Shown: positions 1-64,000 of the stretch, one piece after another
Layout: each line of letters begins with the position of its first letter
Numbering within the stretch: position 1 is the first letter of the stretch
From: Anthoceros angustus
Taxonomy: Eukaryota > Plantae > Anthocerotophyta
DNA: 64,000 nt
NCBI GenBank assembly: GCA_010909165.1
Contig: VJWM01000025.1
Coordinates: forward strand, 2,542,001-2,606,000
Direction of reading: 5' to 3'
The notes under the pieces: model-generated
The model's database searches: none
The model's input: only the letters and a program-made list of their open reading frames with translations
What the model was told of the DNA's origin: nothing
Program-made: the position numbers and the translations under genes

Positions 1-323
1 ACCTCAATATTCATCATCCATATAAGCCAATTGTGGTTGCAATTAAGAAGTTGAAAGTGGCAAATAATATTGCTCTTGGGTTAGCTCAAGTGGCCTGGAA
101 CTTCGTTACTGATGCGCTGTACACGTCACTTTGCTTGCAATTCAAACCTCATCACATTGCAGCTGGGACAATCTTCCTTGCAGCAAAGTTCCTCAAGGTT
201 AATCTGCCCTTTGATGGTGATCAAAAGATGTGGTGGCAGGAGTTTGAGGTCACTTCACGACAGTTGCAGGAAGTGAGTAATCAAATTATGGAACTCTACG
301 AAGAAACGAAGCCGCTGGCATAG
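1..323 (+). CDS. CYCT1: Cyclin T1-like, C-terminal cyclin box (5' end outside window); early stop, possibly a truncated retrocopy or pseudogene
   Basis: Frame from nt 3 reads [16 protein letters not shown]...[40 protein letters not shown]...[24 protein letters not shown], closely matching plant CYCT1. It stops right after the cyclin fold, without the usual long tail. Confidence 0.85.
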
Positions 324-1749
324 TTGGCCCTAGTGCTGGTCCAAAGAGCACTTGATCCTGGACTTTCAACTTCCCTTTCTAGTTATGCAACCTCAAGTAT
401 AAATGCTGAACAACATAGCTGGTGGCCATCGAACAAACAAAGATAAAATCAAACCCCAATATCCATCTCTGGAAGTAGTTTAGAATGGTGCCACTGATAA
501 TAGTTGCATTTTTCACATAGGATAAGTAGATTGTAACTTTTATTACCCCAAATTAAGAAGCCCAGCTTCCAAAGTTGAAGCAACCGCCGCACCAGCCGTG
601 GAGGGCACCAGCTGGATGACTTGTCACTATCATAGCATCGTCATCGCCATGTTCATGGCCATCACCTTGTTGCTTGCACATATACGCTCCGCATGAAGGA
701 GGCCCGCCATCCCGCCAATTTGTATTCCTTCTAATTCACCTGCCAACTACACTTTGTTACCAACCGTACGTGCTCAGGAATTGCGACGACCGGTCGTGGT
801 AAGAGGTGAAGCAACGGATAATGTTACATGGTTGAGGTTTTACTTCCCAAGTACTCAGCGATGTCAACAAATCAAGCATCTCAAGGACCGAAATGGGTTA
901 CGTTGAGACATGAACACAATGATAAAAACCTAGTTTTTCAGCTTCCTCGTTATGAGAAATGCTGTTCAAATGGGAGCAACGACACTTAGGGAACCTATCA
1001 TCAACGTCATGATCATTGGGAAGGACTATCATCAACTTCATGATCATTGGGAAGGACAGATGCCCAAATCTTTTCTTCTAATGGGAAGTTTCTCATATTT
1101 ATAACTCCGTACTTAATAAATTGTTGTGCACTTAAAATAGGAATATTATCTGTGATATATAGGTTTACCTTCCTAGTCTGAGTTATTAATAATACATCTA
1201 CTTCATTATATCCACTTGCGAAAAGTGTTCTTCGCAGAAATATTTGCATTATCTTCACATTAACATTAATTTCTTTCTTGGAAAGAAGTCTTCACATAAT
1301 ACAAATTTTTTTGAGAACTAACCTCATATTTCTTGACAAGTAGAAGTTAGATTTAATTTAAGTATTTAATATTATAAAAATTTTATTAACTAATAAAATC
1401 TTATTAATTTACCCTATTATGTCTGGGAGTATCCTAAGCCTAACAAATAACAAATAACATTTAGCCTTTGGCCTCAACTAGGAAGTAGCAAGGTGCCTAA
1501 CGTTTAATGTAAAATAACATTTCTCGAGATAACTTGTACCGAAAATAGACTGTAACCTTGGTGTGCTATCGTACGTAAGGGGCCACCCCCTTCACCAAGT
1601 AGTTCTTTTAATCGCGATTACTCACCAAGTAGATCATATATCATTTGGCAAGTAAGATTTCAAAAGGTTTTAAAGTAATATTTTTGCCTCAGCACATCAA
1701 AAGTGGATAGTTGCTGTCGTGCGCTGCAGAGGAGAGGCTGAAGATAAGC

Positions 1750-2425
1750 TGGCTAAAGATCTGGCCACACGCGGGCCCGCTGGCGGTGATGACTGCCTCT
1801 CTATGTCCTCAAATGCATTCAGGCAGGGCCGGCAATGGATGCCCGCCATGCACACCATCCTTGCCTCCCCACACTCCAGCCTAAATCAAGCCCGTCACAT
1901 AGGCAAGGTAGCACGGCGACCCTTCCGTCACCAACCACAGCGCTCCTGCCCTCCACCAGCCGTGGCAGATGCTCAGCGCGGGGCGACCTGCCGATGCACC
2001 CGTAGCTGCAGGCGCGTTCGGCCTTGAAGGACCATTCCTTTTGAATCCACCCAGGAGCCATGGCGAGCGCGATGGTGGGCAAGCACGCAGATTTGGCAGT
2101 CTACAACGTGGCACTACACAAGGCGAAGTCAGTTTTCAGCGTGGTCTTGTGCAAGCATGAGACAGGAAACTCTCAACTTGCTCTGCATATGGTTTGCAGA
2201 GCTCACTTACACGGGGTCCTCCACTTTGATGGAACTTACATCCTGAGAGCAAAAGAAGTAGGGTCCTCCACATTCTCATCTACACCAGCAGACTGTAAGA
2301 CGGTTCTCCTGCTAAATGCGCGAGCTTGAACTTCAGGAATGAGCAGAAAAGGAGAAAGGATAAGACTCTACTAGAAGTGGCTGCACCGACAGATACCTGA
2401 CATCGTTACTTTCTCCATCGTTGTT
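1750..2425 (+). pseudogene. Possible degenerate P-type PPR fragment
   Basis: Scattered PPR-like strings in different frames (DLAVYNVAL, GNSQLALHM, PDIVTFS at ~2397); no continuous ORF. Confidence 0.3.
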
Positions 2426-2473
2426 TTCTCCATATCAGCGACTCACCTTGTTTTCTCCATGTCAACCATATCC

Positions 2474-2652
2474 GCGTTTTGGCTTCGCTTTATCAACTCG
2501 AACTGTTGGAGTCAGCTCTGTGTCCCAAGACAAAACATAAACCTGAAGTCGGAAGGAGATTACAAAGCCTGGATAAGAAGAGGAAGACGTTCCTTGGTCC
2601 AGGCAACTCTCCAACTGCAACAATTAGAGTTGATAAAGCCAAGCCAAAACGC
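2474..2652. repeat. Inverted repeat, 35-bp arms (2474-2508 / 2618-2652), 32/35 match
   Basis: gcgttttggcttcgctttatcaactcgaactgttg is the near reverse complement of caacaattagagttgataaagccaagccaaaacgc; both arms translate AFWL(R/G)FINSNC. Confidence 0.9.
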
Positions 2653-3787
2653 CAAGCTCGTTCTGAACTTGTCCTGGAGCCTCTTAGACGCCACCCGTTC
2701 TGAACTTGTCCTGGAGCATCTTAGGCGGGTGGCGTCTGTCATCTGACAGCACGCTCAGCATCGAAGGGGCTGAAGCCAAACAAGGAGACACATGCTTGGT
2801 TGTAAGTCGGAAACAAGTAGTCTTGCAGAACTCGGTATTGAGCTCGTCCAGCCAAATCCCGGACGGTGACTTGCATCTCATCGTCGTTGCGCAGCACCTC
2901 GATTTTCATGCCTTCCAGAACGGAAGACGTCCATCGCCGAACATGGGACACTATTTCCTTGCAAGTAAGCCTGCTGTGTAGCATTACGTGCCAGGGCTCG
3001 GTTGAAGGTTGCGCCCTTCCCTTCAGTTGCCATGATGTGAAGAATATGGACATCTTGAGCAGTGTCGTGGACCGTAAGATGCGGCTAACAAGCTGGTGCA
3101 CACAGCCGTAGAAGCCGCCTGCTTAGGCAGAAGTAGACGCCATACTGCTCTACACCATCCAGATGGGGTAGACTCTCCCACCTCATTCTTGCTAAAGTCC
3201 GACTCTTCTAGGGCAGTCTCCTTGCTGAAGCCTTTGGCCAGTCCCGCGGCCATGAGCCCAACCTCGCGCATCGAAAGTGACCGCAAGGATTCAACAAGCT
3301 TGCCCAAAGCCAAGCAAGCCGCCTGCCTTCCGAATCCTTGACATCAGTCCACAATCAGGTCTTGTGCGACAGGGAGGCCTCGCAACAGAACCCACACTTC
3401 CTTTTCCCGCTCCACACCGATATCCCACATGCCGGAAAATGTGATGTTGTCGAGTTGCCGGGAGTTGGCAATGGCCTTCGTCACCAGCAAGCGCACTCTT
3501 CAGTCCGTCTCCTCATCAGGCGGACCAGCTCTTGGGGGGCTGAAGTAGCCGCCATACCTTCAGAATCCAGACAATCCGGCGGTAGACTATGTGTATCACC
3601 CCGGGCAACCCTGACCAGCAGACGTTGCAGCCCAACCGGCATGGGCTGGGAGAGTTTGCAACTTCTGCAACGCATTCCGGTTCAGATCGTCCAACAGCTG
3701 CTGTTGCTGTTGCTGTTGCTGCTGCACCTCAGCTGGCAGCACAGGCCGCTCTCCCTCCTCCTCCACCATGATTACCCAAGTTCCCAA
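2560..3787 (-). pseudogene. TORNADO1-like (LRR-Roc-COR, Roco family) pseudogene with internal deletions
   Basis: Collinear fragments: QQLLDDLNRNALQKLQTL (N-term); AIANSRQLDNITFSGMWDI; RNI-like LRR AACLALGKLVESLRSLSMREVGLMAAGLAKGFSKETALEESDFSKNEVG; Roc GMKIEVLRNDDEMQVTVRDLAGRAQYRVLQDYLFP (cf. TRN1 GMKIKTFKDEETKISMWNLAGQHEFFALHDLMFP); LAFWLGFINSN (cf. LEYWLRFIVSN). Stops and frameshifts present; no P-loop seen. Confidence 0.75.
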
Positions 3788-3888
3788 TAATGCAGAAGTT
3801 GCTCTCTTGCATGGCGAACGCAGAATGGCTGGCCGGGAGGTGCAGATTGGCTATGATTTACCGCGAGCGCGTTGAACGGTTCAAAGAG

Positions 3889-4020
3889 CACTCTTTTCCT
3901 TGGACAGCTTTGAACCACTCTTTTTCTTGGACAGCTTTGAACCACTCTCTTTCTTGGACAGCTTTGAACAACTCTCTTTCTTGGACAGCTTTGAACCTCT
4001 CTCTTTCTTGGACAGCTTTT
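3889..4020. repeat. 27-bp minisatellite, ~5 copies (cactcttttccttggacagctttgaac)
   Basis: Directly visible; gives the HSFSWTALN repeat in ORF 3790..4158. Confidence 0.95.
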
Positions 4021-4789
4021 GGTTCAAAGCGACAGCAACCAATGAAAGAAAGGGCTTTTCTTCAGCGAGGTCTTAATATCACCACTCATGCTGCAAATCC
4101 GATTTCTAGCTCATTCCTGAAAGGCAGGGGCAGGGCAGAGACTGTGAAGGGGAGTTGAGATAATAGGATAGCTCAAGTTTGGATTCGGCAAGGCCTTCCC
4201 TTACGTGAAGCGATGCAGATTTATAGGAGGGCCACTACAAGTACCTCATATTCGATGAACTGTAGGACTTACGACACCGGTAAAAGATGCAAATGAGAAG
4301 CAATGGCACAAGACAACTATTGGCTGCGGTTGATGGTGACCGAGCATGGGAGAGTGCTGCTGCAGTGTCTGCAGAGACAAACATATCAATGGCCGGGCCT
4401 GATCTTCATGGTTTCTAGACTTGGTTGTATGGGCTGAACACTGGCGATGGTTGGAGTACATGGTGGCAGACAAGGACACTCAACTGCAAGACCTGAGGAG
4501 AAGGATGCATGCTATTCAGAGTGACACAGATGAACTTTGTTGGCAAAGTGGACCTGCTGCAAAAGCTTCGGGATGTGTTAAAACAAGGAAGAGGGGCACG
4601 AAGGATGCCAAATTTGTTCTGTTGAGTGAAGCAGGTACAGCTGTAATTGCGGCTCAGGATGAAGCTATTTCAAGGCTGGCATACTGGTTACTGTGAAGGT
4701 CCATAGCGAGGAGACACAGCACCGAGGATGATGCTCTGGGGGAAAAAATACATGCAGGTTACAGCCAGCAATCCACCGAAGCAAGAGTA

Positions 4790-5070
4790 ATGAGGGTTTC
4801 AAACCTGATGGTATCACACTTATTCTGCCTCGGCTGCCTGCAGCTATATATAATGATGGTTCAGTCGATGGAAGGCACCAGCTCTTGGATTCCATCAAAC
4901 AGGAGTTTGGCATCCAACCAACTAAATTGCAAGGCATGCCTTCCACAACGCCTGCAAGCTGGAACCAAAGAATCATGCAGGTTATGTGTTCAAGATTCCC
5001 AAATTCTATAATTCTGCTGGTCAACAGGATGATGTGGCAAGCACCAAGATAGACTTGCAGGAAGCAGGAT
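4790..5070 (+). pseudogene. PLS-class PPR / E-domain pseudogene fragment
   Basis: EGFKPDGITLI..AACS..GSVD..HQLLDSIKQEFGIQPT (L2/S2-like) followed by KLEPKNHAGYVFKIPKFYNSAGQQDDVASTKIDLQEAG (E-motif consensus LEP.N..AYVLLSN.YA.AG.WDDVA); frameshifted. Confidence 0.6.
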
Positions 5071-6136
5071 GTGCTTGTAGGAATGCATGGCCCAGTGCTC
5101 CATCTGCTTTTGAATGCGGACACTATCTTGTTTCACAATTGACAGATGTGGAATCTTGGCAAACATTGACAGATTACTATGGAAAGGTACGGGAAGGCTC
5201 ACCAAGTGCTATCGCTGAAAATGTGAAGGCTTCCAACAATTTCAAGCTGCACAATGGGAAGCAAGACAGCAGAGGCCTCACGGGAGAGGAGGCTTCAGCA
5301 ACGCTACAAGTGAAGGGCAGGCGCTTGTATCTACGTCGATTTGAACTGGAAAGGCCATCTGAGCTTACTTCAACTAGTCCTTCACTTGAGCTGGCTGTTC
5401 CTTACCACAATACAATACAACGAGAACATCCTTGCTATATATATCTTATTATTACGAGGAATTTATATATTTTATCATTCCTGTTAATATACATTAAAAT
5501 ATTATTTTAGTTTACAGAACAGTACTACGTGTATGGAGTAGTATTTTAGTAAGTGAAGTAGTTTCCTAATACTACATATGTGAGCATAAAATTCATAGGA
5601 GGAAATGATGGTGGAGCTTCAATAATGAAAATGGTGATTGTGATATCTGCTTGGAGGAGACATTAAGAGTACCGTACCCAGAGGGGTGGTTCAACATGGT
5701 AATGCAGAAATAATTATTTTTTGAAAACAATAAGGTTCAACATAAGTATTTCTATTTTTTTAAATTTCAATATTTATGGAAATTCATTTTTATCAATTTT
5801 CAACATTTATTAGGATACATAGGTATCTATATAGAACTAATAGATATTTATATACCTCCCCTAAATAGGCCCTAATTTTTCACACAAACCCTAGTTTCCC
5901 AAACAACCTCCTTGACCTCGCGAAACTCGCCTCTGGTGAGCTGCCTCTAGAAACCTCATTTGCGTGAGGCCTCACGCCTCCGAGGCTACTTGAGCCTCTT
6001 TGTCACACTGCAGAGCCTTTTGCTATAGCTTGAATGCTACCGCCTCACCGCGCCTCACTGGCCGCCCTGCCACCGCCTCCCTGCCTCCGCATGCACCGCC
6101 TTACCCTCACCGGCAAAGACGCCGGATGGGCTCGTA

Positions 6137-6417
6137 TGTCACGTCTCTGATCCTAAGGCTCCTTGACGTGAACTCTAGTTGCGCATGAGAATGGCAGCAT
6201 TTACATACATGTCTTGGTCTCTTGTACATGGAGCAGGGTTCTGCCATTTCAACTACTTAATTACCTTCTGGTTAATGTCGAAGCCCGCGTATCCTACACC
6301 ATTTCGGAATGTCCACGTTTCTAACCTAAGAACGGGGTGGTACGTCAAGCTATCTTTGTCTTAGCCCTCTCGCCGCGAATGCACGGCTAGTGAAGATGCC
6401 ATGGGTCACTTGTGACG
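6137..6417 (-). repeat. 3' LTR of chromovirus 1
   Basis: Similar to 12763-13043; adjacent to PPT ctcaagtgggggagaa (minus strand). Confidence 0.9.
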
Positions 6418-6566
6418 TTCTCCCCCACTTGAGCGGGTCTGGTCCTCCGGGCCATCGATCAGTGTTCGGAGTTGTGGAAATCGATGGCAGACTATGGCGG
6501 GTTCCCAAGTGCCCGTTGAGTCGCCCGCCTGCCCGGTGCGACTGTGTCGGTCGCGGCGGTGCGAGT

Positions 6567-7496
6567 CTAATTGCAGGCCGCAGGTATTACCGGCGATTGC
6601 TTGAGGGCATCTGTCAATGGAACTGCAATTTTGCTGAGGTTCCATATGAAGCGCCTATAAAAACCTGCCATACCAAGGAACCCCCTGAGCTGTGTGATGT
6701 CTTGGGGGAGGGGCCATCCTAGTATAGCTTTAATCTTTCTAGGGTTAACCTTAATACCCTCGGAGCTGATAACATGGCCCAGGTACTCGCACTTATTTTT
6801 CATGAAGACACACTTGCTCCGCTTGGCCAATAGCTTGTTATTCCTAAGCAGGGTGAATACTTGTCTGACTAGCTGAATGTGGGTTGTGGGGTCTGCAGAG
6901 TATATCAGGATATCGTCAAGAAAAACTTCCACACCTTTTCCCAAGAGTGGTCTCCGAATCTCTTGCATAAGGCACTGGAAGGTAGCGGGGGCGTTGGTGA
7001 GGCCAAAGAGCATCACTGTAAATTCAAAGTGGCCATGCCTTGTACGAAAGGCCGTCTTGAACTCATCACCCTCCTTGATTCGGATTTGGTGGAAACCCGA
7101 GCGGAGGTCGATTCTGGTGAAGTAGCTTGACCCATGCTGCTGGTCTAGAATTTCATCTATTCTAGGCATCTGGTATACATTTCTGATTGTGGCTCGGTTG
7201 AATCCTCTGTATTCTATGCATAACCTCCAATTTCCATCTGGTTTTGCCACCAACAAGACGGGTGCACCAAAGGAAGACACCGACGGCCGGACGAACCCAC
7301 TCTGTAAGAATTCATCAACTTGTCTTTTGATCTCTTCGTTTTCTAAAATTGAAGTTTTACAAGGTTGGATACTCACGGGTTTGTGGCCTGGCAGAAGATC
7401 GATACCATGCTCAATTGCCCGTCGGGGAGGTAGCCTAGTGGGCTCGGCGAAGATGTCGGCATACTCTTGTAACATCTCCTTGAAGTCACTAGGCAA
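6567..7496 (-). CDS. Gypsy reverse transcriptase, truncated before RNase H
   Basis: [74 protein letters not shown]. Confidence 0.95.
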   Translation of the reverse strand: MPSDFKEMLQEYADIFAEPTRLPPRRAIEHGIDLLPGHKPVSIQPCKTSILENEEIKRQVDEFLQSGFVRPSVSSFGAPVLLVAKPDGNWRLCIEYRGFNRATIRNVYQMPRIDEILDQQHGSSYFTRIDLRSGFHQIRIKEGDEFKTAFRTRHGHFEFTVMLFGLTNAPATFQCLMQEIRRPLLGKGVEVFLDDILIYSADPTTHIQLVRQVFTLLRNNKLLAKRSKCVFMKNKCEYLGHVISSEGIKVNPRKIKAILGWPLPQDITQLRGFLGMAGFYRRFIWNLSKIAVPLTDALKQSPVIPAACN

Positions 7497-7841
7497 CTTG
7501 TGACATCATGGCAAAGCGTTGGCATAATAGTGAACTCCAGGGTCTCTACATAGCCTCCTAGGAAGGTGAGCTTTGCATCTGCCCACTGTTCCTCGTTAAT
7601 GTTTCTACCGTCCAGAGCCGTAATTACCGTGGATAACTGACCTGAATTGTGGATCTCTAGGCCCGATCTCTCTATGACCACCCTGGATATGTAGTGATGG
7701 CTGGCCCCAAAGTCCGGCAACGCTGTGGCTCTAGTCCCTTCTAGTCCCACTAAGAATTTGATGGGAATGTGATCCGTGTGGCAAGCATTGGCTGCGCTGA
7801 TCCCATAACATGCCTGCACATTGTCTTCGGATGGACCCTCT
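7373..7841 (-). CDS. Gypsy aspartic protease (frameshifted relative to RT)
   Basis: ATALPDFGASHHYIS is the retropepsin D(S/T)GA-type motif. Confidence 0.8.
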
Positions 7842-8734
7842 CCCTACTAGAAATGGCAGCCCATGTTACAGTCGTTGTTGCAATTTTATGTTACACTTCC
7901 AAATTGCAACATGCTACGTAGGCTTGGTATTAAGTTTGACATTATTCCCTTCTCATTTTGTCACCATCTTAACATGAACCTGACTCTCTCCCTCATCACC
8001 TCACCCTCTTAAGTACACCCTCTCTCTCATAAGCATTGTTTATGATTTCAAACATATATTATGCAAACTTGCTTATGTCACAGTCCTTTGTTACAATTTC
8101 ATGTAACACTTTCCATTTGGAATACTCATTAAGTTAGTTGGCTTGGTGTTAAGTTTGTGATACTCTTCTCTACCTTCTCTCACCATCTTAACAACATGCA
8201 AGTGGTCTGTTGACTTTACACCTCACCATTAAGAGCTTAGCATTAAGTTTGTTGGCTTGGTGTTAAGTTTGTGATTTTCTTCCACCTTCTCACCATCTTA
8301 ACAACCTTTGGTCTCTCCTTTCACCTCACACTCCTAGTTAATGCTCCAAGATGACACCCATTTTATAATTTTTCCCTCTTTGTGTTGCAACATGACTGTG
8401 ACAATGAGCTCCCCTCTCACACTATTTTTTTATTCTTCCCCTCTTGCTTTTCAAACTACATGACAGTAACAAGGAACTCTATCTCTCTCCCTGTGGTTGT
8501 CATTCTCTTTCCATTTTGCCTCCTTTGCATAACTATGCATTTATAATCTACATTCCCTCTTCAATGCACCCTGTGTCCACATCTCGTTTTGTTTTTAAGC
8601 TCCACATACACAATTGAAAACTCTTGTTTTTACCTGATTATGTATAATAGGATTCTAGATTATTTATATGTCTATCTATATATACGGTTTGCAGGCCCAC
8701 TTGTTGTGCATATATATACATATATGACTAAATA

Positions 8735-8737
<3 letters not shown>

Positions 8738-8812
<75 letters not shown>
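8738..8812. repeat. (TA)n microsatellite
   Basis: Directly visible. Confidence 0.99.
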
Positions 8813-8813
<1 letters not shown>

Positions 8814-8892
8814 TTGTACATACTTGTAACCCAAACATAATATTATTTACCTATGTCTAAGTCTGTGGTGCGAGGCTCACTCACTCGAGGCA

Positions 8893-9208
8893 AGGAGGAG
8901 GGAGGAGGAGGAGGAAGAGGAGGAGAGGAGGGAGAGGCAAGGAGGAAAAGGGAGAGGATCCGAGGTAGAGGAGGAGAGAGGAGAGGAGGAGGAGGAGAGG
9001 AGGAGGAGAGGGAAGGAGGAGGAGGGAGGAGGAGGAGGAAGATTATAAGGAGGTGGAGGGGGAGATTATAAGGAGGTGGAGGAGGAGATTATAAGGAGGT
9101 GGAGGGGAAGATGGAAAAGAAGAGAAGCAAGAGGAGGGGGAGAGGGGAAGGAAGAGGAGGGGGAGATGGGAAGGAGGAGGAGGGAGAGAGGGAAAGGAAG
9201 AGGAGGAG
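8893..9208. repeat. GGA/GA polypurine low-complexity tract
   Basis: Almost pure G/A on the + strand. Confidence 0.95.
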
Positions 9209-10621
9209 GCCCATTCCATGCCGTGTGATTTCAAGTAGACCCTGCTCCATGGTGATTTTCTAGTCTCAATTTTTCACCGATGCAACGGTGACATGACGTT
9301 GGTGAAGGGATGGTGGCGTGAGATCACGTATACAAAGCGGATCTTGTACTTGCAGCATTGCAAGCCAAGACCTCCTTCAATATCGTGATTTCCTCTCAAT
9401 TTTCAGTGCGTAACTAGCTAGTGTGATTTGATGTTAGAGAAGGCGATAGTAGCATGGCGGGTGTCTCGTACATGTACAACTAGTAGTTGGGTCGGCGGCC
9501 AAGACCCATTCCATGTATTTCCTATCTCAATTTCATGCGATCACTATGATGTGAAGTTAGGGAAGGCGATGGAAGAATGGCGGGGTCCCATGTACATGTA
9601 TAGCTGCAAGGTGAGGCCAAGACCCATTCCATGCTGTGATTTCCTACCTCAAAATTTTATTTGATGCACAACTAGACTGTGATGTGACATTAGAGAAGGC
9701 GATGCTAGTAGGGCAGGGTCTTGGGTGAATAGGGAGTGACAAGACCGGTGCACGGTAGGAGGGACGTGTTTGGAGGGCCAGATCCGGGTGCTGTAGCACA
9801 AAGAAGGGCGAGTGTACTCACCAAGTAATGTATATGAGTGTGGACAAGTGAAAACAACGCAAGGGAGTGGAAGAGGCGGGGAGGGAGGATAGGAGTGGAG
9901 CAACCAATAGCGCCATGGTCGAGGCAGGGGCAAAAGGCAGAACGGACATGAGGCGGTTGTCAGGGGAGAGAGAAGGAGGGAGGACTTGGAGCCAAACAAC
10001 CCACACCGATAGCAAACATGGGTCCGCGAGCACAAACTCAGAGGCACAAAAGGCACGAGTGCTCAAGGACAAATCGTAAACGACGTGGACGCAAAGTATG
10101 TACGTTATCCGTGACGATATGTATTTATATAAAATAGAATATGATCGTATATCACAGGAAAATATTGTATAATATATGTCGTCATGAATAATACATGTAT
10201 TTTATGAAGAATGTATTTGTACATGTATTTATGTATATGTGTATTCATACGAATATCAGTGAGAACTACTAAGTAAAACTAGGTATTCCATAGGGTAATA
10301 GTAGTAAAAGGAGGAAGGTAGATGGGGAGGAGGTTCGGTACCAAGCCTCCAAAAGTGTTACAAGACTTTTATTGTAACACTTTATATGTTGCAATCTTGT
10401 TGCAATCTTGAGAGACGATAAAAGCACCTCTCACTTCATCTCAACATAATTGCAACACCATTGCAACATGGTTGCAACAAACGCTCCGGTTTGGTTTCCA
10501 AGCCAAAGTGTAACAAGAGGCCCAAAAGTGTTACATGACCCCAAAATTGCAACATAAGTGTTACATCTAGGGGTCCAAATCTTAACATAAAGTGTAACAT
10601 GGGTTGCCATTTCTAGTAGGG

Positions 10622-11730
10622 TCTGTCCTTTCTGTTTCTTCAGTCCTAACCAAATGTCCGCTGTTTGTAGGGGCTGGTGTGTTAGCTGAGCTCCTGGTAG
10701 TCTTACTAGTTTCCTTCAACCAAGTAATAAAATCTCTGCGAAAAGAACAGACTCTAGAACCATGTTCGGTGGACATACACGTGAAGCACATGTGCTTCTC
10801 GTGATACTGCTGTTTCTCTTCGTTAGTGAGTATCTTGAACACCGGCTTCTTGTCCGTAGCATTGGCTGTCTTTCTCCACTTGGATTTGAAAGCTCCTGTA
10901 GACTCCAGATGTTTGTACTTATTAGTACCGTAGTTAATCGCAGCTTTCATGGCCTCACCTAGGGTGCTTGGATTGGTTTGATAGACGTCGGCCCTCATGT
11001 CGAACTTCAGCCCTTCGATGAACTTCTCAATTTTTTGTTCTTTGTCGAGACGTGGCATGACCAGGGTGAGTTGGAGGAAGCTGTCACAGTAGTCCAGTAC
11101 AATTCCTTGCTGGAAGATGGTCTTGAACTGGTAGTATAACTCCTTACGGTGGTTCATTGGCAAGAATTGTTGGAGAAATAGTTGTTTGAAGACACCCCAA
11201 GAGTATACGGAGGGTTCCATCCCCAAGTCCACTTGCTTCTCCCGTTGGCGCCACCACCGGTAAGCGTACCCTTCCAAGCTCATAACACATAACTGAATTT
11301 TTTGAAGGTCATCCTTCTCACTGGCGGCAAGATATTTGTCCATCTTGTCCAGCCAGTTATGCACACTTTGTGCATCCTTGGCGCTGCCGTCGAACATGCT
11401 GGTCTTGATCTTCCTTTGCAACTGCTTGTCCAGTTGCGCTCTGGGCTTGAACATCGTTTCTTCACCTTCTCCCAACTCTGAGGTAGTCCTACCCTTTTGG
11501 CTCTCCAGGTGTTCATACCGCAACAACTGTAACCGCCTGACCAATGCCCGGATATCCTTATTATCTTTCTCACCAGGTAGGAGCCCGACTACCAATTTTC
11601 GAATAGCTTCTTCGTCCTCACCATGGCTTGGCAGTTCACTGGCCCTGACCGGCAGTTCCTGATCTCTCCGCCTCGGGTCTTCTACACTCGGCAGCCAGGT
11701 TGTTGGGATGGTGAAGGATGCTTCTTCCAT
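10622..11730 (-). CDS. Gypsy Gag with CCHC knuckle; broken N-terminal extension probably to ~12403
   Basis: Retrotrans_gag-like LEGYAYRWW..SWGVFKQLFLQQF, KFIEGLK, knuckle CFTCMSTEHGSRVC. Confidence 0.92.
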
Positions 11731-12762
11731 TGACCAAGATGGTTGCTACAAATGCACCGGTGGGGGAGTCGGTGTATTTGGTACAGGGACCGCTAGAGCC
11801 TGCAGCACTCCTTCTAGGTGCCGTTCAAGCATGGTTTGTCCTTCTCCGACTCGCTCCTCCACCTTCTTGATGGCTTTGACACTCTTCAACTTCAGCTCCT
11901 GTCGCACCAACCTGCAGATAATTCCTCACAACTCTTCTCCACATGTACACCGCAGGACTTGGTGCGTCGTTCAACTTCTTGCAAGATGCCGCCCGCTACT
12001 GCAGGTGCATTGGTTTGGACACCTCCAGCTCATCTGTGCATGCGATCTATCTCTCCTTCCGTCATGTGCAAGGTCATCTGAGATCCTCTCTTCCTCGGCC
12101 TGTGGCGTACTCCACACCTTCACCCTGGTCTCTAATGACCGTTTCTCTCCCACCTAGGCTCGACTCCTCCCAATCTGTGGTTTGTTGGAGACGCTGGATG
12201 AGCTGGGCCCTCCGCCGGCGTTGTCCCTCACTTTCTCCTTCCGGTTCGCGTCCCAACACGTTCATGCTGGTGAGGCGGTCTTCACATGGGCGGGCTGCAT
12301 TCCTGCGATGCACTCGGTTGCCAATGCTGCCTATGAGGTTGCCTTCTTCACTGCTGCTGGAAATTCGCCTCCTGATGTCCCGTTGGCTAACAAAATCGCT
12401 CATCCTTGCTGTTGTATGACAGATCGAATTCTGTGGGACTTCCCTTTAGATCTCTTACAATGATGGTGCTGGGAAATCAACGGTTCAACCGCCAGACGGC
12501 TTCAACTTTGTTCCAGCACTTACAGCACAGATGCAACGGATGGTGGCGATGGCATTGGAGAGGCCAAATGGCAGGTTCTAGTGCCTGGCGTTCCCTTCTA
12601 CCTTCGCTCTTTTCTCCGTCTCTCTTGCTGGTCCTTCGAAATGGAGGCGTGTTGTAGATGCGTTACCCTTCAGCATCTCGAACCATTCTCTTCTAAGCCC
12701 AAGCCACACCAATCTGGTCCCCGATTTCCTGATCCAGAGATAGCAAAGTGGCTCGATGCAAA

Positions 12763-13043
12763 TGTCACGTCTCGATCCTGTTGAGCGTGAACTCTAGTTG
12801 GAGTACGAATAGCTACATTCTGAGCGTGTCTTGGTCTCTTGTACATGGAGCGGGGTTCTGTCAAGAACCCCATTTCAACTACTTAATTACCTTCTGGTTA
12901 ATGTCGAAGCCCGCGTATCCTACACCATCTCGGAATGTCCACGTTTCTGACCTAAGAACGGGGTGGTACGTGAAGCTATCTTCGTCGTAGCCCTCTCGAA
13001 GGGAATGCATGGCTGGTGAAGATGCCATGGATCACTTATGACA
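12763..13043 (-). repeat. 5' LTR of chromovirus 1
   Basis: TGTCAC...TGACA, followed by TSD TCGTA. Confidence 0.92.
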
Positions 13044-13476
13044 TCGTAGCTGTCCAGCGGGCACGTACTGCTAGTGAGGCTTGATCGAGATCATGATCCG
13101 TCCGTTCTCGGGCGATCCCGATCTCGATCAGGCCTACTCAATCTCCCAAATCCCGCCAGCCTGCTCCTTACCTTTTCCTTGTTGTCGGCATCATAAACTC
13201 GTAATTTTTTACACATTCGGCATTTTAAGTATAGTAATTTTTGGATTTCTAACTTTTTAATTTAAATTAATTAACGCTGGATCACCCCTCGGGGTATGCT
13301 AGTAAGAAAGGGCCCTTGAACACTCTCTCATCTAAGAGCTGCACAAGTTGCTTTCTAACCCGAGGATACAATATATATAATTGAGTGTGCCAATTTTACG
13401 AAAATTGTTGATTTTACGGACTTTGCGGGAAGATTTTACTTTCATCACCTTTTTCTCCACAAAATCAAAGGACCCT

Positions 13477-13690
13477 ATGGAGCATAACATTAAAGTTAGT
13501 CTCAATGAGCTAATTAAGCTCAACAAAAAGAAGGCAAGAAGCGGCGGCAGTGCCATGCATAAAGTAGTTGGCGCTCGATAAGCCAAGTAAGCTCAACAAA
13601 AAGAGGGCAAGAAGCAAAGGTGATGATCATGACTAAGCAACTGTTGACTGTCTAAATGATCTAATCAAGCTTAATAAAGAGGGGTGCCAA
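13477..13690 (+). pseudogene. Diverged copy of the ALY-UBM repeat gene (3 degenerate units)
   Basis: MEHNIKVSLNELIKLNKKKARSGGSAMHKVVG then broken units; upstream leader homologous to those at 16412 and 33452. Confidence 0.8.
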
Positions 13691-16501
13691 TATGGTTTGG
13701 TGCTCACTTTAGTGAGAAACAGGTGAAACGCTCTTATTTTGTCCTCACACATGTCTACAATTATATAAAATTCATTTCTTCTCCAAACTTTCTGATTGTT
13801 TTTACAGTCATAGTTATGTCTATTGTTTCCATAGAGTTAAAATTAAATAAATCATAAGGTATTAACATATAATTTTAAAAAATCAACTTGAAAAGAACAA
13901 TGTGCTATGAAGCTGCTCCAGCTCAGGTCTCAGCTTTACGGGGAAATGGATGACTCTGTTTGCTTTCGCGATTGGGTACAAATACACAAGCAGGGTGTAG
14001 GTCAAGAAGGCCGTGCTACCCTCGTTAAACTACCTGTTTCTTGGTTTCGCTATTCTAGACGTTGGTTTCGGGATTCTACTGGGGGTTAGTTGGGGTCGGT
14101 TGCGTTTCTTTTCTATTTTTTCAACGTAAAAATAGGCATTAACCCTATTTAACCATCCTAAGCTATTTATCTTATCCATTATTTCCTATCCATTATTTCA
14201 GCTGACTTATAATCCGGAATACCCTTACCTCCCAGGGTTCCCGCCGCCTGGCGGTATCCGGCTATGGTAGCTTCGGCTTTGAGGTGGTCGTGTGTGGATG
14301 ACATGAATGGCGTGGCTCATCGTCGACTGTTTCACAATATCCCCATGGGACTGGTATTTTGCCACTCTTTTTCGGGGAACGGGCCCGCCAGTGGGCGCGC
14401 TCGTTCTTGAGCCGCGGGTGAAGATATCCTAGACAACCACCTTGTTTCTACGCTTTCGCAAGACATTGGAGTAAGCAGGAGGCAAATCGATCGAGCCCTA
14501 TGTCATGACTCAAGAGGTCATTGTTTTGCGAAGTCTGAATAATTTAAGTTATGAGGCCAACTCCATAGAGGCCTATTAGATACTAATTTAAGTATATTAA
14601 GTAATAATTTGCAAAGTGAGTTACAAAACTGAAAGAAACCAATGCGAAGAAAGCTCAATGGAACAAGTTAATTATAATTGATTGGAATGTGAGGGATTCA
14701 ACGAAATTGTAATTCATTGAATGTGGTTACTGAAGACTATGTAATCTTAATAAATTTCACATGAAGCTTGATTGTTGACTATATTGTTAAAAAACATTTG
14801 ATAGGATGCTACAAAAACATTTTTTCAGTAGAAAATAGGCATTCTTTTGAAAGTTCTCACATCTTAGTCAAGTGTGACAAAGATAATAGATATGTAATTA
14901 ATGTAGTGATGAGACGTCTGTGATATAGTGACTTTGTGATGTCCACACAGTTGACAAGCACGTCCTGAAGACAAATGCTTGTGAAACCCCATTTTACATA
15001 CCAGAAGATGCTCAGACGGTCAACAGAGAGACTTTGAGGGATGATGTTTTCACAAACGTAGTCACAGACTCGTCTCATGCATCTGGGGGTGCCCAGAGAT
15101 GAGTGGGGGTGCTTCTTTGAAGAAGAATGCCTGCACAAACTCGCTGTATTCCGTTAGCAAACTCGAGCTAACCAGTGCCCATATGAGAAAAGTGAGGCCA
15201 AAGTTTTCGCAAAATACTCAGCCAATTGTAACCATCTTGGTACCATCTGATACAGCTCAACGAGAGGAACATAATGAGACCAAGCATGTATTTTTTTGAG
15301 TCACTATAACAACGGAACGTGGGCCTAAAGTAATTTTGCAACTTTAGAAAGCAGGGTCAATTTCTCACCAAATATTAGCCAATTGTGACTGTTTTGGTAC
15401 CATCTAATAGAGCTTAACAAGAGGAGCACGAAGATGCCATGCCTGTTATTTCTTGGAGCACTTGAATGGTTATATGTGAAAGAAAGAGTTGAGTTGTAGG
15501 TACGTATACTAGTCTCTAAATTAAATTGGAACTTTGTACACGTGTATCACGTCACATTTGCTTAGAGTGAACAATCCAGTGCTGTGTATTGAAAGCAATG
15601 TTGGAGCAAAACTCCAAGCGCAAAGCCTTCTCAAAACAGGGTGCTGGCTCTCAAGTGTGCACAGTTGGGTTGACACAAGACTTGAAGAAACTACAGTGCT
15701 CCCCAAGCGGTTTGTACAGCAATAGATTTTGTAAACACACACTGAGTAGGCATTGAGCAGGACCTCATGTAGTCAAGCTATGCAGGTCGTGGAGTGTGTG
15801 CCAATAAGCACCTCCAAAAATGGAAGAATGACATGCAAATCTAGATGTAGAAGGATTGGAAAGGCAACAGAGTGTTTGACAGATCTAGATTTGATTACGA
15901 TTATTTCATCACACCTTAGAGCAAGCTGGAGCTACCTTCATCATGTGGAAGTGGGCAGCAACAAGGCCTGACCTCTTTCTCGTAAATCTTTGCAGTGAGC
16001 TTGCACAATGGCACACAAATGCTACAGCTCTTATTTCTTTTGCAGCCAAACTCTGGAATTGGAGTATATCTCAAGCTAGACATGGTGTTTTGGTTCGAGG
16101 AATGTAGCCAGCACTGATTAATGACGGACTCAGAAGACAGATAAGCAAGTTTGGTAGATTAGCTGCAGGCCAGTGAAGGATGCCACGTGGTGCTTTAATC
16201 CTTGACGGAGCAGGATGGTCTTTAGTAACCGCTTTCCAATTAATTACGATTTCTTTTCACCGGACCCTCGGGTCCTACTATATCTGTAGTCTTCACGATA
16301 TGAGTTCATACATACGTACGTAGTCTTTAGCATAGGAGACTTTCACAAGACCATTACTAAAGTATTATTGACATATTTCATCTGCAAGAATATAGTGCAT
16401 ATAATTTTCTTTTGCCAACTTTGCAAGAATTGTTTGATTTGCGGACTTTGCAGGAAGTTTTCACTTTCATCTACTTTTTCTCCATAAAGTCGAAGGACCC
16501 T

Positions 16502-16890
16502 ATGGAGCATGATGTAAATATTAGTCTTGATGAGCTAATTAAGCTCAACAAAAAGAAGGCAAGAAGCTGCGGCGGTGACATGCGTAAAGTAGTTGGTGCC
16601 AACCTTGATGAACTAAGGTCGGTAAAGGAAGGCAAGTGGTGGCTACAATGACCATGGAGCAGCTAGTGCCAACATCGATGAACTAATTAAGTTGAACAAA
16701 AGGAAGGCAGGAGCTGGCTCCGCTCACCATGGAGCAGCAAGTGCCAACTTCGATGAACTATTGAAGTTGAATAAAAAGAAGGCAGGAGGTGGCTACGTTG
16801 ACCATGGAACAGCTAGTGCCAACCTTGATGAAGTAATTAAGCTCAACAAAAAGAAGGCTGGAGGTGCCTACGGTGACCATGGAGCAACTA
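16502..16890 (+). CDS. ALY-UBM repeat ORF copy (5 units, one frameshift), truncated by retroelement sequence
   Basis: MEHDVNISLDELIKLNKKK...(ANxDELIKLNKKKAGGGYxDHGxAS)n. Confidence 0.75.
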
Positions 16891-16994
16891 GTGTTGCAAC
16901 TAGTTTAGGGTCTGCGCCTTTTCAACTTTGACCAACAAAGTTTAGGGTCAACACCTAGGTTGACCCTTTTCAACTAGTTTAGGGTCTGCGCACG

Positions 16995-18763
16995 ACACTG
17001 GCTACAGCGCCCACGCTAAGAGGCCCAGACTGGAGTAAGAAATTCCATGTTTTCGTTGATGTTTCAGCATTTGCAATCGGATCGGTCCTTAGCCAGCGGG
17101 ATGAGAAGAAGAAGGATTTCCCGATCTACTATGCCGGCACAACTAACGGACGCGGAACGAAAGTATACCACCACGGAGCGCGAAGCACTGGGAATGATTT
17201 ACTCGGTCAGGAAATTCAGACACTACCTCCTCTCATATGAGTTTGTGTTTCACGTTGATCACTTTGCCTTGAAACACCTTGTGAATAAACCTGACCTTTC
17301 GGGACGGATAGCCCGTTGGATCCTACTGCTCCAGGAGTTTTCTTTCACAGTAGAAACGAGAGAGGGCAGGAAGCATGTCAACGCCGACTTCATATCCCGC
17401 TTGAAGACAGGAACGGTGGAGCGAAACCAGGAAGATGATTTTCCCGATGAGACATTGTTTTCAGCGAAGGTCGAAAGCAAACAGGCGAAGACCAGTTCGG
17501 AAGGAAATAAGGGTGGAGAGCCAGCATCGATTGAGAAGGGGAGGAGAGGTTCCACAAGACCAACATATCAGGAGATTTATGATTATCTCGGCACGGGTCA
17601 AATCCCTTCACATCTTCCCAAAGCACAGAAACAGGCGCTCGTCCACTACTCAAGACCACTTAGACACGCAAGACGAACTTATACCGAGTAGGTCCAGATG
17701 GCAGGGAGCGGTTATGGGTACGCATCAAGCAAGGGTAGCATCGAGCTCATTACACGAGGGAGGCGGGGGCCATTATGCCGCGCATGTCACTTGCAGGAAA
17801 ATTCTGGAGGCTGGCTATTGGTGGCCTACCATGTACAAGGATGCCAAGGAATTCGTAAAGCGCTGTGACGTCAAAGAGTCGGCAAGCCAACCGCCACAAC
17901 CCAATGGCCCCTTGTTCCCATACTTGCACTGGCACCATTCGAGAAATGGGGGATCGATTTTGTCGGGCCCATCCATTAAAACAAAGACCCGCCAAAACCA
18001 AGACATACATCAGCCAGATTACCGACACGGAGGATGGTAAAGCGCCGGTGGATTCGCGAACGTGGCTGTTCTCGCTTGAGCAAATCATCACTAGATATGG
18101 CTGCCCATTGGAGCTGGTCAGTGATAGAGGTACGCATTTCGTCAATCAGGTAATCTCTAATATGACCAGTCACTTCAATGTTGATCACAGGAAGACCACT
18201 CCCTACAACCCAAAGGCCAATGGGCTGACCGAAAAGGCAAACGGCTTGTTGTGCAAGATTCACCAAGCTCACGGCTATGCGATGATCGATATGAAATCGC
18301 TAAGCACTTTGGGCATACCGAACATGGAAAGGTGACAACGCAGCTCAGACATTACATATGGACACTCACCGTCATGCCAATAGAGTTCGAAGTACCCACC
18401 CTCAGAGTACGAGAAACAAGTCGAATGCCGGTGGAGGAAAGCCAATTGGAGAGGTTGGTTGGATTCGTAAGACACACGGAAGACAGAGAACAAGCACTAC
18501 AAGTTATGCGGGATGTTCAGCAGAGAAGGAAGGAATGGCATGATAAGCGACTGAAGCGCCAAGAGTATGTTGTTCCTGGGGACCTGGCTCTATTGTATGA
18601 TAACCGATACATGCATTTTCCAGGTAAGTTACATTTAAGGTGGATGGGACCCTACAAAGTTTTGGAGGTTTTCGACAACGGATCTATCCAGCTGCAGCAG
18701 TTGAATGGATCGCCCCTGCCAACTAGAGTCAACGGTTGGCGAGTTAAAAAGTATTACCAATAA
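16995..18763 (+). mobile_element. Non-chromoviral Ty3/Gypsy (Athila/Tat-like) pol remnant: RNase H + integrase
   Basis: FHVFVDVSAFAIGSVLSQ, YTTTEREALG, DHFALKHL, RIARWILLLQEF, HEGGGGHY..GYWWPTM..C, LVSDRGTHF, TTPYNPKANGLTEK, GKLHLRWMGPY..VNGWRVKKY; polypurine gagaaggggag at 18786. Confidence 0.9.
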
Positions 18764-19213
18764 GTTGGCGAGGACGCCAACAAATGAGAAGGGGAGTATG
18801 TGGAAGACCACATATACACTAACCCTCTCTGAAGTGTCGGGATGAACGATTTTTTTTGTTTTGGGAGTGTTTGTATAGCAAAGTGCTTTGAGAATCGCCT
18901 GGGTAAGGTCTTTTATACGAGAATGGTCCTTGGCCCTTGGGATAATAATTTTTTTTTTTGAACCTTAGGTTTTCGAATTTTGATAGGTAGGTCGGAGATA
19001 GAGTCCTTGGGTTTTGGTGATTTTAGAAATAAGAAAGTGTCTATATATGTTAGGGGTGCCTACACCGCCACAGCGCAGCCGGGAGGTAGTGCCCACCACG
19101 GTGGTCAAGAACGGACGCACTGTGGGGAGTTTACAACCCTAGTGGCGAGCGGGCGCCGATGCTGAGCGCAATCGAGACGACACACCCAAAGACCGCGAGG
19201 TCGCAATTTCCGT

Positions 19214-21092
19214 GTGAGCGAGCCGCAGAAGCCGGGCCGCGATGCAACCGCTCGTGAGTCTCGCTTGCAGGTGGACGACGCTACGTGGCGCACGGCAGGA
19301 GGAAACCAGCGGGCGGCGCGAAGGAGGAAAAGAGACGCTGAGGCAAGAGCGCCAGCAAGAGCGAGTGGAGGAGACGCGAGGGTGGTGTCCCTTTTCGACC
19401 AGCGGGAGGGTGGGTTCTTTTCTGAAGAAACAAGGAGAAGGAGATGGCGCCGAGTCAGGGCCAAATTTTACTCATGCAAAGGGCCCAACATGGACCATCG
19501 GAAGGTGAGAGCGGCAGCCCGTGCAGGAGCCGGGTCCGGAATTTATGGAGAAGAAATGGTGTTACCAAAGATTGGTGCAAGAGTGCGCCGCAATTGAGAA
19601 CCAAGTTGCAAGAGGGAGAGGAAGAGGCCGCAAACTGGATTTGGGACTCTTTCGAGCAGAAGGGCGAGAAGCATCGAGGATGGAAGCTTGGTAATTGACC
19701 CCGAGAAAGAAGACCACGAGGCTGCAGCGGCTGCGCTCATGAAGCCTGGAGAAGTGAGAGTGAACAATGGATGGGTGACTCGCCAACTCGTGTCTCACCG
19801 TGGGATTAGCCAAGTGGATTTTGTGTTTCGCAATCGGAAGTTGGATCATATGGCGGACCACTTCGGTCTTTCTTCATGAGGTGGTTAAAGGTACACAATC
19901 GATTGGGGCGGATGATCTTTGAAAGAGCCTGTGAGGAGAGGCGAATTTGCTCTCCCTTCCCTCGGCCCTCCTTGATTTCACCTTTTCTAATTCATGTGTT
20001 CGCGCATTAGGGTGTCTAACGGAGTTGAAGTCGGTCCGCCTTCATAGCCGGAAACCGGTGGAACCCAAGGTAGAGGAGGAGGAGTGTAAGGAAGATTAGG
20101 AAGGATTCCGGTTGGGAATCGCCTCCTAGAAGATTCGGATGAAGGTGGGGAGGTTTCAAGGGCAAGAAGCGGAGGGCGCGGAGAACGGGAAGGAAGGACA
20201 CAGAAGAGGAACCCACACACACCTAGGGTCACCAGTCGAAATCAGCAGGAACGCGAGTGAAGGAGGAGAAAATAAAGGAAGCGACAAGTTGTGCCTCTCC
20301 TGTGGGGAGGAGTCGCCGCTAGGAGAGATTGGAGCGGATGAGGAAGTTGTGGCAAACCAACCCCTAGAAGAAGAGGGGTTAGTTTCGATAGCCAAGTCCG
20401 ACGGAGCTCCGAACATTTTGGCGACATTTCACCGACCGTCCTACCGGCAAGTGGAGAGTGACACCGTCAAGGCGAGAATTGTTGTGGAAGGAATGGGCAC
20501 GGGCAGCCCAATGGAATCAGCCCGACTTCGCCATGGCTCAGACGCAGGCGGATCTCCTCGACCAGGCAGCCATGGCTCTCACCTGGCTGAGTGTGCAGGG
20601 CCAACAGGAAAAGTTGCTCAAGGAGAAGTTGGAGAGCCTGGAAGGCGAGAACAAGGTGGCAGAGGAGCGCAGACGGGAATGCGAGGCGGCCCTATGCAAG
20701 GCACAGGAGCAGCTAAGGCCATGTCCACCCAACAGGAGGCCTTAGTGAATCAGGTCAAGGGGGCGCATGCCACAATCGAGGAGCTTCAAGATGAGGTCTC
20801 GCGAGCCCAGGAACAAATGGAAACAATGGCGCCCGAGAAATTCAAGAAGTCATGGAGAGATATAAGCGAGAGAGAGATGAAGCTAGGGCGAGTCAAGAGA
20901 GAGGTGGCCAAACCAAGAAGGCGAGCCACGAACCGCAGAGTCAAGCCACCACCGTGGAAACTACCACCACGGTGGCTAAACCGCCACCGCCAAGGAGGAA
21001 CCGAGGTGGGGAAGTCACCGACAGAGCGCCGCAGTGGGGATACGATCCTCGAATCCAAGGCGCCCGGTGATTGTCCACGGGAGGAGAGGTAA
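19214..21092 (+). pseudogene. Extra post-pol ORF region of the Athila/Tat-like element, frameshifted, coiled-coil rich
   Basis: Consecutive frame-shifted pieces (QGQQEKLLKEKLESLEGENKVAEERRRECEAALCKAQEQLR; QQEALVNQVKGAHATIEELQDEVSRAQEQME); TATA-like ctatatat at 19041. Confidence 0.5.
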
Positions 21093-21996
21093 GAACCTCA
21101 GTCAAGAGCGACAGTGCTACGGGCCCTGGATGAGGATGCTCATGTCCTCGGCCGTCGCATGGTGAGCGGTGCTCACTCTAAATGTGTATGTGGTTGTTGG
21201 GACAGAGGGGCGTAAACTATTGGTCGCACATCTTGACCGCCACGGTGCTACGCTGGTTCTTCCGAACGGGAGCGGGGCCTACCCCAAGTGGTGATCGAGG
21301 AAATGAGCGGAGGCAGGCGTGGAGGGAGGAGCACACGGTGGCTGTCGGCGATGAGGAGGCGGAATAACGGGCATAGGGCCTATCGACGCATGGAAGACGC
21401 CAAGAAACCGCAGTGCAGTGCGAGGTGGAGGTTTTGGGGAGAATCGCCGGATCGAGGCGCAGGTGAGAGCGAGAGCGACGGAACCCCACCGCAGGGCTAG
21501 GCAAAGAATCATGACGCGCACCGATTTTAGGAGAGCGACATCATAGGCCGAGGCTTTTTGGGGTAGGGGATAGGATGTTTTGAGGACCCGTGGAGCTGTA
21601 GTTACCTGAATTGGTAGGAGCGCTCGTGGTAGTGGGCCATATTTTCTAGACACCTTTGGTAGGAGTGGTGGAAATCCATACCGAATGTATAAGAGACCCT
21701 TGAGAGTCTCTCAATGCATACAATTTCGTGTGAACTTCCGTGTTGAAGCTATGCGCGAGGTTGGTTGGAGGCGATCGGCATCAAACTCGTTCGATGCACC
21801 GCCTTCTCGTCACAAGAAGGCCGGAAGATCCTCGGATGGTCGAGGCGGAGTGGCCAAGCTCCTGACGGGGTAGCCGGGCGCTACGAAAAAGAGGTAGGAA
21901 TTGCAGCGGAAGGTTGAGGCGGAGGCGGCGGATCGCCAAAGCCGGGTTTTCTTTCGATCCTCTTTCCCAAGCTACGCCACGTGTTTTATTCCATGA

Positions 21997-22114
21997 GAGG
22001 GTCTGTGGCCCAAGGAGGGGTCTGTGGCCCAAGGAGGGGTCTGTGTGGCCCAAGGAGGGGTCTGTGGTGGCCCAAGGAGGGGTCTGTGGTGGCCCAAGGA
22101 GGGGTCTGTGGCCC
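21997..22114. repeat. 19-22-bp minisatellite, 6 copies (gaggggtctgt(gt/ggt)ggcccaag)
   Basis: Directly visible. Confidence 0.95.
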
Positions 22115-22534
22115 GTGAGGCGAGGGAGAGTTCATTAGGAAGGAAGGTCCCGAAGATTGAGTCTTGTGTGAGGATTGTGAGTGTGTGTGTGGGGAAAATC
22201 GGAAATGCGTAGGGGGAGTGGAAGTGTGCGGTGGAATCGCAGAAATTCCTAGAAGTGAAGTGAGGTGTATATAGGTGTTTGTATGTCCATAGCCCCCAAG
22301 GTCTGCGCCAGAGAAGCCGGTGACAAATAGACCCCGCGACAGCGCTCTGGGGGACCCGCCATGGTTGAACCGCCACGCGGTGAATCTACCACTGGTGGGT
22401 TTGGGTAGGGTAGCTGGATAAGGTGGGGTAGTGAGCGACGGGGTAGGTCTAGAATCCACAGATTCAGAACACTTTGACACAAAACCATTCCCTTGGGATC
22501 GAATCCTAGGACTATAACGACATAGAGGGTAAAT

Positions 22535-25500
22535 GTGGCCTCTTTGCGTCTTCGGATGCAAAAAAACCCATCCCACAACAGCACTCCAGCGGAATCACGC
22601 CACCCTCCTGTACAGAACACAGTCGGTGAGCCAATCGGAAGTGAAGCGAATCGGACAAACACCTTGCGAAGGATGGAGGAAAGGACAGCCAGTGTCGAAC
22701 ATACCTACGACGAATTGCGCTCATCCTTGTCTCGACAAGACCAACAGCTGGCTAGGGTAGAGCAGGCTGTCGATCGGATCAAGTCCGGTGGGGAGGGCTG
22801 GCCACGGAGAGGTACTGAGGTGTGCTCCAGACGCTGGAGCAACCAACACCCCCAGGCGCTCACCAGTTCCCACCCTCGGACGCTGAGGTGACCAGACCCG
22901 TGCCCACGGTGGACGGGACACACCTCTCCACCCATGTGGATGGAAGACTATCAGGAGCAACCCACCCTGCCACGGGAAGGGAAGAAGGACGGAGGTACAC
23001 CACTGTACCTTGTGCCGAGAAGGAATCCCACCTAGAGGATGGGGGGCTGAGGAAGAAACTCATCGTAGAACTCCAACCTGGCGAGGAAGAGAACAAAGAC
23101 ATCAAAGCAATGGTGAGGTGTCTGCAGATGATGAGATATGAGCATTGGGAGCGCCAACGAGGTCGCTCGAGTGGAGAAGCTCAAGTGGGAGAAGAATACC
23201 CGTTCAAACCGAAGCCCCAGCTCGACAAGGAGTTACACCAAAAAATCAAGACCACAACGTTCGACGGAAGTGCCAAAGATGCTCAAAGTGTGCATGAGTG
23301 GTTGGACAAACTCGACAAGTACCTTGCAGCCTCCCACAAAGACGATTTGCAGAAGATCCAGTTCTGCGTGATGTCGCTTGAAGGATATGCCTACCGTTGG
23401 TGGCGCCAGAGAGAAAAACAGGTGGACCTCGGCATGGAACCACCCGTGTACTCCTGGCCTGTCCTCAAACAGCTCTTCTTGGAACAGTTCCTACCAGTGA
23501 ATCATCGCAGAGACTTGTATCAACAATTCCGAAAGATATTCCAACAAGGTAGTGTACAAGAGTATTGTGCTAAGTTTCTCCAACTCACACTTGACATGCC
23601 CAGGCTGGATGAGGAGCAAAAGATCGAGAAATTCATCGACGGACTGAAATTCGAAATGAGAGCGGATGTGAACCAAACGAACCCAGCAACTTTGGTCGAA
23701 GCAATGCGAGCAGCCATCAATTACGGTACGAACAAGTACAAACACTTCTCTTCCGCAGGTCCCTCTAAGCCTAAGTGGAACAAGACAGCTAACGCGTCAG
23801 ACAAGAAACCAACTTTCAAAATACTGACGGAGGAGGAGAAGAAGGAATACAGTGAGAAGAGGAAATGTTTCACTTGCATGGCACAAGACCATGGTTCAAA
23901 GAACGCCTTTCCGCAAGGACTTCATCAATCGGTTGAGAGAAACCGGAAGACCACCGAGCAACCCAAACCCTCCCAAGAGCGGACATGCCATCAACACAAC
24001 CGAGGTCGACCATGTCATAGCCGCAGCGATCTCGTGGAAGTCAAATCTCCAAGAGGGTTACAATGTGCCCATCAAACTAGAGGTTGGTCTAGAAGGCGCC
24101 CGAGCCACCCCTAGACTCTGGTGCCAGTCATCATTATGTGTCTAGATCCGCTGAAAAGGTTGGCTGATCCGTACCTCGGACATGTGTCCACATGGTAGTG
24201 ATGGTGACATGAAACCGGCAAGGAAGAGTGGTGATGCACTAATCACCTTCCTGTGGTTTTGAAATCTTCAAGTGACGTAATGCCGTCCTTGTGTCATGAC
24301 ATCATCATTGGTAAGCTCGGTCCAAGCATACCCACACATTAGACATAAAGGTTGTCTAACGTAGTGAGTCTTACAAAGGGGGATAAGACATACACCATGC
24401 AAGGTGAACAGTATACCCCGACAAGCTTGTTTGCGATGTCTGCCAGCCGCCTCTGGCGAGTTCATGTCTAGCTAAGCGAAAAAGTCTTACCCTAGAAGGA
24501 ACCCCGAGTCCAGTGCGAAGCCAAGGCTCATGAGGAACTCCTACCACCCACCATGAAGTCATCACAGGAGTTCCGTGATGTGTTCACCGAACCGCAGAAC
24601 TCCCCTAGGCGTCACATCGACCATGCCATAGAGCTCCTGGTCATAAACCCATCAAGATCCACCACACCGTACCATCGAAAACGAGGAAATAAAAAACAAG
24701 TAGACGAACTCCTACGGAAAGGGTTTGTCGCCCTTTGTCCCCTTGAGGGCCCTTCCTTCTTGTTGGCAAACCGGATGGTGGTTGGCGGCTATGCATCGAC
24801 TATCGAGGACTCAACCGCCACGAAATGTCTACCGATGCCGAGGATCGATGAGATCCTGGACCAACTTCACGGTGCAAAGTGGTTTACCAAGATTGATCGA
24901 GATCCGGCTTCCACGGATCGGATCAAGGAAGGGATGAGTCAAAACGACCTTCCGCACAAGACATGGCCACTTGAGTTCGTGGTCATGCCGTTTGGCGACC
25001 AACGCACAACATTCCAATGTCTCATGCAGACATCTTACGACCATTGTTGGGGCACGCGTCAGTATTCCTCCACGACATCCTCATATACACACGACCTAGA
25101 GACACATTACACCTTGGTCGAAGGTACTTGAGCTGCGTGCAAATAAGTTATTGGCCAAAAGAAGTAAGTGTGTCTTCATGAGGCGAGTGTGAATACCGGG
25201 CCACATCATTAGTGCAGCGGTATCCGGGTAGATCCCAAGGTCAAAGCCGTGGTGGTGGCCCCTACCTCGTGATATCACACAACTACGTGGGTTCTCGGCA
25301 TGGCCGGCTTTACCGCTTCATCCAAAGTTTAGCAAGATAGCTTCACAGCGGATGCCCTCAGGCACTCAACCGCAAACCCTTACAACTGGGGCCAGCGGCC
25401 GTCCATGCATTTGAACAGCTCAAGCAAGCCCTTAGTTCGCTCCGTCTTTGGCGGTGGCGGCCCCAGGCCCCATACACCACACACACGGCGCGCCAGTTTT

Positions 25501-27625
25501 GCTATGGGTGCGATCACAACAGGGTCGAGCTATTGCCTACGAATCCAGGAAGTTGCAAGGGGCACAATTGAATTATGTTGTACATGACAAAGAGATGTTG
25601 GCGATCACCCACGCTCTCAAGGTGTGGCGGCATTACCTCTTAGGCGAGTGGTGTGTCACATGCACCACCACCCTTGCAACATTTCTTCTCACAACCCAAC
25701 CTCAACTCCAGACAGCGCAGATGGGCCGAATACCTGGCGGATTTCGACCTCGAGATCAAGTATGTTACTGGGACTTCTAACGTGGTCGCAGATGCCTTGA
25801 GCAGGAGAGCCTGCACACTCATGAAAACACAGTCCCAAACGGTGCAGTTAGTCAGGGATGGATTACCTCACGACCCAGAGTTGTGGCAGTTGTATCAAAG
25901 TCTCCTCGCAGATGCAGCAGCAGGTATTTCCACAGCACTTACCCAACTCTATTCCCTCAAGGATGCCTGTGTTTACCGTAAGGGCCGGTTGGTCATCCCC
26001 TCCCAGCTCACTGCTGTCAAACAGGCCATCCTCCATGATCTGCATGACTCCTCAATCTCCGGGCACTTGGGTATTGACAAAACCTATGCCAAGGTCCGGG
26101 AGCATTTCCACTGGGAAGGCATGCGCTCCGATTGCATCGAGTGGGTGCGCTCTTGTCAGTCCTGCCAACAAGCCAAACCTAGCCATCAGAAATACCCAGG
26201 TCTACTCCAACCCCTCCAAATCCCCAGTGGCTGTTTCCGGTCAATAGCCATGGACTTCATTACACACCTACCTCGTACCCACTCCGGTAAGGACAGCATC
26301 TGGGTGGTGACAGATAGGTTTTCCAAGGTCTGCCACTTCATTCCTGTCACCTCGACCATCACTGCACCCAAACTAGCCACCCTTTTTGTCCGTGAAATCT
26401 TCCAATTACACGGAACACCAGAGGACATTGTGTCGGACAGGGACACGAAATTCACCTCCGGGTTTTGGCGGAACTTCATGGACACACTGGGCATCAAACA
26501 TAACATGTCTTCAGCCTATCACCCCAGGCGGACGGCGACAGAAGCGAGAATCGTGTTAGAAGACATGCTTCGCCATTTCACACATGAGAAGGCAAAGTGG
26601 GAGGAACTCCTTCCCTTGTTGGAGTATGCGTACAATTCCTCGAAGCACGCAGCCACAGGGGTTACTCCCTTCAAACTCCTGTATGGTGAGACACCCCCAC
26701 CTCCAGGCTTATGGCCCAACAGTCAAGACAAGTGGCGGCGCCAAATCGCCGAGGACATTTGCACGAGGTCAAGATGGCTCGACACAAACTCCAAGCAGCA
26801 CAAGACCGGACGCATCACAGCAATCAAGCGCGTCAACTACTCCGTTGGCTTGTTTGGCTCGAGTCAAGCCCCATGTATCCCGCCATGATTCGAACGCAAG
26901 CTCACCTACCGCTGCGGTGGCCTTTCCGGGTGTTGAAACGCGTCAACAAGGTCGCGTGCCGACAGCTTGCCGTGGCGCGCCTCGAACATTCCATGTGTCC
27001 CTGTTGAAACCCGTGATCCACCGTCGAACTTCTCCCATCGACACGGTGAGTCATTAACCCTCTCACCCCTTCCAGACTCCCATTTCCTCTCGGAGGCCAC
27101 GATCTTCCCTCCAACCCCTCCGTGGTATCACCACTTCCCACCAACCGACACGCATCCTCCAGTCGAGGCCAAGCCGCCGACACATGTGACTTCCGGTTGC
27201 ATGGGAGGGCGAACCCGATTCAGCAGCAACATGGGAACCCGAGGATTTCTCACCCGTGCGGCAGATTCGGATGGCCAGGAGGCCCGGCAAGTGGGGAGAA
27301 TGAAACGTGATGACGGGCCACTCAAGTCATCCGCCGAGGAACCAAGCTACCACGAAGCAGTGGCGGGGAACCCTACGAAACACTCATGGTTTTTAGCAAA
27401 TACCCAGCTGATACGAAATAATTAAACATATACTAATTAAATAGATAAATGCCAGTATATAGGATATCCAGATAACTGAAAACTGTTATACCAGTAGAAT
27501 CCCAAGAAGTAGGCGGGCAGGTTCAGCCTTCTTGGCACTGCCTACACACATGTATTTATAGCGAATCCGAACATGAAGAGAACATCCATTTTCCTGAAGC
27601 TGGAACTCAGAGCTGCCCCGTAACA
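22535..27625 (+). mobile_element. Ty3/Gypsy chromovirus 2 (gag-PR-RT-RH-INT-chromo + 3' LTR; 5' LTR not found)
   Basis: Gag 22822-~23900 homologous to element 1; DSGASHHYVS ~24115; RT 24550-25330; [13 protein letters not shown]; integrase HLGIDKT..CQSCQ, IAMDFI, IVSDRD; chromodomain VAWEGEPDSAATWEP ~27200; PPT gtggggagaa; many 1-bp indels. Confidence 0.9.
27301..27625 (+). repeat. 3' LTR of chromovirus 2
   Basis: TGAAAC...GTAACA right after the PPT; the following ttacatagctggag matches the empty site at ~35322. Confidence 0.8.
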
Positions 27626-28105
27626 TTACATAGCTGGAGTTCCACCCCTATACTGATCTGGTTTCTCTATATAGTTATATTTTAATATATATTTTAAAAT
27701 ATTCTACAAATCACTTGATAGCTTTGACCCTTGTCTCAAGGAATCTTCTAAATGCATCTCAATCCAAACAACGTGTCCAAATTAGATATAAGTTAATATA
27801 TACCGTTAGCTTTAGATTCTTACCCTTGTCACGTGGTTGTATATGTACGTCCAAAAATAGAGTGGGTCCTAGATTTCACCATAGTGTACAATTTTCTTGA
27901 TCATTTTTAGATTCGGCAAGGGAGCGTTAAGATTTTTAGTGGCTGAAGAATTGATTAGTGGTTAGGAAGAAGATAGGAAATCATATCCCTACACTAGAGT
28001 TAGATTGATTTTTTGTTATAGCAAAAAAGAGTTAGATTAGTAGGGAGGAGGTTATATTTATAATAAGAAGAAGTTAAAGAGTTAGATTAATAAAGAGAGG
28101 TTATC

Positions 28106-28420
28106 TTGATACAAGAAGAAGTTAAAGATTTCATGTTGTTTTCCAAGCAATGTTATATATTTGAGGTTTTACATACCAAGTGCTCGGTGATGTCAATGAA
28201 TCATGGGAAGGGAGGAGCGCACTTGGGTACATTGATGCATGATAACATTGAAAGTGTGGATTTTCAATTTCCTCCGGATGGAAAGCTTGAGAAACGTTTA
28301 GAAGATGGTCTGGGAAATGGGCACCATTTAAAGATTGTCACATTGTCTATCTTAAAAGACATGGAAAATTGTGAGAAGTTTCGTGTAGAATATTTATATG
28401 AGATAAGGTGTGAAGAGTAG
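28106..28420 (+). CDS. Divergent eIF5A C-terminal (OB-fold)-like ORF, copy 1
   Basis: EVLHTK...LMHDNIESVDFQFPPDGKLEKRLEDGLGNGHHLKIVTLSIL..C aligns without gaps over 70 aa to plant eIF5A DVPHVN...LTDSGGTKDDLKLPTDDGLTAQMRLGFDEGKDIVVSVMSSM..C (about 11 identities by eye); no hypusine domain. Confidence 0.5.
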   Translation: MIQEEVKDFMLFSKQCYIFEVLHTKCSVMSMNHGKGGAHLGTLMHDNIESVDFQFPPDGKLEKRLEDGLGNGHHLKIVTLSILKDMENCEKFRVEYLYEIRCEE

Positions 28421-29308
28421 TTTGTAACTTTTGATACCCCAAATTTTGGGGTAAGTTTTGTTTTGACATGAAACAAAAGCTTGGGATTTTCCCTAAAAAG
28501 AAGGGGTTTATGGTCTTGCGATCCTTAAAATAGCGACAACATTATGCTATCACTGTTTACAAAAACAACTCGAGATTCAAGGAAACTTTCTTTAGACAAT
28601 TATTGGACATTAAAACTAGTGATTCAAGAAACTTTCACAAGACAATCACTAGACCTAAAACTCGAGGTCCAAGGAAACTTTCACAAGAGGATTACTATAT
28701 ATATAGTCTTCACGATATGAGTTCATACATACGTCGTAGTCTTTAGCATAGGAGACTTTCACAAGACCATTACTAAAGTATTATTGACATATTTCATCCG
28801 CAAGAATATAGTGCATATAATTTTCTTTTGCCAACTTTGCAAGAATTGCTAGCTCGCCTTGCGAAGCGGCGACGGTAGCTCGATCTTGAACATTAGGTCC
28901 GAGAGACGGTAGGAAATGACAGTGTGGCATTCAAGCAAGTTCGATATGTGTGTTGTGGTTCTTTACTTGAGCAATTCAAATACAACTGGGCCACTCGTCC
29001 ATCTTGTGGCAAGCAGAAGAGGGTTTCTTTCGCGCTCATGATCAAGAAGAGTGGGAGCGTGAATTGAATTCGCAGACAGTAGGAGTCTTGAAGCTGTGAA
29101 GTCTAAAGCACAGCTGCAAGAGCTACAATTGCGATCTGCAAACTTGAAGTGCAGAGTTTGTGGGCGAGCAAAGACGGGTCGAAATCTCTCTGCAATTCTA
29201 AGTTGACAGCAAGATTGTCAAGTCGCAACAAATTGGCCACCAAGTTGCGACGTGAGTGGGCACGATCATGCCAAGAGCTGGCCGATCAGGCACCTGTTTG
29301 TCTTGATA

Positions 29309-29592
29309 TGTTTTCCAAGCAATGTTATATATTTGAGGTTTTACATACCAAGTGCTCGGTGATGTCAATGAATCATGGGAAGGGAGGAGCGCACTTGGGT
29401 ACATTGATGCATGATAACATTGAAAGTGTGGATTTTCAATTTCCTCCGGATGGAAAGCTTGAGAAACGTTTAGAAGATGGTCTGGGAAATGGGCACCATT
29501 TAAAGATTGTCACATTGTCTATCTTAAAAGACATGGAAAATTGTGAGAAGTTTCGTGTAGAATATTTATATGAGATAAGGTGTGAAGAGTAG
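29309..29592 (+). CDS. eIF5A-C-like ORF, copy 2, fused in frame to an unrelated upstream segment (ORF from 29149)
   Basis: Same peptide as copy 1 from FSKQCY onward. Confidence 0.45.
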
Positions 29593-30235
29593 TTTGTAAC
29601 TTTTGATACCCCAAATTTTGGGGTAAGTTTTGTTTTGACATGAAACAAAAGCTTGGGATTTTCCCTAAAAAGAAGGGGTTTATGGTCTTGCGATCCTTAA
29701 AATAGCGTCTACACGACATGCCTTTCTCACCACTTGCACTCATGCAGGTCCTCCGTCTCCTTGGCTTTGACGTTATGCCTGCTATTTGTCCATTTAAGTA
29801 TCGAAGGCCTGGGCAGGTAGAGATATCCAAGTCACAGACATTGGAGTGAGGGAGGCAAATCCATCGAGCCCGAGGGTAGAAAGAGCATGTCCTCGATGAG
29901 AAAACTTGGTTGGGTGCTGAAAAGAAATCAAGATCGACATCCTTTCACCGCATTCAAATCCAAAGATCGCCCGCTTTGGGAATCGCCTTCCCGTCCTTCG
30001 TCGAACACAAATTATTCCAAGCGGTTGCGAACAACACCAAAAACTTTCATCAATTCGCGCCACGCTTTGGACATGTTACAGTGCGTGGGGACTGCAATTG
30101 GTTGTTCCTTTTACGCACTGGAAGTTTGGCTTGTTGGGTTTCGAGTTTTATGTGAAGGGCACTTGTTCTCACGTAAGGTGGAAGTCTAGCTTGTTGGGAC
30201 TCTAGAAGTCAAAAGAAGCATGCAATTATCAAGCG

Positions 30236-30800
30236 ACTAGTGCCAACCTTGGTAACTTAATTAAGCTCAACAAAAGAATGCAAGAAGCGGTGGGATGACC
30301 ATGAAGGATCTCGTGCCAACTTTGATGAACTAATTAAGCTCAACAACAAGAAGGCATGAGGCGGCTAGGGTGACCATGAAGCACAAGTGCCAACCTTGAT
30401 AAACTAATTAAGTTCAACAAAAGAAGGCTGAGGTGGTCAGGTGACCATGGAGCGCATCGCCAACTTCTATGAACTAATTAAGCCCCACAAAAGAAGGTAG
30501 GAGGTGGCTATGGTGACCATGGAACACCTAGTGCGAACCTTTGATACCACAAATTTTGGGGTAATATTTTTTTTAAAACGAAAAAATGCCTTGGGAGGCT
30601 GCTGCAACAAGAAGGCATGAGGCGGCTTAGGGTGACCATGAAGCGGCAAGTGCCAACCTTGATAAACTAATTAAGTTCAACAAAAGAAGGTGAGGTGGTC
30701 ATGGTGACCATGGAGCGCATCGCCAACTTCTATGAACCAATTAAGCCCCACAAAAGAAGGTAGGAGGGCTATGGTGACCATGGAACACCTAGTGCGAACC
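30236..30800 (+). repeat. Headless UBM 75-bp arrays (two blocks, ~7 units, degenerate)
   Basis: Repeated gccaac..gatgaactaattaagctcaacaaaaagaaggc...ggtgaccatgga units. Confidence 0.85.
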
Positions 30801-31312
30801 TTTGATACCACAAATTTTGGGGTAATATTTTTTTAAAACGAAAAAATGCCTTGGGAGTTCTCTAAAACGGTGTCTAGTCCTGCGATCCTTAAAATAGCGA
30901 CAACATTATGCTATCAGCTTCGCATAAAAAACAACTCGAGATTCAAGGAAACTTTCTTTAGACAATTATTGGACATTAAAACTAGTGATTCAAGGAAACT
31001 TTCACAAGACAATCACTAGACCTAAAACTCGAGGTCCAAGGAAACTTTCACAAGAGGATTACTATATATATACTGGCCCTTAGTATCGGCGTATTCCTAA
31101 GATATCCTATTGGTGATATGGGGAAATATCCTAAGAATACACTATAATGCAAGCAATGCTAAAGCATACTTAAGCTTATCCACTTAGCTATTGTATCCTA
31201 CACTATAATTAGATTGATTTTTGTTATAGCAAAAAGAGTTAGATTAGTAGGGAGGAGGTTATATTTATAATAAGAAGAAGTTAAAGAGTTAGATTAATAA
31301 AGAGAGGTTATC

Positions 31313-31620
31313 TTGATACAAGAAGAAGTTAAAGATTTCATGTTGTTTTCCAAGCAATGTTATATATTTGAGGTTTTACATACCAAGTGCTCGGTGATGT
31401 CAATGAATCATGGGAAGGAGGCGCACTTGGGTACATTGATGCATGATAACATTGAAAGTGTGGATTTTCAATTTCCTCGGATGGAAAGCTTGAGAAACGC
31501 TTAGAAGATGGTCCGGAAATGGGCACCATTTAAAGATTGTCACATTGTCTATCTTAAAAGACATGGAAAATTGTGAGAAGTTTCGTAGAATATTTATATG
31601 AGATAAGGTGTGAAGAGTAG
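31313..31620 (+). pseudogene. eIF5A-C-like ORF, copy 3 (indels)
   Basis: Same sequence with small deletions. Confidence 0.45.
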
Positions 31621-32725
31621 TTTGTAACTTTTGATACCCCAAATTTTGGGGTAAGTTTTATTTTGACATGAAACAAAAGCTTGGGATTTTCCTAAAAGAA
31701 GGGGTTTATGGTCTTGCGATCCTTAAAATAGCGTCTACGACATGCCAATTGGAGTTTCACCTCCATCCATCCTTTTGGCAAGTACTCCTATGCCTTCAAA
31801 CTCACACTAGGGAGTTCAATGCACCCTCGAATTGGGTTGAGAGAAGAAAACCAAACCAAACCACACCAAGCTCATTCCTTTTTTCCCACATTGAAAAATT
31901 AATCCCTACCTACCATCTTCTCAAGGCCTTCTCCTTGAGAGCGTTTTTCCTACATAATAAAAATATTAGATCACTCTAGCCATGGAAAATTGTGAGAAGT
32001 TTCGTAGAATATTTATATGAGATAAGGTGTGAAGAGTAGTTTGTAACTTTTGATACCCCAAATTTTGGGGTAAGTTTTATTTTGACATGAAACAAAAGCT
32101 TGGGATTTTCCTAAAAGAAGGGGTTTATGGTCTTGCGATCCTTAAAATAGCGTCTACACGACATGCCTTTCTCACCACTTGCACTCATGCAGGTCCTCCG
32201 TCTCCTTGGCTTTGACGTTATGCCTGCTATTTGTCCATTTAAGTATCGACCGGGCGGGCCCATTCCCGGGCCGCGGGTAGAGATATCCAAGTCACAGCAC
32301 ATTGGAGTGAGCAGGAGGCAAATCCATCGAGCCCTGAGGTAGAAAGAGCATGTCCCTGATGAGAAAACTTGGTTGGGTGCTGAAAAGAAATCAAGATCTG
32401 ACATCCTTTCACCGCATTCAAATCCAGCATCGTCCAGTTTTGGGAATCAGCTTCCCGTCCTTCTTCGTCGAACACAAATTATTCCAAGCGGTTGCGAACA
32501 ACACCAAAAACTTTCATCAATTGCGTCACGCGCTTTCTGGACATGTTACAGGTACGTGTGGGGACCTGCAATTGGTTGTTCCTTTTTACAGTACCGTGGA
32601 AGTTTGGCTTGTTGGGTTTCGAGTTTTATGTGAAGGCTGTTACTGTTCTCAAGTACGTAAGGTGGAAGTCTAGCTTGTTGGGACTCTAGAAGTCAAAAAG
32701 AAGCAGCTGCAATTATCAAGCAGCT

Positions 32726-33040
32726 AGTGCCAGCCAACCTTGGTAACTTAATTAAGCTCAACAAAAAGAATGCAAGAAGCGCGGCGGGGATGACCATGAA
32801 GGATCTCGTGCCAACTTTGATGAACTAATTAAGCTCAACAACAAGAAGGCATGAGGCGGCTAGGGTGACCATGAAGCAGCAAGTGCCAACCTTGATAAAC
32901 TAATTAAGTTCAACAAAAAGAAGGCAGGAGGTGGCTGCGGTGACCATGGAGCAGCTACTGCCAACTTCTATGAACTAATTAAGCCCCACAAAAAGAAGGT
33001 AGGAGGTGGCTATGGTGACCATGGAACACCTAGTGCGAAC
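32726..33040 (+). repeat. Headless UBM 75-bp array (4 units, stops)
   Basis: Same unit as above. Confidence 0.85.
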
Positions 33041-33541
33041 CTTTTGATACCACAAATTTGGGGTAATATTTTTTTTTAAAAACGAAAAAAATGCCTTGGG
33101 AGTTCTCTCTAAAACGAAGGGGTGTCTAGTCCTGCGATCCTTAAAATAGCGACAACATTATGCTATCACTGTTTCGCACAAAAAAAACAACTCGAGATTC
33201 AAGGAAACTTTCTTTAGACAATTATTGGACATTAAAACTAGTGATTCAAGGAAACTTTCACAAGACAATCACTAGACCTAAAACTCGAGGTCCAAGGAAA
33301 CTTTCACAAGAGGATTACTATATATATAGTCTTCACGATATGAGTTCATACATACGTACGTAGTCTTTAGCATAGGAGACTTTCACAAGACCATTACTAA
33401 AGTATTATTGACATATTTCATCTGCAAGAATATAGTGCATATAATTTTCTTTTGCCAACTTTGCAAGAATTGTTTGATTTGCGGACTTTGCAGGAAGTTT
33501 TCACTTCCATCTACTTTTTCTCCACAAAGTCGAAGGACCCT

Positions 33542-33940
33542 ATGGAGCATAATGTAAATATTAGTCTTGATGAGCTAATTAACCTCAACAAAAAGAAGGC
33601 AAGAAGCTGCGGCGGTGACATGCGTAAAGTAGTTGGTGCCAACCTTGATGAACTAATAAGGCTGAACAAAAGGAAGGCAAGTGGTGGCTACAATGACCAT
33701 GGAGCAGCTAGTGCCAACATCGATGAACTAATTAAGTTGAACAAAAGGAAGGCAGGAGCTGGCTCCGCTCACCATGGAGCGCAAGTGCCAACCTTGATAA
33801 ACTAATTAAGTTCAACAAAAAGAAGGCAGGAGGTGGCTGCGGTGACCATGGAGCAGCTACTGCCAACTTCTATGAACTAATTAAGCCCCACAAAAAGAAG
33901 GTAGGAGGTGGCTATGGTGACCATGGAACACCTAGTGCGA
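33542..33940 (+). pseudogene. ALY-UBM repeat ORF copy (5 units, chimeric with the headless type)
   Basis: MEHNVNISLDELINLNKKK... open for 3 units, then switches to the headless-array tail. Confidence 0.75.
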
Positions 33941-34435
33941 ACCTTTTGATACCACAAATTTGGGGTAATATTTTTTTAAAAGCGAAAAAATGCCTTGGGA
34001 GTTCTCTCTAAAAGCGAAGGTGTCTAGTCCTGCGATCCTTAAAATAGCGACAACATTATGCTATCAACTGCTTTCGCAAAAAAACAACTCGAGATTCAAG
34101 GAAACTTTCTTTAGACAATTATTGGACATTAAAACTAGTGATTCAAGGAAACTTTCACAAGACAATCACTAGACCTAAAACTCGAGGTCCAAGGAAACTT
34201 TCACAAGAGGATTACTATATATATAGTCTTCACGATATGAGTTCATACATACGTACGTAGTCTTTAGCATAGGAGACTTTCACAAGACCATTACTAAAGT
34301 ATTATTGACATATTTCATCCGCAAGAATATAGTGCATATAATTTTCTTTTGCCAACTTTGCAAGAATTGTTTGATTTATGACTTTGCGGAAGTTTCACTT
34401 CCATCTACTTTTTCTCCACAAAGTCGAAGGACCCT

Positions 34436-35109
34436 ATGGAGCATAATGTAAATATTAGTCTTGATGAGCTAATTAACCTCAACAAAAAGAAGGCAAGAAG
34501 CTGCGGCGGTGACATGCGTAAAGTAGTTGGTGCCAACCTTGATGAACTAATAAGGCTGAACAAAAGGAAGGCAAGTGGTGGCTACAATGACCATGGAGCA
34601 GCTAGTGCCAACATCGATGAACTAATTAAGTTGAACAAAAAGGCGGGGAGGCGGCTCCGCTCACCATGGAGCGGAAGTGCCAACCCGATGAACTATTGAA
34701 GTTGAATAAAAAGAAGGCAGGAGGTGGCTACGTTGACCATGGAACAGCTAGTGCCAACCTTGACGAAGTAATTAAGCTCAACAAAAAGAAGGCTGGAGGC
34801 GCCTACGGTGACCATGGAGCAACTAGTGCCAACTCCGATGAACTAATTAAGCTCAACAAAAAGAAGGCAGGAGGTGGCTACGGTGACCACGAAACAGCTA
34901 GTGTCAACCTCGACGAACAAATTAAGCTCAACAAAAAGAGGGCAGGAGGCGACTACGATGACCATGGAGTAGCTAGTGCCGAGAAAAATAAATTCTTGAG
35001 GCGAAGTTACAAAGGGCTTGCCGCAATACAAGCTAATCGTGTAGCGCGACGAAGCACGCCCTACTTCACTTCCAAGTTTTTCAACTCCAACTCAAAAGTA
35101 TATTTGTAA
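34436..35109 (+). CDS. Most complete poly-UBM gene: ALY/REF exon-1-derived protein with 7 tandem UAP56-binding-motif-like repeats (~225 aa if a 4-nt deficit near 34640-34685 is corrected)
   Basis: N-terminus ISLDELINLNKKK resembles ALY/Yra1 MSLDDIIKLN; C-terminus ANRVARRSTPYFTSK resembles plant ALY NR..RSAPY.SAK; 75-bp period; no RRM or C-UBM follows. Confidence 0.7.
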
Positions 35110-35843
35110 CTTGGTGGAAGCACGTCTAGATGGGCCATGTTAGATGGTCAAGTACTTAGTATCTTATGGCTATAGTTTTGGATGCCCCTTGGCTGAATGG
35201 TTTATTTTTAGTAAAGGTGAAAATTTAAAACTTTAAAAACCATATATTCAATAATAATAATAATTTAAATAATAATGATAATAAGATTTTGAATTCTCTT
35301 TTGTGGAATTTGGCTTTTAGATTACATAGCTGGAGTTCCACCCCTATACTGATCTGGTTTCTCTATATAGTTATATTTTAATATATATTTTAAAATATTC
35401 TACAAATCACTTGATAGCTTTGACCCTTGTCTCAAGGAATCTTCTAAATGCATCTCAATCCAAACAACGTGTCCAAATTAGATATAAGTTAATATATACC
35501 GTTAGCTTTAGATTCCTACCCTTGTCACGTGGTTGTATATGTACGTCCAAAAATAGAGTGGGTCCTAGATTTCACCATAGTGTACAATTTTCTTGATCAT
35601 TTTAGATTCGCAAGGGAGCGTTAAGATTTTAGTGGCTGAAGAATTGATTAGTGGTTAGGAAGAAGATAGGAAATCATATCCCTACACTAGAGTTAGATTG
35701 ATTTTTTGTTATAGCAAAAAAGAGTTAGATTAGTAGGGAGGAGGTTATATTTATAATAAGAAGAAGTTAAAGGGTTAGATTAATAAAGGGAGGTTATCTT
35801 GATACAAGAAGAAGTTAAAGATTTCATGTTGTTTTCCAAGCAA

Positions 35844-35956
35844 TGTTGATACCCCAAATTTTGGGGTAAGTTTTGTTTTGAAATGAAACAAAAGCTTGGG
35901 ATTTCCCCTAAAAAGAAGGGGTTTATGGTCTTGCGATCCTTAAAATAGCGTCGACA
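35844..35956 (+). repeat. ~113-bp module C (TGTTGATACCCCAAATTTTGGGG...AAAATAGCGTCGACA), mini/solo-LTR-like; 9 copies in the array
   Basis: Copies start near 28432, 29604, 30542, 30803, 31632, 32051, 33045, 33947 and 35844; TG...CA ends in this copy. Confidence 0.6.
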
Positions 35957-37111
35957 CGACATGCCTTTCTCACCACTTGCACTCATGTTGGTCTTCCGTC
36001 TCCTTGGCTTTGACATTATGGGCGTTGAGGGTGACTTTAAGTACTGAGCTATGCTCTCTTCTCTAATGCAGGACTCTAATGCCAACTCGACTTGAGTCTT
36101 TAACTGGTCACTTTGATTAACATTGTGACCCTCTAACTTAGGGCAAACTGATATCAAGTTACCATAGTATTCTTTCTTGAGCCCTTTCTACTCTTGCCTA
36201 TTATCTTCCACCTTGACCTGCATTCTGTTCCTTGAAGCTTATGCAAGATGAGGTGGTCAAGTATTGGATCTAATCTGTTCGTAATCACAAGAGGTTTGGT
36301 CACCCAAGAGATTAAGACCCTATTACACAACAGGTCTGGTCACCTATGGGATTAAGACCCTAACAGGTCTGGTCACCTATGGGATTAAGACCCTATTACA
36401 CGTTTCCGTTATTGAACCCTCAAGTTCATATAAACAAGTCCGATGACGTGACTCCACTTCCATCCTCACATAGTCTAATTGGTGTACCACCTCGCGTAAA
36501 GGTATGACACTACAGATGTCCATACTTTGCAGAGTCTGACTCTATAGTACACCAACTCACATGATAGTATGACAGTACTTTATAGGATATACCAACTCGC
36601 ATGATAGTGTGACAGTACTTTGTAGGATATGCAGTCTGTCCGTCCGTCACACTGCGTGATACTTATCCTTATGTGAATAAAGCTATACCAACCAATTTGA
36701 ATTAGGATCTCGAAACTTGAATACAACACGTACTACAACCGATCCGCAAATCAAATATATCCGCGGCTAGCCGTGAGAATATGCTCCTCTGACTATATGT
36801 CCTACACACTTTATTTCCAACCGCCCACTCACCTCGAGTTGTCAGGTCCCAATAAGTGACTAAGTAGATTATTTAGTAGCTGAAGCCTAAAAGTTAAATA
36901 AATACATAACAAACATAGGGTTTAGATTAGCTTGGCGTAATTGAGGAGGCCAGTTCATACCGGAAGGACGGCGCCTGCCTGGGGCAGGTCACGGGCGAGC
37001 AGCTCCCCTCTCCGGCTATAGAAGCGAGCTCCTTCTGGTGGAGGAAGAAGAAGCAGTCGCGTTCTCCGTATCGGCAACCTGGCTAGCGTCAGAGTCGCCC
37101 TCGGTATCAGC

Positions 37112-38287
37112 ATGGCCTCGCCTTGCTCTCTTGTGCATCGCATCGCATTTCGCAGCTCTCGTTTTGCATCTTGCATTGCTTTGCTCGCCAATGTTGCATC
37201 GTTGCTGATCGACGTCCTCTGTACCGTCCTCTCGTTCCCGGTTGTTGCAGGGGCAGGAGGCGGCATCATCGGCCTCGCCATGGCCAGCCCGGCTCCTGGA
37301 GCCGAAGAAACTCCCGCGCCGGCCGCGGAGAGCGCGCAGACTGCTGCGCGCGGCGCAAGCGGGAGGTACCGGAGGACCAGCGAGCAGGACCTGGACGTCC
37401 CCTTCATGAGCACAAACAAAGCCCCGAGCTGCGTGCAGCTGGGATGCACCTACACGGTAGCCGAAGGGAGGCTGGTGCACTGCCCGAGCTGCCCTCAGGG
37501 GCTCCTGGAGCGGGGAGCGAGCTGGACGTGGCGGGAAGTGAAGGCGCAAATGGAGCTTCCCCGGCGGCCGAGCACCTGTCTCCCCGTAGAGGAATCCCAG
37601 CTCCACATGCGGCTCTTCACCATCCCGCCTCCGTTCAACCGGCTGCACTACCTGGAGGAGGAGGACAATCAGGACATGGCGCAGTGCGCGCAGCTGCTGC
37701 GGCTCATCCAGCTCGGAAAGCACTACCTGAACGGGATTTTCGTGCCGGGGGGGGCTGCGGGGCACGACCGGGCCATGCCGCAATCCTTCCGCTTCTGCGC
37801 CAACTTCGATCACCTGGGGCACGGCAACGCGGCCACCAACTTCCCGGACCCCGGAGAGGACGCGCTCGGTGACGACTACGACGTGTACCCGGATGCTTGG
37901 ATCAATGGGAATGTGATTGTGGACTACTCCGAGTTCGCGCACGAGCTGGAGGATGGGAGTGCCTTGGCGCTGGTTACCATCGCTTCTACTCCCGGGAAGA
38001 TCAACGACCTGGAGCTCGCCACCATGGGAGGTAAGGACGTTGTGTACATGGTGTCCGCTCTGCGTTTCCATTACCAGCCGCCGCCGCCGCGCGCCCAGGC
38101 TGTCGGCTGGTTCTACACCACCGGGAGGCGCTACAACAACCACTTCATGGACCCCGTCTTCGACGACATCCTCTACTACATGCGGGGCAACTACGACGAT
38201 GACTACGACGACGCGCTGCGCGACTCCTGGAGAGAGACGCTCTGGTGGCGCGTTCTTACTCGCTGCACGACTCTCTATCCTTACTGA
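37112..38287 (+). CDS. Intronless GC-rich orphan protein (start may be 37280, MASPAPGA); function unknown
   Basis: 391-codon ORF with strong C/G third-position bias; upstream TATA-like ctatag at ~37016; CxxxxC..CPSC cluster. Confidence 0.65.
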   Translation: MASPCSLVHRIAFRSSRFASCIALLANVASLLIDVLCTVLSFPVVAGAGGGIIGLAMASPAPGAEETPAPAAESAQTAARGASGRYRRTSEQDLDVPFMSTNKAPSCVQLGCTYTVAEGRLVHCPSCPQGLLERGASWTWREVKAQMELPRRPSTCLPVEESQLHMRLFTIPPPFNRLHYLEEEDNQDMAQCAQLLRLIQLGKHYLNGIFVPGGAAGHDRAMPQSFRFCANFDHLGHGNAATNFPDPGEDALGDDYDVYPDAWINGNVIVDYSEFAHELEDGSALALVTIASTPGKINDLELATMGGKDVVYMVSALRFHYQPPPPRAQAVGWFYTTGRRYNNHFMDPVFDDILYYMRGNYDDDYDDALRDSWRETLWWRVLTRCTTLYPY

Positions 38288-38558
38288 TAGAGAGAGGAAG
38301 GACTTTCTGTTGCTTTGCTCTTTTACCCTATCCTTAGAGATGAAGGAAGGACTTCTCATGCTTTGCTTTCTTTACTCGTTAAGATGCAATATGCTTACTG
38401 CGGCTTTTACATAGATAGCTATCTACTTGCCTGCTAGCTGCTACTGCTAGCACTGCTACTACTGCGAAGGACTAGTTTACATTCCAGAGAAGCCCTGTCT
38501 ACACGGCAGGCATCTTGCCTGTGTCTGTGAGTGTTTTTGAGTATTGTGTCCTGCTTGC

Positions 38559-41500
38559 TTACGGCTTCCACAGCTTCATGGTGCTATCACCGCTGTATGT
38601 GACCAACAAGTTTCTATGAGGATGATGTGTCACTCCGATTATGTCCTTCTCGTGTGCCTGCGCGTTCACATTGTAGAGCTTCATGTTATCATCCTGATGT
38701 CATCAAGCCTTTGCACATAAATGCACTGCTGGAGAATCTACAAAATGTTGAACTCACCTTCATCAGATGCTCCAGCTTTCCAGACTGATGACTGAAGCAG
38801 TATATCATCCTGAAAGAACAGAGGCCACATGTTTTAGCCAGGGGACGTAGTCCGGTAAAAGCAAGTTTGTCACAAGATTTACGACATGGCACCTGTCTTC
38901 CCCGATGGAGTAGATCCACTCTCCTTTTGGAGAAACGCATGCGCCAACAAAGTCTCCACCTTCCCGTTTTCCAGACGAGAAACTTTTGACCACCTGAGGA
39001 ACCGAGGACAAGCGCCCGTCAGACTTGTGCACCAATACACAACTTGCCCTAGACTCTTACAGACATTTGTGGGGGCTAGGAGAATTGCAATTGAAAAGAG
39101 GACCTGGCCTTGCATCGTCATCACGTAGATCGATGAGGCTCGGCTGCAAACTACAATCTGATCCATGTTCTTGGGCATTAGGTGTACTGAGTTGACCGTA
39201 GCCTCTCCACCCTGTCAAAAGTCAGACATGCATGCAAATAAATTCCGAGGTCAAGTTGAGTCCACTTTCCCCAACTACAGCGTGAGCTACACAGTGAGAT
39301 GACCATACTCGCAATGGAGGAGGTGGTTTGAAGGTTTGTAGACAATCTTGCCCCTTGACATCCCAAACCTGCAGAGCCAAGCACCAATGTGATCCACACA
39401 CAGCAAGATGCCTGCAAACAAAATGAGACATCCATCTTAGGCCAGTGCTGACCTTCACTGTTCCATCACTAGAAGCTGTGATCACGCGGCTGCCATCGCC
39501 GTTGAAAATGGCATCATTGACATAGGAAGAGTGTCCTCGGAACTCCTTCAACATTTTCCCCGACTTCAGCCCATGAATCCTGCCATTCATTGTAAAGGAT
39601 CAAAAGGGGAACGCCAACACCTGGATATGCTACTTGTCACGAATTTTCTGGACACGCACTAGGGTGTATTTGAGGTCTGCATATGGACAAAACTCACCTT
39701 GCAGCACCATCGAATGATGCACTTAGCACCTGACTGCTGTCCCTTGAAAAGTTCACACTTGTCACACCTTTCGCATGAGCACGCTCAAACCGCCGCAGGC
39801 ACTGCCCAGTCCGTATTCGCCAAACCTACACAGGTAAACGAAACAGTTGCATGCAGGGATAAATACAACTATGTAAGATGAGGATGATACAGCAAACTGA
39901 CAAGATAAGTGCAAAGCAGTACTTTGATTTTCCCATCCTGTGATCCTGAGGCAAGCATCTCAGAATCTCTGCTGAAGTTGACGCAAAGCACTGCATCATC
40001 ATGCATCATAAAAGCATCCTGTGACAACCGACGTCATCTTAATTGTCATCTTCGTGTGCGTATCTGCTGGATAAGACAGCAATTGGAGCTTAAAATCCGA
40101 CTCAGTAGATACGAACATCAGCTTGATACTGGAGATCCTTTTTCAGCTTGCCACTGATGTAGTCCCAGACCTAGAACAAAATAAGATGAAATATTGTCAA
40201 TAGAACAAGGTGAAGAGAAGAAGACAAAACCAAGCACCCATGGATTGCTAGCAATAAAGGAGTGAGACTCTTTCCAATAGGCGTGCATGGATTGGTCATA
40301 TCTAGACACCTCAATGAAGCCATCCACTGAAGCTGATACCAAATACTGCCCATCTGGTGAGAACCTAGCACTTTCAGGATGACTCTGTTTCCCAAACTGC
40401 CAAGGTATATCAATAAACAGTAGTCAGCACGTTGGGCACAGGTGGACAGTATCTGATTGTGCTTTAAATTCACACCGTGCATCCCACAAGTAAAATGTGA
40501 CATACACAACCGCATAACCACCTTAATCGTATGACCAAGAACAGTAGGGTAAATTTCTTCTTCATCAGCTTTGATTGCCGCTGCCCCTTTGAAAAGATCA
40601 AACTGTGTCCCAGGGGGCAGCAGCCCTGGCACAAGGAATCGCACCGCGTAAAAAGACTGGCCACATACGCTGCCCATGTAAGACGTGCCAGTCTTGTCAC
40701 CGCCACAACTGTGAAACATGGGACCCTGAAAAGAGGTCATGCAATGCGACCTACCTTGATGTTGTTGCCACTTCAAGGCCTGGCCAATCAACGCCATCAA
40801 TCTTGACGGTGGAACAACGGTAACTTCCTGAGAAAGGGCTGCAAACCATGCATGACAAGTCAGTGTATGCACAGAACATACAATTATCCTTCAATATGCT
40901 GATAGCGTGATGCAAGAAGTACCCTGTTCACAAAAATCAAACAACCCACTGGCTGCCAACACCACAGAGAGTGCTCACCGTGGGCTATTTGCGCTCTACG
41001 CTTTTCCTTCGAGGAATCTTGATATGCCTAAGCAAACCGCAAGGTCAGTAGGCTTGCATAATCACCTTGTCATTCTTAAAGTTGACTTGCATTATTTTGG
41101 AGGTGTCAATCAGATAACTTCAGGTGAAACCTAACCCAAGCAGACTCCACAACCTGAAGCCAATATGTCAACAGCAATTTAGGCAGCCTACAGAAGGGTC
41201 ACCTCACGGGGATCGAAGTATGTCCTCGCTAGAAGATGTTCGAGCCGCAGGTAACGCTCAGGTTGCTCCTGCTTCATGAAGCCCATTGCCTGAGTCTGTC
41301 GTAAAATTGCCCTGGCAGTGTCGAGCTCCCGAAGCTCTATCATCTCCAGCACAATCTACCAGGCGATTCAGACAGAAGTTTCTCTTCAGACTCGCTTCAA
41401 GCAATGATTTCGTCAAAGCAGAAACCTTCCCAGCGACCTGACAAGCTATCAATCCCATTTTAGATCCTCAACCTGCTCATACAGATCCTCCAGCTTCTTT

Positions 41501-41836
41501 CTGGGCAATTTGAGCTGCGCGACTTGCGGGAGAACCGCATCCCACCGACCATTATTGATGTCGGCAACAAACGTCTCAAGACTGTCCACAGTATTCAGAG
41601 ACACTTGACACTCATTCTGCAAAGTCTGAAAAGTCTGGTGCAAAGAATTCTCCTTGAAAAACTGCAGCATAATCTTCACCACACTGCACTTGCCATGAGA
41701 CAGCCCACAGATTCGCGTTATCAGAGCTCTGATCTGCCAGTTTCTTCATCAGAACCTACAATGCCGAATGAGCTCCTCGGCCCCCGGAATTTAGCGATTG
41801 AGCTTACTCTCGGGCTTCGATTTCCAGCGTGGACAT
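38559..41836 (-). CDS. SMU1: SMU1 (LisH/CTLH + WD40 spliceosomal protein), multi-exon
   Basis: MSTLEIEAR|[27 protein letters not shown]; [25 protein letters not shown]; [21 protein letters not shown]; [13 protein letters not shown]; TMKLWKP*; GT-AG introns. Confidence 0.97.
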
Positions 41837-42198
41837 GGCCACTGCGTTGCAAAACGTGAGAGTGACTTCCCAACCGTGGAACAAATCACGCCTTAGGATC
41901 CTGATTCCTGCGCTCCACTTCGCCTCGCCCGTTTCTCGTTTTTTTCACTCCGCACCGAAAACCCTCGAAGTTCAAACCCTACTGTAACCCGGAGACCCAC
42001 AGGCGTTTAAACCCTTTCCGTTATCGCACGAACACGGAACGGTGAACGGTCATATTTTCGGGACACCATTGCTGCAGCTTGAAGCAATCCAAACCAGCAC
42101 AAGCGCCGTCAAATCTGGGCAGCAGCAATCTTCCTCTTCCTCGCTCTGTTGGCCATTTTTTCGATTCACCAAGGGGGAAGTCTGGGAGAAATGAGCTG

Positions 42199-43517
42199 AT
42201 GGAGGAGCCGGAGCAGGCCGGTGTGCCGCTGGAGGAGGAGGACCACCAGAATGGATTCTTCGCATGTTATTTGCTTTGTTCTGAGAATCCTCGCAGCAAG
42301 GGTCGCACCTACATCGGGTATGCTGGGAGCTGCGGGGAATGGTAATTCGCTTACCTTTTTGACCGTAATTCTGACAGCAGGTGTCTGTTGTGGAACAGAT
42401 TCACAGTAAATCCGCGCAGGCGTCTGAGGCAGCACAACGGTCAGGTCAAACAGGGAGCATGGCTGACAAAGAAGAACCGGCCCTGGAACATGATTCTTTG
42501 CGTGCACGGTTTCCACACACAGGTGGATGCATTACAGGTGAGTGTCTCGACTTGGACCATGTTGTAGTCGTGAGTGTCTGAGCACACTCTCGATGTTGAT
42601 CCACCGCTCTGTTCTGTTGTGTTCTGGTGCACAGTTTGAATGGGCATGGCAGCATCCCCTCAAGTCTCTGGCGGTGAGGGAGGCCGCTGCCAAGATACAG
42701 ATGCGGGGAATCCGTGGCAAGGTCCTTCTGCTTTTCACCATGCTCACATGTCGGAAATGGCAGAGGTAGGCAATGTTGCAGGCTTTCTTCTCGTTTTGGT
42801 GCTTGCATAAGTCCGTGTTTAAGGCTGAGCAAGCTTCCTGTGCCTTGGCACAAGTGCAGCATGCACCTGAACGTGCAGTTCTTCTCCACCAAGTACGCGC
42901 ATCTCCGAAACGGCTGCCCTCCTCTCGCACGCCAGATGCGAGTTTCTGTTGCCCCCATGGATGATCTCCCCTGTTACGGCAGTGCAGCACCGGAGTCAGA
43001 TGAAATGGAGGTCTCAGCAGAGGAGGAGGAGGAGGAGGAGGAGGATGCAGCCAAGGAGCAAAGCCCTGCTCCGGAGTCACCACCGACACCGACAGTCCAG
43101 GCAGCAGAGCCCTTGGGCATGTCCTCCCCGGAAATGATGCCATCGGAGCAATCATCTTTGGTGCCCTGCGGTACCCGGACTCTTCAATGCAGCAGCCCTT
43201 GGTTGAGGAGACATTGCTCTGCTCCAGATTCACCAGCAGCAGACCCCGAAACCTTACCCTGCCAGAAGCTGCCTCTGCAGGAATCAAACTGGATGGCTCC
43301 CACCGACAGGATCCATTGCAACAACTCATGGCAACCCAGGCAACGAAGGAAAGTGCGCAAGGAGCCAGCATTTTTCTGCCCTCCGAGTAGTTCTGAGGTG
43401 ATTGTCATTGATGCTTCCCCTTTGCCAGCCCGCAGTGACAGGGAGGTGATCTACATCGAGGCCTCTCCCCTTCCCGTGTGTAGGGAAGTAATAGTCATCG
43501 AGGACTCACCTTTGTAG
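42199..43517 (+). CDS. SLX1: SLX1-like GIY-YIG structure-specific endonuclease, 4 exons
   Basis: [16 protein letters not shown]|[35 protein letters not shown]|FEWAWQHP. Confidence 0.93.
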
Positions 43518-44230
43518 CGTGCCTGGCGTGCTTTTATGTGAGCTCTGACAACAAACAGTGTGTTAGGAAGAGGGGAGTGGCATTCGTGTGGCCTCCTGCG
43601 GGGAGCATGAGTTCCTCTAGCTGGGCAGACGACAATTCTCAGCGGCTGGGGCCACAATTCGTCTGAGAGCAAGCCTGAACCTTCAGTAGTCCCCCAGCCA
43701 CTGCGCAACCGCACTAGATAGCTTCCAACAGTAGACTTAGACAAGCCTCTAACATTATTCAGCAGACATGTAGATATCGTGGTCCTCATGGTAGACCTCT
43801 GACAATGCCTCCGTCACCTGTCTTCATCATCCAACGACCGCCAAATGCAAAAACTTTTGTCTTGGCCCGAATGCATGATGAAAGACGTTTCGAGCATTCG
43901 GTGAGCGAAAACGTTCTACAACCTAGTAGTGCATAGCTGCGAAATACAGCGGGATTTAATCGCCAATTTTTGTACGTAAGTAGTATTAGCATCAGGAATT
44001 GCTCCCAAACTCAAGGCAACTTCAAAGAGCCATGACCTGTTCGGGCGCGCTGCTCGGATGGCGCTAGGCGGCGAGCAGTTGCAGGAGCAATACAAGTTGT
44101 CAATTCGGCCATGTCTAACTCCAGACAAATGCTGCCGTGCTCAACCGTGAGTTCGGATCTCAGAGAGTACATTTGCGACTCATGAGCGTCATACCACTAT
44201 TTTCACTCAGTTATTTAAAATTTCTCCAAA

Positions 44231-44995
44231 CCCATGCAAAAGTTCAGTGTCTTTAAACACACAAACTCGGAGCCTATGGTCAACTTTCTTACCCAAAGAG
44301 TTCAACACAAAAACTCGGAGCCCATGGTCAACTTTCTCAATTAAAAGTTCCTTTTAAAAGTTCCTTGAAGCCCATGGTCCATCTTTCTCACCCATGCATT
44401 TGAAAAGTCCTTGAAGCCCATAGTCAATCACAAAAACAAAGTTCCTTGAAGCCCATGGCAACCACAAAGGGGCATATAAAAGGTCCTTGAAACCCATGGG
44501 CAACCACAAAAACTCAAAGTTTAGTATCTTTAAACACAAAAACTCGAAGCCCTTGCTCAACTTTCTCAACCCATGGTCAACTTTGTCACCGAGTCATTTA
44601 AAAGTTCCTTGAAACCCATGGTCATTTTTCTCACCGAGACATTTAAAAGGTCCTTGAAGCCCATGGTCAACTTTTTCACCAAGTAATTTAAAAGTTCCTT
44701 GAAACCCATGATCAAATTTTTTACTTAGTCACTTGAAAGTTCAGCGTCTTTAAACACAAAAACTCAAAGCCCATGGTCAACTTTTTCACTAAGTTACTTA
44801 AAAGTTCAATGTCTTTAAACACAAAAAAATTGAAGCTCATGGTCAACTTTCTCGCAGAGTGATTTTGAAGCCCATAGTCAACTTTCTCGCAGAGTGATTT
44901 TGAATGCCCATAGTCAACTTTTTCATGAGTCACTTAATAGTTCAGAGTCTTCAAACACAAAAACTCGAGACTCGAAGCCCATGGTCAACTTTCAC
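44231..44995. repeat. Degenerate ~45-70-bp tandem array (core agcccatggtcaactttctc...aaaagttccttga)
   Basis: More than a dozen ccatggtca/ccatagtca cores; resembles a transposon subterminal repeat or small satellite. Confidence 0.85.
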
Positions 44996-45670
44996 GAAAT
45001 CATTCATGCATCATACATCAAACTGGAACCTAAATTAGACTATCATAAAATTAAAACAAGGCCACATAAATAAATTATTAAACAGAAAAATCCTAAAATA
45101 AACTATCATAAAGTTATAACAAGACCACATAAATAAATTATTGCATGAAACAGGCTTAAAGATAAATTATCACAAATGTGTAACAAGACCACATGGTGGG
45201 GGCTAGTCCTCCTGGCATGGTGCCTTCTTTGTTTTCGGGGTGGATGGGTTTTTCCCATCTCTTTGTCATAATAAAGTCTTCTTTTCTCTAACAAGACCAC
45301 AGAAACAAAAACTATTATTGCACACAACAAGAGCAGGTTTGGTTGGGAGACTATGCACTTTGTGAAAGTATAACAAAGAGCTCTTAAGGGTTGTAGCAAG
45401 GCTTAAAAACGATGCTATGGTATAGTGTACCAAGCGCGGACACCGACGGACCTACATTTTTTCCCTTTTTCTTCCGTACGTGTAGAGAAGAAAAATAGCG
45501 AACACTGACAGACCAACATTTTTTGTCCTTTTTCTTCTCTACGGGTAGAGAAGAAAAAGAAAAAGAAATGGCACACCCGAAGATTGTGCAAGGCTGCAAG
45601 CCCAAAGGCCCAGCCGAGCTGGGCCTTTGGGGGCGTACTCATGATTAGGAAAGCGTAGAATGTACTAGGT

Positions 45671-45835
45671 GAGGGGCTTCTCAAATAAGGAGGTGCAGAT
45701 GAAGGCATCCAGGTTGAGGGAAAGTCGAGAGGGGCTTCTCAAATAAGGAGGTGCAGATGGAGGCATCCAGGTTGAGGGAAAGGCGAGAGGGGCTTCTCAA
45801 ATAAGGGGGTGCAGATGAAGGCATCCAGGTTGGGG
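45671..45835. repeat. 58-bp tandem repeat, ~2.8 copies
   Basis: gaggggcttctcaaataagg.ggtgcagatg.aggcatccaggttg at 45671, 45729 and 45787. Confidence 0.92.
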
Positions 45836-46338
45836 GAGAACGTGAACTGAGAGCTGTCGACCAAGACCTAAGCATCCTCATGAGGCTCATACCTTATCTG
45901 GCTCATACAAGTTCTTGCTACAATCTTCGCTGGAAGGTTGGAGGATGGAGTTTGTTCAGTCGTAAGCCCGGACGAGGCTGGAAAGCTCTGAGCATGAGAG
46001 GAAAAGCGGCGATCAGGACAAAATAATTTGGTAGCGGGCAACCGCTCATCGACATGAAGTAGAATAGCCGTGTGAGTGAATGTGTTGGAATTGTTAGCGG
46101 AATGCAGTGAAGGCGGTATTGGGTTTTCTTCGAAAAGAAGCAAGGAGCAAGGAGGAGGGGGAGGGAAATTTGTGAAGACAGATGTATGTATGTAGGCTTG
46201 ACGGGGCTTTACAATTGAGCTTGGGCTTGGGCTTGGGCTTGGGCTTGCCTTGCCTTGCCTGTTGCCCGGCCTTGCCTTGCCTTGCCTCCATCTCAACTCT
46301 TGCTAAAACTCTTTTGGTGTGAGGATGTTGCGGACAGA

Positions 46339-47565
46339 TCATGCATGAAGCACCTGCGAGCTGGATGGGTTGAAATCCGCAAAGAGCTTGGGGGCGTGGA
46401 TGACTTCCCAGTCCACCTCGAAGACGCTTCCTCGGCTGCTGCCGGCATGGGCTGCATCCAGCAGCGTGCGCTTGACATGACCCACCAGGACATGGAGGCT
46501 GAATGCAACCACGAAGAGCTTGCCGTTCATGGAGTTGACAGAAAAGGGGCGGCTCATGGGCGCAGGCAGAGGCGGACCCACAACGTTCTTCCAGGAATCG
46601 CTCTCCTCCTCATAAACCTTGAGCTTGAAATGCTCCTCGTGGTCCGTGATAATGTAGAGATGGCCGTCCAGGACGACGCTGAGGCCGGTCCAGCCTTCCC
46701 GCATTCCCATCGTCATCCCCTCCCACCGGTTGAGCTTGGGATCGTAGACCTGGCCCCGGGGCGGGGAGAGGAAGGGCCAGGACCAGCCCTCCGTGAGATG
46801 CAGCTTCCCCTTGAGCACCGCGGCATCGAAGCGCGCCATGTTGGCCCCCATGTTGGCCACGGGCCGCCACTCGTCCTCCACGGGGTCGTAGACCTCGGCC
46901 GAGCTCAGGCTGCAGTCGGTGCTGTTCCCGCCTGCCGCGTACACCCGCCCCTCGATCGTCCCGCTGGCAAAGAAGGATCTGGGAGTGGACATGGCGGAAA
47001 CGGAGCTCCACCGGTTCCGGCAGAGCTCGTATTTCAGCACGCTGTCCATGGGGCAATCCATGTCCGACCGCATTCCCCCGCACACCAGGAGCACGCCCTG
47101 CTCCGGGACCGAGGCGCACCCGAAGCCCGCCGGGCAAACCCTCTCCGTGCACGGCATGGTCGGGATCACATGCCAGGATTGCATGCGCGGGTCCAGGGCC
47201 TGCCATTGAATCCTCCCCGTGCTCTTGTGGAAGGCGAAGACGAGCAGCCACTGCTCCGCCAGGCCCTGCGCCCGCCGGGCCAGGAAGTACTCCGGCCGGG
47301 ACAGAGCCCAATTCCACGCCCGGCAGACTCCCCTGGCCGCTGCCCGGCATCCCAGCGGCACCCGCAGCAGGCAGCAGAGGGCCAGGTCGTCCGGCAGCCC
47401 TGGTATCAGCGGTTCCGAGGAGCACCCAACATCGGGAGGAGCATCACCAGCGGCAGGGTGTTGCTCCTCTGCTGCTATCATGGAGGCAGGCCTGTCTACC
47501 GCGGAAGGAGTGCTCAGGACAAGGCAGAGGAGGGAAAGAGAGGAGGAAGATGGGAACAGGGACAT
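46339..47565 (-). CDS. F-box/kelch-repeat protein (At1g30090-like); N-terminus uncertain
   Basis: PLIPGLPDDLALCCLLRVP F-box; kelch repeats VCGGMRSDMDCP, RSFFASGTIEGRVYAAGG, TEGWSWPFLSPPRGQVYDP, MREGWTG. Confidence 0.95.
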   Translation of the reverse strand: MSLFPSSSSLSLLCLVLSTPSAVDRPASMIAAEEQHPAAGDAPPDVGCSSEPLIPGLPDDLALCCLLRVPLGCRAAARGVCRAWNWALSRPEYFLARRAQGLAEQWLLVFAFHKSTGRIQWQALDPRMQSWHVIPTMPCTERVCPAGFGCASVPEQGVLLVCGGMRSDMDCPMDSVLKYELCRNRWSSVSAMSTPRSFFASGTIEGRVYAAGGNSTDCSLSSAEVYDPVEDEWRPVANMGANMARFDAAVLKGKLHLTEGWSWPFLSPPRGQVYDPKLNRWEGMTMGMREGWTGLSVVLDGHLYIITDHEEHFKLKVYEEESDSWKNVVGPPLPAPMSRPFSVNSMNGKLFVVAFSLHVLVGHVKRTLLDAAHAGSSRGSVFEVDWEVIHAPKLFADFNPSSSQVLHA

Positions 47566-50043
47566 CTACAGACTGCAGTCCCTGCACGGCGAGACAACCC
47601 ACATTCTCATTCTCCCTCTGTCTGCTGCTGGGTTCAGTTCAGAGACGGAAGAGGCGCACGCTGGGAGCATGCCAGAGGGGGAATCCGACCATGCCGCAAC
47701 AACCCAAGGGAATAGGGACTGAAGGGGAGGAACCCACAACATAGGAAGGAGACGCACAAAAAAAGAAGCAGAAGCAGAGAAGGAAAAGGGTGGCCAACGG
47801 ACTGGCACGGAGATTGTATGGGGCAACAGGAGAGGGGACCGAGCCTGCATATAGCTAGCCTTCCTTTCACTCTTTTCTTTCTCTCTCTGCCCTTGGCTTG
47901 CCTTCCCTTCCTTCTAGTAGTCCGCGCTTCTCTGCACTCCTGGTGAGCTTGCCTCTGGCTGCAGTGGGAGCAGGAGTGGGCCTCTCTCAAGCTTGGAGTC
48001 TGGAGTCCTCTGCACTCCGGAGCAAGAATGCGTGTCCGTCTTCTGTCTTCTGGATGTGTGTGAGAGAGAGAGCATGGCGAAACCGAAGATGGCGGGGTGG
48101 TGGGGAGCTGAGAGCTAGGGCAGTGGGGATCCGTTGTGCAGTTCCATCCAGCCTTCATCAGCCCAATTTGGGTGCTTTGTTTTTGTCGGCGCCCACCCTG
48201 TCGCCAAGATGTATCCATGTTATCTACCACATGTGTCCAGTTCGGGACCGCCATGGCCCTTGGGCCGTGCCCTGTTTCGAGCCACAAATCCTCCAACAGT
48301 CCCAACTGTTTAGGGCCCCACCCCAAGTTGCGTTGGCCTTGAGATGGCAGGCTCGTCCAGCCCAGACAAAGCAAGCACCCAAACACGTTCTTTCGATTCA
48401 CCGGGCCCCATAGCCCATGGGCCATGGCTGGCCACCTCCGCATCACCATCCAAGGGAAGTGGGCATGCTCCCCTGATGTCCATATGCGTGTTTATGCACA
48501 AACAATGCACAAATACAGACAGATGTATGTCGTTTTAGTTCCCTGACCAGCAACTGCATTGCAAGGTACCCGTGTGGGAGAGAGATGTACTCCACACTTT
48601 GACTTCTTCCATTACCTAGGCAGGGCAGCAACCAGAGCTACCGCGTCAGGGGAAGGAAGGGCAAAGCACAGCTTGTCGATGATGAGGGAGGGTGTCGTGG
48701 TACTGCTACCACGTACCTGCTGCTGCTGTGCTGCACAAAGAGTGCAACCCACAACACGCCGTGTCAATCATCGTCAAGCATAATCCAACAGCAGCAGCAA
48801 CAACACAGCACAGCACAGCAAACAGCACACCGAACAAAACAACACAAGCAGGCGGTTAATCCCAATCATGCCCAGAAGGAGGTACCGATTCCCGCTCCAA
48901 TTGGACACGTGAACTTCAATCTACCTCGGGATTGAGGAGGGTGACGAGTACATATCACATACATATAAGGTGGTGGCGTGGGACCCCTTCCGACTCATCC
49001 ACAGCACCAGCAACAATCCATAGATTCTACACCCCGAGGCAACAATTGCAACAATGGCAAGGAGGCCAAGCATGATCCCTCATTTATCCCACATTGCCCA
49101 AGTCCTGAGGATGGATCACGGAACCGCCCATAGACCACCACCCCACCACGTGCTACACCACACACAGTTCCATGGCAGCGGCATCCCATGTTAGTGTGGG
49201 TGGGCGGTATAGTACATCCATGCGTGGGGAGGGAGGGACAATAAAAGAAGTCGTATTGTACATAAGCAGAATTGTCAGCACCCGATCTGGTTAGGAGTCA
49301 CCAGCCGGCAGGTGGCGTTGGAATGTGAGCAGTCGCGGCAAGCGAGGCGAGGATCCGGATGGCGACGTCGACGGCCTGCAAGCCACCGGATGCCCCATGC
49401 CCGGGCCCCGGACCCCGAGTCCCAGGCAAATTCCAGTACAAACCCTACTCGGGAGTCGGGAATTCGCAGTATCTGTAGAATCAGAGCTGCGTGCCCGGAT
49501 GTCAGCCAAGGGAGGAGTCTAGTCTGCATCGAGCTGCTGACATGCAGCAAGGACTGCGCATGCATCGCCCACTTCCGCATTCATGCGCCCAAGGCAGCTG
49601 CACCTCCATGAATGCATGAATGCAGTGCAGGGTGCCCGTACCTGGGCCTGCAGGCCCTGCAAGCCGAGGTGCAGGTGCAGCGGCCGGCTTGCATCTCGCA
49701 TGCTTCAAATCCGCCAATTCAAGGCTAATCATTCTGCTGTCTGCGTCTCTTTTCTTTACTTCACACAGATCATGTACGAACACATGCATCAAAGTCAGCT
49801 TCCACAACAACATGGCCACTTTCGTTGCTCACACACACGATACGAGCAGCAGCAGCGGCAGGTTCCAGATTTCCAGATTTCCAGATTTCTTCTCACCAGT
49901 CAAGGACTTGCCACTTGCCTCTCCGACCGACATCTTGGATATGCTACAGTGGATGGGATAGATAATATGGGCCACCTGGTGGCAAGGAATGGGAAGGGAG
50001 AAACAAGTACAAGAGCGAGCCTTCAGTAGTTGTCACAACAACA

Positions 50044-52219
50044 TCAGGACCTGTCAAAGGTGACACCAGCCTTCTGTGCATCCAAGGAGATTCTCGCTGC
50101 ATCCAGCATGTTGCCTGAACCCTTGAATGCATTGTACAGCAGCTTGTAGGTGATGGGATCTGGCTTGCATTTCGACTCCTGCATCCTAGCGTACGTCTGC
50201 TCGGCCTGATGGAACACATCACCCCACTCAGACCCACGTACAGCGACACAGGGCAGTGCAGAGTATTGTGGATGTGACCAGAGACACTGGACAGACCCAA
50301 GGCACACAGAAGGAACAAGTGGGGGAGGCACTGGGTTCAGGATACGCACCGTGGTGCGTCGGCCAGCTTTGATGTACATGCCGATGAGAGTGTTGAAGGT
50401 GGAGGCAGTAGGCTTGTGACCTGCGGCTTCCATCAGCCTGCATATCCGTTCAGCCTCAACCGTGTTCTTCTGGTTGGCATAGGCATTCATGAGGGAGTTG
50501 TATATTGCTGCTTCTGGCTTGCAACCACTGTTCACCATTGCGCTGCATCCCACACACAAGGCCAGCAGCAGCAGAGTCAAGATAGTCTGACATCCATACA
50601 GTAGCAGGATCTCTGGGCGTTCTGCACATGAATCAAAGGGGATCAAATCGGAAGAGGGACCGAGCCCGAACCGGAATATCTTCTCTCCATTCGCAAGCTG
50701 TCCGGACTGACAATACCCGTTTATGACCACAGCATAGGCTATAGAATCGGGCTCTGTGCCTCCGTTTCTCATCTCCACTAAGATGTACTCGGAAATTTCT
50801 GTTTGTCCACAACGTGCATATGCTTCCATGAGTGACGTGTAAGTAATCGCTGTGGCTTCACAACCTGCAGGAGGGAAACGACATGAGTGAGATTAACCTG
50901 GCGAGTATTAACCAAAGCGAACACAAGCAGTTCTTATCACCAGAATTTGCAAGTCCAGGGCACCTACCAGTCTCCTGCATTTTCTCAAACACCTTGCGAG
51001 CTTTATCTGGTGCACCAGCTTTGCTGTAAGCATTGATTAACGCATTGAAAGTTACGATGGTTGGCTCCACTCCATCCTTTTCCATTTGTCCGAGAATGTC
51101 ATCATACTGTTCATGTCTCCCTGCTTTGACATAGGCATTCACCAGAATTGAGTAAGGGACGTCATCTGTTATCGCCCCAGCTTGTAAACCCTTCCTACAA
51201 TGGTTATTCACAGATCGGTCAGTTCCGCAAAAACCCATCTGTGAACTCTATGGACACAAACACCCTGACCAGCATAAGGGAAACACTCAAGCTCCCTACC
51301 TCAGAACGCTCTCTGCCCCCTCCCAAAGGCCTTGGCAGACATAGCCGTGCATCAGGGATGTATATGTGATGGTATCTGGTAGCAAGCCTTGCTTCAGCAT
51401 GAAGTCAAAGACAGCTTCGGCATCTTCCAACATGCCTTCTCTTCCAAAAAGAGTGATCGTTTCCGTGCACAATCTCACATCTGGCTTGCACCTGCACACT
51501 CTCAGCAATTTATCTCATAAGTCTACACCATCTGAGAAAATAGCCAAGCCACACTTATGTAGATCATACAGATGGGACATCAACTCCCTTGTCTCGAGCT
51601 TGGAACACTGTCAAATATTCTGATCCTCGTCGTTACCTGCTCATCATGAGCTGCCGCCACACCTCCTTCATCCTGTCGAAACGCTTCAACTTGCCATATC
51701 CACGAAGAAGGGCCGTGTAGGAGATCACATCAGGTTCATGCCCTCCTTTCTGCAACTCCTCAAAAATCCGCACTGCATCACCCATTCGGCCTTCACTGCC
51801 ATCACATCAAGCCCACCCAGCTTAACTCCACAAGCAGGCAATGCAACAACCATTACATCCTATTTCCAGACATGGCACCGTACCTGGCAAGTTTATGCAA
51901 TGCCATGTTGTACTCCTTCAAGTCCTTCAGGGCATTGGAAGGGGCCAATTCTGCTGACGGCTCATAAATTAGTCAATCTCACGGCTGCCCAAAGTCGCAC
52001 ACCCTAAACCCCATCACACAAGCACAGCACACCCTCACCAGTCTTGCTGCCAGATGCAGCCACCAAGTGGCCAGCAGGCTCCAACAGCGGCGACTGGGAT
52101 TTCTTCGAAGCCACCGAGCATGCCCTTCTACTGCTCTGCTGAATGCCATTGCGGCAGACGGCACTCACAGGCTCAGTAACCAAACCCCCTTGGGTTCCTG
52201 AGCAGGCTGCCAATGCCAT
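50044..52219 (-). CDS. Intron-containing P-class PPR protein with likely organellar transit peptide
   Basis: PDVISYTALL, PDTITYTSLMHGY, PTIVTFNALINAYSKAG, PDSIAYAVVINGYCQSG, PEAAIYNSLMNAY, PDPITYKLL; Ser/Ala-rich N-terminus MALAACSG. Confidence 0.9.
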
Positions 52220-52510
52220 ACCCGACGCTGGGCTACAGGACGAAGTGAAGAATTCTATCTCAGTCCATTCTAGGTGCGCCACCAAAACCCCAGGTGGGGG
52301 GAGCTGTATATGCGGCTCGTTCAAACCTTAGCACAGACGTATACTGTACCCACAATCTGCTCCGGAACAAGGTGGGCGTGGGTTCTTCACATGTCAAGCA
52401 AATCGGTGCCGGCAGGCGGAGGGGCAGTCTGGTCCTGAGCTAGCGCGAGTTTTTGTTTTTCCGCAAGGTTTTGCTTTTCTGCGAGCTTTGAGGATCAAGC
52501 GGGGGAAGAG

Positions 52511-53978
52511 ATGAGAGGGGCCGTGTTGTCCCACTTGAGCGAGGGGCATCGGAGCCGCCTCTCACGAGCTCAGGAAGGATTGAAGGATGCCAGGGGCAAC
52601 GTCCCGTCTTCGGCGTTCGTGAATGTCGGGGATACAATTTCTGTCGATCACGAGGCCGGCTTTCTGAGGTACGATGCGGCAGCTGCAGCACGGGTGAGTG
52701 AGAAGTTGGGTTCATGTCCCGGTCAGGTATGGACTGATGCCTCTGCAGGGGCCATGGAACGCAGCTGGTCAATGGAGAGCTCCTGGCCACGGTCTGTGGG
52801 GTTGTGGAACGAGTGAACAAGCTTGTCTCTGTGCGGCCCTTGAGATCCAGGTGAGGGAGAGGCTTCGGGAATTGCAGTCATGTGTCTGTGTTTGTTCTGA
52901 GGAAGAGCTAATCCCAGCTCGGCCATGCTGCTGTCTGTAGGTATAATCCGGAGACCGGGGATGTTGTGGTTGGTCGAATTACGGAGGTTAGAGATTTGCT
53001 GTAGAGTCTGTTCTGCATCATTTGTGAAGCAAGCTCAGTATGAGTAGTGTTCCCTTCGTCCCCGCATGAAGAAGAATGCTGCTTGTGCAGGTTGCACCTA
53101 AAAGATGGAAGGTGGATGTTAACTCAAGGCAAGATGCACAACTGATGTTGTCCTCTGTCAACCTACCAGGCGGCGTTCAGGTTCCATCAAGCCTGGGATG
53201 TCTAGAGATTGTCTGTGTTGTGCTTGGTTCATGGCAACTCTAACGGTGTGTGTCTTTTCCTTGCAGAGGCGGCGGACAACTGTGGATGAATTGAATATGC
53301 GATCTCTGTTCGAAGAGATGGACCTAATCAGTGTAAGCAACTTCTTGAACATCCAGCTTCCCAAGTTCTTCTGTAAACGGTGAAGCTGATCCTGTGGTCT
53401 CCCAGGCTGAAGTGCAGAGCATACACCAGGATGGGTCACTTCACTTACATACCCGAAGTCTCAAATACGGCAAGGTCTGTCAGACTTCCCTCCGAGCGTT
53501 GTTTCGCTACTATTTCTGAAAGCGGCATGGTGACAGCGTACTTCGGTGCTTTGCTCTGCAGCTTCAAAACGGGCAACTGGTCAGTGCAGCCCCGTATCTC
53601 ATCAAGCGCTTGAGGCAACACTTCCACCAGTTGAAGCAGTACGGGTTGGAGATGATCATCGGTTGCAATGGGAATATTTGGATCTCAGCTCCTTCCGAGA
53701 CCGCAACAGTTGAGGGTCCCAAGAGGGTTGGTGCAGCTCCGACTGAGGAGAAGCAAGCAATCAAGGATGTACCACTTGAACTCCGCAAAAAGATTTGCAG
53801 ATTTGCAAATGCTGTGCGTGTGCTTAGCATATTGGGGCTTTACATACATCCGGATTCCATAGTTGATACCTATGAATCCAGTTTGCAATGGAACATTGAG
53901 ATCAAGGACATGTCGGCACCGGACTTTCTCCTGCGTATAGTTGAAAAGGAGTTGCAGCGTAGAACAGAGAATATCTAA
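52511..53978 (+). CDS. RRP4: Exosome cap subunit RRP4 (EXOSC2), multi-exon
   Basis: GFLR|GHGT..ATVCGVVERVNKLVSV, YNPETGDVVVGRITE|VAPKRW, RRRTTVDELNMRS, IIGCNGNIWI. Confidence 0.96.
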
Positions 53979-54007
53979 GACTCCGAATGTCCAATTTTTG
54001 CTACCAT

Positions 54008-56178
54008 CTAGTTCGCGGCAACCAGGTGACCAGACTCCACAGTTGTGCCAGACTGCTGCAATGCGCTCTCAAAAAACCCTGCCCACTGGCCAGGTGCTTG
54101 TGCCAGTGGGGGTGCGAACAGGGAGATGATGTCCCGCAAGGTAATCACACCTACAACTTGCTTCCTGTCGTCCACCAGATAACCTCTTTCACTGCGCGCA
54201 TTGATGAGCTTCTCCATGGTGTCCTTCAGGCTGTCCTCAGGCTTGCTTGTCACAGGCTCCGACATCTTGGGCATGGAAAGGGATGCCACACTCAGTGTGG
54301 CGACTGAAATGGACGTAGCTAGCTGGTCCTCGACAGCATTGTATGGATGGGATGGCTGTTCTTCCAAGCTGCTAGAGTCCACCTTCAAAAACTCTTCCAC
54401 TGTGATGGACCTGCGGACAGGCTTCAGAAGATGAGCGCCAAAATCTCATAGCGCCTTCCGTCTATATGTACTGTCTGCATCTTGCGCACTAACCTTCGTC
54501 TGTTGAAAAGATCCGCCTCGTCCAACAACAAACGCACGTCTGTGCTCCTCACGTTACCAAAAAGCTGGTTGCTTTCACGGTCAATCACAGGCACGCAGTT
54601 GATTCGGTCCTTCCACATACATTCCAGGGCAGAGGAAAGTTTGTCGTCACCAAAAACGGAGAGTATCTTCCCTGCATTTTGATCTGCTTGAAACCTACAG
54701 AGATACCAGCATGATTGGTGATGGTGAGTGCCAGATTTGAGTGCTTCATTTGGTGGTGACAGTTTTCGAAAAGGGGACAGTAGTCGACCTGTAAGCACTC
54801 AGAGGTTTTTCTGCTATGGCGTCGAACCAGCTCAGCCCTGCCAGTTGCAAAAGCAGTTGCACAGCTGCAGCCTTCATGAAAGTAAAACAGCAATCCCAAT
54901 GTAATACCAGAAGTGGCAGCATTCAAGGTGAGGCAAGCAAGCTAATGCTGAAGAAAAACCCCCAAAACAGGTGAGCTGTAAACCAGATCCAAAACTTCAA
55001 AAAATTCCGCACCTGGGTAATGAATGCGGTGACTTTGGGGTTGTTGACGTCCACCAAAGGAACCGCTTTCAGCTTGTGCTTCGACAGAAGCAGCAAAGCA
55101 TGTAGGAGGGAATCCTCTGGATGAACAGGGAGAAATGCTCCCCAGCGAAATGACTTGGCCAGGGTCTCAACCTGTGATATGTTTGTTAAGGACCATGTGC
55201 TGTTCCTGTAAATGCCAAGTCTGATTCCTTGGTCTTTCAAGTACAGACTTCTAGGAAAACACTCAAGCGCGTAGAAATTCACCTTTGCACACCGAACCCT
55301 ATCGAGCTTATTGAGAAGACCGAAGAACCCCATCTCTTCAAACTCCTGTTTTGTTTCCTGCTCCTGCTGCTCATTCCGGTCCTTGTCATCTTTCTTGCCT
55401 AACCTGTCCCCAAGAGCCTTCAAGATGCCCTTAGTCTGTTGTAAATCCCCTGCACCTCCAGATTCTGCAACCAGGCTACTCGTGTTGGCTTGAATGGTTT
55501 GGTCAGCCAAACGCCTCAGATCCGCGTTATCAGTATTGAGAGAGTATTGATCTGTCTCCTCATCTTTGACTAACAGGCCTGTTACCTGCGCCTCCGCCTC
55601 CTCCACTTCAATCTCCTAAACTCGAAGCACACAACGCAAGTGAGACCATGGATCAGACCAATCCTACTCTCACGTCACTCAGGCCACTACCGACCTTTCC
55701 TTCCGAGATGCAATTTACCTGAAGAGCCCAGAGCACCATTCCGGTGAAGTCCACAAGGCCTATATAACGATCTGCCAAAGAAACAGTTTCCGGCTGCGAT
55801 GCATCTCGCACTGGAGCTCCCATCACGTTCTCCTTGTACAGACGGATGATGGCGTTCCCCATAGTCTCATCAGAAGCCAACTCCACCACTGCATTACACA
55901 AGCCCTTGCCTCACTCTAGACGCTCACACAATTTGAAGTTCAACCAAAACATGGCCACGAATGGACGGACGCATACCTCCTTCATTGCGGATCCCGGGGA
56001 TGGAAAATAGAGGAATCCGATCGAAGAATAACTTCAAAGCCTCTGTGGGTTGCACCGGGTGATTGCATGTCTCCCCTTCCTGTTCTGCCTTCTCTAAATT
56101 CTCGATTACACTTGACTTCTTCTCCTGCAAGCTCCTCTCCGTGTCAGACACAATACGTTGTAGAATCCTCGCGTCCAT
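54008..56178 (-). CDS. CBS-domain protein, SnRK1 gamma-1-like (KING1-like), multi-exon
   Basis: LKLFFDRIP..IPG, APVRDA..DRYIGLVDF, KSFRWGAFLPVHPEDSLLHALLLLSKH, GVITLRDIISLFAPP..FFES. Confidence 0.88.
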
Positions 56179-56553
56179 GTCTGGTGGCTTTCAATCGCGG
56201 CCTGTATACAGGCTCGCTCACCACTTCCACAAATCCAGAATTGGCGACTTCCCGGAGTTTGAAGACATGGTCCTGAGGTCCCTCTGTAGAGTGGCGTTGG
56301 CGGTGCCAAGTGTCCAACAGGTGTCGACGCCTGGTTCCACGAGTGCGCAGTTTATGTTTTTGTGACCACATTGTTTTTCTTCCTCTATGCGTTTCTTGGA
56401 TAAAAACTAGGCAGTATCCATGTTGTCTCAACACGTCATGATCTCGTTTCCCCGTAGTTAGGTACTGTTAAGGTGTATCTGACTTTAAGCGTCAACTATG
56501 TATCCGGACCTACAGACACATGCATGGGAAGGTAAGGTTACTAGACCGTATTC

Positions 56554-59481
56554 TTGCCCGTGATAAGATTGTACCAAATACTGACAGGGTCACCCTTCAG
56601 ACTATCAGCATATGGCGAGTTGAAACTGAGCGATGAACTGGCTGCAATGAACCCGATCAAGCAGGCATACGCCTACATCAAGGGTGATAGGGTGAGGTCA
56701 CTGCAAGAGGATCTGTCTACTGTAATTCACAGCACCACAGGTCCACTCAACAGATTACACACAAATGGTTAGATGTGTCCTTCACACACCTTTCTGCACA
56801 AGAAATCAAGGTCACAGTGCGAGAGTTCAAGAGAGCGTGGCCCCAACGTCAATAAGGGAGAGATCCTCTTAAGCATGGGCACAAGGATACAGGCTCTCGG
56901 CCTGTTTTTGTTGTACTTGCCCCGGAGCAGGAAAATGGAATACAATTTTATAGGATGTCTAAGGCATCTTTTCCTACGCTTTAACTACAGTGACAGTCTT
57001 GTAAGTTGTGGCCACTCACGTTTTCCCATAGCCAGTCTCTATAGCTCCTGGATGCCCGCTCTCATGTCCACAGTACTCATGCTGGCTCTTTTTTGACAAA
57101 AGCACAATCTAATCTTCCTCCTAATACCTGGCACACCCCGGCTGAGGCCTGGATCCTCATCCTTCGATGTTATCCCCAACGAATATAACCACTCCACACA
57201 TACATAAGTGAGCCCCGGATTCAGTAAGCTCAAACTCAAACTTGAACTCTAGCAACTAATCAGCAGCCAAGGCTCAAGTTTCAAACACAGCCCCTGATTG
57301 TGACACACACACACACACTAAAACAAATAGCATCTATGGCCACTAAAGATTTCAGTAGCAATTATTTTAACTGGCCTTACTAGCATCCTTCCCATGGGTT
57401 CTCTTGTGAAATCCTCTTAGGAGAGTAGCAATTCCCTCAACCAGCTCGAGCTCGTCATCTTCAGCAACAGTGACATCTCCACTTTCTTCTGCTCCAAGGA
57501 TACTGCTTCATTCACCACCATGGTCAGGTCTCCTTAAAACACGACTTTGAGAGACCTGAAAGTTTCTCAAAATCTCCCAAGATTCTTCACACATACTTCC
57601 CCATCGGAACCAAGAGATATCTTTCTTCAGAATAGCAACAAAAGGTGTTATTATCCTGTACTAGCTTGCCACCTCACTGCTCTTTCCTGTGGATCGAAGA
57701 TGAACCATCCACGCTTGTAGCTCTCCATGTGATTCAGGACGCCTTCGATTGAAAGCCTCCCCATCCACCCCCAATGATTCTACACCGGCGGTTATCTGGT
57801 GTAGCCAGATATGGAGCCTTAAGTTGCTCCAGGCCTCATGAACTTCCTCAGCCCAGCAAAAAAAATCAGCTTGAGAAGCCTGAAGAAGAACCTTCTTGTA
57901 CCTATCAAACTCCTCCACAAGACACCAAGAGTTGTGTCTTTCACAGTAAGCCAACCAAGACAAGATCTCCTTCCTGCTCCTGGGCCTTTGTAAGGTCTGA
58001 GGATCAAAGGCAAGAAGGAAGGATGCCATGGGAGGATACTCTACTGAGACCTCAGGAGACTTATTTTTTTTATACTCAGCACTATTCGACTCTAAAGGAT
58101 AAGCACAACTACCACCTCAACCACACACACACACTTTCCTCTACAAGACAATAACTCTAAGAAGGTATCCTCAGCCAGATGCCTTCGGGAGCACATTATT
58201 GGCCTCAAACACCTGTACATGACCTATGTAATACCTACGACACACATGCCAAGTACGTCAGGAAAGCATGTGAACGACTCTGGTCTAGCAGCATTAACGC
58301 AAAAATAGCACTTTACACTACATACACACAAAGCTTTCAAAAATAGAATTTCTTGAGATGTGAGCCACTCACAGTTTCTGCCCTTTCCAGCAGTGGTGGT
58401 ACCAAGATAGTAACAGCTCCAAAATCATGTACCTCTTTTACCAAGAGCGGACCTTCCAGTAAGTTTGAGTTTGTTGGCAACTTCTCTTTTAAGATACCTC
58501 CTCATATTGAGCCTCAATACCCAGCACCTTTCTGAGTATCGCTAGCTTAGTGGAGATAGGGGCGGTTTTCATTCATTGTGATCGGGTCTTTATACATGTC
58601 TTTGAGGACTTGCCGAAATAGGCGTCCACAACAACCGAGGTTGTTGGGCGTTAAATTTGTTAAAGTTAGTTTTCCCTAAGTAAAATATTTAATCCTGTTT
58701 AGCGGCTAGTTAATCTAGGGTTATTTACCGATTCGACTTAACGGCTACACAAAGATAGGTTAAATCAAAATCGTGTTCAACTTGGTTGCTGTTTACGTTC
58801 TGTGATTCTCGTTAGGTACTATACGGGTCGGTTCCTGCTGCCTCGTCCATTATGGTGGACGTTCAGGTCTTCTACCTTGCAGTGGCCATTGTTGTCGTGT
58901 GTCATTCTCCCCACTTAAGTGGCGAGGTCCTCTGGCCGATCTATCTGGGATCTCGGGAAGGCATCTGAGCCCGCAAGTGAGGGAAGTGATTGCAAAAGGC
59001 TGCGGGTTCCAGTGCGACCTCGGGAGACTTATTTTTTATACTCGGCACTATTCGACTCTAAAGGATAAGCACAACTACCACCTCAACCACACACACACTT
59101 TCCTCTACAAGACAATAACTCTAAGAAGGTATCCTCGGCGGATGCCTTGGGGAGCACATTATTGGCCTCAAACACATACATGACCTATGTAATACCTCGA
59201 CACACATGCCAATCGTCGGAAAGCATGTGAGCGACTCTGGTCTCGCATTAGCATAAAATAGCACTTTACACTACATACACACAAAGCTTTCAAAAATAGA
59301 ATTTCTTGAGATGTGAGCCACTCACAGTTTCTGCCCTTTCCAGCAGTGGTGGTACCAAGATAGTAACAGCTCCAAAATCATGTACCTCTTTTACCAAGAA
59401 CGGACCTTCCCAGCGGGGTTTGAGTTTGTTGGCAACTTCTCTTTTAAGATACCTCCTCATGTTGAGCCTCAATACCCAGCC
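56554..59481 (-). mobile_element. 3' remnant of an Athila/Tat-like Gypsy: integrase C-terminus and downstream extra ORFs
   Basis: KLKPRWEGPFLVKEVHDFGAV..VSGSHLKKF (59290-59480, duplicated at ~58340-58525), followed by ORF 57661..58029. Confidence 0.65.
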
Positions 59482-59975
59482 TGCTACGACCGTATACGCT
59501 AGCTTAGTGGAGATAGGACGGTTTTCATTCATTGTGATCGGGTCTTTATACATGTGCTGGGGACTTGCCAAGAAATAGGCGTCCACAACAACGAGGTTGT
59601 TGGGCGTTAAATTTGTTAAAGTTAGTTTTCCTAAGTAAAATATTTAATCCTGTTTAGCGGCTAGTTAATCTAGGGTTATTTACCGATTCGACTTAACGGC
59701 TACACAAAGATAGGTTAAATCAAAATCGTGTTCAACTTGGTTGCTGTTTACGTTCTGTGATTCTCGTTAGGTACCTTACGGGTCGGTTCCTGCTGCCTCG
59801 TCCATTATGGGCGGCCGTTCAGATTAGCTACACCAGGGTGGCCATTGTTGTCGTGTGTCATTCTCCCCATAGTGGCGAGGTCCTCTGGCCGATCTATCTG
59901 GGATCTCGGGAAGGCATCGAGCCCGCAAGTGAGGGAAGTGATTGCAAAAGGCTGCGGGTTCCCAGTCGCCTCGGG
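58052..59975. repeat. ~970-bp direct tandem duplication (58052-59022 / 59023-59975)
   Basis: Both copies begin ggagacttatttttt.atactc and contain the integrase end, LTR, PPT and chromodomain tail. Confidence 0.9.
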
Positions 59976-62900
59976 TTCACTGTCCGAGCCACGAGGTCAT
60001 CACACAGTGAGGAGGCGGGCTGGGCTGTCCGTGGAGGATCTGATGGGGTTGGTGAGGGCCAAAACTTGGCGGCTGGGCTAGGGTAGCCAGACAGTGTCTG
60101 GAGCAGGCGGAAGTGGCGGGTGGGGCAGCGGAGGCTGGGCGGGGCTGGGAAGAAGGGTGTGGTCCTGGTTGCTGGGTGGTAGAAGAATCTGGTGGGTTTG
60201 CAGGTAGGGTTGTGGCGGCGGGTGGCGGGCGGGAGATCACCGGCTTGAGCATGGAGACGTGAAACGTCCTGCAGAGACGCCAGTCAGCGGGGAGGTCGAG
60301 CTGGTATGCTACTGGGTTGATCTGCCTGGACATTGTGAAGGGTCCTGCGTACCGGTAGGATAGCTTGTCCCGTGACTGGATTAGAGCTGGGTAGCGGTGA
60401 GGTTTCACGCGAAGGCATACCTGTTGGCCCGGCATGTTGTTGCCCGGCGGTGTTTATTGGGCGATTTGCGGGATGCATCTCGAGGCGGAGTTTCTCCTTC
60501 GCCGACTTGACCTCATGCCAGATATCCTCCGCAACCTCAGCTGCACTGCGCCACTTCTCCTGGCTGCTGGGCCATAAGCCGGGTGGTGGCGGAGTTTCTC
60601 CATAGAGGAGCTTGAACGGGGCCACCCCTGTAGCCGCATGCTTCGACGAGTTGTAGGCGTACTCCAGCACAGGGAGGAGTTCTTCCCACCTAGTTTGTTT
60701 CTCATGAGTGAAGTGACGAAGCATGTCTTCCAGAACTTGGTTCTGTTTCTCAGTTTGCCCGTCTGTTTCTGGATGATATGCTGACGACATGTTTTGCTTG
60801 ATGCCGAGGGTTTCCATGAATGTCCTCCAGAACCCGGAGGTGAACTTAGCATCTCGGTCAGAGACGATGTCTTCTGGGGCTCCATGTAACCTGAAGATCT
60901 CCCGGACGAAGACTCCTGCTAGCTTGGCTGCTGTGATGGTGGAGGTCACAGGGACAAAATGGCAGACCTTGGAGAACATCGGTGACCACCCAAATCATCC
61001 TTTCCGAGGCAGTCGTGGCAGGTGGGTGATGAAGTCCATGGCAATTGACCTGAATCGCCCGCTTGGAATTTGCGGTAGAGCGGACTGGCGTCTTGATGGG
61101 TGGGCTTGGCTTCTGGCGAGATTGGCGAGGCGAACCCATTCGATGCGATCGGTAGCGCATCCCTTCCCAATGGAAGTGCTCCTTGACTTTGGCATATGTC
61201 TTGTCAATGCCCAGGTGACCCGCAATGGGTGAATCATGCATGTCATGCAGGATGGCCTGTTTCACCTCCGTGAGCTGTGAAGGGATGACCAGTCGCCCCT
61301 TACGATACACACAAGCGTCCTGGAGGGATACTGCTGGGTAAGGGCCGTAGGAACCCCTGTCTGTGCATCTGTCAACAGCTGTCTGTACAGTTGCAACAAG
61401 ACTGGGTCCTGGGGAATGCCATCCCGGACTAACTGGGTTGTTTGGGACTGCGTCCTCATGAGGGTGCAAGCACGTCGACTCAAGGCATCTGCAACCACAT
61501 TAGTTGAGCCTGACACATACTGGATCTCCAAGTGGTAGTCTGCCAGAGCTTCAGCCCATCGTCGCTGTCGAGCATTCAAGTTGGGCTGAGAGAAGAAATG
61601 CTGCAAGGAGTGGTGATCTGTGTGACACACTACTTTCTGTCCCAGGAGGTAATGTCGCCATACTTTCAGAGCATGTGTAATGGCCAGCATTTCCTTATCA
61701 TGTACTGGATAGTTTAGCTGTGCTCCTTGCAACTTCACCTTTCGTGGCGATTGCCCTCCTTCTTTGGGAGCGCCCCTATGGCATAGTCGGCCGTCTATGG
61801 ATGGTGTATGGCATGTGAGGATGCCACGGCGATCTTGGGAGAGCCAAGGGCACTTGGCTCAAAAGGCTGCCTCGGCTCCATTTGGATGGGCTTGTTTGTG
61901 GAATGCCTAAGGGCATCCGTCAAAGTCTGTGATCTCTGAATCCCTTGATAAAGCGCTGTAAAGAAGCCATACCCGGAACCCTCGTGGGTTATGTCACGTG
62001 AGGCCGATTCATCACCGACCTTACGCGTGTCAACCTGGATGCCCTCTGCACTGATCACATGGCCCAGGTATTCACATCTTTCTCTCATGAAGACGCACTT
62101 GCTTCTCTTGGCTAGTTTGTTGGCCCATGACAAATCGGCACCTTCCTAACGATTGGAGATGTGTTTGGTCGAGGGGTGTAGATGAGAATGTCATCCAGGA
62201 AGACTTCAACGCCATGTCCCAACAAGTGCCGCAGCACTTCCTGCATGAGACACTGGAAGGTGGCAGGAGCATTGGTGAGACCAAACGGCATTACCCTGAA
62301 CTCGAAATGTCCATGTCGAGTTCGAAAGGCTGTCTTGTGTTCATCTCCTGACCTAATTCGGATCTGGTGGAAACCAGATCGAAGATCAATCTTAGTGAAC
62401 AGCTTGGCTCCATGCAGCTGGTCGAGGATCTCGTCAATCCTTGGCATCTGGTAGACATTCCTCACGGTGGCTCGATTGAGCCCTCGATAATCTATGCACA
62501 GTCGCCAACCTCCATCTGGCTTGGCCACTAAGAGGACTGGAGCACCAAAGGGGGACACAGAGGGTTGCACAAAACCTTTTTGTAAGAACTCATCGACCTG
62601 TTTCTTGATCTCCTCGTTTTCCATTATAGATGTCCTGTAAGGCTGGATACTAACCGGTTTGTGGCCTGGTAGCAGCTCAATGGCATGGTCCACGGGTCTC
62701 CGAGGGGGGAGCTCCGTGGGTTCAGCAAACACATCCTGGTATTCCCGGAGCAGGTCCTTCATAGGTTGTGGTAACTGGTCCTCGTGGGCCTTGGCTTCTA
62801 CGGCCCTTGACTCCGCAGTGCCTTCTAAGGGAAGCACCTTCTTGAGCTTTGCTATGTACAGGAATCTGCCCATGGCAGTTGCTTTATTGAGAGCAGAGAC

Positions 62901-64000
62901 AACAAACAGTTGCTTGTCAGGGAGGTATTGCTCCCCCTGCATGACGTATGTCTGGTGGTCTTGCAGGAGGTGGACGATGTTCTTCTTCCAGTCTACCTCC
63001 AGCTGGCTTGAGTGAGTGGCTAACCAAGGCTTGCCTATGATCAGGTCATGGCAGAGCGTGGGCATCACGGTCAGCTGGAGAACCTCCTTGAACCCACGGA
63101 AGGTAAGCTCTGATCCTTTGTTCTCTACTTGTCTCCTTCTACTAGCATGATCACTTTGTGGAGACGACTGTGTCCTTGGTGACCGGCTCTTTCTCATTGC
63201 CTTTGACACATAATGATGGTGGCCCCAGAGTCAAGCAACCCTGTGGCCCGGACTCCGGCTAATGACACCTCAAGTTTGATAGGTATGTGAGCTAGGCGGC
63301 ATGCATGGCGATCCGGTTTTACATGCAGGATCCAGGATGGCAGCAGCTAGAGTGGGTTCACTAACCTCGTGAGGGTTATGGCGTGTCCGCTCTTGGCGTG
63401 GGAGGCCGCTCTAGTGGACTTGCTGTCTCCTTGACGGTGATGAAGTCCCTCCTGAAAGGGCAGGATTTCGAGCCATGGCCGGACGCTGAGCAGGTAAAGC
63501 ATTTCCTGGCCTTCTTGTAGTCCTCCTTCTCTTCCTCCGTGAGGATCCTGAAGGTTGGCTTCTTCTCGGTGGCGTTGGCAGACTTGCTCCACTTGGGCTT
63601 GGGAGGGGCTGTTGAGGAGAGATGTTTGTACTTGTTGGTGCCATAGTTGATGGCCGCCTTCATGGCTTCCACCAGGGTTGTGAGGTTTGTCTGGTTCACG
63701 TCTGCCCTCATCTCGAATTTCAACCCATCTATGAACTTCTCGATTTTCTGCTCCTCATCCAACCTGGGCATGTCAAGTGTAAGTTGTAAGAACTTGTCAC
63801 AGTACTCTTGAATTGTGCCTTGTTGGAAAATCTTCTGATCGCGTCTGAGGTCCTTGCGGTGGATTCCGGCGAGGCTTCAAGGAAGATCTGTCGGAAGGCG
63901 GCCAAGAGTAGGCAGGGACTCCATGCCGAGGTCGACTTGCTTCTCCCGCTGGCGCCACCATCGGTAAGCATACCCCTCCAATGACATGACGCAGAACTGG
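59482..64000 (-). mobile_element. Ty3/Gypsy chromovirus 3 (gag runs off window; PR, RT, RH, INT, chromo tail, PPT, 3' LTR 59482-59860)
   Basis: Gag CFTCSASGHGSKSC; LDSGA; RT 62112..63209 (VFLDDILIY); [10 protein letters not shown]; INT IVSDRD, AYHPETDGQTEK; PPT ggggagaa then TGACAC...GTAGCA LTR similar to the LTR of element 2. Confidence 0.92.

Follow-up and report, generated by a model that had tools for sequence, protein, structure and literature searches.

The window analysed here is a stretch of 64,000 nt from Anthoceros angustus (GCA_010909165.1, contig VJWM01000025.1, positions 2,542,001-2,606,000 of the forward strand), and all coordinates below count from its first base. At 34436-35109 the window holds a tandem repeat locus (Table 1). 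Tandem Repeats Finder (TRF) reports a period of 75 bp at 34463-34980, with 6.9 copies, 77% matches and a score of 559; the 75-bp, 25-aa in-frame repeat described in an initial annotation of this DNA is thus real. The head and tail placed on either side of it are also present. The ATG at 34436 starts the head, MEHNVNISLDELINLNKKK, and the tail contains RRSTPYFTSK and stops at the TAA at 35107-35109. Seven LDELIKLNKKK-like motifs can be counted, that of the head included, as had been claimed. The locus is not, however, the single small ORF of that description: 34436-35109 comprises two ORFs in different frames, one of 87 aa and one of 147 aa. The array is a head-to-tail repeat inside an ORF, its period is a multiple of 3, and it is in that sense a coding minisatellite. 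The end of the tail is 44 residues past the last unit, and the tail together with its 340-bp 3' flank has a single occurrence within the window.

Table 1. Features of the repeat locus and of the related arrays in the window.
Feature	Position	Strand	Description
Older copy	13477..13680	+	~80% identical; three motif-like units; stops
16.5k copy	16502..16893	+	94.5% identical to 34213-34828; 5-bp deletion and scrambling in unit 2; cut at 16894, then Ty3 pol fragment
B-type arrays	30218..30857	+	Internal 263-bp duplication; many 1-nt deletions; stops the same as in the 32716 array
B-type array	32716..33043	+	4 units; in-frame TGA/TAG stops; preceded by a different segment with a splice-donor/acceptor-like pair
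33.5k sister array	33542..33944	+	From 897-bp tandem duplication; chimera; frameshifted; without tail
47-bp tandem repeat, 2.6 copies	34086..34208		Precedes ORF; TRF
Upstream non-coding segment	34213..34435	+	Common to copies at 16276, 28693 and 33316; 4.5% different from the 16.3k copy
ORF 1	34436..34699	+	87 aa; head and units 2-3; three motif copies; stop made by frameshift
Head motif SLDELINLNKKK	34457..34492	+	This copy's best match to the ALY N-terminal peptide
Unit 2	34532..34606	+	75 nt, intact
Unit 3	34607..34678	+	72 nt; 2-nt and 1-nt deletions; linker scrambled, frame restored
ORF 2	34666..35109	+	147 aa; units 4-7 and tail
Unit 4	34679..34752	+	74 nt; base missing at 34685/86, a disabling frameshift
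Units 5, 6 and 7	34753..34977	+	75 nt each; in frame with tail
Tail	34978..35109	+	Unique; RRSTPYFTSK and stop codon; predicted helix in first 25 residues

Alignment to the 16.5k and 33.5k copies, with codons read directly, was used to locate the lesions in the 34.4k copy. Unit 3 carries a 1-nt deletion, also seen in the 33.5k copy, and a 2-nt deletion found in the 34.4k copy only. Together these scramble nine linker codons, after which the frame returns. The missing base in unit 4 leads to a stop at 34697-34699, and the 34.4k copy is one base short of a continuous seven-motif frame of ~223 codons. The difference at 34685/86 is no homopolymer slip and adjoins a cluster of other differences; it could be an assembly error. 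Splicing or recoding over the frameshift was considered and rejected, as 34640-34700 lies within no GT-AG pair of a length that could be spliced. Among the local copies the 34.4k one has suffered least, with a single base deletion as its disabling lesion.

A frame that is one base from continuity, and a double deletion in unit 3 that restores it, are what one might expect of a working, or very recently working, small disordered protein. Such a protein would have three motifs if made from either 87-aa ORF (at 33542 or 34436), and seven if the deletion at 34685/86 is an assembly error; its UAP56-binding helices would titrate or cluster the helicase. The restored frame in unit 3 could be read as selection for frame, and chance alone would give it about 1 time in 3. 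We consider a working protein to be quite unlikely, and the remaining local copies are among the reasons. The window contains six arrays, the 34.4k array included, with 30 units in total and all on the + strand. There are three units in the array at 13.4k, seven in that at 34.4k, and four or five in the others. Every one of the six carries frameshifts, stops or truncation, at differing places, which argues against a working protein. The 30.2k and 32.7k arrays have in-frame stop codons in common. Two ORFs of 87 aa, with three motifs each, are still open.

The 33.5k array points to recombination as the mechanism. Over 248 bp it matches 34393-34640 perfectly (100% identity), and B-type (32.8k-like) sequence follows from ~33785. 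It is a product of unequal crossing-over between arrays, because sequence identical to the 34.4k copy switches to the B type at ~33785.

Several other features accompany the arrays. A 47-bp repeat (2.6 copies, 81% matches) is found at 28567-28688, 30933-31055, 33189-33311 and 34086-34208. It lies ~230-350 bp 5' of the ORF start in every copy that retains the 5' region, and the occurrence at 28567 has no ORF behind it. The segment that precedes the B-type arrays (32223-32715 and 29778-30217) is GC-richer. It ends in a strong donor-like CAG/GTACGT at 32551/52, with an acceptor-like TAG ~138 nt later at 32689; the donor GT is absent from the 30.1k copy. This donor/acceptor-like pair is possibly the remnant of an exon-intron junction in the parent gene. 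Alignment of 29529-30597 with 31978-33102 has 70 gap positions in 1132 aligned, and many of these are the loss of a single A in A5 runs (AAAAAG to AAAAG). The single-A losses in the 30k copy could be true decay or homopolymer sequencing error.

The surroundings are those of a repeat-rich plant region. The window has a plant-like character and abounds in Ty3/gypsy fragments, with matches to gag, RT, RNase H and integrase, and 100% identical stretches recur in it at spacings of 897 bp, 1172 bp and 3207 bp. The identical pairs (28137-28436 and 29309-29608; 33181-33480 and 34078-34377; 28024-28211 and 31231-31418) are 100% identical over 188-300 bp, and the parts next to them are 5-10% different. 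Such a pattern points to duplication or gene conversion in the very recent past, with assembly artefacts in a hard-to-assemble repeat as another possible source. Recent tandem duplication, together with unequal crossing-over, connects the arrays inside a Ty3-rich block.

The region to the right of the 16.5k copy has a more involved history. This copy adjoins a Ty3 pol midway along its length (RNase H at 17047), which is followed by a second gag at 22822-24114 and an integrase at 25653-26888. The repeat block resumes at 27625, with ~490 bp missing. We rejected the idea that a retrotransposon had inserted cleanly into the 16.5k copy, since the right junction resumes at the equivalent of 35321 and not of 34829. 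The segment 16894-27624 is a complex rearrangement and not a simple insertion. No LTR pair was found in 16500-28200. A search for the ends of a transposon that could have captured the fragment (Pack-MULE, CACTA or Helitron) covered TIRs and LTRs and found none framing the block.

None of ten flanking ORFs has a Pfam domain. Four long ORFs elsewhere in the window, at 37016-38359 (-), 46255-47715 (+), 20139-21092 (+) and 42532-43371 (-), encode 279-486 aa, lie in GC-rich DNA and likewise lack a Pfam match. They are probably compositional, or unclassified transposon sequence, because each is overlapped by ORFs on the opposite strand. Short tandem repeats with periods of 35, 45, 58, 63 and 65 nt are clustered within 1.3 kb at 44568-45837.

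The many same-strand copies in a repeat-rich block are circumstantial grounds for a function at the RNA level. In this case, clustered relics on one strand would be transcribed and be the source of small RNAs, or of a long non-coding RNA, acting on ALY-family transcripts. There is, however, no inverted repeat of at least 40 nt in 12500-37500, with no inverted copies or long hairpins, and a search of Rfam gave no match. We regard an RNA-level function as extremely improbable.

The divergence among units bears more directly on whether the encoded protein has been under selection. All 30 units were placed in register for an analysis of variability by codon position. The mean minor-allele fraction was 0.145 at the first codon position, 0.093 at the second and 0.115 at the third, with no third-position excess. 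Distinct variants were also counted in ten non-redundant units, with an expectation derived from the observed transition/transversion mix. Synonymous variants in the motif core numbered 6, against 6.0 expected, and those among units as a whole numbered 12, against 13.8 expected. The initial annotation had held that the core of the motif stays conserved while the linkers vary, and had taken this as a hint of constraint on the protein. We found 25 variants in 33 core sites and 30 variants in 42 linker sites at the DNA level, an equal density, which does not bear out the former, and the hint of constraint fails on the counts of synonymous and non-synonymous variants just given.

Estimates of omega give a similar picture, with some room for constraint in one lineage. 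The pooled unit sets reject any omega of 0.3 or less (P 0.005 or lower), whereas the six core units of the c34 lineage, taken alone, do not (P 0.12), and omega 1 fits the unit data. Within the 34.4k lineage, Nei-Gojobori dN/dS is ~0.55, a value in which transition bias exaggerates the apparent constraint. Mild constraint (omega ~0.5) is compatible with this lineage, and the estimate counts in favor of a working protein. In contrast, the absence of a synonymous excess counts against it, as does the comparison of the 16.5k and 34.4k copies, in which evolution of the ORF is no slower than that of its upstream flank. Divergence is 4.1%, with four indel events, for the ORF and 4.5%, with two indel events, for the 223 bp of upstream non-coding sequence. 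The copies thus look to diverge neutrally. Neutral divergence between units had been named beforehand as a refuting outcome for the functional reading, and the observed divergence fits it.

Both hallmarks of a pseudogene or relic are found at this locus, namely disabling lesions, which are present in six of six arrays, and neutral divergence. We conclude that the locus is probably a gene relic with a coding minisatellite and not a working gene, and we infer that it lacks a present function. We postulate that a first-exon fragment of the ALY/UIF type became detached from the remainder of its parent gene, and that a 75-bp segment made of the motif and its linker then acted as a coding minisatellite. 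The number of units would have been altered by unequal crossing-over and slippage. By these processes the whole block of ~0.9-2 kb would also have been duplicated several times in the retrotransposon-rich region, and the copies would have drifted neutrally, gathering frameshifts and stops.

Two proposed activities of the encoded protein are not supported by these observations: the frame is broken, the sister copies have decayed and the divergence of the units fits neutrality. One was a multivalent UAP56 binder that serves as a TREX decoy. The other was an export adaptor for the RNA of adjacent transposons, and nothing ties the locus to that RNA. If the locus is a relic, then it is a commonplace case of gene fragments turning into tandem repeats, useful mainly as a marker for a family of ALY-like fragments. 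A relic of this kind would also illustrate how unequal crossing-over multiplies a short linear motif, here from three to seven copies, and so provides raw material for a multivalent binder.

The searches for relatives of the encoded protein were largely empty. A word-index protein search returned nothing for the 147-aa ORF and nothing for the 87-aa ORF even at an E value of 10. An exhaustive phmmer search against 1.84 billion representatives gave six weak matches, all to bacterial repeat proteins with Big_2 (Ig-like), DUF11 or TPR repeats. We rejected these six as relatives, since they are artefacts of matching repeat to repeat. No ALY was among the matches of the exhaustive phmmer, word-index or PDB searches, and neither phmmer against the PDB nor a 25-column profile of the unit recovered a chain of ALYREF, UIF or Yra1. 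Four ORFs looked up exactly were absent from a collection of 15 billion proteins. Scans of metagenomes, with the protein and with an exact 32-nt pattern, were empty. Neither ORF, nor the 1 kb downstream, nor the flanking ORFs contain an RRM, and Pfam gave no match to the C-terminal UAP56-binding motif (the FoP_duplication region). A literature search found no ALY-derived satellite in plants.

Two weak leads point in a common direction. The head matched the Pfam family FYTT (PF07078) with an E value of 0.077 and 12.8 bits, against a cut-off of 21, over profile positions 21-40. This match did not recur in Pfam searches with a trimmed head or with seven other pieces, the paralogous copies included. 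In the Atlas, the 147-aa ORF had no usable match, and the in-frame head (70 aa) gave only leads below 0.9. One of these was a plant cluster with a score of 0.78, 19% of whose members carry Pfam FYTT.

These results can be set beside the known UAP56-binding motifs. The N-terminus of Arabidopsis ALY2 is SGGLDMSLDDIIK (PMC6283158) and that of human ALYREF is ADKMDMSLDDIIK (PMC4661793). In UIF, the UAP56-binding motif is the sole region in common with REF (PMC2828547). We scored the nonamer common to the two ALY peptides at every position of the window in six frames. The head scored 29 in the 16.5k copy and 24 in the 34.4k copy, and the background maximum was 22 in 88,000 positions. When the tail of the background scores is extrapolated, it suggests that a gigabase genome would hold thousands of equally good 9-mer matches; at the scale of a genome or a database the match is thus not significant.

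A rival reading is that the locus has no genic ancestry at all. The array would then be an ordinary minisatellite in a locally amplified non-coding repeat, and its period in multiples of three, its one open frame and its likeness to a UAP56-binding motif would be coincidental. The lack of a significant match to ALY, UIF or anything else is consistent with this, as are the large number of chance matches extrapolated above, the FYTT match, which is sub-threshold and lost with a trimmed query or other copies, and the neutral divergence. So are the invariant blocks GCCAAC and GACCATGG, which are unchanged at all three codon positions. Coincidence accounts less readily for the arrangement of the features. 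The motif lies a few residues past the ATG, as in ALY, and is followed by a basic and then a Gly-rich stretch. A unique tail that holds an R..PY...K-like element closes the array, and two weak and different methods (Pfam and the Atlas) both indicate the UBM-bearing FYTT family. A purely non-coding origin seems rather unlikely to us.

In plant ALY, an R..PY...K element lies before the RRM. The R..PY...K-like tail, the motif soon after the start codon and the basic and Gly-rich continuation seen here presumably fit plant ALY. The proposal that the first exon of an ALY gene had its motif multiplied while the RRM was lost is a fair description in that the RRM is indeed absent; the part of it that names ALY draws on a match of 7-9 residues and on searches that were non-significant. 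On balance an ALY/UIF ancestry for the relic is plausible and somewhat more likely than not, with a likeness that is confined to the level of the motif.

If any copy were translated, the product would be an unusual one. Single-sequence AlphaFold2 gave a mean pLDDT of 54.6, with a helix of 10-12 residues for each motif, disordered linkers of 13 residues and a helix of 25 residues in the tail. The model shows a predicted protein that resembles beads on a string, with no globular fold. A helix on each motif and disorder in the linkers are features in favor of a working protein, whereas the low confidence of the model is not, nor is the fact that no similar predicted protein appeared in the collections searched (the 1.84 billion representatives and the 15-billion exact look-up). 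There is also a precedent in SARNP for multivalent binding of UAP56 by arrays of short motifs (PMC12823420). SARNP has five UCMs, short helicase-binding motifs that are arranged in an array, and for the N-terminal motif of ALYREF, which binds UAP56 at its RecA2 lobe, the affinity is mid-micromolar (PMC12823420).

By analogy with these proteins, a decoy would be mechanistically reasonable. We speculate that the 34.4k copy (if its missing base is an assembly error), or both of the 87-aa ORFs, might encode a plant-lineage-specific disordered protein that consists solely of tandem ALY-type UAP56-binding helices and that, being multivalent, either decoys or clusters the export helicase, and we think this very unlikely. 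To our knowledge, an architecture made only of tandem UAP56-binding helices has been described for no protein. If any copy is expressed, a protein with only UAP56-binding motifs would lend itself naturally to the perturbation of TREX. Its expression would also allow tests of the ideas about multivalency that are emerging from the structures of SARNP and ALYREF.

The relic can be compared with three known systems. The first are the ALY/REF proteins (THOC4, Yra1), which have the core S-L-D-[DE]-[IL]-I-K a few residues past the start codon; the motif is SLDELIK or NLDELIK here and MSLDDIIK in Arabidopsis ALY2 and human ALYREF. As in ALY/REF, basic and Gly-rich residues follow the motif, and a short helix is predicted on it. 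Unlike ALY/REF, the locus has no RRM, C-terminal motif or RGG tracts. It also has seven copies of the motif instead of one, a broken frame and no statistically significant similarity. UIF/FYTTD1 (PF07078) and the plant UIEF are a second point of comparison. Here the head matches the UAP56-binding part of the FYTT profile (positions 21-40), and the near-neighbour plant cluster in the Atlas is partly annotated FYTT. However, the match is below threshold and not reproducible, and the remainder of the FYTT profile is absent. The third system is SARNP/Tho1, to which there is no sequence relation. SARNP uses another motif and another site on UAP56, and it is a conserved, expressed gene. What the two would have in common is the arrangement of short helical helicase-binding motifs joined by flexible linkers, and SARNP/Tho1 would be the nearest functional analogue of this locus if the ORF were translated.
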